From the NCBI GenBank assembly GCA_963839865.1, contig CAWIWS010000030.1, positions 5,301-69,300 of the forward strand: a stretch of 64,000 bases of DNA. The letters run 5' to 3'. The stretch's first letter is position 1. Every line of letters starts with the position of its first letter. This document shows positions 1-64,000 of the stretch, piece by piece. A program made the translations under genes and the position numbers. Below the pieces are notes generated by a model that worked only from the letters and a program-made list of their open reading frames with translations, had not been told where the DNA came from and made no database searches. The stretch is from an uncultured Acidobacteriota bacterium (GTDB lineage Bacteria > Acidobacteriota > Vicinamibacteria > Vicinamibacterales > UBA2999).

Positions 1-553
1 GAGGCCCCCGGCACCAGGCCGCCCGCGGCGACGATATCGCGGATCTGGGGCTGGAGCGCCCCGGGGCTGGCCATCTGCAGCGCGGCCGAGCCGCTGAGCC
101 CTTGCGCCCAGATGCTGCCCAGGCCGAGGAAGCTCGCCGCGGCCAGGGCGCGGTAGTCCACGCCCTCGACGCGACGCGCCACTTCGCGCGCGAGCACGGC
201 GCTGAACACCAGGCTGAAGCCCCAGTTGAACCACGCGCTCAGGAGCGCGAACAGCGTGACCAGGGCCACGGCCTGGCGTGGCGTCGACGGCCACGCGGCC
301 ACCGCGCGGATCAGCCGACCCATCGGCGCCGAGGTCGCCAGCACGTGGCCCGTGATGATCACGAGGGCCATCTGCAGCGTGAAGGGAATCAGTTCCCAGA
401 AGCCGCGACCCCAGGCATCAACGACCTGCCGCGAGCGGGACCGTGGCCCAGCCGGCCAGCGACCACCAGCACGGTGGCCAGCAGCGCGAAGATGAACGCG
501 TCGGGGACCCACCGCTCGCTCCACGCCGTGAGCGCGAGGGCCACGCGCGTCAC
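1..553 (-). CDS. short-chain fatty acid transporter (AtoE family), N-terminal portion that continues beyond the window start; one apparent frameshift near 425-445
   Basis: GTG at 551-553. Minus-strand translation gives VTRVALALTAWSERWVPDAFIFALLATVLVVAG. The next frame gives WGRGFWELIPFTLQMALVIITGHVLATSAPMGRLIRAVA...SAWFNWGFSLVFSAVLAREVARRVEGVDYRALAAASFLG. I recognise this as an AtoE-type N-terminus. Confidence 0.7.
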
Positions 554-573
554 CGGGCCGGGCCGCGCGTCGG

Positions 574-1444
574 TCACAGCGGGAACGTCATTCCTTCCTT
601 CACCACGTCCGGGGCGTCGATCTCGGCGTTGCTGTTGTTGATGTGGATGAACCACAGCCTGGCGCGAACGCCGCGGAGCACCTCGCGGGTGCGGCTCATC
701 AACGGGTGCGGGATCTCCTCGATCGGGCGGTTGATTTCGCCGGCCGATGCGAACGTGCCGTCGAGAAACGCGTAATCCACCGTGTCCGCGACGGCGCGGA
801 TGCTGCGGTCCCATTTCTCCCAGCGATCGATGTCGGGAATGAACAGCGCGGAGCGCCGCGCGCTCTCGATTCGATAGCCCACCGTGTCGGAGTATCGTCC
901 CGGTGCGGCACGCGGAACGCCGTGACCTTCAGGCCGCCATCGAGCGACACCGGCTGGTCGTACGCGAGCGTCGTGATGGCGATGTTCGAAATGGAGACCA
1001 GCTGGCTCCAGGGACCGTTGCCGCGGAGGAACGCGCCGAGCCGCTCGGTGGCGTAGACGGGCACCTGCTGCGCGTTGACGGACTCGCGGCCCAGGAACAT
1101 CAGGCCCGGTGTAGTGGCCGATATGCGCGTGCGTCAGGAAGATCGCCCGCGGGCATCCGGCCGCCGGTGAGCGCCTGGAGCTGCGCCGGGAAATCCGGGG
1201 TCGCGTCGAAGACGTACGCCGCGCCGGTCCGCCGGTTGATCACGCCGAGGCTCGAGACCTTCTCGGCCTTCCGCTTGCCGGCGCGGATCTCCTCGCAGAT
1301 CGGGCGGCTGCATCCCAGCTGGGGGATGCCGCCGTCCTGCGCGATGCCGAGGACGACGATCTGCCAGTCGTCGGCGGGCGCCTGCGCGGCGACGAGAATG
1401 GTCAGCAGCCCAAGGGTGACAATCGCGCTAGCGCACCTTCGCAC
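574..1444 (-). CDS. secreted MBL-fold metallo-hydrolase, PqqB-like; at least 3 apparent frameshifts
   Basis: Pieces lie in three frames. They read (V)RRCASAIVTLGLLTILVAAQAPADDWQIVVLGIAQDGGIPQLGC; AIFLTHAHIGHYTG; MFLGRESVNAQQVPVYATERLGAFLRGNGPW...FRVPHRDD; and ...RARLWFIHINNSNAEIDAPDVVKEGMTFPL. The signal peptide, the THAHxxH motif and the HINNSN tail are typical of PqqB-like MBL proteins. Confidence 0.7.
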
Positions 1445-1487
1445 CTTCGCACCCTCGCACCCTCGCACCTTCGCCCCTCGCACCATC
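1433..1487. repeat. tandem octamer repeat, about 7 copies of GCACCYTC (GARGGTGC on the minus strand)
   Basis: Read directly: gcaccttc gcaccttc gcaccctc gcaccctc gcaccttc gcccctc gcaccatc. It lies at the junction of the OMP and MBL genes. Confidence 0.9.
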
Positions 1488-1507
1488 GCTAAGGTAGGAG
1501 CCGTGGC

Positions 1508-2056
1508 CCACATGAACGTGAAGCCGAACGACGCGCGCCAGAAGCCGTAGTTGTCGGGACGGTTCTGATGGTCGCCGGGCGCCCACACGTACCGCGCATC
1601 GGCACGAAAGCCCACACTGTCGTTCAACAGGAAGAAGGTGCCCCCGCCGGCGTTCAACCCGAAATCGTTGGCCGTGATCACCTGGGGGCAGGTCGAGAGG
1701 CACCCGTGCAGGCTCAGCAGTCCCAGCCCGCCGGTGACGTACGGCCGGAGCCGGCCGTTCGGGCGCGTGAAGTTCGCGTTGACCATGATCGAGGTGAAGT
1801 CGGCCTCGCGATTCTGCGCGTTGTTGTCGTTGGCGTACGCGGCGTCGAGTTCGGCGCCCCAGCCCGTGTCGTCGTTCACCGCGACCGACGCACCCAGGGT
1901 GGGGACGGGCGAGTCCACGCTGCCTCCCGCGCTGACGCCCACAAACGGCGTGAAATACCCACGGAACGTCGTCCCCTGCCTCTGCGCCCGCGCATCGGTC
2001 GCGCCCGCGGCCATCAGGCCCGCCAGGGCCACGGTCACCATCACGATCCGTTTCAT
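1508..2056 (-). CDS. small outer-membrane beta-barrel protein (OmpW/OMP_b-brl-like); 3' end uncertain because there is no in-frame stop before the next gene
   Basis: ATG at 2054-2056. Signal peptide MKRIVMVTVALAGLMAAGATDARA. Alternating beta-strand pattern ending ...YGFWRASFGFTFMW, an aromatic C-terminus typical of OMPs. The frame then runs through the octamer repeat into the MBL gene. Confidence 0.65.
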
Positions 2057-2734
2057 TGCGTCTCCTGCTCCATCTGGCACGCGTCGGCGGCCGGCCATGG
2101 ACCGGTGAACAGTCGCTGGCCCTCGGTCAGCAACCACTGCCGGGCCTCTCGATATCGTGGGCACACGGCGGCCACGTGCCGCCAGAACCGCCGCGAGTGG
2201 TTCATTTCCCGCCGATGCATCAACTCGTGCAGCATCACGTACTCCCGGACGAAGCCGGGCGTGAGCAGCAGCCGCCAGTTGAGCGTGATCGCGCCGCGGG
2301 CGGAACAGGCGCCCCACCGCGACCGCTGGTTGCGCACCGACACGCGGGTCACCGTGATGTCGTGCTGCGCGGCCAGCGCCAGCAACAGCGGCGGCAATTC
2401 CTGCGCCGCCCGGGCGCGCCATTGCGGTTCGTCGGGATGCGCGCCGCGGGGTGCGGCCTGCCGGAGGTCGCGTTGCTGCGGGATCCAGGCCGCGCTCTGC
2501 TGCCACGAACGCCGCCGCCTCGCGTTTCGATCCCCACCGTGGCAACGTGACCCGAAGCGTCCCGTCGTCGAGCACGCGCAGGATGTAGCGGCGGGCCCAC
2601 CGGTGCCGGACGTAGGTGATGTCCGTCTTGGTCGTGTCGCTGCCGGCGGCGCCCGCCCTGGCGGCATCCACCTTGGTGGCGTCCGCCTTCAGGCGGACCA
2701 CGGAGTCACCCGACCACGGCAAATCCAGCTGCAT
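2053..2734 (-). CDS. YgjP-like metal-dependent hydrolase (DUF45 / M48-type HExxH); apparent frameshift(s) in the middle
   Basis: The N-terminal piece reads MQLDLPWSG...DITYVRHRWARRYILRVLDDGTLRVTLPRWGSKREAAAFV. The C-terminal piece reads ITVTRVSVRNQRSRWGACSARGAITLNWRLLLTPGFVREYVMLHELMHRREMNHSRRFWRHV. The stop TGA overlaps the OMP ATG (ATGA at 2053-2056). Confidence 0.75.
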
Positions 2735-2754
2735 CGTCGGCTCTACGATAGCAG

Positions 2755-2760
2755 TAAAGT
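2755..2760 (+). promoter_or_regulatory. -10-like box TAAAGT, 7 nt upstream of the guaB ATG (candidate leaderless promoter)
   Basis: Sequence reads gcagTAAAGTagccaccATG. No Shine-Dalgarno motif lies between the box and the start codon. Confidence 0.4.
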
Positions 2761-2767
2761 AGCCACC

Positions 2768-4271
2768 ATGGCCTCCAGCTTCGACGCCCTGGCCGACGCC
2801 GTCCGCGGGGCGACCTTCGACGACTTCCTCTTGCGACCGCAGTTCAGCGTGATCGAGCGGCGCGATCCGTCGGCCATCGACCTGTCGTGCCGTTTCTCCA
2901 CCCACATCACTCTCAAGCGGCCGCTGGTGTCGGCCAACATGGACACCGTCACGCGGGCGCCGATGGCGATCGTGCAGGCCGAGGAGGGCGGCCTCGGCAT
3001 CATCGACCGCGGGTTCCGCAACGGCGACATCGAGCCGCAGGTCCGGGAGGTGGAGAAGGTCAAGCGGATGCAGCACATCATCATCCGCGACCCGTACGCG
3101 GTGGCGCCGGAGGCCGGCCTGGCCGAGGCGGTCGGCGAAGATGCGGCGCACCCGCGCGGGCACGCTCGTCGTGCTCGACGGCGCGCGGCGCCTGCGCGGG
3201 CTGCTCACCGAGCGCGACATCCGGTTCGTGGACACGAGCCGCGCGACCGTGGCCGAGCGGATGACGCCGGTCGAGTCGCTCGTCGTCGGCCAGGGCGAGC
3301 TGTCGCTCGCGCAGGCCGAGCAGATGATGGTGCACCGCAAGGTCAAGAAGCTGCCGCTGGTGCGGGCGGACGGCACGCTGATCGGGCTGATCACGGCCAA
3401 GGACATCCATCGGCAGGTGCGCCTGCCGTTTGCGACGCGCGACGGGCAGGGCCGCCTGCGCGTGGGCGCCGCAATCGGCGCCAAGGGGGACTACCTCGAA
3501 CGCGCGGCGGAACTGGTCAAGGCCGGCGTCGACGTGATCGTGATCGACATCGCGCACGGGCATTCGATGGTGATGGCGCAGGCCATCGACGCCTTCCGGT
3601 CACGGTTCGACGGCGTGGAACTCGTCGCCGGCAACGTCGCCACAGCCGACGGCGTGCGGTTCCTGGCCGAGCGCGGCGTGAACGCGATCAAGGTGGGCAT
3701 CGGCCCCGGCGGCGGGTGCACGACGCGGCTGACGACCAGCTTCGGCGTGCCGCAGCTGCAGGCGCTCGTCGAGTGCCGCCAGGCGGCCGCCGAAGCGGAC
3801 GTGCCGCTCATCGCCGACGGCGGCGTCAAGCGCCACGGCGCCATCATGGAGGCGCTGCTCTTCGGCGGCGACACGGTGATGCTCGGCAGCATGTTCGCGG
3901 GCACCGAGGAAACACCGGGCGACGTCGTCCAGAAGTCGGTGGTGCTGCCGGATCAACAGCGGTCCGTGAAGGTGCCCTTCAAGGTGCTCCGCGGCATGGC
4001 GTCGATCCAGGCGATTCGCGATCGCCTCGACGTCGAGGACGACGAGAACGTGGACATCGAGGCGCTCGGCGCCGAGGGCACCGAGGTGAGCGTCCCGGCG
4101 CGCGGCTCCGTGCGCCCGATCGTCCACGACATCCTGAAGCACCTGTGCTCGTCGATCAGCTACGGCGGGGCGAGCAGCCTCGCCGAATTGCGCGCGATGT
4201 TCTGGGCGGACCCGTTCCGCTACCTGATCAAGCTCTCCGCCTCGTCCAGGCGCGAGAGCTACGAGCGATAG
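2768..4271 (+). CDS. guaB: IMP dehydrogenase; one apparent +1 frameshift near 3135-3141
   Basis: The first frame reads MASSFDALADAVRGATFDDFLLRPQFSVIERRDPSAIDLSCRFSTHITLKRPLVSANMDTVT...GGLGIIDRGF. The second frame carries the CBS region and catalytic core: GNVATADGVRFLAERGVNAIKVGIGPGGGCTTRLTTSFGVPQLQAL...ADGGVKRHGAIMEALLFGGDTVMLGSMFAGTEE. Confidence 0.9.
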
Positions 4272-4360
4272 CGGCTGCGGGAGGTCGTCACAGATTTCGC
4301 CGATTACACCGATTCGAACCGCTCCTTCATGCTGTTCGCTGGCGGCGCGTCGCGCCGCTG

Positions 4361-4437
4361 GTCGGACACGGCCACCGTGGGAATGAGCCGCCTCCAGACG
4401 ATCAGCGCGGTTCATTCCCACGGTGGCCGTGTCCGAC
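4361..4437. repeat. perfect 26-bp inverted repeat (arms 4361-4386 and 4412-4437) with a 25-nt spacer, between convergent genes
   Basis: Left arm gtcggacacggccaccgtgggaatga. Right arm tcattcccacggtggccgtgtccgac, which is its exact reverse complement. Confidence 0.9.
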
Positions 4438-4440
4438 CCA

Positions 4441-4460
4441 CGCCGGCCGAATGGCCGGCG
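4441..4460. terminator. GC-rich hairpin CGCCGGCC-GAAT-GGCCGGCG next to the 26-bp inverted repeat
   Basis: An 8-bp perfect stem with a tetraloop, read directly. It lies in the convergent intergenic region between guaB and the PagL-like gene. There is no clear U-tract. Confidence 0.45.
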
Positions 4461-4523
4461 CCGCGATCAATCGGTGGAATCGGTGAAGTCGGGACGTCGG
4501 AAGCCGGCTGGCCGAGGCGGCGT

Positions 4524-5076
4524 TCAACGCGGGCGCGGGTAAGACCAGCCGGCCAGGACCACGTGCGAGTTGACGCCGGGGTTCGACGAGAACTGGTTGC
4601 CGTTCGAGATGTGCTGAAAGCGGTACTGGACCACGATGCTCTGGCGCGGCGAGGCCCGCAGGCGCACGCCGCCGCCCCAGTGCGCGGTGAAGTTGACCCG
4701 GCTCGTATCGTCCGGAATCGGGGCGCTCGTCCAGAGTCCGCCGGCGGACAGCTCCGCAAACGCCGACCAGCGCGGGCGCGGCACGAAGTTCCAGCGCCAG
4801 AGGACGGGCGCAAGGCCCACGCCGTGGAGGCGGCTCGGCGCGGTCTGCGCAAACAGGGGCATCGCCTCAATCGCCCACACGAAGCGGCCGCGCAGGAGTG
4901 CCCGGGCCACCGGGCCGCGTGAGCTCGCGGCCCCACGACACCGTTTGCACGAGGTAGTGGCGGTCGGCTGTCGACTGCAACAGGTTGACGCTCGACGCCG
5001 CGCCCGCGGACACCACGAGCTCCGAGGCCGGTGCCATCACCAGTTGCGCCATCAGCAGCGCGACCGCCAGCGGCAT
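4524..5076 (-). CDS. acyloxyacyl hydrolase / lipid A deacylase (PagL-like) outer-membrane protein; one apparent frameshift near 4900
   Basis: N-terminal piece: MPLAVALLMAQLVMAPASELVVSAGAASSVNLLQSTADRHYLVQTVSWGRELT. C-terminal piece: ...NFTAHWGGGVRLRASPRQSIVVQYRFQHISNGNQFSSNPGVNSHVVLAGWSY, with the PagL-type YRFxHxSN motif. Confidence 0.65.
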
Positions 5077-5223
5077 CGCTACCCGGCCACTCGCTCGGCG
5101 AACGTGATCCCGTGCCCGTCGGCGTTGCTGCGGGCGATGTCCTCAACGAGCAAGTTCGGGATGACGGACATGAATGATGACATGGGCGCTCAGTGTACCC
5201 GCACTCCCACGCCCGCGCACACC

Positions 5224-5239
5224 GCACCCTCGCACCCTT
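5224..5239. repeat. two further copies of the octamer GCACCCTC/GCACCCTT, with degenerate copies upstream from about 5195
   Basis: Sequence reads gcaccctcgcaccctt and abuts or overlaps the stop codon (5238-5240) of the permease gene. It is the same unit as at 1433-1487. Confidence 0.6.
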
Positions 5240-7690
5240 AATCCATCCGGAGCGCTTCCAGCGGATCCACGCGGGTGGCCCGCAATGCCGGCAACAGGCC
5301 CGCGAGGAACGCCACGAGGCCGAGCAGGACCGGCATGGCGACGAAGGTCGCCGGGTCGGTGGTGCTCACGCCGTAGACCAGCCGCTCGAGCGCGCGCGTC
5401 AAGGCCCAGCGCCGAGACGAGGCCCACCGCCAGGCCCGCGGCCACGGGCTTGAGCGCAGTCGAACAACACCATCCCGACAATCTCCCGGCCGGTCGCGCC
5501 GAGCGCGACGCGGATGCCGATCTCCGGCGTCCGCTGGGCCACCGCGTAGGCCACCGTCCCGTAGATGCCCGCGATCGCCAGCATGAGCGCGATGCCGCCG
5601 AACACCATCAACAACGTCATGTTGAACCGGCGCTGCGTCAGCGACGCGCCGATGACCGCGTCGAGCGTCCGCGGCTGGGAAATCGGCAGCGACGGGTCCA
5701 GCGACTGCAAGGCCGCGCGCATGGAGGCGGCCACCGCCATCGGATCGCCGGCCGTCCGCACGAGCAAGGTCTGCGCCTGCTGCGGCGACCCCGTGTGCAC
5801 ACCGTACGTCATCGGCACAGGGTCTTCGTCGGCGCGATACTGGCGCACGTTGCCCACGACCCCGACGATCTCCGACCACTAGGGGCTTGCCCTGCGTCGT
5901 CTCGGACCGAAGGTGAACCGGCGGCCGATCGGGATCCTGATCCGGAAACTCGCGCCGCGCCATCGCCTCGTTGATCACGAGGGACGTCGGGTTCTCCACC
6001 GCATCCTGCCGGCCAAATTCCCGGCCCCTCAGGATCGGAATCCCCATCGTCGTGAAGTAGCCCGGCGACACGTCGAGGTAGTTGGTGAGGGGTTGCTGGC
6101 TGGGCGGCATCGCCGGCTTGCCTTCCACGCCGAAGGTCAGGATGCTGATGTTGCCTCCCATCGGCAGCGCGGTGGTGAGCGCAACGCGCTCCACGCCCGG
6201 CACCGCCTGCGCGCGCTCGAGGACCCGATCCCAATAGGCGATGAACTGGCCCGGGGACCGGTAGTTCTCGCCGGTCGGCGCCATCTGCATCGTGAGCATG
6301 TGCGAGGTCGTGAACCCGAGCGGCATGTCGATGAGCGTCATCAGGCTGCGGAACAACAGGCCCGCGGCCACGAGCAGGACCAGCGAGAGGGACACCTCGG
6401 CGAGGACGAGCCAGCCGCGCACCAGATGCCGCTCGCCGCTCCCCGTCGTGCCCGCGACTCGTGTCCTTCAACGCATGCTGGAGGTCCGGCACGGACGCCT
6501 GCCACGCGGGCACGACGCCGAAGAGGATGCCGGTCAGCGCCGACAAAGCGAGGGCAAACCCCAGCACCTGGCCGTTGATGCCGATGGGCGCCACGCGGGG
6601 CACCTCGCCGGGATCGAGCGCCAGGATCAGGTCCAGGCCCCAGAAGGCGAAGAGCACGCCGAGTCCGCCTCCCACGAGGGCGATCAACACGCTCTCGGTG
6701 AGCAACTGCCGGATGAGCGACGAGCGAGCCGCGCCAATGGCCGAGCGAATCGCGAGCTCGCGCGCGCGCACCGTCGCGCGAGCCATCAGGAGGTTGGCCA
6801 CGTTGGCCACGACGATCAGCAGCACGCACAGGACGGCGCCGAGCAAGCACGAGCAACGGCGTGCGCGCGGAGCCCACGAGTTGGTCCTGCAGCGACCGGG
6901 CGATGCCGATGAAATTGGCGGCCTCATCGGGATACGCCTTCGCGAGCTGATCGGAGATCGTCGTCAGCTCGGCGTTCACGCTCTGGATCGACTGCCCCGC
7001 CTTGATCCGGCCCACCACCCGCAGGTAGTGCATCCCACGGTTCCCGCGAGGGTCGGCGTTGCCGTTGCCCAACGCCGGCACGTCATAGGCCGAGGGGATC
7101 CAGAACTCGGTGTCCTGCGGGAAGTTGAGGGTCGGCGGCATCACGCCCACCACCGTGTAGGGCCGGCCGTTCAGCCGGAGCGACTGGTTGATGGCGTCGG
7201 GCGAACCGGCAAACCGGCGCTGCCAGAAGCCGTAGCTGATCACCACGTTCTGCCCTTTGCCAGGTTCGGCATCGTCGCGCGTGAAGGCCCGGCCGAGCAC
7301 CGGCGTCAACCCGAGCACGTCGAAGAACGTCGATGAGGTCACCGCACCGAGCAGGCGTTCGGGCTCGCCCGTCGACAGCGCCACATTGAAGGTGCGTCGC
7401 TGGTAGGCGCTCATCGCCTCGATCGAGGTGGACATCTTCTGCCAGTCGATGAAGGTCGCCGGCGCCACCGCGCCCCCCTTGGGATCCCGCCGCTCGACCT
7501 CGTTGAGGTCCACGATGCGGTCGGCATCACGGAACGGCAGCCGCTGGAGCAGCACGCCATTGACGATGCTGAACATGGCGGTGTTGGCGCCAATGCCGAC
7601 GGCGAGCGTGAAGACCACCACGAAGGTGAAGACGGGCGCCTTGAGGAGCATGCGCGCCGCGTGACGGACATCCTGGAGAAGTCGATCCAT
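5238..7690 (-). CDS. ADOP-family duplicated ABC permease (two MacB_PCD + FtsX modules); at least 5 apparent frameshifts
   Basis: Starts MDRLLQDVRHAARMLLKAPVFTFVVVFTLAVGIGANTAMFSIVNGVLL. First FtsX module: ...ANLLMARATVRARELAIRSAIGAARSSLIRQLLTESVLIALVGG. Second PCD: ...FTTSHMLTMQMAP...YFTTMGIPILRGREF. Second FtsX module: ...IYGTVAYAVAQRTPEIGIRVALGATGREIVGMV. Ends LPALRATRVDPLEALRMD. Confidence 0.85.
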
Positions 7691-7815
7691 ACGGTGAGGG
7701 CATTGCAGCTTGCTTGCCAATCGCGGTCCGGCGAACCATCTCGCGTGAAATCAGCGGCTTACGCCCGCCGGGCCGGATGAGTTCAGCCATTCGAACTGTC
7801 CGTTTACGGAACTGG

Positions 7816-7821
7816 TATGCT
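7816..7821 (+). promoter_or_regulatory. -10-like box TATGCT (with an upstream TG), 6 nt before the ATG at 7828
   Basis: Sequence reads ctgGTATGCTccggggATG. No SD motif is present. Confidence 0.35.
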
Positions 7822-7827
7822 CCGGGG

Positions 7828-8067
7828 ATGGCGCGTGGGTGGGAAAGCAAGGCCGTCGAGTCACAACAGGACGAGGCCGCCCAGAAAGCGGTCAGGGTGC
7901 CCGAATTGTCCCAAGAGCAGCGCGACCTGGCCGCGCGACGGGCCAGTCTCGAGCTGGCGCTCGCCCAGACGCAGGCGGAAATCGTGGCCGCCTGTCGGGC
8001 GGCCCACCGGGAGATGCTCCACCTCAAGCTCGAGGCCATTCGAACGCAGTTGGCGTCCCTGCCATGA
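7828..8067 (+). CDS. small hypothetical protein, predicted helical/coiled coil (79 aa)
   Basis: MARGWESKAVESQQDEAAQKAVRVPELSQEQRDLAARRASLELALAQTQAEIVAACRAAHREMLHLKLEAIRTQLASLP. GC3-rich codon usage. I recognise no family. Confidence 0.5.
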   Translation: MARGWESKAVESQQDEAAQKAVRVPELSQEQRDLAARRASLELALAQTQAEIVAACRAAHREMLHLKLEAIRTQLASLP

Positions 8068-8183
8068 GCGGCGCCACGAGAACCCCTTGTGACTGGGCCC
8101 GAGTTTTGTTAAGCTAACCGCCCATCTTAAATTCCACCTTGGAATCGACCGAGAACGCTCAGCCACACCCAGACGCCATCCGC

Positions 8184-8189
8184 TAGAGT
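8184..8189 (+). promoter_or_regulatory. -10-like box TAGAGT, 6 nt before the GTG start of the RRM gene
   Basis: Sequence reads ccgcTAGAGTtcaaacGTG. No SD motif is present. Confidence 0.4.
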
Positions 8190-8195
8190 TCAAAC

Positions 8196-8867
8196 GTGCC
8201 ACCAGTCCGATTGTTCGTGGGCAACTTGCCCTACCAGGCGACCGAAGACGATTTGCGTACCCATTTCGCGCAGGTCGGACAACCCACGCAAATCGTCCGT
8301 CCGCTCGACCGGGAGACCGGCCGTGCGCGGGGATTTGCGTTTGTCGAGTACGCGGAACGCGCTCCCGCAGAGGAAGCGATCCGCAAGTTCGACGGCCAAT
8401 TGTTCATGGGCCGTCCCCTTGCGGTCAGCGAGGCGCGGGCCCGGGAAGCCGGTGGGCCGCCACGGCCTGGCGGCTTCAGCGGGCCGCGGCCTGGCGGGTT
8501 CGGCGGAGGTGGCGGCTTCAGTGGAGGCGGTGGCTTCAGCGGACCACGGCCTGGAGGGGGCTTTGGCGGACCTCCACGCGGTCCCGGCGAAGGCCCCCCC
8601 GCGGGCGGCCCTCGCGGGCGCGACTTTGGCCCGCCCGCGCCCCCGAAGAACAAGAAGGGCGCCGGCTTCAAGAAGGAAGAGAAGCCGCGCGGTCCCATTC
8701 CGACCAAGTTCACCGGCCGGATGTACGACCTGGACGACTCGGAAGAAGACGCCATCGACGTCACGCCGGACTTCATGAAGCCTGAGGTGCCGGAGGTGGA
8801 CGCGCCGGACGTGGACACCGCGGCCGCTGAGACGCCTGATGACGGCGGCGACGATCAGGGGACGTAG
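8196..8867 (+). CDS. RNA-binding protein with an N-terminal RRM domain, a Gly/Arg/Pro-rich middle and an acidic C-terminal tail (223 aa)
   Basis: The sequence VRLFVGNLPYQATEDDLRTHFAQVGQPTQIVRPLDRETGRARGFAFVEYAERAPAEEAIRKFDGQLFMGRPLAVSEA contains the RNP2 (LFVGNL) and RNP1 (RGFAFVEY) motifs. It is followed by GGFSGPRPGGFGGGGGFSGGGGFSGPRPGGGFGG and then DLDDSEEDAIDVTPDF...DDGGDDQGT. The ORF is intact. Confidence 0.85.
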   Translation: MPPVRLFVGNLPYQATEDDLRTHFAQVGQPTQIVRPLDRETGRARGFAFVEYAERAPAEEAIRKFDGQLFMGRPLAVSEARAREAGGPPRPGGFSGPRPGGFGGGGGFSGGGGFSGPRPGGGFGGPPRGPGEGPPAGGPRGRDFGPPAPPKNKKGAGFKKEEKPRGPIPTKFTGRMYDLDDSEEDAIDVTPDFMKPEVPEVDAPDVDTAAAETPDDGGDDQGT

Positions 8868-8870
8868 GCC

Positions 8871-9428
8871 ATGCCGAAACGCGAAGACGTCATCCTGTTC
8901 AGCGGCGGCGCCCAGGGCGCCGAAGCCGAGTTCGGGGCCTGCGCGGAACGCCTGGGCATCGAGGAAGTGAACTTCTCGTTTGACGGCCACAAGCCCACGC
9001 GCACGCGCGGGCTTCGTGTCCTCAATCACGAGGAGCTCGCGTCCGGCGAGGTCAGCCTCGCGTACGTGTCAAAGCTGATGAACCGGCGGTATCCGGATAC
9101 CCCGACCTTCCGGAAGATCCTGCAAAGCATCTGGTATCAGGTCAACAACGGCCAGGAAATCTACGTTGTGGGGACCATCCAGCCGGACCAGACGGTCCGC
9201 GGCGGCACCGGGTGGGGCGCCGAATTCGCCAAGCTGTGCGCCAAGCCGCTGTTCGTGTTCGATCAGGAGAAGGCGGCCTGGTTCCAGTGGGACGGCGAGG
9301 CGTGGGCCGAGCGTCGCGGCAGCGACGAACCGGTGATCACCCACGTCCACTTCACCGGCACCGGCACGCGCGTCCTCTCGCCCGCCGCGCAGCAAGCCAT
9401 TTCCGCGCTGTTCGCGCGGTCGTTCTAG
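8871..9428 (+). CDS. hypothetical protein with LOG/DprA-like (SLOG superfamily) Rossmann motifs (185 aa)
   Basis: Intact ORF starting 3 nt after the RRM gene. Motifs ILFSGGAQGAEAEFG and VRGGTGWGAEFAKL resemble the GGxxGxM and PGGxGTxxE glycine loops of LOG/SLOG proteins. The family assignment comes from motif resemblance only. Confidence 0.55.
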   Translation: MPKREDVILFSGGAQGAEAEFGACAERLGIEEVNFSFDGHKPTRTRGLRVLNHEELASGEVSLAYVSKLMNRRYPDTPTFRKILQSIWYQVNNGQEIYVVGTIQPDQTVRGGTGWGAEFAKLCAKPLFVFDQEKAAWFQWDGEAWAERRGSDEPVITHVHFTGTGTRVLSPAAQQAISALFARSF

Positions 9429-9447
9429 ACAGCCCTAAACACGAAAA

Positions 9448-9488
9448 CACGGAAGCACGGAGTCCTGAATGGCTTCCGTGCTTCCGTG
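9448..9488. terminator. perfect 14-bp hairpin (CACGGAAGCACGGA / TCCGTGCTTCCGTG, 13-nt loop) between convergent genes
   Basis: Read directly. Each arm is itself a near-tandem octamer (CACGGAAG CACGGA). It lies between the stop codons at 9428 and 9510. Confidence 0.6.
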
Positions 9489-9509
9489 CGTCTGTGGCCC
9501 GTTCGTCCG

Positions 9510-12426
9510 CTAGAACCGGACGCCGAAGGAGCCGAGGTAAGTGCGGCCGCCCGTCAGCCCCGGACGCGGTCTCGGGTAATTCGCGGTCGACGTGCCCTGC
9601 CCGAAACGCGCCCCCTTGACGTAGCCGGTGGGCAATCCATCGGCGTCGAGCGCGCTCGCCGCATCGACCGTAATGGTGGTGTCCCACGTGATCAGCTTGT
9701 CGTTGTTGAACACGTTGAGCACTTCGATGCGCGCCCACGGCCGCACGGTCTTCCAGACCGGAATCGAGTAGGTCGCGCCGAGATCGAAGAGCCCGTAGCC
9801 GGCGAACTCCTGGCTGCCGCGATCACCGAAGAAGAGCGTCTGCGATCCGTTGGCGCCAGAGCCCGGCAGTCGCGCGTAGCCCGGATTCCGCGACCGCTGG
9901 ATGGCGCTCAGCGGCACGCTGGCGGCGGTCAGGCTGTACGTGAGCGCCGAGTTGTAGCGCCAGATCGGGGCGATGTCGAGGCTGCCGAAGCGCCCCAGTC
10001 CCTGCTGGTAAATCGACCACAGGCGCACCTTGTGCCTCTGGAAATCGTCCAGGCGGCCCATCGGGAAGTCCCGCGCTTCGACCAGGATCTCGGGATAGTC
10101 GCCGAGCGGCGTGCCGATGCCCGGCTGGTTGGCGGCCTCGCCTTCGTAGTTGCCGTTGTTGGTGAGTTGCACCGTGTAGTGTCCCGCCACCGACCAGTTC
10201 CCGCGCACGTGATAGTCGCCCTGGAACTGCATCGCGCGGTAGTCGCGCACCGCTTCGTCGGTGTTGCGGTAGTAGGTGTTGTCGAACGTCCCGAAATTGA
10301 CGCCGCCCTGGACGACGGTCGTCTTGCCGGACGCCGACGGATCGTCGATGAAGGAATCGATGAGTCCGGTGGCCGTGCGCCAGATGTACATCGCGCGCAC
10401 CACGCCCTTTTCGCCGAGGTTCTGCCCCACCGACGCCGTCACCTCACGCGTGATCGGCGACTGCAGCCCGTCCTCGAGGAAGATGTTCGCGTTCGGGAAC
10501 GACCCGGAGACCACCGAGTAATTCGACAGGTCGAAGGCCGGCGCGAAGTCGAGTCCCTGCCCGGCCGGGCCGTTGTAGACGCTCGTCACGCGCGCCGGGT
10601 TGGCCACGGTCGTGTTGCGGCCGAAGATGCTCGACGTGTAGCGGCCCGAATAGTGGGCGTAGGACGCGCCGAGTACCGTGCGCCCGCTGCCGGTCGCGTC
10701 GTAGGTCGCGCCGATGCGCGGCACCCAGGACCCCGCGTCGGCGCCGGTGGCGCCACCGGTCGCCTCGCTCAGCGCATGCTCGTAGCGCAGCCCGATGTCG
10801 AGGCTGAGGCGGGCGGTCGGGCTCCAGCGGTCCTGCACGTAGAACGACGTCGTCGTGATGTCGATCTCGGCGCCGCGCGTCGGGATGGAGTTGCCGATCG
10901 TCGATGCGCCAGGAATCCAGACGGGGACGACGCGCCCGTTCGCGTCGATCACCGGCTTGCCCGCCACCGCGAGGTAGTCGGTGTTGAAGATGTAGCCGGT
11001 GGACGACTGCGAGTTGCCGCCGCGCAGGATGAGCTCGAACCGCTCGATGCCGGCCTTGACGTCGTGCGTGCCCCAGCCGGGGCGCGAGCCGAAGTACGAC
11101 ACGGCGCCCGTGATCTGGTTGTTGTCGCGGTCCTCGGGATCGTTGCGGTCGAAGTAGGCCGCATTGAATTCGAGGCCGCCGGGGGCCACGCGGCCGATCG
11201 TGAGGAACGGCGAATCCTGCAGGCGCGTGCTCGAGTTGCCGAACCGCGGGTGATTCGTCTTCTGCGAGTACTGCGCCGTCGCGAAGAAGCGCTGGGCGAG
11301 CACGCCGTTCCAGTTGGCCACGAGGAGGTGGCCGGGCGTGTCCTGGTTGTCACTCGCGTTGGGATCGATCGTCACCGGCAGCGAAGGCTTGAAGCTGTTC
11401 TGCCGGCGATCGGTGTACTGGACCTGCAGGGTCTGGTTCGTCATCGGCGTCGCCGTGACCTTGCCCTCCCAGCGATTCTGGTCGTCGGTCTGCTGGAACG
11501 GCGCCGCGGTCTGCGGGAGGGTAAGCGAGGTCTCGCTGGACTGCGACCGGCCGGCAAAGAAGAACCACACGCGGTCCTTGCGAATCGGCCCGCCGAAGGT
11601 GCCCTCGTAGTAGCGATCCATCTTGCTCTGCCGCTGCTGGTTGTTGGCCTTCTCGTACGGTGTTTCGTCGGTCCACGCGGAGTTGGACAGGTTGCTGCGG
11701 ATGCTGCCTGAGAACAGGTTGCCGCCGCTCTTGCTGATCACGTTGACCACGCCGCCGGAGAAGCGCCCGTACTCGGCCTGGATGCCCGACGTGAGCACCT
11801 GCGTCTCCTGCACGGCCTCTTCGATGTAGAGATCGTCCGGCCGCGCGAGGAGGTTGTCACCAATGTCCACGCCGTCGAGCAGGAACACGTTGTCATAAGC
11901 CACCGCGCCCGAAATCGTGACCTGGTTGACGTTGGGCGTGTTGTTCGTCAGACCGGGTGAGAATTCGGCGACGAGGGACGGTGTGCGCCCAATCGGCAGC
12001 GTCTCCACCTCCGGCGTGCGGATGTTGAGGCCGCCCGTGGGCCGGGTGAGGAGCGACGGGACCGAGGCCACCACCGTCACGGCTTCCGTCGCGGCCGCCG
12101 GCGACAACGTCGCGTCCAGGTCCGCCGAGCCCCCGAGCGGGACGTCCACGGCGCCGGTCACCGCCTTAAATCCGGCGAATTCGAAGGTCACCGAATAGCG
12201 GCCTGGCGGCAAACCGGCAAACTGGTACGCCCCGGCGTCGGTCACGACCGACCGGGCCCCCTGCTGGGCGGGGGATTCGGCACGGACGGTGGCGCCTGAA
12301 ATGACCAGGCCTGAGGCATCGCGGACCGTGCCGCCTAAGCACCCCGGTCTGGACGCCCTGGGCGCCCGCTGGCAGCGCCCAAAGCGCGGCGATTACCGCG
12401 GCGACGCTGAGAAAATATCGAGACAT
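9510..12426 (-). CDS. TonB-dependent-receptor-like outer-membrane protein with an N-terminal carboxypeptidase-regulatory-like domain; one apparent frameshift near 12330
   Basis: Signal peptide MSRYFLSVAAVIAALWALPAGAQG. CarboxypepD_reg-like stretch: TDAGAYQFAGLPPGRYSVTFEFAGFKAV. Plug-like stretch: ...QVLTSGIQAEYGRFSGGVVNVISKSGGN. A long beta-barrel follows, ending GRTYLGSFGVRF. Confidence 0.85.
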
Positions 12427-12722
12427 TTCTTTCCCCTTGCTCTGGGTATGAAGGACGAATTGATATGACAATAGATGACTTCATAGCAATTAGAGTGCCA
12501 AGTCAACGATTACACGCTCCCCACCGCCTTCTTGGCGTGCAAAGGGCTGAGAAGGCTGAATCGGGGGGTGAACGGGAGGTCTGGACGCGGAAAACAGGGA
12601 CGGGCAGTCAGGGGAGGAAGGGCCACCGGCCCGCGCCTTCGGTTTGTTGAATTCAGATCGCGCGCATTGGAGCCGCTCGTCCAACGGACGGGTGCCTCCG
12701 GGTCACCCCGGAGCACCGCGAT

Positions 12723-14002
12723 ATGATGCTCCACAAGATGGGACGCGAAGTTATCGCGGGGATCACCACCTTTCTGACGATGGCCTACATCGTCGTGGTC
12801 AATCCCGCCATCCTGTCGACGCCCGGCACGGGCATCCCGTTCTCCGGGGCGCTCACCGCCACCGTCCTCGTCTGCTTCACGATGACGCTCTTCATGGGGC
12901 TGTTTGCGAAGCTGCCCTTCGGCGTCGCGCCGGGCATGGGGCTGAACGCGTTCTTCACCTACGCGATCATCATCAACCGCGGCGTGCCCTGGCCCGCCGC
13001 GCTCGGCATCGTGTTCTGGGCGGGCGCGCTCTTCCTGCTGGTCTCGGCGACGCCGCTTACGCGAGCGCGTGGCGATGGCCATCCCGTCCACTCTCCGGTC
13101 CGCGACGGCCGCCGGCATCGGCCTGCTGCTCGCGTTCATCGGGCTGCAGAACGCGGGCTTCGTCGCGGCCAACCCGGCGACGATGATCGGCGTGGGGCCG
13201 CTCGGACCATCGCGCGCTGCTGTACGCTCGTGGGGCTGTTCATCTGCGTGCGGCTCAGCCGGAACCACAACCCGTTCGCCTACCTCGCGAGCATGCTCGT
13301 CGTCACGGCGTGCGCCTGGGCCGGCGGCTGGGTGGACGCGCCGGCCTCGTGGGTCAGCGCGCCGGACTTCTCGTCGGTCTTCCTCAAGCTCGACGTGTGG
13401 GGCGCGCTCAGGTGGTCGCTCGCGCCCGCGATTGTCACGGTGATGATGACCGACATGTTCGATTCGCTGTCGACGTTCATCGGCGTGGCGCACGCGGCGA
13501 ACCTGGTGGACGCGCGCGGCGAGCCCCTCAACCTCCGGCGCGGGTCTGATCGTGGACGCCGCGGCCACGCTCGGCGCGGGCCTCTTCGGCAGTTCGCCGG
13601 GCACCGCGTTCGCCGAGAGCATCGCGGGCATCCGCATGGGCGGCCGCACGGGCACGACCGCCGTGGTCACCGCGTTCTGTTTCCTTCCCTGCCTGTTCAT
13701 CGGCCCCATCGCCGCGACGATTCCTCCACTACGCCACGGCCGCGGTCCTGATCCTCGTGGGCGTCTCGATGTTCCAGTCCGTGACCCACCTCGCCTTCGA
13801 TCGCCTCGAGATCGCGGTCCCGGCGTTCGCGACGCTGCTCCTCATCCCGCTCACGTTTTCGATTACGCAGGGTATCCTGTGGGGATTCATCCTTCACGCG
13901 GTGCTGCACGCGCTCGTCGGCCGCGCGCGGGAGGTCAGCGCTCCCGCGTGGTGGCTCGCCGTGGTGTCGGCAGCCCTGCTGGTGCTGGAACATGCCTACT
14001 GA
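12723..14002 (+). CDS. NCS2-family purine permease (adenine/guanine/hypoxanthine, AzgA/PbuG-like); several apparent frameshifts
   Basis: Pieces read EVIAGITTFLTMAYIVVVNPAILS...GVAPGMGLNAFFTYAII; AIPSTLRSATAAGIGLLLAFIGLQNAGFV; TVMMTDMFDSLSTFIGVAHAANL; DAAATLGAGLFGSSPGTAFAESIAGI; FATLLLIPLTFSITQGILWGFILHAVL. Confidence 0.8.
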
Positions 14003-14534
14003 CTCACCGATTCTCGACGCCGCCCGTGACGAGTTCCAGAAGATCAAGCGCCTGGCCGACATGGCCATCGCGCAGCTGAACGACGCGCAGCTGCACGACA
14101 CGATCGATGCCGAGGCCAACAGCGTGGCGATCCTGATGCGGCACATGGCCGGCAACATGCGATCGCGCTGGGTCGGCTTCCTCACCGAAGATGGCGAGAA
14201 GGCCACGCGGCAGCGGGACCGCGAGTTCGTCGAGTCCCACCGAGACGCGCGCGGACCTGCAGGCCGAGTGGGAGCACGGCTGGCAGTGCGTGTTCGACGC
14301 GCTCGCGACCGCTCACCGACGCCGACCTGCTGCGAACCGTCGATGATTCGCGGGGAGCCCCACACCGTGATCAAGGCCATCGGCCGCCAGACGTCGCACT
14401 ACGCGGGCCACGCCTACCAGATTCTCCTGCTCGCCAAGCACGTGCTGGGCCCGGACTGGAAGACGCTGTCGATCCCCCGCGGCCAGTCCGAAGAATTCAA
14501 TCGGCGGATGCTCGCGAAGTTGAAGGGAGCGTAG
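13992..14534 (+). CDS. DinB-superfamily protein (DUF1572-like); internal out-of-frame patch about 14235-14340
   Basis: MPTDSPILDAARDEFQKIKRLADMAIAQLNDAQLHDTIDAEANSVAILMRHMAGNMRSRWVGFLTEDGEKATRQRDREF ... IRGEPHTVIKAIGRQTSHYAGHAYQILLLAKHVLG. The middle reads sensibly (ADLQAEWEHGWQCVFDALA) only in another frame. Confidence 0.7.
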   Translation: MPTDSPILDAARDEFQKIKRLADMAIAQLNDAQLHDTIDAEANSVAILMRHMAGNMRSRWVGFLTEDGEKATRQRDREFVESHRDARGPAGRVGARLAVRVRRARDRSPTPTCCEPSMIRGEPHTVIKAIGRQTSHYAGHAYQILLLAKHVLGPDWKTLSIPRGQSEEFNRRMLAKLKGA

Positions 14535-14561
14535 GCCGGACCTTCTGGTCCGGCCGGCGCC

Positions 14562-15554
14562 ATGGCTTCAATCCTGCGCTGGGGCATTCTCGGAACGGCG
14601 CGCATCAACCGTCGGCTCATCCCGGCCATGCGCGCGGCCGCGCGGAGCGACACTGACGGCGGTCGCCAGCCGCGATCGCACGCGCGCGGAGGCGCACGCA
14701 GCCGAATGGCAGATTCCCAGGGCCGTCGACGGCTACCGGCGGCTGCTCGAGGATGACGCCATCGACGCCGTCTACATTCCCCTGCCCAACAGCCGGCACG
14801 TGGAGTGGACGCTCGCCGCCATCGACGCCGGCAAGCACGTGCTGTGCGAGAAACCGATGGCCCTCACGCCGCACGACGTGGATCGCGTGGCGGCGGCAGC
14901 CGCGGCTTTCGGCGTGGTCGTCGAGGAAGGCCTGATGTATCGCCACGAACCCCTGACAGCACGCGTGATGTCGCTCGTCTCGGACGGCGCGATCGGCGCG
15001 GTGCGCGCCATCGTGGCCGGCTTCACGTACGCGCAGAGCCGCGCGGGCGATGTCCGCCTCGATCCCGCGCTCGGCGGCGGTGCGTTCTGGGACGTCGGCT
15101 GCTATCCGGTGACCTACGCCTGCCTGCGTCGCCGGGCAACGATCCCAAGATGGTCTTCGGGTCGGCGCAGTGGGGGCCGTCCGGCGTGGACGAGGAGTTC
15201 ACGGGCCTGCTGCGATTTCCCGGCGGCGTCACGGCCAACATCTACGCGGGGTTCCGCGCGGCCTACCGCACCTGGCTCGAGGTGATCGGGACCGACGGGC
15301 GCGCTGACCGTGCCCAACCCGTTCAAGCCCGGGACCGATCGAGACGCTCGAACTCGAGCGCCTCGGCCAGGTCGAGCACATCGCCGTCGCCGGCTCGTCA
15401 CTGCTCTTCGTGCGCGAGGTCGAGGACTTCGAGGCCGCGGTCCTGGACGGCGTCGCCCGCGGTCGTCAGCCTCGCCGAAAGCCGCCGGACCGCCGCCGTG
15501 CTCAGCCGGCTCTACGCCTCGGCACGCGACGCCGCGGCGTTGTATTCTCAATAG
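14562..15554 (+). CDS. Gfo/Idh/MocA-family oxidoreductase; several apparent frameshifts
   Basis: LRWGILGTARINRRLIPAMRAA; VEWTLAAIDAGKHVLCEKPMALTPHDVDRVAAAA...GLMYRHEPL (EKP motif); FWDVGCYPVTYA; VFGSAQWGPSGVDEEFTGLLRFPGGVTANIYAGFRA. Confidence 0.8.
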
Positions 15555-15556
15555 AC

Positions 15557-15779
15557 GTGGACACGACAGCCGCCACCGTCCTGTGGCGGATGGTCCGCGC
15601 AGGCGGCGACCACGCGCAGGAGCGTGCTGCTGCCGGGCGGCCCGCCGTACACCGTGGCGTTCTTCGTCAACGAGGTCACCGACCGCGTCGAGCAGTTCGA
15701 CGACCTCGCGTTGGCGCTGTTTCGTGCCGAGGACATCAAGCGTTCGCTGGCCGGCGACGGCTGGACCGAAGAAAGCTAG
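15557..15779 (+). CDS. possible small hypothetical protein (about 50-75 aa); the start is uncertain
   Basis: A strongly GC3-biased frame reads VLLPGGPPYTVAFFVNEVTDRVEQFDDLALALFRAEDIKRSLAGDGWTEES and ends at TAG 15777-15779. It may be joined by a frameshift to VDTTAATVLWRMVRAGGDHAQER. I recognise no family. Confidence 0.3.
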
Positions 15780-15791
15780 CTCCCCGATCCC

Positions 15792-17031
15792 ATGATTACC
15801 CTGAACAACCGCCATCGCACCACCAGCGTCCGCGTCGGTCCCCTCGTCGTCGGCGGCGGCGCGCCCGTGGTCGTCCAGTCGATGACGATGACCGACACGG
15901 CGGATGCCGCGTCGCACGGCGAAGCAATGCATCGAACTGTGGCAGGCGGGATCCGAGATGGTCCGCGTGACGGTCAACGTGCCGGAGGCGGCGGCCGCGG
16001 TGCCCGAGATCAAGCAGCGGATGCTGGACGCCGGGTGCGAGGCGCCGCTCATCGGGGACTTCCACTACAACGGTCACCTGCTGCTCACCCGCTATCCCGA
16101 CTGCGCGCGCGCCCTCGACAAGTACCGGATCAATCCGGGCAACGTCGGCACAGGCAAGCGGCGCGACGAGCAGTTCGCCACGATTTGCGAGGTGGCGATC
16201 GACGCACGGCAAGCCGGTCCGCATCGGCGTCAACGGCGGCTCCCTCAATCAGGAGCTGGTGATGGCGAAGATGCAGGAGAACACCGACCGCAACCTCGGC
16301 AAGGAGTCGGACGACATCATCAACGAGTGCATGGTGCTGTCGGCGATCCAGTCGACCGAGCTGGCGATCGAGACGGGACTGCGGCCAGAACCAGATCATC
16401 ATCTCCTGCAAGGTGTCACGGCCGCGCCACCTGATCGACGTCTATCGCGCGCTGGCGAGGCAGACCACGCAGCCGCTGCACCTCGGCCTCACGGAAGCCG
16501 GCATGGGGACGAAAGGCCTGGTGTGGTCGTCGGCGGCGATGGGCGTGCTGCTGAACGAGGGCATCGGCGACACGATTCGCGTCTCGCTCACGCCGCGCCC
16601 CGGCGGCGACCGGCGCGAGGAAGTGTACGCGGCGTGCGAGCTGCTGCAGTCCCTCGGCATGCGGACCTTTGCCCCGAGCGTCACGGCGTGCCCCGGCTGC
16701 GGACGCACGACGAGCTCCACGTTCCAGGAGCTCGCCGAGGCCGTGCAGGGTCACATCCGCGACAAGATGCCGGCGTGGAAGAGCGACGTACGAAGGGCGT
16801 GGAGAACGCTCACGCTCGCGGTGATGGGCTGCGTCGTGAACGGGCCCGGCGAGTCGAAGGCCGCCAACATCGGCATCTCGCTGCCGGGCACGGGCGAGGC
16901 GCCGAACTGCCCCGTCTTCATCGACGGCGTGCATGCCACGACGCTCAAGGGCACCTACGACGAGCTGGCCGCTCGCGTTCGAGAAGCTGCTCGACGATTA
17001 CGTCGACACGAAGTACGCGCGGAAGGCCTGA
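15792..17031 (+). CDS. ispG: 4-hydroxy-3-methylbut-2-en-1-yl diphosphate synthase; several apparent frameshifts
   Basis: Pieces: [24 protein letters not shown]; [54 protein letters not shown]...YRINPGNVG; [40 protein letters not shown]...[13 protein letters not shown]...[21 protein letters not shown]. Confidence 0.85.
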
Positions 17032-17934
17032 CTACTTCTTGGCCCGGACCGTCAGCACGGGGCACGGCGCGTGGCGGATCACGTGGTGCGTGGTCGACCC
17101 GAAGATCGCGAGGTTGACGACGCCCTTGCCGTGCACGCCGAGGACGATGAGGTCGGCGAGCGTGTCACGGGCGATGCGCTGAATCTCGGCCGACGGCTTG
17201 CCCGTCGCCACGATCGTGTCCACCTTGCACACCTCGCGCACCGCTTTGGGAACGAGGTCTTCGATGCGCGCGCGCGCCGCGTTCTCGCGCAGGATGCGGT
17301 ACTCCGAGACGGGAGGCGCGAGCAGCTCGGCCTGATCCTCGAGCTCCCACGGCACAGCGTGCACGACCGTCAGGCGGCTGCCCGCCTCCTGCGCCAGCGA
17401 CATCGCGTACTCGAGGGCGGTCAGCGACGCGTTCGAGAAGTCGGTCGCGCACAGGATGGAGGTGAACGGCCCGGGGACGGTCGGGGCCTTGTCCGCGCTG
17501 GGCGGCACCGTCAGCACCGGGCACTCGAGCTTGCGCAGCACCTTCTCGGTGACCGATCCGAGCACCAGGTGCTCGAAGCCGCCGCGTCCGTGCGTGCCCA
17601 TCACCACCAGGTCCGCGGGCATCTCCTTGGCGTTGGCCAGGATCTCCGTCACCACGAATCCTTCCTTCAAGACGGGCTTCACGTGCACGTCCGCCGGTAC
17701 GACTTCGGCCACGAACTGATCCATGCGCTTGATGAGCGCCTGGCGCGCCTGCGGCGTGAGCCCGGTCACCGCCGGCATGGGCGGGAATTCGACCGACGAC
17801 ATCACGACGGGCTCGACCAGCAGCGCGCAGATGTCGGCGCGATACCACCGGGCGACCAGAGACGCGTACTCCAGGGCGCGGCGCGAGGTGTCGGACAGGT
17901 CGATGGGGCACAGGATGCGCTGGATGGTGATCAT
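17032..17934 (-). CDS. universal stress protein with tandem UspA domains (300 aa, intact)
   Basis: [24 protein letters not shown]...[35 protein letters not shown] in the first domain. The second domain reads ...[35 protein letters not shown]. Confidence 0.9.
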
Positions 17935-18065
17935 GAGCAGACTCCGCCCTCAACAGTGCAAGACACGCGCCACGCGGTTCCGAGCCGAATTGCCTGCGAT
18001 TGCCCGAGTCCCGACAGCCCCTGCCGAAACTTCGGCGCGCAGATGGTCGCGGCCGGCCGGACGGC

Positions 18066-18071
18066 TAGAAT
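18066..18071 (+). promoter_or_regulatory. -10-like box TAGAAT, 8 nt before the ATG at 18080
   Basis: Sequence reads acggCTAGAATgtggcgtgATG. No SD motif is present. Confidence 0.4.
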
Positions 18072-18079
18072 GTGGCGTG

Positions 18080-19724
18080 ATGAATCGACGGTTCGGCCTC
18101 GTGCTTGCGCTGGTAGTCGCATCCCTCCATACGCCTGCGGCACGCGAGGCACCCGCGGCACCTCCGCCTGTGGCACCGGAGGCACCTCAGGCACCCGTGG
18201 CACCCGACGCGGGACAGGTCTTTGATGTGCTCATCAAGGGCGGCCGCGTCCTGGACGGCACGGGCAATCCCTGGTACCGCGCGGACATCGGGATCGTCGG
18301 CGATCGGATCCGCGTGATCGGATCGCTCCCCGGCGCCACGGCGAAGACCGTGGTCGACGCCGCGGATCGATTCGTGACGCCGGGATTCATCGACGTTCAT
18401 TCGCACGCCGGTCCCGGCCTGCTCACTCCGGAACTGCGCCGGGGCGAACCGCTGCTGGCACAGGGCCTGACGACGGTGTTCGTCAATCCCGATGGCGGGG
18501 GCCCCGTGGACATCGCGGCGCAGCGCGCGGGGTACGAGTCGGGCCACACCGGCACCAACGTCGGCATCTTCGTGCCGCACGGGTTCAATCCGGCAGGCCG
18601 TGATGGGCATGTCGGACCGCAACCCAGACGCGGCGGAACTCGCGCGGATGGTGGACCTCACCCGCAAGGGCATGGAGGCCGGCGGCCTCGGCCTCTCAAG
18701 CGGCCTCTGGTACGCGCCGGGCAGTTACTCGAAGACGTCGGAGGTCATCGCGATGGCCAGGGCCACGGCGCCATTTGGCGGCGTCTACGAAAGCCACATC
18801 CGGGACGAGGCGGACTACAACATCGGTGTCGTGGCGGCGGTGGACGAGGTGATTGCCATCGCCGAGGGCGGCGGCGTCCGCGGCGTGGTCACCCACATGA
18901 AGGCCCTCGGGCCCGCGAGCTGGGGACTCTCCAAGACCCTGATCGCGCACATCGACGCGGCGCGCGACCGCGGCGTCGAAGTGTTTGCCGATCAGTACCC
19001 GTACGAAGCGAGCGGCACCAGCATCGTCGGCGCGCTGATTCCCCGCTCCGCGCAGGTGGGCGGGCGCGAGGCCCTGCTCAAGCGCATCAAGGGCGAGCTG
19101 CGCCCGGAAATTCGGGCTGAGGTGAAGACGAACATCGCGAAGCGCGGCGGGGCCGACACGTTTCTCGTCAGCGAGTACGCGCCGGACACCTCCATCGAGG
19201 GCCGGCGCCTGTCGGATCTCGCGGCGAAGGCGGGCCTGTCACCGGAGGAATACGCGCTGACGCTCCTCGAGCGCGGCGATGCAGGGCTCGTGTCGTTCAA
19301 CATGTCGGAAGACGACATCGAGCGCATCATGCGCGAGCCCTGGACGATGACGTGCACGGACGGAGACCTGGGTCCGCTCAACGTGGGCAAGCCGCATCCT
19401 CGGGCCTACGGCGCGTTCGTGCGGAAGCTGGAGCGCTACGTGCGGGAGCGGAAGACGATCGACATCGCCGCCGCGATTCGGTCGATGACTTCCCTGCCGG
19501 CGACGGTGTTCGGCATCAAGGACCGCGGCCAGTTGCGGCCGGGCGCGTTTGCGGACGTGTTGATCTTCGACCTGGCGAAGGTGCACGAGCCGGCGACCTA
19601 CGCGAACCCGCACCAGCTCGCCGAGGGGATGACCGACATCCTGGTCAACGGCGTGCTGGTGCGGCGCGATGGCAAGTTCACGAGCTCACTTCCCGGGCGC
19701 GTGGTGACCCCGGAGCGGAGGTAG
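18080..19724 (+). CDS. secreted N-acyl-D-amino-acid deacylase (D-aminoacylase, amidohydrolase superfamily); one apparent frameshift near 18585
   Basis: Signal peptide MNRRFGLVLALVVASLHTPAA. Then FDVLIKGGRVLDGTGNPWYRADIGIVGDRI...FVTPGFIDVHSHA. In the second frame: GGVYESHIRDE...VVTHMKALG...VFADQYPYEASGTS...MTCTDGD...HPRAYGAFVRKL...DRGQLRPGAFADVLIFD. Confidence 0.85.
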
Positions 19725-19743
19725 GGGTGAAGTATCAGGGTTT

Positions 19744-20124
19744 CTAGTTGCCTTCAATCACGAGTTCGGGATCTTCGAGCAAGTGCTCCGTGCCTCCCGC
19801 ATCGGCGTAGTAGATGTCGTACTTGTAGCGACCGGGATTCGAATTGCCCACGAACGCGGTCTGCGTGGTCTGCCCCTTGCCGAAGCGCAGATCGCCGGAT
19901 GGGGGAATCCTCACGCACGTTCCGGCCGGAAACCGCAGGACGAACTCCGACGTGTCGAGTGGGAACTCCGGTCGCTCTTCATCTTTGCCCTTTCTCCAGT
20001 CCACGGCCCAGCTGACGATGTCGCGGTCCTTGACCTTTCGAATCTTCCAGTCCGTCTTGCTGTAGAACGCCCTGTTGGCAGCGTCCCAGTAGATCGTAAT
20101 GGTGAGCTGATGTGTCTGGGTCAT
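19744..20124 (-). CDS. small hypothetical protein S1 (126 aa, intact), paralogue of the 22880-23311 product
   Basis: MTQTHQLTITIYWDAANRAF...FVLRFPAGTCVRIPP...GRYKYDIYYADAGGTEHLLEDPELVIEGN. No signal peptide. It shares GR(Y/F)(K/R)Y...EDPE(L/I)xIxxN and a (L/I)xFP block with S2. Confidence 0.7.
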   Translation of the reverse strand: MTQTHQLTITIYWDAANRAFYSKTDWKIRKVKDRDIVSWAVDWRKGKDEERPEFPLDTSEFVLRFPAGTCVRIPPSGDLRFGKGQTTQTAFVGNSNPGRYKYDIYYADAGGTEHLLEDPELVIEGN

Positions 20125-20203
20125 AGACTCGTTCTCTCCTTCTTGGCGATCTCACAACGAGCGTTGGACGAACGATTGCTACATCGAATCCATCGTGCAC
20201 GCG

Positions 20204-22813
20204 TTACCGAGGACCTACCTTAACGCCGACCATCTCGCGAAATGGCGCCAAGGCCCGATACTTCGCGAGATCATCGTCGCCGGCGACGGCCGTGCGACTA
20301 TAGCCGCTGTCGACCGCGCGCTTCAAGAACGCCAGGGCTGTCGGATCACGGCCCGCGAGCGCGTGCACGATTGCCGCGCGATATAAAACCTGCACGTCAT
20401 CGGGTGCGAGCGCCAGCGCTTCGTCCAGGCGAGCCGCAGCCTCGGCGGAGCGCCCCGCTTTCTCCAGGTAGACGGCCAAGGATGCGGTGTTCCGCGCATT
20501 TCTGGGATCCACCTTCAATTCCTCCGCGGCCTTGTTCGCCGCCGTCAGGTAAGCCTCCCGGGCGTCCGAGATCTTTCCGAGCTTTGCATAGGCGTCTCCG
20601 AGGTTGCGATAGCCGCTGGCCGAGTTCGGCCGAAGCGCGATGCCCTTCTTGTAGGCGTCGATCGCCTTCTCGTACTCGCCCTTTGCGTGGTAAAACGCGC
20701 CGATATTGATGTAGGCGCCATTCGATGGCCGCACCGCGATCGACTTCTCGTAATTCGACAGGGCGCGTTGGTCGTCGCCAAGCATCTGATAGACCGTTCC
20801 GAGTTGCTGGAAACCGATGTAGCTGTCGGGCTGGAGGGCGACGAGCTTCTCGAAGGCCTGCGCGGCCTCCTGGTACCGAGCGGCGTTGAACAATGCCAAA
20901 CCCAGGTCGTTGTAGTTGCCCCAATAACTCGGCCGGAGAGCGATGGCTCTTTGGAATTCGTCGATCGCCTCATCGACGTGGCCCTGGCGCGCGAGAATCT
21001 GGCCCAGCTGGCGGCGCGCGTCGTCGTAGGTCGGCCGGACCGCGAGTGCTTTCTTGAGTTCGTCAACGGCATCGTCCGCCTTGCCGCTACCGGCCAGCGT
21101 AGCGGCCAGGGCCAGACGCACCTCCGGCCTATCCGGGTCGAGCCTCAGCGCGGTCGTGCCTTCATCAATCGCCCGCCGCACCCACGAGGGCTCCCTGGTC
21201 TCGGCGTACTGACGCCAATAGGTCTCGCCGAGAGCCGCATGCGCCAGGGCGAATTTGGGATCGAGTCGGATGGCGTCCGATAACGACGCGGCGGCGGCCT
21301 CGAGATTGCCTTTCACGTCGCGACGATCCATGTAGGCCCTTGCCTGCCAATACGACGAAAGCGCGCCGGGGTCGCTCGTCGGCGGCCGGTCCACCTGCGG
21401 CCGGGCCGGGCCCGATACGCGGATCGACATCGCCTCGCTGACCGACATCGCCATTCGGGACTGCAGCTCGAAGATGCGGCTGAAGAGCCCGTCGAAGGAA
21501 TTCGCCCACGCGATGGAACGATCGGGTCTGACCAGGCTGACGGTGACTCGCAGCTGGTCTCCAGACTGTTGAACGCTGCCTTCGATCATGAAGCTGGCAC
21601 CCAATTCGGACGCCATCTTCGACAGTTCCGGGTTTCGCAACCGCGCTTCGACAACCGCGGCGCGGGACAAGACCGTCAGCGAGGGCGCGGCGGCCAGACT
21701 CGCGATGAGGCTCTCCGAGAGTCCCGCCGCCACGTAGTCTCTCGACGGATCGCCACTCATGTTGGTCAGCGGCAGGACGGCGACGACGGCCGGCGTCGCT
21801 AGTGAATCCCTGGCAACCGGCGTGGCCAGGAAGCGCCACGTCGCGACGCCGGCCACGATCAGGATCGCCACGATCGCCGACGCCATCAATACCCCGCGAG
21901 ACAACGCGCGCGCTGCCGACACGCTGCCCAGGGGCGCACCGATGACGGCATCCAACCGCTGCAGCACCTCGTGCGCCGATGCCGGCCGCTCCGCCGGGTC
22001 GCGCGCGAGGAGTGCGGCGACGAGATGCTCCAACTCCGCGGGCACCAGCGGCCCTATCGACGACAAGGGCGGAGCGTCGCTGCTCAACTTTGCGGTGGCC
22101 AGCGAGACAGCATCGTTCCCGGGAAAAGGCCGGCGGCCGCCCACCATCTCGAACAGCATCACGCCGAGCGCGTAGAGGTCGGCGCGCTCGTCAACCGCGG
22201 ACGAGACCATCTGCTCCGGCGCCGCATACCCAGGCGTGCCCATGAAGCCGGGTCCGCTCGTCGTGTGCCCCGCCGCCGTGACGGTGGTCCCGGTCGCCAG
22301 CATCCGCGCGATGCCGAAGTCGAGGACCTTCACCTGCCCGTCGGGACCCACGATGACGTTGCCCGGCTTGAGGTCGCGATGCACCACGCCCTGCGCGTGC
22401 GCCGCGGCGAGGGCCCGCGCCATCTGGCACCCGATGCCGACCGCCTCCGCCACCGGCATCGGCCCGCGCCGGTTTCGCTCGGACAGCGTCTCGCCCTCGA
22501 CGTACTCGAACACGAGGACGACGTCGTCTTCGTCCTCGAGGACGTCGAAGACGGTGGCGATGTTGGGGTGATTGAGCGCCGCGACGGCCCGCGCCTCGCG
22601 GAGCAGGCGGGCGCGGCCCTGCGAGCCTTCTTCGTCGGCGGCGCGCAGCGTCTTGAGGGCCACCTTGCGGTGCAGCCGCGGGTCGTCCGCCAGCCACACC
22701 GCGCCCATTCCGCCACTGCCGATGTGGCGAACCACGCGATAGGGGCCGACGGAAGTGCCGGGTTCGACCAGCCTCATGTGGGGAGGACGGCAGAGGATAA
22801 CACCGAACCGCAC
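20204..22813 (-). CDS. Ser/Thr protein kinase K1 with one TM helix, a periplasmic VAVLP(L/F)xNxSGD-type domain and a TPR array (869 aa, intact; alternative start ATG at 22777)
   Basis: Kinase motifs GSGGMGAVW, VALK, HRDLKPGN, DFGIA and GTPGYAAPE. TM helix LMASAIVAILIVAGVATW. Then VVAVLPLTNMSGDPSRDYVAAGLSESLI, followed by more than 8 TPR-like repeats (AIALRPSYWGNYNDLGLALFNAARYQEAAQAFEKLVALQP...). Confidence 0.9.
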   Translation of the reverse strand: MRFGVILCRPPHMRLVEPGTSVGPYRVVRHIGSGGMGAVWLADDPRLHRKVALKTLRAADEEGSQGRARLLREARAVAALNHPNIATVFDVLEDEDDVVLVFEYVEGETLSERNRRGPMPVAEAVGIGCQMARALAAAHAQGVVHRDLKPGNVIVGPDGQVKVLDFGIARMLATGTTVTAAGHTTSGPGFMGTPGYAAPEQMVSSAVDERADLYALGVMLFEMVGGRRPFPGNDAVSLATAKLSSDAPPLSSIGPLVPAELEHLVAALLARDPAERPASAHEVLQRLDAVIGAPLGSVSAARALSRGVLMASAIVAILIVAGVATWRFLATPVARDSLATPAVVAVLPLTNMSGDPSRDYVAAGLSESLIASLAAAPSLTVLSRAAVVEARLRNPELSKMASELGASFMIEGSVQQSGDQLRVTVSLVRPDRSIAWANSFDGLFSRIFELQSRMAMSVSEAMSIRVSGPARPQVDRPPTSDPGALSSYWQARAYMDRRDVKGNLEAAAASLSDAIRLDPKFALAHAALGETYWRQYAETREPSWVRRAIDEGTTALRLDPDRPEVRLALAATLAGSGKADDAVDELKKALAVRPTYDDARRQLGQILARQGHVDEAIDEFQRAIALRPSYWGNYNDLGLALFNAARYQEAAQAFEKLVALQPDSYIGFQQLGTVYQMLGDDQRALSNYEKSIAVRPSNGAYINIGAFYHAKGEYEKAIDAYKKGIALRPNSASGYRNLGDAYAKLGKISDAREAYLTAANKAAEELKVDPRNARNTASLAVYLEKAGRSAEAAARLDEALALAPDDVQVLYRAAIVHALAGRDPTALAFLKRAVDSGYSRTAVAGDDDLAKYRALAPFREMVGVKVGPR

Positions 22814-22879
22814 CAGGCCGCCGCTGGGCGCGGCAACCGGTGCGGTCCGGGACGAGGCTCAGGCTGGCGGGACGCCGGG

Positions 22880-23311
22880 CTAGTTCTCGGGGATCTCAAT
22901 CTCGGGGTCTTCGGTGAATCCGTTGGCCGTCACGTTGTACCTGAAGCGGCCCTCGGCGGCCCCGTCCAGGCTCAGCCGAATCCAGCCGTCCTTGATCAGG
23001 ATCGGCTGGCCGCCCCACGGGCCTTCCTTCGGGAACGTGATCTCCACGGCGATCGCATCATCGGAAGCCAGGTTCACGACCGTCCACTCGATGTGGCCGG
23101 GCCCGGCGGTCATCAGGTGCGGCGACGTGCGCACGCGGATGCCGCCGTCGACCGTGTAGAGAAAAATCGTGGCCTGCGATGTCCGGCCGGCAGCCGCGGC
23201 CGCGAGGGTCCGGACCGGTGCACGGCGTGCGGCGCTCCGGGCCGGCTTCTTCTTCGGGACCGTCTTCTTCACCGGTTTCTTCGCGGACGGCTTCTTTTTC
23301 TTCTTGCTCAT
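22880..23311 (-). CDS. small hypothetical protein S2 (143 aa, intact) with a Lys-rich N-terminal tail; paralogue of S1
   Basis: MSKKKKKPSAKKPVKKTVPKKKPARSAARRAP...ATIFLYTVDGGIRVRTSP...AVEITFPKEGPWGG...GRFRYNVTANGFTEDPEIEIPEN. Its ATG overlaps the K2 stop (ATGA at 23308-23311). Confidence 0.7.
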   Translation of the reverse strand: MSKKKKKPSAKKPVKKTVPKKKPARSAARRAPVRTLAAAAAGRTSQATIFLYTVDGGIRVRTSPHLMTAGPGHIEWTVVNLASDDAIAVEITFPKEGPWGGQPILIKDGWIRLSLDGAAEGRFRYNVTANGFTEDPEIEIPEN

Positions 23312-25928
23312 CGTTTCACCTCTGCCGGGTTGACGACTAACGCCGCGAATCGCGGCAGCGGCCGGAGTTTCTCGAAGTCTTCTTCCGTGGCAATCGACCG
23401 GGACGTGATTCCTCCGGCCATGGCCCTCTCGATGGCGGCCAGCGCCCGATCGGTGCGGCCGGCGAGAGCGTGGACGACGGCGGCCCTCAGCTGCACCTGC
23501 CCGTCATCGCCCGCGAGCCGTTCCGCGGCGCCGAGGCTCTTGAGCGCCGCCGCGTCGTCACCGGCCTTTGGCCTGGTACACGGCGAGCCGCGCAATCACG
23601 CGCGCGTCGGCGGGGCTGACCGACACCTCCTGCTCCGCCAGCTTCACCGCCTGGCGGTACGCCCGGAGCGCATCCGCCTTCCGGCCCAGGTGCGTGTACG
23701 CGTCGCCAAGATTGCGGTGGGTGATGGCGCCCAACGGTCGAATCAACAACGCCCCTTCATAGGCGGCGGCGGCCTTCGCATACTCGCCCTGGCCGTAGTA
23801 GATGGTGCCCATGCTCGAGAACGTCTCGGCGCGCGGCTGGATGGCGGTCGCTCGCGAGTAGTAATCGAGGGCGCGCGCGTCGTCGCCCATGGACTGCGAC
23901 GCGGCGCCGGCCTGCGTGAGGAACAGCGACGAATTGGGCGACAGCGCAATGGCCTTCTCGAACGCCTCCAGCGCCTCGGCGTACTGCGATGCCTGGTAGA
24001 GCGACAGGCCCATGTCGGCATACAACGTCGACGGAGTTCGGCCGGATCGCGCTGGCCTTCTTGAATTCCGCGCGGCCGGCATCCAATTGTCCCTGGCGCA
24101 TCAGCACGCGACCCATGAGGCGAATGGCTTCCTCGGACGTCGGCTGCAGCGCGATCGCGCGCTCGACCTCCCGCCGGGCTTCGTCGTACTTGCCGCTGCG
24201 GAACAAGCGTCATCGCGGCGATGTAGCGCACGCTGGGCCGATCGGGTTCCAGACCCACGGCCACGCCCGTCGATTCGACCGCCTTCAGCGCCCAGGCCTT
24301 GTCGTTGGTCTGCACGTACATCTGCCACTGGGCTTCCGCCAGGCTGGCATGCGCGAGGGCGAACTTCGGATCCGCCGCCACGGCGTTCTCGAATTCCTTG
24401 AGCGCCGCTTGTGTGTTGCCCGCCAGGTCGCGCCGGTCGAAGAAGGCGCGGCCTTTCCAATAGGCGATCTGCGCCGGCTCGCTCGACGTCGGCAACGCCG
24501 CCGGCTTCTGCTGCGCCCCCGACGGCGCCTGCGCGGCGAGAGCGTCGGTCAGCGCGGTCGCCAGCTCGCCTTGCAGTGCGAACAGGTCCGCCGAGGGCGC
24601 TTCGACGGTCTTGCCCCAGGCCACGGGACTGATCGGTCCGCACGAGATTGAGCGTGACGCGCAAACGGTTCGACACCGATTGCACCGTGCCTTCCACCAG
24701 GTAACTGGCATCGAGCGCCTGGACGAATCCGGCACGGTCGGGATGCTGCTGGCGGGTCTCGTCCACGGCGCCGCGCGAGAGGACCGTGACCGAGCGGGAC
24801 GGCGGCGAGGCTCGTGATGAGGCTCTCCGCCAGGCCGGCGCCGAGGTAATCGTTCGACGTGTCACCGCTCATGTTCTGCAGCGGCAGGACGGCGACCACC
24901 GGCATCACCGGACCGTGAGCCGCCGGCCACTGCACGCGCACGACGACCGCGGTGACCACGGCAATGGCGAGCGCCGCGGCCAGCAGCGTGGTGCGCGGAA
25001 TGCCCCGGCGGATCAAGACCGTCCGTCGCGCGAGCGGCGAGGACTCGGCATCGCGAAGCGGACTCAGTTCCACCAGCACGCCGTCCGCGGTGGCCGGGCG
25101 CTTGCCCGGCTCGCGCTCGAGCAGCCGGGCCACGAGGCCCTCGAGGGCCGGAGGGACCCAGAGGCCCGAGGCCGTGAGCTTCGGCGCCTCGTCCCGGAGC
25201 ACCGAGGTGGCCAGCGCCACTGCGTCGGTGCCCGGGAACGGTCGCCGGCCGCTGACCATCTCGAACAGCATCACGCCGAGGGCGTAGAGATCGGCACGGC
25301 CATCCACGTTCCGCGACAGGTACTGCTCGGGCGCCGCATATCCCGGCGTGCCGACCAGGCCGCCGCCGATGGTGCCCGGCACGCTGTGCCCCATGTCGGC
25401 GCCGGCCGGCACCAGGCGCGCAATGCCGAAGTCGAGCACCTTGGCGCGCCCATCGGCGCCCAGCACCACATTGGACGGCTTGAGGTCACGATGGATGACG
25501 CCCTGCGCGTGCGCCGCGGCGAGGGCATCGGCAAGCTGCCATCCGACCTCGATCGCCTCCGGGACCGTCATCGGCGCGCGCTGCAGGCGCGTGGCGAGCG
25601 TGTCCCCCTCGACGTACTCGAAGACGACGATGACCTGGCCGTCGACGTCGAGAACGTCGTGGACGGCGGCGATGTGCGGATGATTCAGCGCGGCGGCGGC
25701 GCGGGCCTCGCGCAGCAGGAGTTGGCGGCCTTCACTGGTATCGCTGTCGGCGCCGCGGACCGTCTTGAGGGCGACCTTCCGGTGCAGGCGCGGGTCCTCG
25801 GCCAGCCAGACCACGCCCATGCCGCCGGCACCAAGCTGGCGGATGATCCGATAGGGTCCGACGGCTGATCCGGCGTGCACGTGGCTCCCGAAGGGGTGAA
25901 GGGCTGGCTGTCGGCCAGCAGAATACAT
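23308..25928 (-). CDS. Ser/Thr protein kinase K2, paralogue of K1 with the same architecture; at least 5 apparent frameshifts
   Basis: VGPYRIIRQLGAGGMGVVWLAEDPRLHRKVALKTV...HRDLKPSNVVLG...DFGIARLV...GTPGYAAPEQ. TM helix LLAAALAIAVVTAVVV. Then VVAVLPLQNMSGDTSNDYLGAGLAESLI. TPR pieces lie in four frames and end ...FEKLRPLPRFAALVVNPAEVKR. Confidence 0.8.
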
Positions 25929-25931
25929 TAG

Positions 25932-27199
25932 TTAACTGTCGCCGGTTCCGCGTGATCAAGCGGACGCTGCGCTGATACGTCAGGTACGCCGCCGCCCACT
26001 GGAGCATCACCGACAGGCGATTGCGAAACCCGATCAGGAACAGGATGTGGACGAAGAGCCACATGAGCCATCCGAGGGCGCCGGACAGCCGCAGCCATCC
26101 GAAGTCGGCGATCGCCGCCGCGCGGCCGATCGTCGCCATGTTGCCGGGATCGAAATAGCGAAACGCCGTCGTCGGCTCGCCGCGCAGCCGGCGAAGGACG
26201 TTCGTGGCCGCCAGCCGCGCCCATCTGCTTGGCCACCTGGGCGACGCCCGGCAAGCGGCTTCCCCGTCTGGTGCGTGAAGCAGGCGAGGTCGCCGACGAC
26301 GAACACGTCGGCATGGCCGGCCACCGAGAGGTCGGGCTCCACGATCACGCGGCCGGCGCGATCGAGGCGGGCCCGAGGTCCCGGCCAATCGGCGACGCCG
26401 CCACGCCGGCGGCCCACAGGATGGTGTGCGCCTCGATGCGCTCGGCCGCCGATCGTGACGGCGCCCTCCTCGACGTGCGTGACGCCGTCGCCTTCCACGA
26501 CCGTGACGCCGAGGGCCTGAAGCGAGCGCCGCGCCGAGGCGCGCAGGCTCTCGGGAAAGGACGGCAGGATCGACGGGCCGGCCTCGACGAGCAGGATCCG
26601 CGCGGACGCCGGATCGATGGCGTCGAACTCGGAGCGCAGCGCCTGCCGCGCGATCTCCGCCAGGGCGCCGGCAAGTTCCACGCCGGTGGGCCCCCCGCCG
26701 ATGATCACGAAGGTCAGCAGGAACCGCTGGCGCGACCGGGTCGGGATGGCGCTCCGCCTCTTCGAACGCCAGCAGCAACCGCGCGCGGATCGCCAGCGCG
26801 TCGTCGAGCGTCTTCAGCCCGGGCGCGACGCGCGCCCCAGTCGTCGTGGCCGAAGTAGGCATGCGTCACGCCGGCCGCGGCAATCAGGTAGTCGTACGGC
26901 ACGGCGTCGCCGCTGGTCGAGCCACACCTGCCGCGTCGTCGTGTCGATGCGCTCGACGGTGCCGAGCAACACGCGCAGGCGCGGCTGCGTCGCGCAGGAT
27001 CCAGCGGATGGGCGACGCGATGTCGCCCGGGCGACAGCCCCGCCGTGGCCACCTGATACAGCAGCGGCTGGAACACGTGGTGGTTGTGGCGGTCGATCAG
27101 CGTGACGCGGCACGGCGCGCCGGCCAGGCGCCGGGCCGCGGCCAGGCCGGCAAATCCGCCGCCGATGATGACGACGTGCGGCAGGTCGGCGTCGGACAC
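25932..27199 (-). CDS. ndh: type II NADH:quinone oxidoreductase (NDH-2); several apparent frameshifts
   Basis: HVVIIGGGFAGLAAARRLAGAPCRVTLIDRHNHHVFQPLLYQVATAGLSPG; IIGGGPTGVELAGALAEIARQALRSEFDAIDPASARILLVEAGPSILPSFPESL; C-terminal FRYFDPGNMATIGRAAAIADFGWLRLSGALGWLMWLFVHILFLIGFRNRL. Confidence 0.8.
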
Positions 27200-27203
27200 G
27201 ACG

Positions 27204-28494
27204 TCTATTCGTACCGCAGGGCCTCGACGGGATCAAGCGACGCCGCGCGGCGCGCCGGCCAGTAGCCGGCCAGGACGCCGACGGCCACCGACGTCGCCGA
27301 GGCCCGACGCGACCGCCCAGAGCGGCGGCGTGGCCGGGAACGTGGGGGCGACGAGCGCGATCAGCAGGCCGAGGGCCGACGCCAGGACGACGCCGGCCAG
27401 GCCGCCCGCGCCCGAGAGGATCGCCGCCTCGAAGAGGAACTGCCGCAGCACCTCGCGGCGGCGCGCGCCAATCGCGAGGCGGACGCCGATCTCGCGCGTA
27501 CGCTCGGTCACGCTGATGATCATCACGTTGGCGATGCCGATGCCGCCGATCAGCAGGCTCACCGCAGAGCAGCGCGATCGTCGCGATGAAGATCTGGATG
27601 CCGATGCGATCGAACTGCGCGATGATCTGGTCCGCGGTGTTCATCGCGAAGTTGTCCTCGGCGCCCGGCGGCACGTGGCGCAGCAGCCGCAGGATCGTCT
27701 GCGGCCTCCGCGCGGGCCTCCTCGCGCATCCCGGGCCGGGCCCGGATGTAGAGCACCATGTTCCGCGCGTCGGGGAACTTGAGGCGCGCCGTGTTCACGG
27801 GGATCGCCACCACCGAGTCGTTGCGGTTCTCGCCGAAGAACGTGCCCTTGCGCGGGGCCAGTTCGCCGATGACGTAGTAGCGGTCGCCGCCGAGCAGGAA
27901 CGACTGCCCCACCGACGAGCCCTGGCCGAACAGCGCCCGCGCGACGCTGGCGCCGAGCACCGCCACCTGCGCGCGCACGCGCTCCTCGGTGTCGGTGAAC
28001 GGCCGGCCGCCCACGAATTCCGCGCCGACGATGTCGTAGAAGTTCGGCGAGATGCCCTCGATGAGGACGGTGTCCGACTCGTTGTTGCCCGCCCGCGCGG
28101 TGAGGGTGCGCGTGCTCGTGACGGCCGGCACGATCAGCTCGATGCCGACGTCGCGAATCGCGGGCCCCAGCTTCTCGATCACCGGCGCGTACTCGGCCCG
28201 CAGTTGCGGACGCTGGACGTCCAGCTCCGTCGGGGCCGAATACGGCTCGCCGCTGTAGTGATACGCGAAGATGTTGTCGGTGCCCAATTCGCGGAACAGC
28301 AGCGCCACGCTGTTGCGGAGCCCCACGAGCGTGGAGGCCACGAGCACCACGGTGACGATGCCGATGACGATGCCCACGATGGCGAGGGCCGAGCGCGCGG
28401 GCTGGGCGCGCAGGGACTCGATCGCGAGCGTCGCGGCCTCGTTCAGCTCGTTGCCGGCGACGTCGAACGCGCCTCGAGGGGGTTGCGTGGCCAT
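27204..28494 (-). CDS. MacB/FtsX-type ABC transporter permease B (MacB_PCD + FtsX); apparent frameshifts
   Basis: [52 protein letters not shown]...[17 protein letters not shown]...[12 protein letters not shown]. Then [51 protein letters not shown], ending [19 protein letters not shown]. Confidence 0.8.
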
Positions 28495-28496
28495 GG

Positions 28497-29725
28497 CTAG
28501 TCGCTCCGAATCGCGCTGATGACGTCGATGCGCGTCGCGCGCCGCGCCGGATACCAGCCGGCGGCCAGCCCGCTCGCCGCCGAGGCGGCCACGCTCCACG
28601 CCACCGTCGCCGGCGCCACGCCGAGCGGCACGTCGAGAAGGCGCGCGAGCATCGAGACCAGCGCGACGGCCACGAGGGTGCCGGCCGCGCCGCCCACGAG
28701 CGACATCATGCGCGGACTCGGCGAGCACCTCGCGCATGATTTGCTGCCGCGTCGCGCCGAGCGCACGCCGCACGCCGATCTCGCGCGTGCGCTGCGTCAC
28801 CGAGACCAGCACCGTGTTGGTCACGACGACCATCGCCGCGAGCAGCGCCATGAGCGAAATGGGTCCCGCCGCCGCGCCGATGCGTTGCGAGAGGTTGGCG
28901 ACGAAGCTGCGCGCCGCGTCGGGCGTCAGCACGTCGAAGTTGTCGGCGACCCCGGGCGCCAGGGCCCGCTGCGCGCGCAGCGAGATGCGTGCGCGGTCCT
29001 CGCCCACGACGGAGTCGTAGCCCGTCGGCGGCCTTGGCGAAGATCTGCAGGGTGCGGGGCGCGCCGAACGCCCGCTCGAACGCGGTCAGGGGGATCCACA
29101 CGTACTTGTCGAGCGATGCGCCGCCGGAACTGCCCAGGCGCTCCTGCACGCCGATGACCTCGAACCGGCGGCCCGCGATCCGAATCGGCTGGCCGAGGGG
29201 CTCGCTCACCGGGAAGAGCGCGTCGGCGACGTCGGCGCCAATCACGGCGACCTGCGCGCCGCTGGCATCCTCGTCCGCGCGCAGGAAGCGGCCGCGCGCG
29301 ATGCTCAAGTCGCGGAGGCCCGCCAGCACCGACGTCGTCCCGGTGATCGACACGCCTTCGAGCTTGCGGCCCGCCGACGACACGTCCGCCCTGGTCTGCG
29401 CGTTCGGGGCGTAGTCCACGAGGCCGCCGGCGTAGCGCTCGAGGAACTTGAGCTCGCTCCGCCGCATCGGCGGGTTGCGCTGGAGTTGCTCCTGGAGTTC
29501 CCGGCGGGAGATGCGCCCGGGCGAGGCGACCTGCGCCAGCAGGAATGTATCGGAGCCAAACGTCCTCGCCGTGGTCATCCGCGCGTACATCGCGACGCCG
29601 TCGAGGGCCGCGACGACGAAGACGATCGTGGCCACGGCCACGGCGATGGCCAGGGCGCCGAGGCCCGCGCGCAGGGGGTTGCCGACCAGGGCCGCCCCGC
29701 CTTGTCTGACGGCTTCACGCAACAT
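28497..29725 (-). CDS. MacB/FtsX-type ABC transporter permease A (MacB_PCD + FtsX); apparent frameshifts
   Basis: MLREAVRQGGAALVGNPLRAGLGALAIAVAVATIVFVVAAL...AQVAVIGADVADALFPVSEPLGQPIRIAGRRFEVIGVQE. Then [37 protein letters not shown], ending GWYPARRATRIDVISAIRSD. Confidence 0.8.
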
Positions 29726-29793
29726 TCGATACCATTAGACGCCCCCGTGGGACCCGAGGACGCAAATGTGCGTCAAAGAGACTGTCTGCATTC

Positions 29794-31072
29794 ATGACCC
29801 GACGAACCGCCCTCATTCTGGTTGTTGTCCTCATCATAGCCGCCGCCGCGGTCGTCATGCGCCGCCGCGGACCCGGACGCGGTGGCGGTTGATCTCGCGA
29901 CCGTGGGGCGGACACCCGTCCTCCAGTCGTTCGTGACGGCCTCCGGCGAGATCGTCGCGAACCGCTACGCCGACATCGGGTCGGCGTCGATGGGCCGCCT
30001 CGTCGCCCTTGCCGTGAAGGAAGGCGACAGGGTCAAGGCCGGCCAGCTGCTGGCCCGGATCGATCCGGTGCAGGCCTCCAGTTCGTCGGACGCCGCGACG
30101 GCCTCGATCCGCGCATTCGAGGCCGAGGCGCGCGGTGCCGCCAACCAGGTGAAGGCCGCGCAGGGCGAACTCGACGCCGCGCGCGCACGCGCCACCGAGG
30201 CCACGAAGGCGCTGGGCCGCGCCCGGGAACTGCGACAGGCCGGCCTGACGCCCCAGTCCGACTTCGACGCCGCCCAGGCCAACGCCGACTCCGCGGAAGC
30301 GCAACTCGCGTCCGCGCAGGCCTCGCTCCAGCGCGCCGAGCAATCACGCGACGCGGCCGAGCGCCGCGTCACGCAGGGGCGCGCCGAGGGCGCGCGCGCC
30401 CGCGACACGCTGTCGAAGACCGAAATCACGGCGCCGATCGACGGCGTGATCACCCGGCTCGAGGTCGAGGAAGGCGAGATGGTCGTGATCGGCGTGCAGA
30501 ACCAGCCCGGCACGATTCTCATGACCGTGTCGGACCTGAGCACGATCAACGCGGAAGTGAAGGTCGCGGAGGCCGACGTGCTGCGCCTCGCCCTCAACAA
30601 CCCGGCGACCGTGACGCTCGAAGCCGTGCCAGGCCGGCGCTACGCCGGTCACGTGGTCGAGATCGGCGCGAGCGCATTGCCGCAGGTGGGCACGCAGGCG
30701 GCGGCGCGGGAGTTCAAGGTCAGCGTGCGCCTCGACGGTGATGTCGCGCAGCTGAGGCCAGGCCTCACGTGCGACACGGAGATCCTCGTGGCTGAACAGA
30801 AGAACGTCCTCACGGTCCCGCTGCAAGCGGTGGTCCAGCGGCCCAACCCGAAGGCGGGCACGCCGGGACAGGCGGCGGACGTCTCGGGGGTCTTCGTCGT
30901 GAAGGACGGCTCGGCGACATTCGTCCCGGTGACCACGGGCATCCTGGGCGGGCTCTCCATCGAGGTCGACGGCATCGGTGACGGAACCGAGATCGTAGCC
31001 GGTCCGTTCCAGGCGCTGCGCGAGTTGAAGGACGGCAGCCGCGTCCGCGCGCGAACCGCCCCAACGCGATAA
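29794..31072 (+). CDS. periplasmic adaptor subunit (HlyD/MacA family membrane fusion protein); one apparent frameshift near 29870
   Basis: TM anchor MTRRTALILVVVLIIAAAAVV. Barrel-sandwich stretch: VKEGDRVKAGQLLARIDP. Long coiled coil. Then EITAPIDGVITRLEVEEGEMV...TILMTVSDLSTINAEVKVAEADV...RYAGHVVEIG. Confidence 0.85.
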
Positions 31073-31075
31073 ACT

Positions 31076-33118
31076 GTGGGGCTTATGGCGAAGCCCGCCG
31101 CGGCCCCCACCGAATCCACCGTCGAAACCGCCTGTCCGCTCGATTGCCCTGACGCCTGCTCGCTGCACGTGACACTGCGCGCAGGCCGTATCCACAAGAT
31201 CGACGGCTCCCCTGCGAATGAGGTCACGCGCAGCTATATCTGCGCCAAGGTCCGCCACTTCGACAAGCGCGTGTACGGCGACGACCGCCTGCTCTACCCG
31301 GCTGTCCGCAAGGGCGCCAAAGGCTCCGGGCAATTCCGGCGGACGACCTGGGAGGTGGCGCTCGACCTCATCGCCGAGAAGATGCAGGCCGCGCGCGACG
31401 CCGGCGCGGCCGACACGATTCTGCCGCTGTGCTACGGCGGGTCGAACGGCTTCCTCACACAGGACTACGCCGACGCGATCCTGTTCCGCCGCCTTGGCGC
31501 CTCGCGCCTCCTGCGCACGGTGTGCGCGGCGCCGACCGGCGCGGCCAACCTCGGGCTCTACGGCAAGATGGCGTCGACGGTCTACCAGGACTATCCCTCC
31601 GCGAAGCTGATCATCATCTGGGGCGTCAACCCCGGCGTCACGGGCATCCACCTGATGCCCTATCTGAAGGAAGCCCGCGACAACGGCGCTACAATCGTCG
31701 TCCTCGATCCGCGCGCGACGACGGTGGCCCGCCAGGCGGACATGCACCTGGCCGTGCGGCCGGGCACGGACCTCCCCGTGGCCCTCGCCCTGCATCGCCA
31801 CCTCTTCGAGGACGGTCACGCCGACGAGGCGTTCCTCGCCGCCCACACCGCGGGGCGCGGCGGAACTGCGCGAACGCGCACGGCCGTGGACCTTCGCGAA
31901 AGCGGCGGACGTGAGCGGCGTCCCCGAGGCGCAGTTGCGCCGGCTGGCGGACCTCTACGTGAAATCGACGCCCGCCCTGGTGAAGTGCGGATGGGGCCTC
32001 GAACGAAACCGCAATGGCGGCAGCGCGGCCGCGGCCGTGCTCGCGCTGCCCGCGGTGGCCGGCAAGTTCGGCGTGCGGGGCGGCGGCTACTCGATGAGCA
32101 ACTCCGCGTCCTGGAATCATCGATCGCGCCGTGGCTCGCCGACACCGAACCGCCGACGCGGGCCGTCAACATGAACAAGGTCGGACGCATGCTCACGGAA
32201 CCCGAGGGCGCGCCGATCAACCACCTGTTCGTCTACAACTGCAACCCGGTGGCGACCCTGCCCGACCAGCGGCGCGTGATCCGCGGCCTCGAGCGCGAGG
32301 ACCTGTTCACCGTGGTCTTCGACCAGGTGATGACCGATACGGCGATGTACGCCGACGTGGTGCTGCCCGCGACGACGTTCCTCGAGCACTACGACTTCGC
32401 GAGGGGCTACGGCGCCATCTCGCTGCAGCTGGGCAAGCCGGTGATCGATCAGGTCGGGGAATCGCGCGCCAACACCGACGTCTTCATGGACCTCGCGCGG
32501 CGGCTCGACCTCACCACCGACGGCGATCCCGCCGACGAACTCGAGGCGATGCTGGCCGTGCTCGGCGGCCTGCCCGAAGCCGATCGGCAACGACCTGCGC
32601 GAGACGTGGAAGGCCACGCCGGCCCACGACGGCCGGCCCGTGCAGTTCGTGGACGTGTTTCCCCGGACGCCGGACCAGAAGGTGGACCTCTTCCCCGACG
32701 TGCTGCGACAAGCAGGCGCCGCTCGGCCTTTACGGCTTCCAGGCCGACCCGGCCACGGCGGACTTCCCGCTGGCGCTGATTTCCCCGTCGAGTGAAAAGA
32801 CCATCAGCTCCACGCTCGGCGAGTTGTCGCGGGCCGACGTCGTGCTGGAGATGAACCCGGACGACGCCGACGCGAGGGCGATCGAAGAAGGCGATCCGAT
32901 CCGCGTGTTCAACGCGCTCGGCGAAGTCAGGATCCGGGCGAAGCTGACGCTCGCTGGTGCGTGCGGGCACGGTGTCGATGCCGAAGGGCGTGTGGCGACG
33001 CCACACGGCGAACGGCTTCACGTCCAACGCGCTCGTGCCGGACACGTTGATCGGATCTCGGCGGGGGCGCGTGCTTCAACGACGCGCGGGTGCAGGTCGA
33101 GAAAGTGCAAAGTTCATA
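31076..33118 (+). CDS. molybdopterin (bis-MGD) oxidoreductase family protein; several apparent frameshifts
   Basis: N-terminal Fe-S motif CPLDCPDACSL. Then TWEVALDLIAEKM...CYGGSNG...AKLIIIWGVNPGVTGIHLMPYLKEARDNGATIVVLDPRAT...DMHLAVRPGTD. Then LFVYNCNPVATLPD...FTVVFDQVMTDTAMYADVVLPATTFLEHYD. C-terminal MopB_CT piece: MNPDDADARAIEEGDPIRVFNALGEV. Confidence 0.8.
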
Positions 33119-33152
33119 GTTCAACGTTCACTGATTGAATTGGAGACAGGAA

Positions 33153-33182
33153 GGGCCGGGCGCCGCATCGCGGCCCCGGCCC
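33153..33182. terminator. GC-rich hairpin (GGGCCGGG...CCCGGCCC) between convergent genes
   Basis: Sequence reads gggccgggcgccgcatcgcggccccggccc, followed by tggttcgcctttctg. It lies between the stops at 33118 (+) and 33199 (-). Confidence 0.5.
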
Positions 33183-33198
33183 TGGTTCGCCTTTCTGC

Positions 33199-33426
33199 CT
33201 ACACTTCAATCGGCAGTTTGCCGCGGCCACCGCGGCTGGCCTGACCGCCCTTGCGGCCGGCCGTCCGCGCTTCATCAGCCGACCACTCATGCGCCGTGCC
33301 CTTGGCATGAGCCGCTCGGCCCCCTTTACTGGCAATCTCTCGCTGCTTCTCTGTCGACATCGATGCAAACCCGCGGCGGGCTTTTCTTGCTTCCAGCACT
33401 AGGACCTCCTTGTTCGCCCGGTCCAC
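33199..33426 (-). CDS. KGG-repeat general stress protein (YciG/GsiB-like)
   Basis: RGFASMSTEKQREIASKGGRAAHAKGTAHEWSADEARTAGRKGGQASRGG shows the typical KGG-domain repeats. The ORF is intact. Confidence 0.75.
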   Translation of the reverse strand: MDRANKEVLVLEARKARRGFASMSTEKQREIASKGGRAAHAKGTAHEWSADEARTAGRKGGQASRGGRGKLPIEV

Positions 33427-33654
33427 GATTCGAGGTTCGCGATTCGCAAGGGACTGTTGCGAATGGCGAGGGACGAATGGGTTGGCGGCGAATCTGGTTG
33501 AGGTCTATAGCGAATCCCGTGCCAGCTCAACAGGATTACAAGTCTCGCAACTGGTTTGTACTCAATCGTTTGCGGAGACACATACAGAGACAAAATCGGA
33601 CAAGTTTCCAGCTGTGCATTGAATCGCTACAGATGGGCTTTGCCGAGCCTGAAA

Positions 33655-33867
33655 TCAATACGTCGCGCGGTCGGGACGAATGGGGCGGAAGACGTCGCAA
33701 TCGGCGCAGTTGCGAACGTCGAACTCGTAGCGCACGACCGGCCAATACATCGGGTGCGCGCAGTAGACGAGCTGACCGTCGACGATCGTGTGGGAACCGA
33801 GGTCTTCGGGAATGTCCGTGGTCCGTCGACCGTACCAACAGCAGCGGTGGCGCTCTTCGGGTTCCAC
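33655..33867 (-). CDS. small Cys-rich hypothetical protein (70 aa)
   Basis: (V/M)EPEERHRCCWYGRRTTDIPEDLGSHTIVDGQLVYCAHPMYWPVVRYEFDVRNCADCDVFRPIRPDRATY. Strong GC3 codon bias supports coding. It has five Cys, including CAH and CADC. I recognise no family. Confidence 0.45.
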   Translation of the reverse strand: MEPEERHRCCWYGRRTTDIPEDLGSHTIVDGQLVYCAHPMYWPVVRYEFDVRNCADCDVFRPIRPDRATY

Positions 33868-33947
33868 TAGGCGATCATAATCGGGAACCGGGAGCCGGGA
33901 GTCGGGGGCCTGCCGCGCCGAAGCCGAAGGCGAAGGCGGGAGTCGGC

Positions 33948-33953
33948 TACAAT
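33948..33953 (+). promoter_or_regulatory. -10-like box TACAAT, 6 nt before the ATG at 33960
   Basis: Sequence reads gtcggCTACAATcgttccATG. No SD motif is present. Confidence 0.4.
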
Positions 33954-33959
33954 CGTTCC

Positions 33960-34286
33960 ATGAGCATGTGTGGCGGCCCTCCCGGCCCGGAGCAAGTGGC
34001 GACCAACACCAGCGGACGGATCGTCTTCTGCGTGAAGTTCCAGAAAGAGCTGCCAGGCCTCGACGCGCCGCCCTGGCCGGGTGAGATGGGCCAGCGCATC
34101 TTCGCGTCGGTCTCCGCGCAGGCGTGGAAGTTGTGGGAGGACCGTCAGAAGATGATCCTCAACGAGTACCGCCTCATGCCGTGGCAGAAGGAAGGCCAGG
34201 AGTTGATCCTCAAGCACATGGAGGATTTCTTCTTCGGCGAAGGCTCCGCGCTGCCGCCCGACTTCGTCCCGCAACAGAGCAAGTAG
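33960..34286 (+). CDS. yggX: Fe(2+)-trafficking / oxidative damage protection protein YggX (alternative GTG start at 33997)
   Basis: GRIVFCVKFQKELPGLDAPPWPGEMGQRIFASVSAQAWKLWEDRQKMILNEYRLMPWQKEGQELILKHMEDFFFGEG lines up with the YggX pattern (xxIFCxxLxxExEGLDxxPYPGELGKRIYxxISKEAWxxWxxxQTMLINE). Confidence 0.8.
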   Translation: MSMCGGPPGPEQVATNTSGRIVFCVKFQKELPGLDAPPWPGEMGQRIFASVSAQAWKLWEDRQKMILNEYRLMPWQKEGQELILKHMEDFFFGEGSALPPDFVPQQSK

Positions 34287-35630
34287 CTAGCCGCGCACCA
34301 CGGCCAGGACCGGATCGATCACGAACCGCAGGCGCGCGTGCGCATCGCGCACCGCCTGCTCCGCCTCCGCGGGGCCGGCCGCCCTCGCGAAGATGAATCC
34401 CAGATAGCTCGCCCCCTCGGGCAGCGGCACGAGCCGCTGGTCCGGCTTCGCCGTGATCTCGACGCCCGGTGACCCCTGGCACGGCCCGCGCCTCATCCAC
34501 GCCTTCCGCGCGCCGGAACACGCCCGCCCGGGGAATCGGGATCATCATCACCGCCGACGCGGGCGCTTCACGCGTCCAGTCGCGTCGTGGGCTCGCCCAG
34601 GGCGTGGCGCAGCAGCAGGTCCTCCAGGCCGCACGTCTCGCCCGAGGCGTGCGTGAAGCGCAGGGCCCGCGCGCACAGGCCGCCGATGGGCCGCGCCGCC
34701 GCCTCGAGCACGTACACGCCGTCGGCGTTTACGCGGCACTCCGCGTGCACCGGACCGTGTTCGAGATCTGATGGCGCGCGCCGCCGCCGCCACGGCCTCA
34801 CCGACCTGCCGGAGGACGCGCGTCGCCGGCCCGCGACGGCGTGACGTAGATCGTCTCCTCGAAGAACGGCCCTTCGAGCGGGTCCGGCTTGTCGAACATC
34901 GCGAGAACGCGGAGCTCGCCCCGCTCCATCAGCGCTTCGACCGCGTATTCAGCGCCTGGATGTAGCGCTCCACCTGGATGCACGTCGGCTTCGGGGTCGC
35001 GCAGCTCGCGCACCTCCGGAGCCGCCAGCAACTGCTGCACCCGCGCGAACGCGGTCCTGAAGCTCGCCGCATCGTCCACGCGGATCACGCCGCGGCTCGC
35101 CGACAGCACCGTGGGCTTGACGACGGCGGGAAACGACACGCGCGGCAGCACGCTCTCCGCCTCGACCGCGGTCGACACGGTGAAGAACGCCGGCGCCGGC
35201 ATGCCCGCGGCGACGCAGGCGCCTGCGGAACAGGCGCTTGTCCCTCGAGGCCGCCGCGGCGTCCGGACGGGTGCCCCGGCAGGCCGAGCAGTCGCGCCAC
35301 GTGGGCGGCAAGCACCGTGGGCCGATCGCCGACGGCGAGCACGCCCTGCACCGGCCGCGCCTGCAGCGCGGCAATCACCGCGTCCGCGGACCGCCATTCC
35401 TCGTGGAACCGGACGGCAATGGCGCCGTCGCGCCACGGATCGTCGAGCTGATCGCAGCGGTCGGTGGCGTACACCAGCTCCACGCCCATGCGCGTGGCCG
35501 CGTCGTCAAACATGCGCGTCTGGTACCCCGTCGTCGTCGCCAACAGGAGCACTCGGCGCGGCGCCCCGTCCCCGTGCACGTTCATCGTTGTTGAACCGTG
35601 ACTGTTGGACGTTGACGTGTTCGAGTTCAT
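34287..35630 (-). CDS. ATP-grasp domain ligase (L-amino-acid-ligase-like); several apparent frameshifts
   Basis: MNSNTSTSNSHGSTTMNVHGDGAPRRVLLLATTTGYQTRMFDDAATRMGVELVYATDRCDQLDDPW...VLAVGDRP. Then FPAVVKPTVLSASRGVIRVDD...EYAVEALMERGELRVLAMFDKPDPLEGPFFEETIYVTPS. Then HAECRVNADGVYVLEAAARPIGG. The ATG at 35628-35630 overlaps the upstream stop (ATGA). Confidence 0.75.
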
Positions 35631-37023
35631 ACCAGAGCCACCTGCTCTGCGGTGGGCTCCGCTCAACAGTACCAGGGCTCATTCAGGTAGGGCACCGCCG
35701 CGCGGATGTGGGGCGGGTAGGGCTGGTGCGAACTGGTCGGGCCGGATGACTTCGTCCACCAGTGATCGCACCGCGTCGAACACTTCCGTCCGCGGACGCG
35801 TCATCCGGACGCCGACGGTCTCCATCACGCGCGCTTGCAGCGCGTCCACGTGCGGATCGGGATGCCGCCACGGGTACGTGAGGGTCTTCGCGTCGAACGC
35901 GCCGATCAACGACCGGATGTCCGGCAACTCGAGCAGCCGCGACTGCCAGGTGACCAGCAGGCGAATCCCCCACTGCACGGGCGCGACGTGCTCGGCGAGT
36001 TGCAGCTCGTCGACGACGTCCAGCAACTCGCGATAGCCGTCGCGCGTGGTCCACGGCGTGAAGGCCACGAACGTCGGGGCCAGCGTCAGGCCTGCGTCAC
36101 GGCAGAGACCGGCGGCTTCAATGAAGTCGGCGCGCGTGTGCCCCTTCTCGAGCTTCTCGAGCACTGCGTCGTCCACGGATTCCACGGCGCTCGTCACGAA
36201 CGCGCAACCCGTGCGTGCCAGGACCGGGAGCAGGTCGCCGATGCGCGAGCAGGTGCTCGACCTTGATCGTCACGTCGTAGGTCAGCGCGGGCCACTCGGC
36301 ATGCAGCGCCTCGACGATGCCGCACGGCGTGCGCCGGGCCGTTCAGGAAATCCGGATCGCCAAACGTGATGTGTTCGCGCCCCCTGCTCCACCTGCGCGC
36401 GGATGTCGGCCAGGACCACCGTCTACCGGGACGACCCGGAACTGACCGTCGTACACGGGCACGATCGGGCAATGCCGGCAACGATGCTTGCAGCCCCGCG
36501 TGGCATCGGTTGCCCCGACGACGCGGCGCGTGCCGTCGGGCATCTGCAGCGCGGCGTAGCGCGACAAGGACGGGAGGCCGGTGCGATCGGGTTGGATGAA
36601 CGTCAGCCTGCGGAAGGCCAGGCGGGTGCGAAGACGGGGGCGAGGCGAAGGCGCGGGCGGCGACGGTGCGGTCGCGAGGGCGACGAGCGCGTCTTCGGCT
36701 TCCGGACCGAGGACGTGCGTCACGCCGTGTGCGCGGAGCAATTCGTCGTTGAGCGGCGCGTACAAGCCGTAGGCGCAGAGGATGGCCGCCGGGTTCCCGG
36801 CCCGGATGCGATCCATCACCGGCAACGCCAGCCGCGTGGCCGTGTGCATCGGCAGGTAGAACGCGACGAGGGTGGCGGCCGACGCCACTTCCGGCGGCAG
36901 CTTGTCGCGCGACAGATCGACGGCGGTCACGTCGCATCCGGCCCGCCTCAGCCATGCCGCCGGCGAGGCCAGCCCGAAGGGCTGGCGGCCCAGGTCATAG
37001 GTCGAGATCAGCAGGATGCGCAC
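35627..37023 (-). CDS. B12-binding-domain radical SAM protein with a CUAEP selenocysteine tail (in-frame UGA at 35663-35665); several apparent frameshifts
   Basis: MRILLISTYDLGRQPFGLASPAAWLRRAGCDVTAVDLS... is the B12-like N-domain. ATRGCKHRCRHCPIV is the CxxxCxxC motif. Then REHITFGDPDF, VTSAVESVDDAVLEKLEKGHTRADF and the tail RAAVPYLNEPWYC-TGA-AEPTAEQVALV-TGA. Confidence 0.8.
35635..35659 (-). other. candidate SECIS hairpin immediately downstream of the in-frame UGA
   Basis: The minus strand reads GAGCC(C)ACC-GCAGAGCA-GGTGGCTC. It starts 4 nt after the UGA. The stem is 8 bp with one bulged C, and the loop is 8 nt. Confidence 0.4.
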
Positions 37024-37030
37024 GTGCGAT

Positions 37031-38542
<1,512 letters not shown>

Positions 38543-38573
38543 AGGCGAGGCGTATTGTATCCTCCGGTCAGCA

Positions 38574-39316
38574 TGGCGCTCGACGACTATCGACGGAAGC
38601 GGGATTTCACGAAGTCGCCGGAGCCGACCGGGGACGCCACCCGCCGGCGACAGACCGGCGCGCCCCTGTTCTTCTGCGTCCAGAAACACCTGGCCTCGCA
38701 CCTGCACTACGACCTCCGGCTCGAGTGGAACGGCGTGCTCCTGTCGTGGGCGGTGCCGAAGGGCCCGTCGATCGATTCCCGCGACAAGCGGCTGGCCATG
38801 CACGTCGAGGATCATCCGCTCGAGTACGGCACCTTCGAGGGCGTCATCCCCGAGGGGTACGGCGCCGGAATCGTGATGCTCTGGGACGAGGGCACGTGGG
38901 AGCCCGAAGTGGAAGACGTGGACGCGGCCCTTCGCAAGGGCGACCTCAAGTTCCGCCTGCACGGCTACAAGCTGAAGGGCTCGTGGGTCCTCGTGAAGAC
39001 GCACGGCTTCTCCCCTTCGACAGGCTCAGGGCAAGCGGCCGGCAAGAGCTGGCTGCTCATCAAGCATCGCGACGACTGGTCGGGCCCCCTCGACATCACC
39101 GAGTTCGCGCCGCTCAGCGTGAAGACCCCCAACGCCGATTTCGCCGACATCATCGGCGACGGCGCGCCGGACGTGTGGACGCGAAACCCGCCGGCGAAGA
39201 CCGGCGACACCGGCAAGATGTTCCGGCGGATCATCCAGGCGGCCCTCGCAGCGAAAGCCGCTCCGACACCCGCGCCGACGCGCGCGCCCAAAGCGAAGAA
39301 GAAGACGCGCCGCTGA
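38574..39316 (+). CDS. stand-alone DNA ligase D 3'-phosphoesterase (LigD-PE) domain protein (247 aa, intact)
   Basis: [16 protein letters not shown]...[77 protein letters not shown]...[15 protein letters not shown] matches the LigD PE-domain pattern as I know it. Confidence 0.8.
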
Positions 39317-39362
39317 ACACCGGCCGCCACGGCCGCGCTTGACACGTCCCCACCACTAATGA

Positions 39363-39388
39363 TTCGATATCGAAGTATTCGACGTCGA
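39363..39388. promoter_or_regulatory. two adjacent palindromes, TTCGATATCGAA (39363-39374) and TCGACGTCGA (39379-39388), 11 nt upstream of the MarR gene; candidate operator
   Basis: Read directly: gATTCGAtATCGAAgtATTCGAcgTCGATt. The half-sites ATTCGA/TCGAAT repeat. Confidence 0.45.
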
Positions 39389-39398
39389 TTGAACACTC

Positions 39399-39866
39399 AT
39401 GGGCACCCACCACCGCGGCACGCCGGCTGAAGTTCGCGCGCTTGACGCCTTCATCAAGCTGATGCGCGCCGCCGACAGCCTCTCCGCCGACCTCAACCGG
39501 CACGTGGCCGACGCCGGTCTCACGCTCGGCCAATTCGGCATCCTCGAGGCCCTGCTCCACCTGGGCCCGATGTCGCAGGGCGACCTGGGCGCGAAGCTGC
39601 TGCGCAGCGGCTCCAACACGACCACGGTCGTGGACAACCTCGAGAAGCGCGGCCTCGTGCGCCGCACGCGGCGCCGCGACGACCGGCGCGTCATCGACGT
39701 GTCACTCACCCCGGAAGGCCGCCGCCTGATCGCGCGGCTCTTTCCGGAACACGCGCGCCGGATCGTCCGGCTCCTCGGCGCGCTTTCCCAGGACGACCAA
39801 CGACGTCTCGGCGACCTGTGCCGCACGTTGGGCCGGAGCCTTTCGAAGGAGAACGCAGAGTCATGA
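39399..39866 (+). CDS. MarR-family transcriptional regulator (155 aa, intact)
   Basis: LTLGQFGILEALLHLGPMSQGDLGAKLLRSGSNTTTVVDNLEKRGLVRRTRRRDDRRVIDVSLTPEGRRL shows a winged-helix MarR pattern. Confidence 0.9.
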   Translation: MGTHHRGTPAEVRALDAFIKLMRAADSLSADLNRHVADAGLTLGQFGILEALLHLGPMSQGDLGAKLLRSGSNTTTVVDNLEKRGLVRRTRRRDDRRVIDVSLTPEGRRLIARLFPEHARRIVRLLGALSQDDQRRLGDLCRTLGRSLSKENAES

Positions 39867-40717
39867 GCACCCGCACCATTCTGATTTCCGGCGCCACCGG
39901 CCAGCAGGGCGGCGCCACCGCCCGCGCGCTCGCCGGCCAGGGCTTCACGATCCGCGCGCTCACGCGCAAGCCCGGGAGCGACGCGGCCAAGGCCCTCGCG
40001 GCCGCCGGCGCGCAAATCGTCCAAGGCGACCTGGAGGACGCCGCTTCACTGAAGGCGGCGCTGGCGGGCGCCTGGGGCGCCTATGGCGTGCAGAACACGT
40101 GGGAGGCGGGCGTCGAGAAGGAAGAGGAGCAGGGCAAGCGCTTTGCCACGCTCGCTCGCGAGGCCGGCGTGCGGCACTTCGTGTACGCGTCGGTGGGCTC
40201 GGCGCACCGGAAGACCGGCATCCCCCACTTCGACAACAAGGCGCGCGTCGAGGACACGGTGCGCGGACTCGACTTCCCCTCGCACGTCATCATCCGCCCG
40301 GTGTTCTTCATGGAGAACCTGGTGAGTCCCTGGTTCCTCAACGGCGACAAGATCTACACGGCCCTGGCCCCCACGACCGTGCTGCAGATGATTTGCGTCA
40401 AGGACATCGGCCAGTACGGCGCGCTCGCGTTCACGAAAGCCGAGCAGCTCAAGGGCCGCGCGCTCGACATCGCCGGCGACGCGGTGACGATGCCGCAGGC
40501 CGCGGCGGCGCTCTCGAAGGGCCTGGGCCGCCCGGTCGAGTTCGTGCAGATCCCGATGACCGAGGTCCGGAAGAACAGCGAGGACTTCGCCCTCATGCTC
40601 GAGTGGTTCGAGCGCGTGGGCTACGACGCCGACATCGCGGCCAACCAGCGCGAGTTCGGCATCACGCCCACGTCGCTCGCGGAATGGGCGATGGGGCTCT
40701 CAGGAAGGGGAAAGTAG
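39863..40717 (+). CDS. NmrA-family NAD(P)-binding protein (284 aa, intact)
   Basis: MSTRTILISGATGQQGGATARALAGQGFTIRALTRKP...IVQGDLEDAASL...RHFVYASVGSA...IPHFDNKARVE. The ATG overlaps the MarR stop (ATGA at 39863-39866). Confidence 0.85.
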   Translation: MSTRTILISGATGQQGGATARALAGQGFTIRALTRKPGSDAAKALAAAGAQIVQGDLEDAASLKAALAGAWGAYGVQNTWEAGVEKEEEQGKRFATLAREAGVRHFVYASVGSAHRKTGIPHFDNKARVEDTVRGLDFPSHVIIRPVFFMENLVSPWFLNGDKIYTALAPTTVLQMICVKDIGQYGALAFTKAEQLKGRALDIAGDAVTMPQAAAALSKGLGRPVEFVQIPMTEVRKNSEDFALMLEWFERVGYDADIAANQREFGITPTSLAEWAMGLSGRGK

Positions 40718-40795
40718 AAGGTGAAAAGTAGAAAGTAGAAGGCGGAATCCAGGTTTCCACCTTTCACCTTCAACCTTTCACTTTCTACTTTTCAC
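40714..40795. terminator. long imperfect hairpin built from tandem 7-nt purine-rich units; it fills the gap between the convergent NmrA and ggt genes
   Basis: GTGAAAAGTAGAAAGT (40721-40736) is the exact reverse complement of ACTTTCTACTTTTCAC (40780-40795). The left side reads GTAGAAG GTGAAAA GTAGAAA GTAGAAG. Confidence 0.6.
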
Positions 40796-42712
40796 TTAAT
40801 ACGCCATCGCGTAGCAATCCCGGCGCGGGTCGGCCGCTGCGAAGCGGTTGCCCGTGGCCGGGTCGATCATCACCGCGGTGGCGCAGCCCGACATGCCGAA
40901 GGCCGGCAGGCGGCTCACGTCGTGGCCGCGCGCCTTCAGCTCGTTGTACACCGCGTCCGGCACCGTCGCCTCGATCGCGAGCTTGTTGAAGCCCGGGGCT
41001 GTGCGGCCAGAACGAGCCGTAGAAATGCAGCGTCTGGGCGCGCGGCCGCTCCAGCGCCGCGTGGAGGTTGGGATACCAGTCGTCCCAGAACTCGACCACG
41101 CTCAGGAACGCCTGCAGGATCGTCTGGTCCTGGTTGTCGCCGCCGGGCGTGCCGAGCGCCATCATCGGCACGTTGCCCTTGAACACCAGGCTCGGCGTCA
41201 GCGTGTAGCGCGGCCGGGCGCGCGGGCGGATCTGGTTGGCGCGCGTCTTGTCGAGCCAGAACTGCTCGCCGCGCACGCTCATCCCGATGCCCGTGTCGCC
41301 CAGGATCACGGCGCCGGGAATCCAGCCGCCGCTCGGCGTCACGTCGAAGACGTTGCCGTCCTTGTCGATGATGGCCATGTGCGTCGTGTCCTTGCTCACG
41401 CCCGCGGAGTCGCGCCCGAGCGACGAGGCGAGCTCGGCGTCCGCGACCGCGGCGGCCGGGCGCGGCGCCCGTCGGCCACGTTGGCCTTCCAGAACGGCCA
41501 CTGCCTTCACCGTCGAGTCGTACTTGAGCGGATCGCCCGCGATGAACGCGCTCGAGGCGCGGCGCGGATCGATGAGCGCCGCGCGCTCCTTCGCGTAGGC
41601 CTTCGACAGCAGCCCCTCGCCCGGCGTCTTCACGAACGCCGGGTCCGCATAGTAGGTGTCGCGGTCGGCGTAGGCGAGCTTCATCGCCTCGATCACGGTG
41701 TGGAGGTAGTCGGCGCTCGCGTAGCCCATCGCGTGCAGGTCGAACGTCTCGAGGATGTTCAGCGTCTGCAGCAGCACCGGCCCCTGGCTGCCGAAGCCGT
41801 GCTTGTAGACGGTGTAGCCGCGATAGGTCGTCTGCGCGGGCGCCTCGAGGCGCGCGAAGTACTCCGCGAAGTCGCTCGCGTCGAACGGCGCGCCGTGCTT
41901 CTGCAGGAACGCCACCATCTCCTGCGCGATGTCGCCCTTGTAGAAGCGGTCGCGCGCGGCCGCGATGCCGGCGGCGCGGCCCGCGGCCCTTGGCCGCCCG
42001 CTCGGCGTCGACCATGCGCCGCAGCGTCCTCGCGAGCGTGGGGAGCTTGATGGTCTCGCCCGGCTTGTACTGCGAGCCATCCGGCTTCAGCCAATAGCGC
42101 TGGTTGTCGGGCCACTTCTCGAAGAACTTCAGCTGGTTGCGAATCGTCCGCGCGGTGCTGGGCCGCATCGGGAAGCCCTTCTCGGCGTACTCGATGGCCG
42201 GCGTGGCGACCTCCTCGAAAGCTCATCGTGCCCCACGTCTCGAGCACCGTGAGGGCGGCGTGCAGCGCGCCGGGCACGACCGCAGGATCGAGGCCCTCGC
42301 CGTCGAGGGTCTTGTGGCGCGACAGATACCAGTCGACGCTCACGGCCTTGGGCGCCCAGCCCTGCCCGACGATGGACGTGACCTTGCCCTCCTTCTTGGG
42401 ATACACGAGCACGAGGGCTTCGCCGCCAAGGCTGTAGAGGTCCTGCTCGAGCACCCCCCCGGCCAGCAGCGAGGCGACGCCGGCGTCGAATGCGTTGCCG
42501 CCCTTGAGGAGCACGCCGAACGCCGCAGCCGTAGTCAGGGGATGGCCGGTGGACACGCCACCGGACGGCCCCATGACGGCCGGCCTCAGCGCCGAGCCCG
42601 CGGGCTGGCGGTCCTGGATGGGCACTTGTCTTGCATTCAGTGGTATTACGAGGGGACTGCCAAGGGCGAAAAAGGCCGCAAATACGGCCAATCTAGTCTG
42701 CCAGCGCTTCAT
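40796..42712 (-). CDS. ggt: gamma-glutamyltransferase; several apparent frameshifts
   Basis: Signal peptide MKRWQTRLAVFAAFFALGSPL. Then GGVSTGHPLTTAAAFGVLLKGGNAFDAGVA...GGEALVLVY. Catalytic threonine context: SKDTTHMAIIDKDGNVFDVTPSGGW. Then RPRYTLTPSLVFKGNVPMMALGTPGGDNQDQTILQ. The true stop, TAA at 40796-40798, is reached only after a +1 correction. Confidence 0.85.
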
Positions 42713-42796
42713 CGGGACCTCCGGGCAGCGACAGTGTAGTGCAAGCTTTACATTGGCGCAGGGTCACATCTACACACCGTCCATTACACCGATGTC

Positions 42797-43897
42797 ATGG
42801 ACGCTCATTGCCTAGCCCAGCTATACTTGGGAGTTGTAATCACTGTGGTAAATCAGGTAATCCCCTCCGAACTCGCCGCGCGGCTGACGATCATCATCCC
42901 CGCCTACAACGAGTCGGCCAGCATTGCGGACACCGTCCGCAGCATCAAGGCCCAGACGGTCCCGGTCCATCGCGTCATCGTCATCGACGACGGGTCGACC
43001 GACGATACCGGGGCCGTGGCGGCCGCCGCAGGCGCCGAAGTGGTTCGCCCCCCCCGCAACACCGGCTCCAAGGCGGGCGCCCAGAACTTCGCGCTGGCGG
43101 ACGTCGAGTCCGAGTACGTGATGGCCATCGACGCCGACACGACGCTCGCGCCCGACGCGATCGAGAAGCTGCTCGTGGCGTTCGAGGATACGGAAGTGGC
43201 CGCGGCCTGCGGCTTCGTCATTCCCCGCTACGTCCACACCATGTGGGAGCGCGGACGCTTCATCGAGTACATGATGGCGTTCACGTTCCACAAGCCGATC
43301 CAGGATTACTACTCGAAGCCTTTCATTTCGTCGGGCTGCTTTTCGGCCTACCGCACGGTCCTGCTCAAGCAGACCGGTGGCTGGTCCACGCGCACCCTCG
43401 CCGAGGACATGGACCTGACCTGGAGCTTCTACCAGGCCGGGCACAAGGTCCGCTTCCTGCCCGACGCGGTGTGCTATCCGATCGAACCGCACGACTTCAA
43501 CTTCATGAGCAAGCAGCTGCGCCGCTGGTCGCACGGCTTCGTGCAGAACGTGAAGCTGCACTGGCGCGGGCTGCTCGACGTGCCGTACCTGCGCTCGGCC
43601 GTGGCCGTGGCGCTCTGGGACGCGACCTTCGCGTCGGTGGCCTACCTGATCGTGCTGCCGCTGCTGGCCCTGGCGCTCGCGTCGCCGGTGCTCCTCCTGG
43701 CCTACGTGCTCGACATGCCCGCCGTGATCGTCCCGGTGGTGTTCGCGGCGTTCAAGTACAAGCAGGTGCGCCAGGCGCTCCTGAGCCTTCCCGCGTTCTT
43801 CGTGCTGCGCCTGGTCAACGGCGTCTTCCTGCTCGAAGCGTTGTGGAAAGAATTTGTCATTCGCCAGCCGCTGCTGGTCTACGAGAAGGGGCACTGA
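42797..43897 (+). CDS. family 2 glycosyltransferase, processive synthase type (PgaC/NodC/cellulose-synthase-like) (366 aa, intact)
   Basis: LTIIIPAYNES...VIVIDDGSTDDT...GSKAGAQNFA...VMAIDADTTL...SGCFSAYR...TLAEDMDLTW...KQLRRWSHG gives the D, DxD, ED and QxxRW motifs. C-terminal TM helices follow. Confidence 0.85.
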   Translation: MDAHCLAQLYLGVVITVVNQVIPSELAARLTIIIPAYNESASIADTVRSIKAQTVPVHRVIVIDDGSTDDTGAVAAAAGAEVVRPPRNTGSKAGAQNFALADVESEYVMAIDADTTLAPDAIEKLLVAFEDTEVAAACGFVIPRYVHTMWERGRFIEYMMAFTFHKPIQDYYSKPFISSGCFSAYRTVLLKQTGGWSTRTLAEDMDLTWSFYQAGHKVRFLPDAVCYPIEPHDFNFMSKQLRRWSHGFVQNVKLHWRGLLDVPYLRSAVAVALWDATFASVAYLIVLPLLALALASPVLLLAYVLDMPAVIVPVVFAAFKYKQVRQALLSLPAFFVLRLVNGVFLLEALWKEFVIRQPLLVYEKGH

Positions 43898-43901
43898 CGT
43901 C

Positions 43902-44291
43902 ATGATCGCGGGTCTTCCAGGAACGGGAATCGGCGGGTTGTTCTACCTGCTGTCGGCGCTGCTGATGCCGGTGCGAGAGCTGTGGCGCGCCTCGATCGGC
44001 ACCGGCCAGTCGAGCGACCGTCGCCTCGCCTTGCGGCAGAGCGGCATGGCGCTGGCGATCATGGGCGCGATTTGGCTGACGGGCCTGGCGCTGACGCTGC
44101 TGCACGTCGGCAACATGGCCAGCCCGACGGGGGCGCTGCGCATCTTCTACATCACGCCGGCGCTGATTTCCTTCGGCACGCTGACCCTCGTCTTGCTCGG
44201 CGTCGAAGTGGTGTCGGCCTCCATCAAGGTCGGCGCGCGCATCCAGCAGCAGTTGTCGGATCAGGCCCCCGCCTCCGGTGGCGATCGTTGA
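43902..44291 (+). CDS. small polytopic membrane protein (about 129 aa), hypothetical
   Basis: MIAGLPGTGIGGLFYLLSALLMPVRELW...MALAIMGAIWLTGLALTLLHV...ALISFGTLTLVLLGVEVV. The ATG lies 4 nt after the GT2 stop. There are three hydrophobic segments. Confidence 0.55.
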   Translation: MIAGLPGTGIGGLFYLLSALLMPVRELWRASIGTGQSSDRRLALRQSGMALAIMGAIWLTGLALTLLHVGNMASPTGALRIFYITPALISFGTLTLVLLGVEVVSASIKVGARIQQQLSDQAPASGGDR

Positions 44292-45942
44292 CGGACTAGT
44301 CGTCGCCCTGGCCGGGCTCGTGGCGGCGGCGTTCTACGCGCCGCAACTCGGCTTCTACAGCGACGACTGGGTGCTGGTGGCGGTCTTCCACCTGGCCCCC
44401 GACCAATCGATCTCCGGGCTCTACTCCTCCACGCACGCGCAACATTTCGCCTCGAGGCCCGCGCAGGGCCTCTATTCGATCCTGCTCTACAAGGCGTTCG
44501 GCCTCGAGCCGCTCGGCTACCAGGTCGTCAACGCCCTGGTGCTCGCCGGCGGCGCGGTCCTGCTGCGCAGCGTGCTGGCTCGGCTCGGCGCGTCGCGCCT
44601 GGCGGCGCTCGGCGCCGGCCTCGTGTTTGCCTGCGTGCCGGCCTTCAGCACGGATCGCTTCTGGTTTGCCGCGTTCGCGGCGCCGTTGAGCGTGACGCTC
44701 TACCTCGTGTCGCTGCGGCTGGACCTCGCGAGCGTCAAGGCCGAGGGCACGCGCTTCGCGGCCTGGCGGCTGGCCTCGCTCGCGATGCTCGCGGTGGGCC
44801 TGCTGGGGTACGAGCTCGCCCTGCCCCTCGCTTTCTTCAGTCCCGCCGTGGCCAGATTCCAGGCCTGGCGCGACGGGCTCGGACCGTGGTCGTGGGGACG
44901 CTGGGCCGCGTGGGTCCTGCCCACCGTGGCGCTGCTCGTCGGCCTCGGTCTCTACAAGGCGGAGGATTCCGGCCGGCTCGGCGGCTTGTCGAACGAGCCG
45001 CAACGCATCGAGAAGATTCTCACGGGCCTCCTCCGCACGGATGCCGTGGATGGCGACTACGGCCTCAACATCCCCCGCGCGCTTGCAGTGAACTTCGGCG
45101 ATCACGTGCTGCGGTTGCCGGCGCACGCCTGGGCGTTGCGCGGACGCGTGCCCGGGCCGGCGCTGCCGGTCGCGACGATCGTGCTCGCGCTCGCGGCCGC
45201 CGGCTACCTGCGATTCGTCGGGCGACGCGAGCGATGGGTCCCCGGCCACTGGGCCGTGCTGGCCGGCGCCGGGTTCGTCGTCTTCGCGCTCGGCTACGCC
45301 ATCTTCCTGACCAACTCCGCGATTCAGATCACGCCCACGGGCGTGGGTAATCGCACGTCGCTGGCGGCGGGGCTCGGGCTGGCGATGGTCGTGGCGGGGG
45401 CGCTGGGCTGGCTCGTATCGGCGCTGCCGCTTGGGACGTGGCGCGGGCCGGTGTTCGCCACCGTGCTGGCCGTGTACCTCTCGTGCGGCGCGTTCACGAC
45501 GGTGGCCCTCGGCAGTTACTGGGGCGAATCCTACCCGCGGCAGCAGGCGGTCATCGCCGACATCCGCGCGCACCTGCCGGACCTCGCGCCGAAGTCCACG
45601 ATCTTCCTCGGCGGCGTGTGTCCGTACGTGGGGCCCGCGATCGTGTTCGAGTCGAGCTGGGATCTCGCGTTCGCGCTGCGCATCGCGTACGACGACCGGA
45701 CGATCTCGGCCGACGTTGTCTCTCCCAGCTTCACGGCCGGCCCCTCGGCGATTTCGACGTTCCTGTACGACGAGGAATACGATTGGCCCTACGGCCCGAA
45801 CACGCTGCTCTACGACTATCGCTCCAAGCGCGTGGTGCCCCTCGTGGACCAGGCCGCCACGCTCGAAGCCCTTCGCGCGATGCGCCTGCCCTCGCCTGAC
45901 TGCCCGCCGTCCAAGGAAGGCATCGGCGTCAGGGTGTTCTGA
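44278..45942 (+). CDS. large polytopic membrane protein (554 aa, intact), hypothetical; possibly GT-C-like, with a C-terminal soluble domain
   Basis: At least 10 hydrophobic segments (VVALAGLVAAAFY, VVNALVLAGGAVLL, ALGAGLVFACVPAF, LASLAMLAVGLLGYELALPLAFF, ...) precede a domain of about 120 aa: IFLGGVCPYVGPAIVFESSWDLAFALRIAYDD... It overlaps the upstream gene by 14 nt. The GT-C assignment is only a guess from topology. Confidence 0.65.
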   Translation: MAIVDGLVVALAGLVAAAFYAPQLGFYSDDWVLVAVFHLAPDQSISGLYSSTHAQHFASRPAQGLYSILLYKAFGLEPLGYQVVNALVLAGGAVLLRSVLARLGASRLAALGAGLVFACVPAFSTDRFWFAAFAAPLSVTLYLVSLRLDLASVKAEGTRFAAWRLASLAMLAVGLLGYELALPLAFFSPAVARFQAWRDGLGPWSWGRWAAWVLPTVALLVGLGLYKAEDSGRLGGLSNEPQRIEKILTGLLRTDAVDGDYGLNIPRALAVNFGDHVLRLPAHAWALRGRVPGPALPVATIVLALAAAGYLRFVGRRERWVPGHWAVLAGAGFVVFALGYAIFLTNSAIQITPTGVGNRTSLAAGLGLAMVVAGALGWLVSALPLGTWRGPVFATVLAVYLSCGAFTTVALGSYWGESYPRQQAVIADIRAHLPDLAPKSTIFLGGVCPYVGPAIVFESSWDLAFALRIAYDDRTISADVVSPSFTAGPSAISTFLYDEEYDWPYGPNTLLYDYRSKRVVPLVDQAATLEALRAMRLPSPDCPPSKEGIGVRVF

Positions 45943-45960
45943 CGCCTGCCCGACCGGAGC

Positions 45961-48900
45961 CTACTCGACCACGACCAGGAGGTCCTTGGCGTCGATTTGC
46001 TCGCCGGGCCTCGCCACCACTTCCCGCACCACGCCGCCGCGCTCCGCGCGGACGCTCGTCTCCATCTTCATGGCCTCGATGGTGACCAGCACGTCGCCGC
46101 GCGAAACCGGCTGTCCCGCCCTGACGCTCACCGTGGACACGGTGCCCGGCATTGGCGCGCCGATGTGGCCCGGCTGCTCGGGATCGGCCTTGCGTCGCGG
46201 GGGCTTGGTGGCCACCCGGCTCCGGTCCGGCACCTTCACCGAGCGCGGTTGCCCGTTCAACTCGAAGAACACGGTGCGCGTGCCATCGTCGTGCGCGTCG
46301 CTGGTGGTGATGTAGCGGATGATGAGTTGCTTGCCCTTTTCGAGTTCGACGGTGATCTCTTCGCCGGCCGCAAGCCCATAGAAGAACGCTCGCGTGGGCA
46401 GGACACTCGTGTTGCCGAAGTGGGCGCGGTCGGCCAGGTAGTCGGTGAACACCTTCGGGTACATCAGCCAGGAGGCGAACTCGTAGTCGGTGATCGCGCG
46501 TCCCACCTTGTGATGGACCGTCTGGCGCGCCGCGTCGAGATCGACGGCCGGCAGCGTCTCGCCCGGGCGCCGGGTCAACGGCGCGGCCCCCTTGAGGACC
46601 TTGGCCTGGAGCGCCGCCGGAAACCCGCCCACGGGCTGGCCGATGTCGCCGCGAAACAGCGACACCACGGACTCGGGGAAGGCCACCTCGACCTCCGGAT
46701 CGAGAACCGCCTCGCGCGACAGGCCGCCCGTCACCATCATCAGGGCCATGTCGCCCACGACCTTGGACGAGGGCGTGACCTTGACGATGTCGCCGAACAT
46801 CTCGTTGACGGCCGCATAGGCCGAGGCCACCTCGTGCCACCGGGTGTCATCGATGCCGAGCGAGCGGGCCTGCTCCCGCAGGTTGGTGTACTGGCCGCCG
46901 GGCATCCCGTGCACGTAGACCTCGGAGGCGCCAGAGCGCATGTCGCTCTCAAACGCCGCGTACCCGTGACGCACCTGCTCCCAATAACCGGACAGGAGCC
47001 GAATCCGATCGGGATTGAGGCCGGTGTCTCGCGGTCCGAATCTGAGCGCCTCGACCAGCGAGCCGAGATTGGGCTGCGAGGTGAGTCCGCTCATGGCGTC
47101 CATCGCGGCATCCACCGCATCCACGCCGGCGTCGGCCGCGGCCAGCACGCTGGCGGCCGCGATGCCGCTCGTATCGTGCGTGTGGAAGTGCACGGGGATG
47201 CCGACCTCCTGCTTGAGCGCCTTGACCAGCGCGTAGGCGGCCCGGGGCTGGCACAGGCCCGCCATGTCCTTGATGCCGAGGACGTTCGCCCCGGCCCGCT
47301 CCAGTTGCCTGGCCAGCGTCACGTAGTACGCCAAATCGTACTTGGTCTGGCGCGGATCGCTCAGGTTGCCCGTGTAGCAGATGGCCGCTTCGCACAGGCG
47401 GCCCGACTCGCGCACGGCGTCGATCGCCACGCGCATGTTCTCCACCCAGTTGAGCGAGTCGAACACCCGGAAGACGTCGATGCCGTGCAGCGCCGCTTGC
47501 TGCACGAAGTACCGGACGACGTTGTCCGGGTAGTTGGTATAGCCCACGGCGTTGGACGAGCGCAGCAGCATCTGCAACAGCAGGTTCGGCATGGCCGCGC
47601 GAAGCGTGATGAGCCGCTCCCATGGGCACTCGCGCAGGAACCGCATCGACACGTCGAAGGTCGCGCCGCCCCAACACTCCACCGAGAACAGGTCCGGCAG
47701 CAGGCGCGCGTAGTGGGGGGCGATGACGGCCAGGTCGTGCGTGCGCACGCGCGTGGCCAGCAGCGACTGGTGCGCGTCGCGGAAGGTGGTGTCGGTCACC
47801 AGCACCTGGGGCTGGTCGAGCATCCACCGCGCGAAGCGCTCGGGGCCCAGTTCATCGAGGCGCTGACGGGTGCCAGGCACCGGAGCGCTCGGCGCCGTCC
47901 GCGGAGGCCTGGCGTCCACGACGCGAACGGGGTGCGGCCGGCCCGCGACTTCGGGGTTGCCGTTCACGATCACATCGCCCACGAAGCGCAGCAAGCGGGT
48001 GGCACGATCGCGCTTGTGCGGCACTTTGAAGAGTTCCGGCGTCTGGTCGATGAACGTGGTCGTGTACGACGCGTGCTCGAAGGACGGATGCTGGACGAGC
48101 TGGTCGAGGAACCGCAGGTTGGTGACCACGCCCCGGACGCGGAATTCGGCCAGCGCCCGGTGCATGCGCGCGATGACCTCCCCCGCGGTGGGCGCCCACG
48201 CCGTGACCTTGACGAGCAGCGAGTCGTACGACCGGGTGATGATCGCGCCGGAGTAGGCCGTGCCCGCGTCGAGGCGAATGCCAAACCCCGCCGGGCTGCG
48301 ATACGCGGTGATGCGCCCGTAGTCGGGGATGAAGCCATTCTCGGGGTCTTCGCTCGTGACGCGGCACTGCATCGCGTGCCCGGTCAGGCGGATGTCTTCC
48401 TGGACCGGAACGCCGCTTGCGGGCGTGCCGATTGCCGCGCCTTCGGCAATGCGAATCTGCGCTTTCACGAGGTCGATGCCCGTTACCACCTCGGTGATGG
48501 TGTGCTCCACCTGGATGCGGGGATTCACCTCGATGAAATAGAACTGCCCGGTGTCGGCGTCCTCGAGGAATTCCACGGTTCCGGCGTTGACGTAGCCGGC
48601 GGCGCGACCAATCTTCAGGGCCAGGCCGCAGATCTCCGCCCGGCGCCTGTCGTCCAGGAACACGGCCGGCGCCCGCTCGATTACCTTCTGGTTACGCCGC
48701 TGCACCGTGCAGTCGCGCTCGAACAAGTGCACCAGGTGACCGTGCGCATCGCCGAGGATCTGCACCTCGACATGCCGCGCGCGACGCACCAGCTTCTCGA
48801 GATACACCTCGTCATTGCCGAAGGCCGACCTGGCCTCGCGACGCGCCGCCGCCACCATCTCGCCGAGTTGCTCGGGTCCCTCCACGACGCGCATGCCGCG

Positions 48901-49415
48901 CCCGCCGCCGCCCCAGCTGGCCTTGAGCATCACGGGGATAGCCCACGCCGGCGGCCAGGCTGGAGGCCTCGGCCGCATCGGCCGGCAGCGGCGGCGTCGC
49001 GGGCATCACGGGCACTCCCGCCGCCACGGCGAGCTCGCGCGCCGACACCTTGTTGCCCAGACGCCGCATCACCTCCGGCGGGGGACCGACGAACGTCAGC
49101 CCGTGGGCCGCGCAGGCGTCGGCGAAGGCCGGATTCTCCGAGAGAAAGCCATAGCCCGGATGGACGGCGTCGGCGCCGGCGTCGAGCGCCACCCGGATGA
49201 TGTCCTCGATGTCGAGGTACGCGTCGACCGGCGCCTTCCCCTCGCCGACGAGATAGCTTTCATCGGCTTTGGTCCGGTGCAACGAGAAGCGATCCTCCTG
49301 CGAGTAGATCGCGACCGTACGAATCCCGAGTTCCGTCGCCGCGCGCATGAGACGAATGGCAATCTCGCCGCGGTTGGCGACGAGCAGGCACTTGATCTTC
49401 CGGTGGAGGGTGCAC
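45961..49415 (-). CDS. pyc: pyruvate carboxylase (single-chain, about 1150 aa); apparent frameshifts near the N-terminus (about 48950 and about 49400)
   Basis: [51 protein letters not shown]. Biotin carboxylase: [16 protein letters not shown]...[14 protein letters not shown]. Carboxyltransferase: [19 protein letters not shown]...ECWGGATFD...HFHTHDTSG. Biotinyl domain: [36 protein letters not shown]. Confidence 0.9.
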
Positions 49416-49420
49416 GCGGC

Positions 49421-50910
49421 CTACTTCCGGTAATCGAGGGCGGGCTTGCGATCGGCGAGGCGCGTCGTGTACTTGAAGTTCGGGCCCGCGCCGCTCGTCG
49501 AACTCGGCTCGCGCCTTCACGATGTGGGTCGGGTCGCTGAAGAGATCCATCGCGGTGAGCGTCATGCTCTTCGCCGCCACCAGCATCCCCTTCACGCCGA
49601 TCGACGTGCCGCCGGCGGCGACGGCCTGCCAGCTGTGCGCGGGCGTGCCGGGCACCCACGTGGCCGCCGTGACCTGCACGGTCGGGACGCGCCAGCTCAC
49701 GTCACCCAGGTCCGTCGACGCGCTGCCGACGCCGGGCTCCGGCGTGAACACGCTGTTCGCGCTGTCGATCGGCGGCAGGTTTCCCGTCGAGCGTCTTCGC
49801 GGATGCCCTCGGCGAACTGGCGCTCGGCGGGCGTGTATTCGTAGCCGCCCACTCGTTGCAGGTTCTTCTGCATCAGGCCCACGAGATAGCTGTTCGGCAG
49901 AACGTTCCACACGGCGCCCGTCATCTCGAGCTCCACCGTGGTGCCGGTGCCGAGCGCCGCGCCCTTCGCGGCGTTGTTGATGCGCTCCCAGATGTCGTCG
50001 AGCACGCGCATGTCGTTGTGCCGCGCGTAGTAGTAGACCTCGGCGTAGTCCGGGACGACGTTGGGCGCCTTGCCGCCGTTGGTGATCACGTAGTGGATGC
50101 GCGCGTCGGAGTCGACGTGCTCGCGGAGCATGTTGACCATGTTGTCCATCGCCTCGACGCCGTCGAGCGCGGAGCGGCCGCGCTCGGGCGCGGCCGCGGC
50201 GTGCGCCGACAGGCCGTGGAAGCGGAACTTGCCGGTGATGTTCGCGAGGTTGCTCGACGCGCTCGCCGCGTTGCGATCGCCCGGGTGCATCGTCACCACG
50301 GCGTCGACGTCGTCGAACAGCCCGGCGCGCAGCATGTAGACCTTGCCGGCGCCGCCCTCTTCCGCGGGCGTGCCGTAGAACCGCAACGTGCCGGAGCGCT
50401 TGTTTGCCGCCAGCCAGTCCTTCACCGCGATGGCCGCGGCCGTCGACGCGGTCCCGAACAGGTGGTGGCCGCAGCCGTGGCCCGGCCCTTCGGCGACGAG
50501 CGCCTGGCGATCGGGCGCCGCGGCCTGCGAGAGGCCGGGCAAGCGCGTCGAACTCGCCGACGATGCCGATCACCGGCTTGCCCGAGCCCCACGTGGCCGT
50601 GAAGGCCGTGGGGATCTCGGCGACGCCGGCGACCACGGTGAAGCCGGCCGCTTTCAACTGCTGCTGCAAGCAGCGCGCTGCTCTTCGTCTCCTGGTAGCC
50701 GACCTCGGCGAAGCCCCAGATCTGCATCGCGACATCGCCGTACGCCGCGGCCTTCGCATCGATCGAGGCGAGCACCGCCGTGGTGTCGAGCGCTGGCGCC
50801 TGCGCGGTTCCGCGGGTGCCGGCCGAGCGACCAGCATAGCGACGACGGCCGCGAGCAGCGACAGCCCGTCGCCCGTTCACACGTTCGACCATCTGCGTTG
50901 CGCTTGCCAA
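49421..50910 (-). CDS. M20-family amidohydrolase (AbgB / aminobenzoyl-glutamate utilisation-like), probably secreted; apparent frameshifts; the start is uncertain (50892 or 50910)
   Basis: [18 protein letters not shown]...[40 protein letters not shown]...[13 protein letters not shown]...[18 protein letters not shown]...[24 protein letters not shown]...[17 protein letters not shown]. Confidence 0.75.
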
Positions 50911-50923
50911 GTCGCTGTCGTGT

Positions 50924-51894
50924 TCATGTGAGGAGTCTCCGCGAGAGCACCGACCACACCGCGTACGAGAGCCGCCGGCGGTCGTGGCGGGCGATCTCCG
51001 ACTGCCAGAAGTTGCCCGACACCAGCTCGCACCCCTCCGGCAGCGTGCCGACGGCGAGCGGCTGCTTGTGTTCCGCCTGGTAGCGCGCCAGGACGTCCGG
51101 CGACGGCGGCCGATCGTGGACGAAGACGACGTCCACCGGCCGCCCGAGCGTGCGGCTCACCCAGCGCCACTTCGTCGGCGGCGGTGAAGCCGCGCATGCC
51201 GCGTCCTTCGGTCAGGAGGTTGGCGACGAGCACGATCGGTCCGGGCACGCGGGCCAGGGCCTCGGCCACGCCGTCCACCAGCAACGTCGGCATCAGGCTG
51301 GTGAAGAAACTGCCCGGCCCGATGATCACCGCGGCGTCGAACCCGCGCAATGGCCTCGCGCACCGCGGGATGGATCGGCGCGCCCGGCTCGAGCCAGACG
51401 CGCGTCACGAGGTGGCCGCGTTCGTGGCCCTGATCCACTTCCACCTCACCCCGCGTGATCGTGCCGTCGGCGTACTCGGCGCAGAGCGTCGCGCGCGCCA
51501 CGCTGACCGGCCAGACGCGCCCGCGGCAGCCGAGGAGCGCGCGCAGGCCATCGACGGCCGCCAGGAAGTCGCCGCTGTACTGCTCCATCATCGAGAGCAG
51601 CAGGTTGCCCCCGGTGTGCCCGCCGAGGCGCGCGTGCTCGAGGGTCGGCAGCCGCGCGAGCAACACGCGGCGCGCTTCGCCCTCGTTGCGCGACAAGGCA
51701 AGCGCGCAGCGCAACACGTCGCCGGGCGGGAGGACGCCCAGTTCGTCGCGCAACTGACCCGAGCTGCCGCCCGAGTCGAACATCGTGACCACGGCGTTCA
51801 GGTGCAGCCACGGATTGCGCTTGAGCCCGCCAAGCAGGCTCGGAAGCCCCGTGCCTCCTCCGAAACAGCCGATGTTGATCTCGCGAAGTCGCAT
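50924..51894 (-). CDS. YvcK/CofD-family protein (UPF0052, gluconeogenesis factor-like); apparent frameshifts
   Basis: [62 protein letters not shown]...[10 protein letters not shown]. Then [29 protein letters not shown]...[11 protein letters not shown]. Confidence 0.8.
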
Positions 51895-51917
51895 GAACAG
51901 TCGAGAGTGTACAGACG

Positions 51918-51923
51918 TATTCT
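51918..51923 (+). promoter_or_regulatory. -10-like box TATTCT, 5 nt before the ATG at 51929
   Basis: Sequence reads gacgTATTCTaagacATG. No SD motif is present. Confidence 0.3.
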
Positions 51924-51928
51924 AAGAC

Positions 51929-52620
51929 ATGGACAGCGTTCCCGGCGGGCCGCTCGCCGTCATTCTCGCGATCTGCAGGCCATCTTCACCACCCGTCTGG
52001 ACGCCTTCGTCGCCTACGGCCGTCCCAACGGCGCCGCCGCGAGCCTGGCGCTCGTGCGGACGCTCACCGTGGACGACCTGTCGGCCTGCGCGGCCCGGGC
52101 GCACGCCTGGCATCGCGCGGGCGCGGCCACGCCGCTCCTGCTGGTCGCGCGACGAGTTCGCGAAGTCGCTCGACGCGTTCCCGATCGAGTACGGCGAGAT
52201 CATCGACACGCACACGGTGCTCTTTGGCGCGACCCGTTCGCGGGGCTCGCGATCGCGGCCGAGGACGTGCGGCGCGCGTGCGAGGTGCAGGTCAAGAGCC
52301 ACCTGCTGCACCTGCGCGAGAACTACGTGGACTGCGGCGCGCGCGCGGTCGCGGTCCGTGCCCTCGTCGCCGACTCGGCGCCGGGCTTTGCCGCGCTCCT
52401 CCGCCGGCTGGCCGCGCTCGACGGACATCCGGCCGGGACGCCGGCCGACCTCGGTGCGTTTGCCGCCGCGCGGTGCGGGCTCGACCCGCGCGTCGTGGGC
52501 GACGTGCTGGCCCTGATGCACGGCGCCGACGCCGCCGTGGACGCCACGCGCCTCTTCCCCGGCTACGTCACGGCGATGGAGCGGCTCGCGCAGTTCATCG
52601 ACGGATGGACCGTGGCATGA
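51929..52620 (+). CDS. conserved hypothetical protein (about 230 aa); apparent frameshifts
   Basis: Readable pieces: LQAIFTTRLDAFVAYGRPNGAAASLALVRTLTVDDLSACAARAHAWHRAGAATPLLL; RDEFAKSLDAFPIEYGEIIDTHTVLFG; DPFAGLAIAAEDVRRACEVQVKSHLLHLRENYV...LFPGYVTAMERLAQFIDGWTVA. I cannot name the family with confidence. Confidence 0.5.
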
Positions 52621-53444
52621 TCGCCGTGCTCCGGCGGGCGCCCTGTTGTCGGGCGCCTGCGCCTCGCGTGTCTCGCGCTGCTCGGCGCGGTCGGCCTCTT
52701 GCTGAGTGCGCCGTGCGCGGACGCGCAGCCGGCGCCGCCCGAACTCGACCGCGCCGGTCAACGACTTCGCCGGCGTCATGGATGCCGGCACGTCACGGCA
52801 GCTGGAGGACTTGATCCGCCGCCTGCAGGCGGCCACCGGCGACGTCCTCGTGGTGGCCACCGTGAAGACCTTCCAGCCCTGGCCGGACATCAAGTCCATG
52901 GCCGTGAAGATGTTCCAGAACGGCGGCAAGGGCATCGGCACCAAGGGCAAGGACAACGGCGCGCTGCTGCTGCTCGCGCTCGACGATCGCCAGGTCTGGG
53001 TGGAGGTGGGCTACGGGCTCGAGGGGTTCGTCACCGACGGGTTCGCGGGCGAAACCAGCCGCGACACGATGGTGCCCTTCTTCCGCCGCGGCGAGTACGG
53101 CCAGGGGCTGCTCGCGGGCGCGACGCGCCTCGCCGGGCGCATCGCCGAGGGCCGCAACGTCGACCTGCCGCTCACCCCCGTCCGCCCGCCCGCGACTGCG
53201 CGTCGGCAAGGGCGGCATCCCGTTCGGCACGTGGATTATCCTCGCGATCATCATCCTGAATCTGATCGGCCGGCGGCGCCGCGGATCGCGGTTGGGCCGT
53301 GGGCCCTGGTCGAGCGGGATCGGCACGTTCGGCGGTGGCGGCTTTGGCGGCGGCGGCTGGGGTTCTGGAGGCGGCTTTGGCGGCGGCTTCGGGGGCTTTG
53401 GCGGCGGGCGCTCGGGCGGCGGCGGTGGCGGCGGATCATGGTAG
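52617..53444 (+). CDS. TPM-domain protein (YgcG-like) with a TM segment and a Gly-rich C-terminal tail; apparent frameshifts
   Basis: PVNDFAGVMDAGTSRQLEDLIRRLQAATGDVLVVATVKTFQPW...DNGALLLLALDDRQVWVEVGYGLEGFVTDGFAGE...FRRGEYGQGL. The other frame reads IPFGTWIILAIIILNLIGRR...GGGGFGGGGWGSGGGFGGGFGGFGGGRSGGGGGGGSW. The ATG overlaps the upstream stop (ATGA). Confidence 0.75.
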
Positions 53445-53454
53445 AAAGGGAGCT

Positions 53455-54030
53455 ATGAAGACAGTGACGCGTTTGCTCGTGATGGTGGCCCTGGTCGGCG
53501 CGGCGGTGGCCACGTCGGGGTGCTGGTACAACACCTTTGTCAGCCAGGAAGAAGGCATCAAGGCGCAGTGGGCGCAGGTCGAGAACCAGCTGCAGCGCCG
53601 GAACGATCTGATTCCGAACCTGGTCGAGGCCACCAAGGGCTTCGCGCAGCAGGAGCGCGACGTGTTCCAGGCCATCGCCGATTCGCGGGCGAAGCTGGCC
53701 GGCGCGTCGACCCCCGGCGAGAAGATGGCGGCGGCCAACGAGCAGTCGTCGGCGCTCGCCCGCCTGCTGGTCGTCGTGGAGAACTACCCGGTCCTCAAGT
53801 CCAACGAGACCTTCGCGCGGCTGATGGACGAACTGGCCGGGACCGAGAATCGCATCGCAGTCGAGCGCATGCGCTACAACGAGGCCGTCCAGGCCTACAA
53901 CACCAGCCGCCGCTCGTTCCCCAGCAACATCACGGCGGGCATCTTCGGCTTCAAGGAATACGAGCTGTTCAAGGCGCCCGAGGCGGCCAAGCAGGCCCCG
54001 AAGGTCGACTTCTCGCGCCCCAAACCGTAG
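53455..54030 (+). CDS. lemA: LemA-family protein (191 aa, intact)
   Basis: Lipoprotein-like N-terminus MKTVTRLLVMVALVGAAVATSGC. Then YNTFVSQEEGIKAQWAQVENQLQRRNDLIPNLVEATKGFAQQERDVFQAIADSRA...ENYPVLKSNETFARLMDELAGTENRIAVERMRYNEAVQAYN. An SD-like AAGGGAG lies upstream. Confidence 0.9.
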   Translation: MKTVTRLLVMVALVGAAVATSGCWYNTFVSQEEGIKAQWAQVENQLQRRNDLIPNLVEATKGFAQQERDVFQAIADSRAKLAGASTPGEKMAAANEQSSALARLLVVVENYPVLKSNETFARLMDELAGTENRIAVERMRYNEAVQAYNTSRRSFPSNITAGIFGFKEYELFKAPEAAKQAPKVDFSRPKP

Positions 54031-54149
54031 GGAAAGACCGGGTACAAATAAGATCGGGTCGATATACCGAAGACGAACCGCCCGGATAATTGACCCGATT
54101 CTGTTTTACCCGGTTTCCAACCCTTCCCCCCTCCCCACCATCCAATCAA

Positions 54150-54684
54150 GTGCCAGTGGACGACGTCGTCCTTGCCTCTCAAGGGGATACGGCGGCTTTC
54201 GAGCGGGTCTACCGGGCGCATCTGCCGAGGGTCTTCAATCTGGCCCGCCGGATGGCCGGTCCCGACGCGGCCGAGGAATTGACGCAGGACGTCTTCGTCC
54301 GCGCGTGGCAGAAGCTCGGCCTGTTTCGAGGCGAATCGTCCTTCGCCACGTGGCTGCATCGGCTCGCGGTCAACGTGATCATCGAGCGGTTCCGGACGCT
54401 CGGCACGGCGCGCGACCGATTCCTGCCGGACGGCGAAGCGGTGCTCGACATCGCGCCCGCCCGGCCCTCGAGGCACTACGACCTCGGGCATGGACCTCGA
54501 GGCGGCGATCGCGGAGTTGCCCGACGGCGCCCGGACGGTATTCGTGCTGCACGACGTCGAGGGGTACCGGCACGAGGAGATTGGCGGCATCCTGGGCGTG
54601 TCCGCCGGCACGTCGAAATCGCAGTTGCACCGGGCGCGGCAGATGTTGAGAACGAAGCTAACGAGACGGAGCACAGCGTCGTGA
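54150..54684 (+). CDS. ECF-type RNA polymerase sigma-70 family factor; one apparent frameshift near 54480
   Basis: Region 2: [71 protein letters not shown]. Region 4: [51 protein letters not shown]. Confidence 0.8.
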
Positions 54685-55267
54685 CAGATCACGCGTGGCA
54701 CACCGACGACAGGCTCGAGCCGGACGACATCCTGCTCCAGGCCATCGAGCGCCTTCCCGACGCGGCACCCGGCGCGGGACCTGTGGCCGGGCGTCGTCGG
54801 CGCGCATCCAGACGCGATCGCGCGGGCGGATCTCGGTGACGTGGGCGCAACTGGCGCTGGCCGCCTCGCTGCTGATGGCCGTGTCGTCCGGGCGTCACGT
54901 GGCTCGTCGCGCGGCAAGCCGACGAGCGCGCCGGCGCGTCGAGCAGGTCGTGCGGGCCGAGGCCGAGCCGTCGGGCGCGCCCGACGCGCACCTGGAACAG
55001 GCCAACTTTGCGGACGCCCAGTACGACGCCGCCGTCGTGGACCTCGAACGCATCCTGCGCGACGATCGCGCGCGGCTCGACCCGCGCACGGTGATGGTGA
55101 TCGAGCGCAACCTGCAGACCATCGACGATGCGATCGGCCAGGCCCGGCGCGCCCTCGACGCGGACCCGGCCAATCCCTATCTCAACTCACACCTGGCCGA
55201 CGCCCGGCGCCGCAAGCTGGACCTGCTGCGCCGCGCGACCGAACTGGCCTCAACCGGAGGGAACTGA
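54681..55267 (+). CDS. putative anti-sigma factor (single TM); apparent frameshifts
   Basis: Its GTG overlaps the sigma stop (GTGA). After the N-terminal cytoplasmic part comes the TM segment [17 protein letters not shown]. The C-terminal helical part reads [74 protein letters not shown]. The call rests on position and topology. Confidence 0.55.
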
Positions 55268-55270
55268 GCG

Positions 55271-56496
55271 ATGCCACGACCGATCGCTACACACATGGCT
55301 GACCGCCGCGCTCGCCCTGGCGCTCGGCGCCACCGCCGGCCGCGCAGGCGCGCGACGCGCAGAACACCGACACGCAGCAGCCGCCAATCCAGGCGCGGCC
55401 CGGCGGCCCCGAAGGCACGCCCAAGACCGACCAGACGGTGGACGTCGCCAAGGGCACGCGCCTCGTGCTCACCAACAACGCGGGCGAGGTCGTCGTGCGC
55501 TCGTGGGATCGCGACCAGGTGCGGGTGGAAGCCACGCACGGCGCGCGCGACCAGGTGGATCTGCAGACCGCCGACATGACCCTGCGGGTCCGCTCGCGCT
55601 CGACGCGCGGTCCCTCGGGACTGATCGACTATCGGGTGACCGTCCCCAAGTGGATGGCCGTGAACCTCTCGGGCACCTACCTCGACGCCACGATCGAAGG
55701 CACGACCGCCGAGGTCACGGTGGAGACGGTGCACGGCAACGCGCGCGTCGTCGGCGGCTCGGGCGCCGTGTCGATCCGATCGGTCGAGGGCATCATCACC
55801 GTCGACAAGGCCAGCGGCCGCGTGCAGGCCACGACGGTGAACGAAGGCATCCGCATCAGCAACGTCACCGGAGAGATCACGGCGGAGACCACCAACGGCG
55901 ACATCGTCGTCGAGAACGCGCAGACGTCGAACCTCGAGGCGTCGACCGTCAACGGCGACGTCACGTTCAACGGGACGCATCCGCGACAACGGCGTCTATC
56001 GCCTCACGACGCACGGCGGCGACATCCGCGTGGGCCTCGGCGGCGCCGCCAACGCCACGGTGTTCGTGCGGACCTTCCAGGGCGACTTCAACGCCGACTT
56101 CCCGATTCAGCTGCCCGAGGGGCAGTCGAAGAACAGCGGCAGCAAGCGGTTCAACTTCACGCTCGGCACCGGCAGCGCGCGCATCGAGGTGCAGTCGTTC
56201 AACGGCGACATCGTCCTCGCGCGGCGCACCGTCGCAAGCCAGGAAGAAGAGCGCCGCCGCCGGCGGGAAGGACGCACGCCCATGGCCGCCCCACCGGCGC
56301 CACCGGCGCCGCCGGCCCCCGCCGCCGCGCCCGCGCCGCAGGCCGCACCGGCGCGCCACGCCCGAAGCCGACCCGGCGGGTTCGAGCGCGAGTGGGAACA
56401 AGTTCGAGAACTTCGAGAACATCGACAAGGACGTCGAACAGGAGATCGAGAAGAGCCTCGAGAAGTTCCTGAAGGCGACGCCGTCCGCCCGGTTAG
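55271..56496 (+). CDS. DUF4097-type beta-strand-repeat protein (putative adhesin-like), secreted; apparent frameshifts and a missing stop
   Basis: Signal-like WLTAALALALGATAG. Repeats VVVRSWDRDQVRVEAT, DLQTADMTLRVRS, IDYRVTVPKWMAVNLSGTYLDATIEGTTAEVTVETVHGNARVVGGSGAVSIRSVEGIITVDKASGRVQATTVNEGIRISNVTGEITAETTNGDIVVENA and TVNGDVTFNG. Then a Pro/Ala-rich linker and ...DKDVEQEIEKSLEKFLK. Confidence 0.65.
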
Positions 56497-56497
56497 C

Positions 56498-56503
56498 TAG
56501 AAT
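56498..56503 (+). promoter_or_regulatory. -10-like box TAGAAT, 7 nt before the ATG at 56511
   Basis: Sequence reads ttagCTAGAATgagcggcATG. It has the same GCTAGAAT core as at 18065-18071. Confidence 0.4.
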
Positions 56504-57012
56504 GAGCGGCATGGCCCTCCTCGACGCCCTGCTGCCCGAATTCGATCGCGAGATGGGGCTCACGCGCCGCGTGCTGGACCGCGTGCCGGACAGCCAGTGG
56601 GCGTGGAAGCCGCACCCGACCAGCATGACCCTCGGCCGCCTCGCCGAGCATCTCGCCGAGATGCCGCAGTGGGCGGTGATGACGATGACGCAGGGGCAGC
56701 CTCGAGACGACCTCGGGCCGACCCGCGGACTACGTGTCGCCCGCGACCCGCGCTGAGGCCCTCGCGATGTTCGATGCGCATCTCACCGCCGGCCGCGCGG
56801 CCCTCGTGGGCAAGACCGACGCGGAATTCCTGGCGCCGTGGACCCTCATGGCCGGCGGCAAGGAGGTCTTCACCATGCCGAAGGCGGCGGTCCTGCGCAA
56901 CTTCGTCTTCAATCACATGGTCCACCACCGCGGCCAGATGACGGTCTACCTGCGGATGCTCGGCGTGGCGATGCCCTCGATCTACGGCCCCTCCGGCGAC
57001 GAAGCCATGTAG
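56502..57012 (+). CDS. DinB-family protein (more likely start ATG at 56511); apparent frameshift(s) about 56700-56740
   Basis: MALLDALLPEFDREMGLTRRVLDRVPDSQWAWKPHPTSMTLGRLAEHLAEMPQW. Then ...TRAEALAMFDAHLTAGRAALVGKTDAEFLAPWTLMAGGKEVFTMPKAAVLRNFVFNHMVHHRGQMTVYLRMLGVAMPSIYGPS. Confidence 0.75.
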
Positions 57013-57038
57013 GGCAACCAAGGTGAGGCGCCGTGGGC

Positions 57039-57044
57039 TACAAT
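57039..57044 (+). promoter_or_regulatory. -10-like box TACAAT followed by SD GGAGG (57052-57056) and the ATG at 57064
   Basis: Sequence reads gtgggCTACAATcccggccGGAGGgtgttccATG. Confidence 0.45.
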
Positions 57045-57063
57045 CCCGGCCGGAGGGTGTTCC

Positions 57064-58354
57064 ATGGCCGATTCAGTATCCCGTCGCGACTTCGCCCGTC
57101 TCTTTGCCGTCGGCGGCTCGGCCGCGCTCTTCGCGGATCCCGCGTGGGCGCGCCTCGCGCCGCAGGTGCCGGCCTTCGCGCCCGGCCCGGCGGCCTCCAG
57201 CGGCGAGGCCTACTGGAAGACGGTCCGCGAGCAGTTCGTCACGCCGCCGGATCTCGGCGTGCTGAACGCGGCCAACCTCTGTCCGTCCTCGCGGCCCGTG
57301 CTCGAGGCGCTCAATCGCGAAACCGCGAACATCGACCGCGATCACTCGCAGCAGAATCGCGCGCAAGTACACCGAGACCAAGGAAGAGACGCGGCGGCGC
57401 CTCGCCGCCTTCCTGCGCGTCACGCCCGAGGAGATTGTCCTCGCGCGGAACACCAGCGAGGCCAACAACTTCGTCTCGAACGGCGTCGACCTCAAGCCGG
57501 GCGACGAGGTGGTGATCTTCAGCGACAACCACCCGTGCAACAACACGGCGTGGACCGAGAAGGCCAAGCGTTTCGGGTTCACCGTGAAGGTGGTGGACCA
57601 GGTGAATCCCCATCCGGGCATGGAGTACTACCTCCAGGCGTTCACCAAGGCCATCACGCCGAAGACGAAGGTGCTGGCCTTCACGCACCTGACGAGCACA
57701 GTCGGCGACCTCTTCCCCGCGAAAGAGCTGTGCCGCATGGCCCGCGAGCGGGGCGTGCTCACGCTCATCGACGGCGCGCAGACGTTCGGCCTGCTCGACG
57801 TCGACCTGTCGGACCTCCAGCCGGACTTCTACTCCGGCAGCGCGCACAAGTGGGTGTGCGGCGCGCGCGAGTGCGGCGTGCTCTTCATCAACAAGCGCTC
57901 GCACGACAAGATCTGGCCGTCGATCTACAGCGCGTATCCGGGCGCGGTCGGGGTCTCGAAGACCTTCGAGAGCTTCGGCCAGCGCGACGACGCCACGATG
58001 GTGGCGTTCGGCGAGGCGCTGCCCTTCCAGGAGAAGGTGGGGCGCGCGGCCATCGAACAGCGCTCGCGCGCGCTCGCGCAGCAGCTGATGGCGGGCCTCA
58101 AGAAGCTGGACGGCATCACGCTGTGGACCAACCCGGCGCCCGATCGCTCGGCCGCCGTCGTCTCGTTCCTGCCGGGCACGCTCAACCCGCAGAAGCTGTC
58201 CATGGCGCTCTATGAGAAGGACCGCATCGCGGTCACGACGCGCGGCGGCACCGACCGTGCCGGCCTGCGCGTGTCGCCGCACTTCTTCAACTCCCCTGAA
58301 GAAGTGGATCGCCTCGTCGCGGCGCTTGGGCGATACTTGAAGACTGGTGTCTGA
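57064..58354 (+). CDS. class V aminotransferase-fold PLP enzyme (cysteine desulfurase / isopenicillin-N epimerase-like) with a Tat-type signal; one apparent frameshift near 57360
   Basis: Twin-arginine N-terminus MADSVSRRDFARLFAVGGSAALFA. Then YWKTVREQFVTPPDLGVLNAANLCPSSRPVLEAL. Then NTSEANNFVSNGVDLKPGDEVVIFSDNHPCN...VLAFTHLTSTVGDLFP...LIDGAQTFGLLDVDLSDLQPDFYSGSAHKW. Confidence 0.85.
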
Positions 58355-59324
58355 TTCGTTCCAACCGGCGCCGGGCCTGTCAGGGGGTCACCAGATGACC
58401 GTCTACGCATGGGCCCGTCCCCGTGCCTTGCCCAACCTGCCGCCGCCCGAGACGCGCTTCTTCGACGTCGCCGCCGACGCGCGCGTGCTGGCGCACTGCA
58501 ACTGGCAGCCGGAGCCCCAACGCCACGCCACGCTGCTGCTGCTCCACGGCCTCGAAGCGTCCAGCAGCGCCCACTACATGCGCGGCCTCGCCGACAAGGC
58601 TTTTGTCCGCGGCTTCAACGTCGTTCGGCTGAACCAGCGCAACTGCGGCGGCACGGAGCACCTGTCGCGCGGGCTCTATCACTCGGGGCTCACGTCCGAC
58701 CCCTTGTTCGTGCTGAAGGAGTTGCGCGAGCGGGACGGCCTCACGGCGTTCGGCGTGGCGGGCTATTCGCTCGGCGGAAACCTGGCGATGAAACTGGCGG
58801 GCGAGCTCGGCGCGGACGGGTTCCCGGAAGTGAAGGCCGTCGCGGCGGTGTCGCCGGTGATCGAGCTCGAAGACTGCGTGCGATCCATCGAGCGCCCGGC
58901 CCACCGGGTCTACGAATGGAACTTCTGCCGGAACCTGAGGGCCCGCATGCGCCGCAAGGCGCTCCTGTATCCGGGCGTCTTCGACCTGGCGGGCCTCTGG
59001 CGGGTCTGGTCCATCCGTGGATTCGACGAGCGTTTCACGGCTCCGCACTTCGGCTTCAAAGGCGCCTCGGACTACTACCACCACGCCAGCGCGACGCGCG
59101 TGATCGATCGGGTGACGCGGCCGGCGTTGATCATCAGCGCCGAGGACGACCCCTTCGTCCCGGCGCACATCTTCCGCGTGCCGGCGCTCACGGCGAATCC
59201 GCACATCACGACGATGATCACGCCCCAGGGCGGCCACTGCGCCTTCATGGAAACGCCGAACGGCGACGACGGCTACTGGGCGGAACGAAAAGTGGTCGAG
59301 TTCCTGGCAGGGCACCTACGTTAG
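58347..59324 (+). CDS. alpha/beta-fold hydrolase (YheT/ABHD1-3-like) (325 aa, intact)
   Basis: LSGGHQMTVYAW...ATLLLLHGLEASSSAHYMRGLADKAFVRGFNVVRLNQRNCGG...FGVAGYSLGGNLAMKLAGE (GxSxG)...ISAEDDPFVP...GGHCAF. Confidence 0.85.
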   Translation: MSDSFQPAPGLSGGHQMTVYAWARPRALPNLPPPETRFFDVAADARVLAHCNWQPEPQRHATLLLLHGLEASSSAHYMRGLADKAFVRGFNVVRLNQRNCGGTEHLSRGLYHSGLTSDPLFVLKELRERDGLTAFGVAGYSLGGNLAMKLAGELGADGFPEVKAVAAVSPVIELEDCVRSIERPAHRVYEWNFCRNLRARMRRKALLYPGVFDLAGLWRVWSIRGFDERFTAPHFGFKGASDYYHHASATRVIDRVTRPALIISAEDDPFVPAHIFRVPALTANPHITTMITPQGGHCAFMETPNGDDGYWAERKVVEFLAGHLR

Positions 59325-60545
59325 CGCTTCCCTGTCCCGGACGCCGAGCAGGTAGAGAATCCCGTCGAGGCCCATGGTGGTGAGGGACTGCCTGGCGCTC
59401 TGCCGCACCACGGGCTTGGCGCGAAAGGCGATGCCGAGGCCGGCGAGCCGCAGCATCGGCAGGTCGTTGGCGCCGTCGCCGACGGCGATCACCTGTTCCA
59501 TGCTGAGGCCTTCGGCCCTGGCGATCTCCGTCAGGTAGTGCGCCTTGCGCGCGCCGTCGACGATCTCCGTGCGCACCTCGCCGGTGACGACGCCGTCGCG
59601 GATGTCGAGCTCGTTGGCGTGCAGGTAGTCGATCCCGAGCCGCCGCTGGAGCTCCCGGCCCATGAAGGTGAACCCGCCGGACAGGATGGCGGTCTTGTAG
59701 CCAAGCCTCCGCAGCGTGGACACGAGCCGCTCGGCGCCGTCCATGAGCGGCACCGTCTCCACGACCTGCGTCAGCGCGGCCTCGGGCAGGCCCTTGAGCA
59801 GCGACACGCGCTTGCGGAAGCTGCCCTGGAAGTCCAGTTCTCCGCGCATCGCCGCCTCGGTGATCGCCTGCACCTGGTCGCCGACGCCGGCCAGGCGCGC
59901 CAGCTCGTCGATCACCTCGGTACGAATCAGCGTCGAGTCCATGTCGAACGCCACGAGCCGCCGGTTGCGCCGGTAGACGTTGTCGTGCTGGAACGCGATG
60001 TCGATGTCGTACTCGTGCGTCAGCGCCATCAGCGCGGACCGCACCTCGTCTTCGCTCGCGAGGTCGCCGGACGTGGACAACTCGATGCACACGCGCGCGG
60101 TCTCCGGCGCGGCGTCCAGCGCCGTGCGGCCCGAGAGGCGATCGATGCGGTCGATGTTCAGGCCGGCGTGCGCGAGGGCGCCGCTGACCGCGGCCAGGTG
60201 CGCCGCCGTCAACGTGGGCCCGAGCACGCTCACCAGGTACCGGCCCTTGCTCTGGCTGAGGACCCAGGCCTGGTATTCATCACCGGACGAGGCGGAGAAC
60301 CGGATCTGGACGCCGAGCTGGTGCGCCTTCAGCAGCAACTCGGTGAGCAGCGACGAGGTCTTCATGTCGTCGGTCAGCTCCACGAGCATGCCGAGCGCGA
60401 GCGCGTCGTGGATGACGGCCTGGCCGATGTCGAGGATGCGCGCGCCGGAGCGCGCGAGGATGCCGGCGAGCGCGTGGGTCACGCCCGGCTGGTCGTGGCC
60501 GGTGATATCGATGTGCAGGACCCGCGATTCGATGAGCGACGGCAC
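59316..60545 (-). CDS. serB: phosphoserine phosphatase SerB with N-terminal ACT domains (409 aa, intact)
   Basis: ACT-like: HIDITGHDQPGVTHALAGILARSGARILDIGQAV. HAD motifs: LVAFDMDSTLIRTEVIDELA, AILSGGF and VIAVGDGANDLPMLRLAGLGIAFRAKP. Confidence 0.9.
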   Translation of the reverse strand: MPSLIESRVLHIDITGHDQPGVTHALAGILARSGARILDIGQAVIHDALALGMLVELTDDMKTSSLLTELLLKAHQLGVQIRFSASSGDEYQAWVLSQSKGRYLVSVLGPTLTAAHLAAVSGALAHAGLNIDRIDRLSGRTALDAAPETARVCIELSTSGDLASEDEVRSALMALTHEYDIDIAFQHDNVYRRNRRLVAFDMDSTLIRTEVIDELARLAGVGDQVQAITEAAMRGELDFQGSFRKRVSLLKGLPEAALTQVVETVPLMDGAERLVSTLRRLGYKTAILSGGFTFMGRELQRRLGIDYLHANELDIRDGVVTGEVRTEIVDGARKAHYLTEIARAEGLSMEQVIAVGDGANDLPMLRLAGLGIAFRAKPVVRQSARQSLTTMGLDGILYLLGVRDREALT

Positions 60546-60547
60546 GA

Positions 60548-62140
60548 TCAGGGTTCCAGCGTCGGCTTGTACTGCGGCGCCTTGCGCGCCTTCGTGGCCT
60601 GCTCGAAGGCGAACCCGTAACCGAGCAACTCACCTTCGGTGTACGGCCGGCCCATGAACGCGAGGCCAATGGGCAGGCCGTGGCTGTCGCCCGACGGCAC
60701 CGTGAGGCTCGGCGTGCCGGCGACCGCCGCCATCCCGTAGCCCGCGCCGACGAAGTGATCGCCGAGCACCGGATCGGTCGTCCACGCCGGCGACAGGCTC
60801 GGCGCAATCAACGCGTCGAGCTTTTGCGCGGTCAGCGTGGCCAGCAGGCCGTCCTGCCCCGCCAGCCGGCGGGCCGTGTCCCGCGCCTTGCGATAGGCCG
60901 CGTCGGTCAGCGGCCCCTTGGCCTGCGCCTGCTCGAAGATTTCCTGGCCGAAGATCGGCATCACCCTGGCGGCGTTCGCCTTGTTCCAGGCAATGAGCGC
61001 CTCGAGGGACGCGTGCGGCGATCCGCTCTTCTGCAGGTAAGCGTTCAGGCCGTCCTTGAACTCGTACAGCAGCATCTCGAATTCCGGATTGTTCCAGGCG
61101 TTGTAGGTGCCAATCTTCACGTCCACCACTTCGGCACCGCCGGCCTTGAGCGTCTCGATGGCCTTCTCGGTGACCGCGTCCACGTCCGGGTGATAGCCCA
61201 TCGCCTGGCGCACCACACCGAAGCGCTTGCCCTTCAGCGCGTCGGCTTTGAGAAACGTCGCCGTAATCGGCCGCGCCCTTCCCGGCCGATGCCGCCCCGG
61301 CGGGATCGGCCGCGTCCACGCCCACGAGCGCGTTCAGCAGAAGGGCCACGTCGGCCACGCTACGTCCCATCGGGCCCGCCGTGTCCTGCGAAATGGAAAT
61401 CGGGATGATGCCGCTGCGGCTGACGAGGCCGACCGTGGGCTTCAGGCCCACGAGCCCGTTCGACCGCCGATGGGCAGATGATGCTGCCGTCGGTCTCGGT
61501 CCCCACGCCGAAAGCGGCCAGGCTGGCCGCGATCGGCCGCGCCGGTGCCGGCGCTCGACCCGCACGGGTTGCGGTCGAGCACGTATGGGTTCTTGGTCTG
61601 CCCGCCGCGCGAGCTCCAGCCCGAGGTGGACCGGGTGGACCGGAAGTTCGCCCACTCGCTCAGGTTCGTCTTGCCGAGAATCACGGCGCCGGCGGCGCGC
61701 AGGCGGGCGGCAATGAACGCATCCTTGGCGGGGCGGTTCTCCGCCAACGCCAGCGACCCGGCGGAATTCACCATGCCGGCAACGTCGATGTTGTCCTTGA
61801 GCAGGACCGGCAGGCCGTGGAGCGGCCCGCGCGTCTTCCCCGCCTTGCGCTCGGCATCGAGCACGTCCGCCTCGTCGAGCGCCCGGGGATTGATCTCGAT
61901 CACCGCGTTCAACCGCGGCCCCGCATCGTCCACCGCCGCGATGCGATCCAGGTAGGCCTGCGCCAACGTGCGCGACGAGACCTTGCCTGACGTCAGTTGC
62001 GCTTGCGCGTCGGTGGCGCTCAGCTCCTCGACGTTCACGGCCGGCGCAACTGCGGCCGGCGGCGGAGCGGGCGCGGGCGCGCAGCCCGCAAGAACGAGCG
62101 CCAGAACCAGCGCGCTGCTTCTCAAGTCGGCAACCCTCAT
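60548..62140 (-). CDS. amidase (amidase-signature family) lipoprotein; several apparent frameshifts
   Basis: Lipobox MRVADLRSSALVLALVLAGC. Then LHGLPVLLKDNIDVAGMVNSAGSLAL...GAVILGKTNLSEWAN...GGQTKNPYVLDRNPCGSSAGTG. Then [45 protein letters not shown]. Ends ...GLPIGLAFMGRPYTEGELLGYGFAFEQA. Confidence 0.85.
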
Positions 62141-62844
62141 TGTGCGAGCCTCTCCATCATCTTCTGGCCGAAGAGCGCGCCCTTGCCCGCGTCCTCGTGC
62201 TTGAAGTACACGAACACGTCGGTGCAGCGGGCGGCCAGCTCCCGGGCGACGCCGGCCCATCGATCGATGTCGGCGTCCACGTAGCCCTCGTCGCGCAGCC
62301 GCAGGTACGCGTGGCCCGCGGTCGTCATGACGGGCGTCTCGCGCTTCTCGCTGTCCGCGATGCAGAGCGCCGCGTCCTTCGCGCGGAGCGCGTCGTAGAC
62401 GTCCTCGCCCAGCCACGAATCGTGGCGGAACTCGAACGCCGCCGTGACCTTGGGCGGCAGGATCGCGAGAAACTCCGAGAGCACGCCGAGGTCCTTCTTG
62501 AACGTCGGCGGCAGCTGGAACAGCAGCGCGCCCCGGCGCGGCCCCAGTTCGGCGGCGGCCGTCACAAACGCCCGAAGGGCGTCGGCCACGTCGGCCGGCC
62601 TCAGCTTCTTGTCATGGGTGATCCGGCGGGGCGCCTTCAGCGTGAACCGGAAGCCTTCGGGGACCTGCGCCGCCCACCCCGCCACGAGCTTGGGGGTCGG
62701 CATTCGGTAGAACGTGTAGTTGATCTCGACGGTCCGGAAGCGGCTGGCATAGTACGGCAGCATCTTCGCGGTCGGCAGGTCCTCGGGATAGAAACTGCCC
62801 TTCCACTCAGGATAGTTGTAGCCGCTGGTGCCAATGAGGATCAT
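62137..62844 (-). CDS. DUF72 (YecE/UPF0759) family protein (235 aa, intact)
   Basis: MILIGTSGYNYPEWKGSFYPEDLPTAKMLPYYASRFRTVEINYTFYRMP...FRFTLKAPRRITH...LLFQLPPTFKKD...AFEFRHDSW. The stop overlaps the amidase ATG (ATGA at 62137-62140). Confidence 0.85.
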   Translation of the reverse strand: MILIGTSGYNYPEWKGSFYPEDLPTAKMLPYYASRFRTVEINYTFYRMPTPKLVAGWAAQVPEGFRFTLKAPRRITHDKKLRPADVADALRAFVTAAAELGPRRGALLFQLPPTFKKDLGVLSEFLAILPPKVTAAFEFRHDSWLGEDVYDALRAKDAALCIADSEKRETPVMTTAGHAYLRLRDEGYVDADIDRWAGVARELAARCTDVFVYFKHEDAGKGALFGQKMMERLAQ

Positions 62845-62857
62845 GGAAGACGACAAG

Positions 62858-62863
62858 ACTATA
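62858..62863 (-). promoter_or_regulatory. -10-like box TATAGT (minus strand), 13 nt upstream of the DUF72 ATG
   Basis: The minus strand reads ccggtTATAGTcttgtcgtcttccATG. It lies in the 36-45 bp divergent gap shared with the SCO gene. Confidence 0.35.
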
Positions 62864-62876
62864 ACCGGTTCACAGC

Positions 62877-62882
62877 TAATAT
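62877..62882 (+). promoter_or_regulatory. -10-like box TAATAT, 7 nt before the ATG at 62890
   Basis: Sequence reads cagCTAATATgtctgggATG. Starting at 62890 gives a clean lipoprotein signal, MRRFVVLLLLVTALVAGC. Confidence 0.4.
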
Positions 62883-63753
62883 GTCTGGGATGCGCCGCTT
62901 CGTCGTGCTCCTGCTCCTCGTCACCGCGCTCGTCGCCGGCTGCCGCCGCGAGCCCGAGGCGCGGTCCTACGCGCTCACCGGCCAGATCCTCGCCGTGCGG
63001 CCAGACACACGCGAACTGCTCGTCAAGCACGAAGACATCCCGGGGTTCATGCCGGCCATGACGATGGCGTACGCGGTGAAGGATGCGGCGCTCCTCACGG
63101 GCCGCGCGCCGGGCGACCTGATCACGGCGACGCTGATGGTCAGCCCGGAGACGGCCTGGCTCTCCACGATCACGAAGACCGGTTCGGCACCGCTCCCCGA
63201 AGATGCGCCCTCGAAGATCCCGGCGGCGGCGGGCGTGCACCTCCTGCAGCCCGGCGATGCCGCGCCCGTCACGTCCCTGCTCGATCAGGACCTGGCCCAG
63301 GTGTCGCTCGAGAGCTGGCATGGGTCGGCCGTGGCCGTCACGTTCATCTACACGCGGTGCCCGCTGCCGCAGTTTTGTCCGCTGCTCGATCGCCGGTTCG
63401 CGGAGGCGCAGGCCCTCATCGCCGCCGATCCCGCGCTCCGCGGCCGCGTGCGCCTGCTCTCGGTGAGCTTCGATCCGGCGGCGGATCAGCCGCCGCAGCT
63501 CAGGGCGCACGCGAAGAAGCTCGGCGCCGATCCGGCCGTCTGGCGCTTCGCCACTGCACCCGAGGACGTCGTCGATCGGTTTGCCGCGGAGTTCGGCGTC
63601 AACGTGATCCGCGAGAAGGACGGCACCATCACGCACAACCTGCGGACCGCCGTCATCGACACCAGGGGCCGCGTGGCCTCGATTCTCGACAACAACACCT
63701 GGACCGCCGCCGAGCTGGTCGCCGACCTCAAGCGCGCCGCGGCGGGCCGGTGA
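62881..63753 (+). CDS. SCO1/SenC-family copper chaperone lipoprotein with an N-terminal CusF-like Met-rich copper-binding domain (more likely start at 62890)
   Basis: Lipobox LLVTALVAGC. Then LTGQILAVRPDTRELLVKHEDIPGFMPAMTMAY. The thioredoxin-fold part reads HGSAVAVTFIYTRCPLPQFCPLL (CxxxC)...RLLSVSFDPAADQPPQL...THNLRTAVIDTRGRV. The ORF is intact. Confidence 0.85.
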   Translation: MSGMRRFVVLLLLVTALVAGCRREPEARSYALTGQILAVRPDTRELLVKHEDIPGFMPAMTMAYAVKDAALLTGRAPGDLITATLMVSPETAWLSTITKTGSAPLPEDAPSKIPAAAGVHLLQPGDAAPVTSLLDQDLAQVSLESWHGSAVAVTFIYTRCPLPQFCPLLDRRFAEAQALIAADPALRGRVRLLSVSFDPAADQPPQLRAHAKKLGADPAVWRFATAPEDVVDRFAAEFGVNVIREKDGTITHNLRTAVIDTRGRVASILDNNTWTAAELVADLKRAAAGR

Positions 63754-64000
63754 TCACGCCTATCGTGCCGGCCGATCCGATTCCGCCGTTCACGCGCCAG
63801 GAGCGCGCGCTGATCGCGCGCCTCTCCACGCCGGCCAGGGTCCAGCGCTGGTTGAACGCGCTGCCGTACAACACGGAGAAGGGCGGCGAAACGCTGCGGA
63901 CGTTTCGTCCGGTCGCGCGGCTCGGCACCGCGCACTGCCTCGAGGCGGCGCTGTTCGCCGCCGTGGTGCTCGAGCAGCACGGCTACCCGCCCGCTCGTGA
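63749..64000 (+). CDS. conserved hypothetical protein, N-terminal fragment that runs off the window end
   Basis: Its GTG overlaps the SCO stop (GTGA). VITPIVPADPIPPFTRQERALIARLSTPARVQRWLNALPYNTEKGGETLRTFRPVARLGTAHCLEAALFAAVVLEQHGYPP. GC3-biased codons. I recognise no family. Confidence 0.5.
   Translation, partial: GDHAYRAGRSDSAVHAPGARADRAPLHAGQGPALVERAAVQHGEGRRNAADVSSGRAARHRALPRGGAVRRRGARAARLPARS

Follow-up and report, generated by a model that had tools for sequence, protein, structure and literature searches.

The window, a stretch of 64,000 nucleotides from an uncultured member of the Acidobacteriota, carries two copies of a two-gene module in which the gene for a receptor-like Ser/Thr kinase (K1 or K2) is directly followed by a gene for a small protein (S1 or S2). 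The best overall explanation is a duplicated kinase-S module in which S serves as an accessory subunit of the kinase, possibly with autoproteolysis at an Asp-Pro bond, a reading to which we assign a probability of about 0.55. That S is a dedicated partner of this kinase clade is well supported. Judging from sequence comparison and structure models, S appears to be an undescribed family of ~100-residue beta-sandwich proteins and a new kinase-partner family. Hanks-type receptor kinases are abundant in Acidobacteriota, and to our knowledge almost none of them has a known ligand, partner or output. Here, one receptor-kinase clade is pinned to an obligate small partner that is undescribed in any database.

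Both kinase genes lie on the minus strand. K1 (20204..22813) encodes 869 amino acids comprising a Hanks-type Ser/Thr kinase domain and one transmembrane helix, followed by a domain of the TolB-like VAVLPLxNMSGD type, the TPR array and, at residues 810-862, a TPR end-of-group domain (NF047558, TPR_END_plus). Its frame is intact, with ATG 22777 as an alternative start suggested by orthologue alignments, and the product matches Pfam Pkinase (PF00069, E 1e-49) as well as TPR families. K2 (23308..25928), the orthologue of a conserved ndh-linked kinase, has the same architecture and is distributed over six frame segments, the first of which matches PF00069 with an E-value of 3e-44. The sequence-only reading had proposed two paralogous kinases of equal architecture with kinase domains about two-thirds identical. 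The open reading frames are located where it placed them, and the measured identity is 63% over 272 amino acids of the kinase domains and 44-46% in the TPR regions; K1 and the second kinase of locus L003 are 65% identical. Both translations show the motifs GxGxxG, VALK, HRDLKPxN, DFG and GTPGYAAPE, and K1 and K2 are predicted to be Hanks-type Ser/Thr kinases with all catalytic motifs. The K gene product is a bitopic receptor in which one transmembrane helix connects a cytoplasmic Hanks kinase to a periplasmic part made up of the TolB-like domain and then the TPR array. Of the ~30 Hanks kinases of the genome, K1 and K2 alone are accompanied by an S gene, and the genome contains only two S genes.

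The broken frame of K2 is probably an assembly artefact and not a sign of decay. Its junctions lie near 24741-24790, 24587-24636, 24205, 24026 and 23567. We read the shifts as assembly errors because all five are +1 insertions, because shifts also affect neighbouring genes and rpoB, and because each segment retains 62-76% identity to orthologues. A tblastn comparison with intact orthologues covered residues 1-856 in frames -3, -1, -2, -3, -1 and -2, and the segments contained neither stop codons nor deletions. The amidohydrolase and xanthine permease genes likewise carry +1 insertions in the same direction as those of K2, rpoB is split over at least three frames, and the genome is 64.6% complete although it amounts to 5.2 Mb in 30 contigs. 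Five frameshifts in K2 versus none in K1, S1 and S2 might suggest a decaying pseudogene whose role has been taken over by K1/S1 in this organism, but the uniform direction of the shifts, the damage to unrelated genes and the preservation of every segment make this very improbable. A pseudogene label for K2 is likely a mis-annotation, which is corrected here.

According to the list of open reading frames, the seven genes from permease A to S1 all run in one direction on the minus strand. The co-directional array described from the sequence is real. However, ndh and the permeases are also frame-broken, the seven-gene operon is not conserved in relatives, and the synteny comparison found the permeases absent at this position in every relative examined. 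The conserved core is ndh-K2-S2(-K1-S1). The gene for the type II NADH dehydrogenase Ndh (25732..27199, minus strand, in ORF pieces) is a conserved upstream neighbour of K2-type kinases, with synteny in 15 related loci, and within the genus of this genome the 15-kb neighbourhood mt21-moly-ndh-K-S-amidohydrolase-acetyltransferase-gcpE is conserved as a whole. The stop codon of K2 and the start codon of S2 overlap in an ATGA (23308..23311, minus strand); the junction reads ...AAA CGA TGA / ATG AGC AAG, with GAGGTG just upstream. This overlap, noted earlier as a sign of translational coupling, is genuine by sequence, and its four nucleotides are conserved in all K2/S2-type pairs (GET-MSKKK junction, 16 loci). 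The reported 79 nt between the K1 stop and the S1 start also match the sequence, and a Shine-Dalgarno-like AGGAG (20136..20140, minus strand) is located 11 nt upstream of the S1 ATG. A scan for promoters and terminators between the genes found nothing above shuffled expectation. We considered and rejected an anti-phage kinase system (PADLOC PD-T4-6, mad6), as matches were restricted to the kinase domain (K1 residues ~20-300) and PADLOC gave no match for S1 or S2. A defence-island context was discarded as well, since the locus lies in conserved housekeeping synteny (ndh, gcpE, amidohydrolase). A literature search on the kinase-S module found nothing.

S1 (19744..20124, minus strand) is an all-beta protein of 126 amino acids that belongs to a fast-evolving S1-type branch and has no signal peptide, transmembrane helix or basic tail. 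Its AF2 model has a pLDDT of 84 and is all-beta, and its identity to the orthologue at L003 is 33% (E 5e-10). S2 (22880..23311, minus strand) has 143 amino acids, with a disordered Lys/Arg-rich tail at residues 1-40 and a beta-sandwich at residues 43-143. The pLDDT of its model is 80 overall, ~95 at residues 41-143 and below 50 at residues 1-38. More than 216 homologues of S2 were found, every one of which begins with MSKKK. Neither S1 nor S2 carries an export signal. The paralogy of S1 and S2 claimed at the outset fails in a pairwise comparison (BLASTP E 0.023 over 29 amino acids, not significant) but stands at the level of families, as the S1-type and S2-type profiles align with a probability of 98% and an E-value of 2.3e-13 over 102 columns (hhalign) and the AF2 folds are the same. 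At profile level, S1 and S2 are homologous proteins with a common predicted all-beta fold.

Across 27 diverse S sequences with a mean column identity of 25%, only a Tyr, an Asp and a Pro are invariant, within the pattern Y-x-Y ... D-P-E. The Asp-Pro pair is present in 27 of 27 domains, 8 residues from the C-terminus and between the last two strands. It corresponds to Asp118-Pro119 of S1 (codons at 19768..19773, minus strand), in the last beta-hairpin and flanked by strands 113-117 and 120-123 of the AF2 model, and to Asp135-Pro136 of S2 (22904..22909, minus strand), which lies inside an invariant EDPE motif in a modelled hairpin between strands 132-134 and 137-140. The analysis provides S with a confident predicted fold and a three-residue signature (Y...DP). 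Database searches were uniformly negative: S1 and S2 matched nothing in Pfam, NCBIfam or PADLOC, 30 S2-type and 8 S1-type members hit no Pfam family at E<=10, and PDB sequence searches with S1 and S2 profiles returned noise only (E>0.7). Word-based homologue searches with S1 and its L003 orthologue returned only the queries themselves; since the S1 branch is too divergent for such searches, S1-type orthologues were located through synteny. An exhaustive hmmsearch with a two-sequence S1 profile yielded only 10 matches. One of them, P0130, a low-GC repetitive cadherin-like protein of 2546 amino acids, was dismissed as a homologue because it matched through the Y-x-Y motif. Open frames of 1012 and 1088 amino acids that look like K-S fusions are artefacts caused by the scarcity of stop codons in high-GC DNA; K and S occupy different frames.

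Genomic linkage supports a dedicated partnership. We checked 63 loci from 11 families of the class, from other Acidobacteriota classes and from several unrelated neighbourhoods, and in 58 of them an S gene is located directly downstream of a gene for a kinase with TolB-like and TPR domains. The pairing holds for all S2-type loci with upstream DNA (18/18), for second pairs (7/7), for distant loci devoid of ndh/amidohydrolase/gcpE synteny (7/7) and in the genomes G202 and G255 (3/3), and for 17 of 20 loci in other families of the class and 6 of 8 in other classes. Five S genes (L050, L053, L055, L072 and L073) have no kinase within ~4 kb upstream, and one genome (G235) has neither K nor S. The sequence-only reading would have been refuted by S homologues without linkage to kinases; instead, S genes elsewhere almost always follow such a kinase gene, including at loci with quite different neighbours, and every refuting test it named that could be run favoured the reading. 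One might argue that adjacency is merely inherited synteny and that S is an unrelated small structural protein without functional coupling to the kinase. Because the whole 15-kb neighbourhood is conserved within the genus, the 18 loci from there are indeed not independent. However, the pairing persists where all other neighbours differ, survives duplication, extends across classes and retains its 4-nt overlap, and within the genome S is found beside no other kind of kinase. We therefore regard inherited synteny without coupling as most unlikely.

Phylogenetic trees show a joint duplication of the two module genes within the family to which the genome belongs, as both K and S split into K1/S1-type and K2/S2-type clades. 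In the K tree, the K2 clade (100/100) and the K1 clade (100/99) are sisters with a support of 0.90, and the K2 stem has a length of 0.56. The S tree, with an S2 clade (97/94) and an S1 group (80/88), largely mirrors this arrangement; an exception is the partner L015_p2, which falls nearer S2 with weak support. The duplication is ancient and not recent, because the two types of pairs form separate clades in other genomes. Together with the similarity of the kinase domains and of the S profiles, the agreement of both trees on types upholds the proposed tandem duplication of a two-gene module. K2/S2, which became fixed beside ndh, evolves slowly, whereas K1/S1 does so ~3 times faster and occurs in only about half of the related genomes.

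The best structural matches of the S models point to the self-cleaving Asp-Pro peptidase SO1698 (DP-EP) as the protein closest to S in predicted fold. In Foldseek searches of the PDB, SO1698 entries occupied ranks 1-7 for S1 (E 4e-7 to 5e-6, TM 0.59-0.63) and ranks 1-3 for S2 (E 1.3e-4, TMt 0.51-0.58). DP-EP (PF08985, formerly DUF1888; type member SO1698 from Shewanella oneidensis, PDB 3njh, 3nji, 3njk, 3njl, 3njm) is, like S, a single-domain beta-sandwich of ~120 residues. SO1698 reportedly cleaves itself at Asp116-Pro117, a site 9 residues from the end in the numbering of the PDB mutant titles; in S, the Asp-Pro is 8 residues away from the C-terminus and belongs to the last hairpin. The families differ in several respects. 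SO1698 has D37 and S114, for which the S family offers no conserved acidic or Ser counterpart; PF08985 (gathering score 25 bits) matched neither S1 nor S2 when run over the genome at E<=10, and no true DP-EP member was present in 401 Acidobacteriota genomes. Whereas S is linked to the gene of a receptor kinase, we know of no such linkage for DP-EP. Moreover, folding by itself can account for a conserved Asp-Pro at a tight hairpin. Cupredoxins (pseudoazurin, plastocyanin, amicyanin, the CuA domain of N2O reductase, laccase/CueO domains) have a Greek-key beta-sandwich topology in common with S. They were matched by both models with E-values of 2e-4 to 1e-3, almost level with SO1698 for S2, and with TM-scores below those of SO1698 for S1. 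S lacks the His/Cys/His/Met(Gln) copper site of these type-1 copper proteins; S2-type members are devoid of Cys and conserve neither His nor Met.

On the reading that we prefer, S would be an accessory subunit dedicated to this kinase clade and co-produced with it in stoichiometric amounts. S1 and S2 of this genome would act at the cytoplasmic face, where the polybasic tail of S2 might tether it to the membrane or to a polyanion, and both may bind to the kinase domain in the role of a regulator or of a substrate/adaptor. The invariant Asp-Pro hairpin may be a site of DP-EP-like autoproteolysis, which would represent a maturation or switch step. Asp-Pro autoproteolysis of S is a concrete biochemical hypothesis. 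Signal peptides or lipoboxes, together with 2-4 cysteines, occur in about half of the S orthologues, and about half are cytoplasmic, so that the S domain seems to work on either side of the membrane. Such a distribution is hard to square with a single conserved binding interface. Repeated switching between exported and cytoplasmic forms is unusual and, if real, would constrain how S talks to the kinase.

The functional kinase-partner or kinase-substrate unit postulated from the pairing is upheld as far as a partner is concerned, by linkage and by the K and S trees, but a pure substrate fails family-wide because about half of the orthologues are exported. For S1 and S2 themselves, phosphorylation by the adjacent kinases at a loop Thr/Ser such as Thr62 of RVRTSPQ, altering the binding of the Lys-rich tail to DNA, RNA or membrane, is possible but rather doubtful. 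Translational coupling of K2 and S2, the lack of export signals in both proteins and the invariance of Thr62 and Pro64 in 30 S2-type sequences are in line with it, as is a weak resemblance of the polybasic tail to histone H1-like HC2 (4 of 30 S2-type members, best E 0.04). On the other hand, several cytoplasmic members carry Ala, Val or Ile in place of the RTSPQ Thr (Ala in g4 and g7), and Thr62, invariant within the S2 type only, was rejected as a conserved phospho-acceptor. The exported and presumably disulfide-bonded half of the family is beyond the range of the kinase domain. N-terminal transmembrane anchors can take the place of the basic tails, which may also be absent; this fits membrane tethering better than nucleic-acid binding. 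Somewhat less probable still is an autoproteolytic co-sensor, periplasmic or cytoplasmic, in which acid-favoured Asp-Pro cleavage exposes ...ED-COOH or frees a C-terminal octapeptide that is read by the TPR array or the kinase side. The top structural match of both models, the invariant Asp-Pro near the C-terminus and the many periplasmic orthologues beside the TPR array speak for this idea, and a passage in PMC11655445 cites SO1698 as an endopeptidase that cleaves itself and is active at low pH. It is difficult to reconcile with the silence of the DP-EP HMM, with the missing equivalents of D37 and S114, and with cytoplasmic S proteins, S1 and S2 included, which cannot reach a periplasmic TPR array. 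Equally speculative is a scenario in which S is a divergent, kinase-dedicated branch of the DP-EP fold that has moved repeatedly between the periplasmic (sensor) and cytoplasmic (kinase) sides and whose Asp-Pro autoproteolysis provides a one-shot or pH-dependent switch setting kinase activity.

Hanks-type kinases with linked partners include those of the mycobacterial pknB operon with its FHA proteins, PknH-EmbR and the PknG-GlnH-GlnX operon. Like the K/S module, these systems place a eukaryote-like Ser/Thr kinase in an operon with a small substrate, adaptor or co-sensor. Their partners are FHA domains, transcription factors or solute-binding proteins, whereas S belongs to a new beta-sandwich family whose orthologues, in contrast to the mycobacterial-type systems, sit on either side of the membrane. 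The periplasmic half of K1 and K2, with VAVLPLxNxSGD and TPR, resembles CadC-like one-component sensors, in which a transmembrane helix is combined with periplasmic TolB-like and TPR regions; the NCBIfam CadC match of this region is weak (E 4e-9, below the cut-off). We know of no S-like partner for CadC-like sensors. The output of these sensors is DNA binding, whereas that of K1 and K2 is a kinase.

All four genes of the duplicated module lie on the reverse (-) strand. S1 (19744-20124, 126 aa), K1 (20204-22813, 869 aa) and S2 (22880-23311, 143 aa) are open reading frames, and the K2 region (23308-25928) encodes a kinase in split frames. K1 consists, in this order, of a Pkinase domain (E 1e-49), one hydrophobic helix, a VAVLPLTNMSGD segment and a long TPR array closing with the NCBIfam 'TPR end-of-group' domain. 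K2 has the same architecture. The kinase domains of K1 and K2 share 63% identity over 272 aa and their TPR regions 44-46%, and catalytic motifs are retained in both. The stop codon of K2 and the start codon of S2 overlap in ATGA with GAGGTG immediately 5′, and 79 nt separate the K1 stop from the S1 start, which is preceded by AGGAG. Coordinates and description of the four genes in the sequence-only reading were thus correct.

The pairing of a kinase with a member of the S family, the small beta-sandwich proteins to which S1 and S2 belong, extends well beyond the window. An S gene was located directly 3′ of a kinase-TolB-like-TPR gene at 58 of 63 loci, which gives a positive answer to the earlier question whether S-like genes reside downstream of kinase-TPR genes in other Acidobacteriota. 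All S2-type loci with upstream DNA show this order (18/18). An entire 15-kb block of synteny is common to the 18 loci from the same genus; these are not independent, and the weight rests on the remaining sets: second, K1-type pairs with downstream DNA (7/7), distant loci from other genera and families without ndh, amidohydrolase or gcpE neighbours (7/7), genomes whose S the first profile had missed (3/3), other families of the class (17/20) and other Acidobacteriota classes (6/8). Of 301 genomes sampled from the class, 52 contain S according to a broad profile, representing 24 of 128 genera and 11 families; the same profile detected S in 10 genomes outside the class. The genome studied here encodes about 30 Hanks kinases, only K1 and K2 of which are followed by an S gene, and it contains exactly two S genes by motif scan and by profile alike. 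Within the same genus, one genome (G235) has neither kinase partner nor S, and in another (G186) part of a kinase is fused to the C-terminus of S2 by a deletion scar. This scar at the syntenic site (L042:6022-6291, contig C60) is an 89-aa open frame of kinase residues ~76-128 and S2 residues ~112-142; the stretch from the molybdopterin oxidoreductase gene to the amidohydrolase gene has lost ndh and most of both partner genes.

At five loci, L050 (G130:C28), L053 (G136:C11), L055 (G137:C1), L072 and L073, the ~4 kb upstream of the S gene contain no kinase. The solitary S of L050 is close kin of the kinase-linked S of L054 from the same genus, and such solitary copies could reveal the role of S alone. 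Three loci on MAG contigs labelled Acidimicrobiia (L013, L016) or Cyanobacteriota (L018) display the same Vicinamibacterales gene order and 66-92% protein identity to Acidobacteriota loci, which points to probable errors in binning or in the taxonomic labels.

BLASTP aligned S1 with S2 over just 29 residues at the C-terminus (E 0.023). Close relatives of S2 number more than 216; every one starts with MSKKK and has a Lys-rich tail of ~40 residues. A word search returned no relatives of S1, and its orthologues were located via synteny, downstream of K1-type kinases. Compared with the S2-type profile, a profile of eight S1-type proteins gave a probability of 98% and an E-value of 2.3e-13 over 102 columns. 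The similarity of the small proteins claimed in the sequence-only reading is therefore significant in a proper alignment, and profile comparison and structure models show the two proteins to be distant homologues that share a fold. AlphaFold2 produced confident all-beta models for both, with a pLDDT of about 95 for residues 41-143 of S2, whose tail is disordered, and a mean pLDDT of 84 for S1. When 27 diverse S domains were aligned (mean column identity 25%), just three positions never varied, namely a Tyr, the Asp and the Pro within a C-terminal Y-x-Y...D-P-E motif; a Trp and a Glu are almost invariant. Neither protein matched models from Pfam, NCBIfam or PADLOC or sequences in the PDB.

In the kinase tree, K2-type (17 sequences, support 100/100) and K1-type proteins (9 sequences, 100/99) form separate clades. 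A tree with additional taxa resolves K1 and K2 as sisters (support 0.90) nested within the family to which the genome belongs, outside of which the pairs from other genera branch. For the most part the S tree has the same topology, with an S2 clade (97/94) and an S1 group (80/88) whose branches are very long; L015_p2, a partner of the K1 type, falls nearer S2 with weak support. As both trees split type 1 from type 2, the two genes were duplicated together, long ago. The K2 clade has a long stem (0.56) and short tips (median 0.10 versus 0.34 for K1). K2/S2 gained the Lys tail, settled beside ndh and is under strong constraint today. The K1/S1 copy evolves fast and was kept in 8 of 18 syntenic loci. 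The seven-gene array including two permeases is not conserved, as the permeases are missing from that position in all relatives examined. Compared with ~15 related loci, the window carries an inserted MacA-like adaptor and two FtsX-type permeases (27204-31072) between the molybdopterin oxidoreductase and ndh genes. Other local differences are a tandem universal stress protein gene at 17032-17934 (Pfam Usp, E 5e-60), at the site of a GNAT acetyltransferase gene in the relatives, and a 701-aa ORF without Pfam match at L003:11604-13709 (-), between the second kinase-S pair and the amidohydrolase, which is absent from the window.

Linkage, homology, fold and duplication history, as established here, support the central proposal of a functional kinase-partner unit retained through duplication. 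S is most likely a dedicated accessory subunit, predicted to be made in step with the kinase. A general role as kinase substrate is ruled out by the occurrence of the S domain on both sides of the membrane. Predicted cytoplasmic forms carry an N-terminal (S2 type) or C-terminal polybasic tail, or an N-terminal TM helix followed by positive charges, an order that implies a cytoplasmic domain, or they have no appendage at all (S1 of the window, genera g4 and g7). Predicted exported forms possess either a lipobox or a signal peptide, in many cases with a coiled-coil linker after it, and 2-4 cysteines in the domain. Cysteine pairs are limited to members with export signals, supporting the localisation calls. 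Both forms are spread throughout the phylum, indicating that the domain crossed the membrane several times. For S1 and S2 themselves a substrate role is possible. As accessory subunits, both would act at the cytoplasmic face, S2 being tethered by its polybasic tail.

The closest structural match raises the possibility of a further activity. In Foldseek searches of the PDB, SO1698 from Shewanella oneidensis, the type member of Pfam DP-EP (PF08985), ranked first for both models. The top seven S1 matches were all SO1698 entries (E 4e-7 to 5e-6, TM 0.59-0.63), a ~70-fold advantage over the next protein and a ~500-fold one over cupredoxins; for S2, SO1698 leads (E 1.3e-4) with pseudoazurin close behind. 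A cupredoxin assignment was rejected, the copper ligands being absent. PMC11655445 cites SO1698 as an endopeptidase that cleaves itself and is active at low pH. Its PDB entries are D116A, P117A, S114A and D37A mutants. Osipiuk et al. 2012 reportedly located the self-cut between Asp116 and Pro117, nine residues before the end. S has its invariant Asp-Pro in the last hairpin, eight residues from the end. However, S lacks conserved counterparts of D37 and S114 and was undetected in a DP-EP HMM search, and we therefore file it as DP-EP-like in its modelled fold, not as a DP-EP member. We hypothesize Asp-Pro cleavage of S, which might be a step in its maturation or act as a switch.

The split frames of K2 concern the assembly. 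Residues 1-856 align with intact orthologues at 62-76% identity, passing through six frame segments (-3, -1, -2, -3, -1, -2). Codon phase drops by one at each junction, which identifies all five events as insertions of one base that shift the frame the same way. Identical +1 shifts occur in the adjoining amidohydrolase (18582) and xanthine permease (13522-13728) genes; the GFO-family oxidoreductase (14638-15545) and ndh (25732-27199) are also frame-broken, and rpoB of this genome (C21:104072-108272) lies in at least three frames. The assembly comprises 5.18 Mb in 30 contigs with a completeness score of only 64.6%. We thus regard K2 as broken by assembly, not evolution, and treat it as intact in vivo. 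Single-base insertions are frequent, roughly 0.5-1 per kb in high-GC genes, and since they break many genes, 'pseudogene' calls anywhere in this genome need caution. GC content is 0.61-0.64 across the S1 gene and the half of K1 that encodes the TPRs (19500-21500) versus 0.69-0.72 around them, which fits faster evolution of the K1/S1 copy. This lower-GC stretch is free of frameshift errors, and the errors may depend on GC content.

Follow-up and report, generated by a model that had tools for sequence, protein, structure and literature searches.

The gene at 37023–35627 on the minus strand of the analysed DNA, a 64,000-nucleotide stretch that we call the window, belongs as a true orthologue to the CUAEP/CCAEP-tail radical SAM family NF040546, and a stop-like TGA close to its 3' end (35665–35663) most likely encodes selenocysteine, as judged from sequence comparison. 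Our overall reading, to which we assign a probability of roughly 0.8, is that this gene of a Vicinamibacterales-like acidobacterium inserts selenocysteine at the UGA with the help of a small hairpin, that the breaks in its reading frame are errors of the assembly, and that its chemistry would resemble that of ArsL, a likeness drawn by homology only.

Family assignment and conserved residues

Reading the minus strand in three frames, we placed a GTG start codon at 37023 and the true stop TGA at 35629–35627, with a product of 464 amino acids after five +1 frame corrections. For scoring against the equivalog model NF040546, U was replaced by C in this frame-corrected product, which reached 634.4 bits, where the curated cutoff is 500 (E=1e-190, residues 3–462 aligned to positions 1–467 of the 468-position profile). 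The match is far above chance level and bears out the CUAEP/CCAEP-tail assignment that an earlier note on this DNA had proposed. The closest database homologue is 76% identical, and NCBI applies the CUAEP/CCAEP-tail name to a Vicinamibacterales protein (P0105). Members of the family are plentiful in soil Acidobacteriota; we scored 8000 candidate family sequences, all with E <= 1e-20.

The radical SAM core is represented by a PF04055 match of 58.7 bits and by the invariant cysteines of the CxxxCxxC motif. The string GCKHRCRHCP that the earlier note had pointed out is present in the gene body on direct reading, and its cysteines C178, C182 and C185 (36469–36492, minus strand), the ligands of the [4Fe-4S]/SAM cluster, are invariant in 79 of 79 family members. 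The same holds for Cys272 (codon at 36204–36206, minus strand), so that the invariant cysteines across the family are C178, C182, C185, C272, C452 and U/C453, and Cys272 is the sole one that belongs neither to the cluster motif nor to the CU pair; it may act as a third ligand. The B12-binding match of the N-domain is weak (PF02310, 18 bits, E=0.0027, with a gathering score of 32.1), and a B12-binding domain is recorded in some close homologues.

The tail follows the C-[U/C]-A-E-P pattern of the family, with WYC-TGA-AEP at 35674–35654, and the minus-strand letters quoted earlier proved exact on re-reading. The Cys452 codon TGT, first of the CU pair, occupies 35666–35668, the TGA read as residue 453 occupies 35663–35665, and the AEP codons GCG GAG CCC (35662–35654) are followed by ACC GCA GAG CAG GTG GCT CTG GTA, all on the minus strand. 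Translation in the tail frame therefore runs through RAAVPYLNEPWYC to the UGA and then through AEPTAEQVALV, a tail of 11 codons (35630–35662), to a stop. At least 95% of the 79 members retain C452, U/C453, A454, E455 and P456. The window gene shares with the family the CxxxCxxC core, the WYC-[U/C]-AEP tail and the alternation of Sec and Cys at one column, besides a putative B12-binding-like N-domain, with zero family-level differences; what sets this copy apart is that it is frame-broken in the assembly.

NF040546 is an already catalogued family, to which the present analysis adds a conserved SECIS helix, Cys272 and the partnership with a ligase. A preprint mentions the family as uncharacterised (Haft, bioRxiv 10.1101/2022.07.06.499078), and none of these three features is in its CUAEP passage; the family is absent from a 2026 selenoproteome review. 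A sequence search of the PDB returned distant B12-radical SAM relatives only, AprD4 (6fd2, E=6e-9) and 9ccb, and none from the family or near it.

Frame breaks in the assembled gene

As given in the assembly, and leaving the UGA aside, the gene has no uninterrupted frame, since it carries five +1 frame changes. The automatic ORF for the body (35679–36197) ends at 35679 in the neighbouring frame, as the earlier note had described, with ...PHPRGGALPE before its stop. Comparison with eight orthologues placed four single-base insertions on the minus strand at 36419–36423 (event at 36421), 36376–36380 (36378), 36323–36327 (36325) and 36237–36241 (36239), and orthologue comparison placed the fifth frame change, which joins body to tail, in the zone 35700–35745 of the same strand. 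It had been suggested that a single extra base separates the body from the tail. The tail is indeed out of frame and the removal of one base joins it, but the whole gene needs five corrections, and the base is placeable only within about 35745–35700, not at the proposed 35700–35706 in particular. This zone is a length-variable linker, which is why the base cannot be pinpointed; orthologues read PPHPR[TA]xIPYLNEPWYC here, and the window reads PPHIRAAVPYLNEPWYC in frame 0 and APHPRGG in frame 2.

The pattern of these five breaks suggests that they are likely single-base insertion errors of the assembly and not features of the organism. Assembly error is likelier than gene decay because the neighbouring genes share the frameshifts: the POT, ligase, Mo-oxidoreductase and pyruvate carboxylase genes of the window are also affected. 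Should the breaks be real, the gene would be a dead pseudogene and its CU tail and hairpin would be relics, a reading that we consider unlikely. In its favour, the body as given is split five times over three frames, and frameshift density, with five in 1.4 kb here, peaks across 32.5–39.3 kb of the window while several ORFs of 2.4–3 kb elsewhere are intact. Against decay, all four of the four resolvable lesions are 1-nt insertions, and the corrected gene has zero premature stops, zero deletions and no loss of motifs, with an HMM match over its full length. The AEP codons and the hairpin are undamaged as well. Lesions of the same type occur in four unrelated neighbouring genes and in the pyruvate carboxylase gene 12 kb off, and the insertion-only decay of five adjacent genes at once is less likely than an unpolished stretch of assembly.

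The UGA codon and its hairpin

Among orthologous loci, the column of the in-frame stop is TGA in 48 of 78 and TGC or TGT in the other 30, the Cys/Sec alternation that the earlier note had named as a check. The AEP triplet past the UGA is likewise conserved, with synonymous-only variation across 49 sequences: no change occurs in columns 10, 11, 13, 14, 16 and 17 of alignment A1, where codon positions one and two of AEP lie, and the third positions vary. Variation confined to third positions indicates translation across the UGA. In every case the tail is in frame, and it measures 11 codons in 47 of 49 Sec forms, against 4–11 codons in Cys forms. The preceding Cys452 codon is also split by type, being TGT in 42 of 49 Sec-type genes and TGC in 29 of 29 Cys-type genes.

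Downstream of the UGA we identified a conserved candidate SECIS hairpin, CAGAGC-AGGUG-GCUCUG, at 35649–35633 on the minus strand, whose stem begins 13 nt past the UGA (5' arm 35649–35644, loop 35643–35639, 3' arm 35638–35633). In the alignment, the helix columns 23–28/34–39 are paired in 89.9% of cells, compared with 40–53% for slid controls. Five pairs are changed on both sides, with 24 double-change cells, a value that 0 of 500 shuffles reached, and RNAalifold independently picks the same helix. Pairing follows the state of the codon, with 5.8 of 6 pairs formed in Sec forms versus 2.1 of 6 in Cys forms, and the loop is AG[G/U]UN in 47 of 49 sequences. The bSECIS model (criteria quoted in PMC13188914) asks for a loop of 3–9 nt, a stem of 4–16 bp, a G within the first two nucleotides of the loop, a distance of 16–37 nt from UGA to loop and a minimum free energy of at most -7.5 kcal/mol; the hairpin fits this model, with a 5-nt loop that begins at nt 23 from the U of UGA, a 6-bp stem and an energy of -9.2 kcal/mol in the window.

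This is not the hairpin that had been proposed first. That element, GAGCC(C)ACC paired with GGUGGCUC (35635–35659, minus strand), exists and is foldable, being the minimum free energy fold of the 39 nt 3' of the UGA, but it is not conserved, is mutually exclusive with 35649–35633 and is not the element that the comparison supports. As a functional element it was rejected: it shows one double-change cell, 465 of 500 shuffles score as high, and its pairs 15–35 and 20–31 are broken in 17 of 48 and 20 of 48 sequences. In the window sequence itself the non-conserved hairpin is the more stable of the two (-16.7 vs -9.2 kcal/mol). Single-sequence folding is uninformative here because the genome is 69% GC, and the 71-nt fold of 35610–35680 was no better than shuffles (z=0.13). 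Rfam gave zero matches at the gathering threshold over the whole window, and a permissive search of 35590–35700 returned noise.

The conserved hairpin resembles the SECIS of E. coli fdhF, which likewise follows closely on the 3' side of its UGA within the coding sequence and forms a stem-loop whose apical loop starts A-G-G-U. The geometry is parallel, as fdhF has UGA, 11 nt and then GGUUGC-AGGUCU-GCACC, and, counting from the U of UGA, its loop begins at nt 21 and the one here at nt 23. Here the helix is a shorter, perfect one of 6 bp (7 bp in some orthologues) with a 5-nt loop, and the bulged U is absent. It also differs in position, lying within the last 11 codons and abutting the start of the next gene; binding by SelB is predicted. 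We propose that this small SelB-type hairpin directs the decoding of UGA 35665–35663 as selenocysteine, so that the protein would end in ...NEPWYC-U-AEPTAEQVALV and not in ...WYC.

Translation of the UGA could also be the work of a suppressor, such as a Cys tRNA that resembles tRNA-Sec or an allo-tRNA of Acidobacteria, in which case the residue would be Cys or Ser. Such tRNAs have been described, and allo-tRNAs, potential nonsense suppressors, occur in Acidobacteria (PMC5389517). The Sec machinery, moreover, was found neither in the window nor in the orthologue flanks: selA, selB, selD and tRNA-Sec were absent from the 64 kb and from 80 orthologue flanks. The E. coli proteins SelA, SelB and SelD, used as tblastn queries on the window and 80 loci, gave noise only, ARAGORN found zero tRNAs in the window, and a Pfam scan of the 20 largest window ORFs returned nothing related to Sec. 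We nevertheless hold suppression to be very improbable. The hairpin co-varies with the TGA state and has the SelB-type spacing and the G[G/U]U loop of fdhF, features that SelB recognition predicts and that a general suppressor does not need. Selenoproteins are classically recognised by alternation of Sec and Cys at a single column, NCBI curators class the family as a selenoprotein, and selenoproteins are known in Acidobacteria (PMC1794560).

The weakest alternative, in which the UGA acts as a normal stop codon, ...WYC is the end of the protein and the following 33 nt are an untranslated spacer or a regulatory hairpin for the ligase gene downstream, can be set aside almost entirely: gene callers do place the end at WYC in 119 of 120 database homologues, the truncation that the earlier note had anticipated, and in the window the AGGUGG of the loop stands 7 nt before the ligase ATG, the spacing of a Shine-Dalgarno sequence, but the AEP codons vary only synonymously, Cys-type orthologues read CCAEP straight through the same column, the frame and length of the tail are kept, and an SD-like motif occurs at the hairpin site in just 1 of 29 Cys-type loci. 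The loop was also rejected as a Shine-Dalgarno sequence in its own right, as the hairpin is kept equally where the ligase lies more than 60 nt off or is absent (30 Sec-type loci; 5.77 vs 5.78 of 6 pairs).

Genomic partners and a putative ArsL-like role

Selenocysteine insertion at the UGA would probably also affect the gene that follows. An ATP-grasp gene of the L-amino-acid-ligase type, itself frameshifted, lies at 34287–35630 on the minus strand (PF13535 and PF18603 LAL_C2 in the orthologue), and its ATG (35630–35628) overlaps the true stop of the selenoprotein gene as ATGA. Owing to this overlap, translation of the ligase is probably coupled to UGA read-through in this genome. The ligase gene stands directly downstream in 62 of the 70 loci with room for it, and the pairing is looser outside Vicinamibacteria (loci L051, L059, L067, L074 and L079). 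Directly upstream, at 37031–38542 on the minus strand, is a gene for a POT-family oligopeptide:H+ symporter (TIGR00924, 434 bits; PF00854); the window copy has no fewer than three frame changes, and a POT gene is adjacent in 39 of 68 loci. Ten clusters of recurrent flank genes were scanned against Pfam, and these included the ATP-grasp ligase, POT, YggX, LigD-PE, CofD and a Mo-oxidoreductase. We rejected the wider neighbourhood as a biosynthetic cluster, as the recurrent neighbours beyond the ligase and POT look like lineage synteny.

By sequence likeness, the closest characterised relative of the protein is ArsL, an enzyme of arsinothricin biosynthesis. The ArsL model NF040542 is its second-best match (267.8 bits, E=2e-79, residues 3–397), short of the ArsL cutoff of 450. 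ArsL cleaves SAM to give MTA and a 3-amino-3-carboxypropyl (ACP) radical that is attached to As(III), and its Cys-rich C-terminal tail binds the substrate As(III) and not a second cluster. Both proteins have a Rossmann-like domain at the N-terminus, the CxxxCxxC core and, at the C-terminus, a short tail rich in cysteine. They differ in the tail itself, which carries two chalcogen ligands in WYC[U/C]AEP here and three cysteines in the RCCLKC motif of ArsL; this As(III)-binding motif is absent from the tail WYCUAEPTAEQVALV, and the NF040542 alignment ends at residue 397. The partners differ too, with an ATP-grasp ligase here, and neither arsM, arsQ nor an ars operon was among the ten recurrent flank-gene clusters. 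An adjacent Cys-Sec dipeptide is also shared with HgcA, the MerB-like SaoL and MerT variants, according to the part of the Haft preprint that treats them, where the CU motif is proposed to ligate a heavy metal or metalloid (10.1101/2022.07.06.499078). Those proteins have unrelated folds; in the present radical SAM enzyme the CU dipeptide lies 12 residues before the C-terminus.

By analogy with ArsL, the substrate may be a soft metal(loid) or a chalcogen, which the flexible Cys-Sec tail, possibly helped by Cys272, would bring to the radical SAM site. Homology of the neighbouring genes suggests that the ATP-grasp enzyme would then ligate the resulting amino-acid-like compound and that the POT protein would transport it. 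A bolder and doubtful version, built on analogy, would have an ArsL-like 3-amino-3-carboxypropyl transferase, the ligase and POT yield a new organo-metalloid amino-acid dipeptide under selenium control. The Cys-Sec tail and Cys272 would here capture As, Sb, Se or Te, the product might be an antimetabolite in the style of arsinothricin or bialaphos that is widespread in soil Vicinamibacteria, and the availability of selenium would gate ligase expression through UGA read-through.

The analysis of this gene does not reveal a new kind of system. For annotation, it illustrates how a selenoprotein is cut short by gene callers and, here, further concealed by frameshifts of the assembly. For the family, a SECIS element backed by covariation, a clean division into Sec and Cys forms in which the Cys forms lack the hairpin, the invariant Cys272, a ligase partner and the relative ArsL together turn the CUAEP/CCAEP-tail proteins into the subject of a testable hypothesis.

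The CUAEP-tail radical SAM gene and its frame breaks

The gene at 35627..37023 (minus strand) most likely encodes a radical SAM selenoprotein with a CUAEP tail, and the earlier note was right in substance. The minus-strand sequence it had quoted for 35706-35627 matches the window exactly: direct reading gives a Cys codon TGT (35668-35666), the in-frame TGA (35665-35663), GCG GAG CCC encoding AEP (35662-35654), eight more sense codons and a second TGA (35629-35627), the true stop of the selenoprotein. Three-frame translation of the minus strand revealed one frame of the tail as ...IRAAVPYLNEPWYC-stop-AEPTAEQVALV-stop. The body frame terminates at 35679 with ...APHPRGGALPE-stop in the neighbouring frame, an end confirmed by the ORF list, and in the unedited window the tail is, as claimed, out of frame with the body. 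From a GTG at 37023, the coding signal shifts frame +1 five times, and joining the pieces across these shifts gives a 464-aa protein. This frame-corrected protein scored 634 bits against NF040546, the NCBIfam "CUAEP/CCAEP-tail radical SAM (seleno)protein" model (curated cutoff 500 bits), over profile positions 1-467 of 468, which bears out the proposed radical SAM body with a CUAEP/CCAEP tail. Pfam gave 58.7 bits for the radical SAM core and a weak B12-binding-like match, below cutoff, for the N-domain (E=0.0027). The second-best NCBIfam model was that of the arsinothricin-biosynthesis enzyme ArsL (NF040542), at 268 bits, short of its cutoff of 450 and confined to residues 3-397.

The window gene adds a member to an already curated family: P0105, a Vicinamibacterales homologue, already bears NCBI's CUAEP/CCAEP family name, a passage of the Haft 2022 preprint (bioRxiv 10.1101/2022.07.06.499078) names the family as an uncharacterised CU-motif selenoprotein, and a 2026 review's catalogue of prokaryotic selenoproteins does not include it. 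Family comparison identified six positions at which Cys or Sec is invariant: C178, C182 and C185 (cluster), C272, and C452-U453. All 79 family members examined keep Cys272 (codon 36204-36206) of the radical SAM core, a candidate third ligand beside the C-terminal Cys-Sec pair. For ArsL, six absolutely conserved cysteines have been described, every one belonging either to the cluster motif or to the tail.

A single correction had been thought enough to join the body to the tail; over the whole gene, five frame errors need repair. DNA alignment with eight orthologues resolved four breaks as one extra base each in the window, at ~36421, 36378, 36325 and 36239, none at a homopolymer run. The fifth sits in a length-variable linker (PPHPR[T/A]xIPYLNEPWYC in orthologues, PPHIRAAVPYLNEPWYC in the window's tail frame, APHPRGG in its body frame); this break lies somewhere within ~35745-35700, and the proposed extra base at 35700-35706 is a possible site but not a unique one. 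We attribute the breaks to assembly errors where the sequence was poorly polished, because neighbouring genes show the same frame stepping and the corrected gene is intact. Steps of +1 resembling single-base insertions disrupt at least five genes within 32571-39235 and near 48955: the 3' end of a Mo-oxidoreductase gene (32571-33113; four steps), the downstream ATP-grasp ligase gene (34287..35630, minus strand; three or more), the radical SAM gene (five, four of them confirmed 1-nt insertions), the upstream POT transporter gene (37031..38542, minus strand; three) and a pyruvate carboxylase gene near 48955 (one). The error pattern looks like that of a patchily polished long-read assembly. Were the breaks real, the gene would be a genuine, very recent pseudogene, a reading left some room by the patchiness of the breaks, since other parts of the window contain several intact ORFs of 2.4-3 kb, a pattern that the window alone does not explain; but the corrected gene is free of internal stops and deletions and keeps its motifs, and the POT, ATP-grasp, Mo-oxidoreductase and pyruvate carboxylase genes step in the same way, making decay improbable.

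Translation through the UGA and the hairpin that follows it

Scanning one genome per species yielded 80 orthologous loci, the majority in MAGs of Vicinamibacterales and other Acidobacteriota. Where the window has its TGA, 48 loci carry TGA and 30 carry TGC or TGT, always after an invariant Cys and before AEP, as expected of a Cys/Sec column. Nor does conservation cease at the stop: in the 49 sequences of TGA type, counting the window, the AEP codons never change at their first or second position, and the third shows all synonymous variants. A pattern of this kind marks selection on sequence that is translated past the "stop"; at the level of sequence comparison, translation through the UGA is established. 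The tail is exactly 11 codons long in 47 of 49 TGA-type sequences, against 4 to 11 poorly conserved codons in Cys-type genes, a contrast which, read from the alignment, says that the surplus conservation of TGA-type genes is at the RNA level. Ordinary gene callers do truncate the family, as the earlier note had warned, with 119 of the 120 database homologues listed ending at ...WYC. The Cys codon before the Sec/Cys column (window 35666-35668) is TGT in 42/49 TGA-type and TGC in 29/29 Cys-type sequences, a bias that may mean that the base just 5' of the UGA shifts the balance between its decoding and termination.

The hairpin originally drawn as SECIS-like (35659-35635, minus strand; helix of 8 bp with one bulge, loop of 8 nt) exists as the MFE fold of the 39 nt after the UGA in the window (-16.7 kcal/mol), yet is not conserved. 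Over 49 sequences its pairing is chance-like, and a double change occurs in one cell; of 48 sequences, 17 break pair 15-35 and 20 break pair 20-31, e.g., through synonymous GAG>GAA changes without compensation, and 465 of 500 shuffles score equally high. The conserved and probably functional hairpin is instead an overlapping, mutually exclusive one at 35649-35633 (minus strand; CAGAGC 35649-35644, loop AGGUG 35643-35639, GCUCUG 35638-35633). Here pairing holds in 89.9% of cells (40-53% in a slid-partner control), and both sides have changed in 5 of 7 pairs (24 cells), including CG>AU/GC at 23-39 and AU>GC at 24-38 and 26-36. The observed pairing or covariation was reached by 0 of 500 shuffles, and RNAalifold independently predicted the same helix. 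Sec-type orthologues pair 5.8 of the 6 positions versus 2.1 in Cys-type, and the loop is AG[G/U]UN in 47/49 sequences. The bacterial SECIS model (PMC13188914) comprises a loop of 3-9 nt with G within its first two positions, a stem of 4-16 bp, a UGA-to-loop distance of 16-37 nt and an MFE no higher than -7.5 kcal/mol; the conserved hairpin agrees with it (5-nt loop, 6-bp stem, -9.2 kcal/mol), its loop beginning at nucleotide 23 counted from the U of UGA. It parallels E. coli fdhF, in which the UGA is followed by 11 nt and GGUUGC-AGGUCU-GCACC. We regard this SECIS-type hairpin, predicted from covariation, as a demonstrated conserved element.

In the window, the loop and the next G (AGGUGG) lie seven bases before the ligase ATG. 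A plain ribosome-binding site for the ligase is ruled out, since the hairpin is conserved regardless of ligase distance (pairing 5.77/6 in 30 TGA-type loci with the ligase >60 nt away or absent, 5.78/6 in 18 with it abutting) and an SD-like motif occupies this place in only 1 of 29 Cys-type loci.

The 64-kb window contains no tRNA genes, Rfam matches or SelA, SelB or SelD homologues, its 20 largest ORFs include no Sec-related products, and no sel genes occur in the orthologue flanks searched. Acidobacteria are known, at the lineage level, to have selenoproteins (PMC1794560). Reading of the UGA by a suppressor, such as one of the described acidobacterial allo-tRNAs that might suppress stop codons (PMC5389517), is a minor alternative that leaves the TGA-linked hairpin of SelB-like geometry without explanation.

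Gene neighbourhood and possible ArsL-like chemistry

The ATP-grasp L-amino-acid-ligase gene (PF13535 + PF18603) lies immediately 3' in 62 of the 70 loci with room, and the POT oligopeptide symporter gene adjoins in 39 of 68. In the window, the ligase ATG and the selenoprotein's true stop overlap (ATGA, 35630-35627), and translation that stopped 33 nt earlier, at the UGA, would leave the two genes uncoupled. A ...TATGA junction also appears in many orthologous loci (e.g., L002, L006, L007, L010), and in loci L008, L011, L015, L028 and L031 the spacer after the tail stop carries short tandem repeats, such as CAGGTGCGA-like 9-mers, with GKSGKS-type periodicity once translated. Convergent to the operon is a gene for a molybdopterin oxidoreductase in the DMSO/selenate-reductase superfamily (31085-33113, plus strand; best NCBIfam matches all below cutoff), which has no in-frame TGA in the window and reappears in 35 orthologous loci, 2-3.5 kb downstream. 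Upstream of the POT gene, the plus strand encodes a LigD 3'-phosphoesterase-domain protein (38237-39316), a MarR-like regulator (39399-39866) and an NmrA-like protein (39818-40717); the LigD-PE gene is present again in 35 orthologous loci, and its antisense frame, open in this GC-rich genome, gives rise to long, spurious ORFs that merge with the POT gene. The window also carries genes for two Ser/Thr protein kinases (20207-22858 and 24552-25931, minus strand), of which one has a long TPR tail; near them are a gene of TonB-dependent-receptor type (9513-12392) and one for a MacB/FtsX permease (27562-29085). None of these bears any relation to the radical SAM finding.

In ArsL, the C-terminal RCCLKC binds As(III), not a cluster, and SAM is cleaved to a 3-amino-3-carboxypropyl radical. 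Homology to ArsL suggests that the Cys-Sec tail may offer the radical SAM site a soft metal(loid) or chalcogen substrate, and that this site might generate the same radical; the amino-acid-like product would next be ligated and then transported, with ligase translation possibly coupled to UGA read-through. The window protein differs from ArsL in its score, which is under the ArsL cutoff, and in its tail, which departs from RCCLKC. Counting further against such chemistry are the lack of ars genes among the ten recurrent flank-gene clusters scanned and a looser pairing of radical SAM and ligase genes outside Vicinamibacteria, and we consider specific ArsL-like chemistry, argued by analogy, rather unlikely for this enzyme. 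The interest of the finding rests on the family's uncharacterised function, together with an ArsL-like hypothesis that is now testable.
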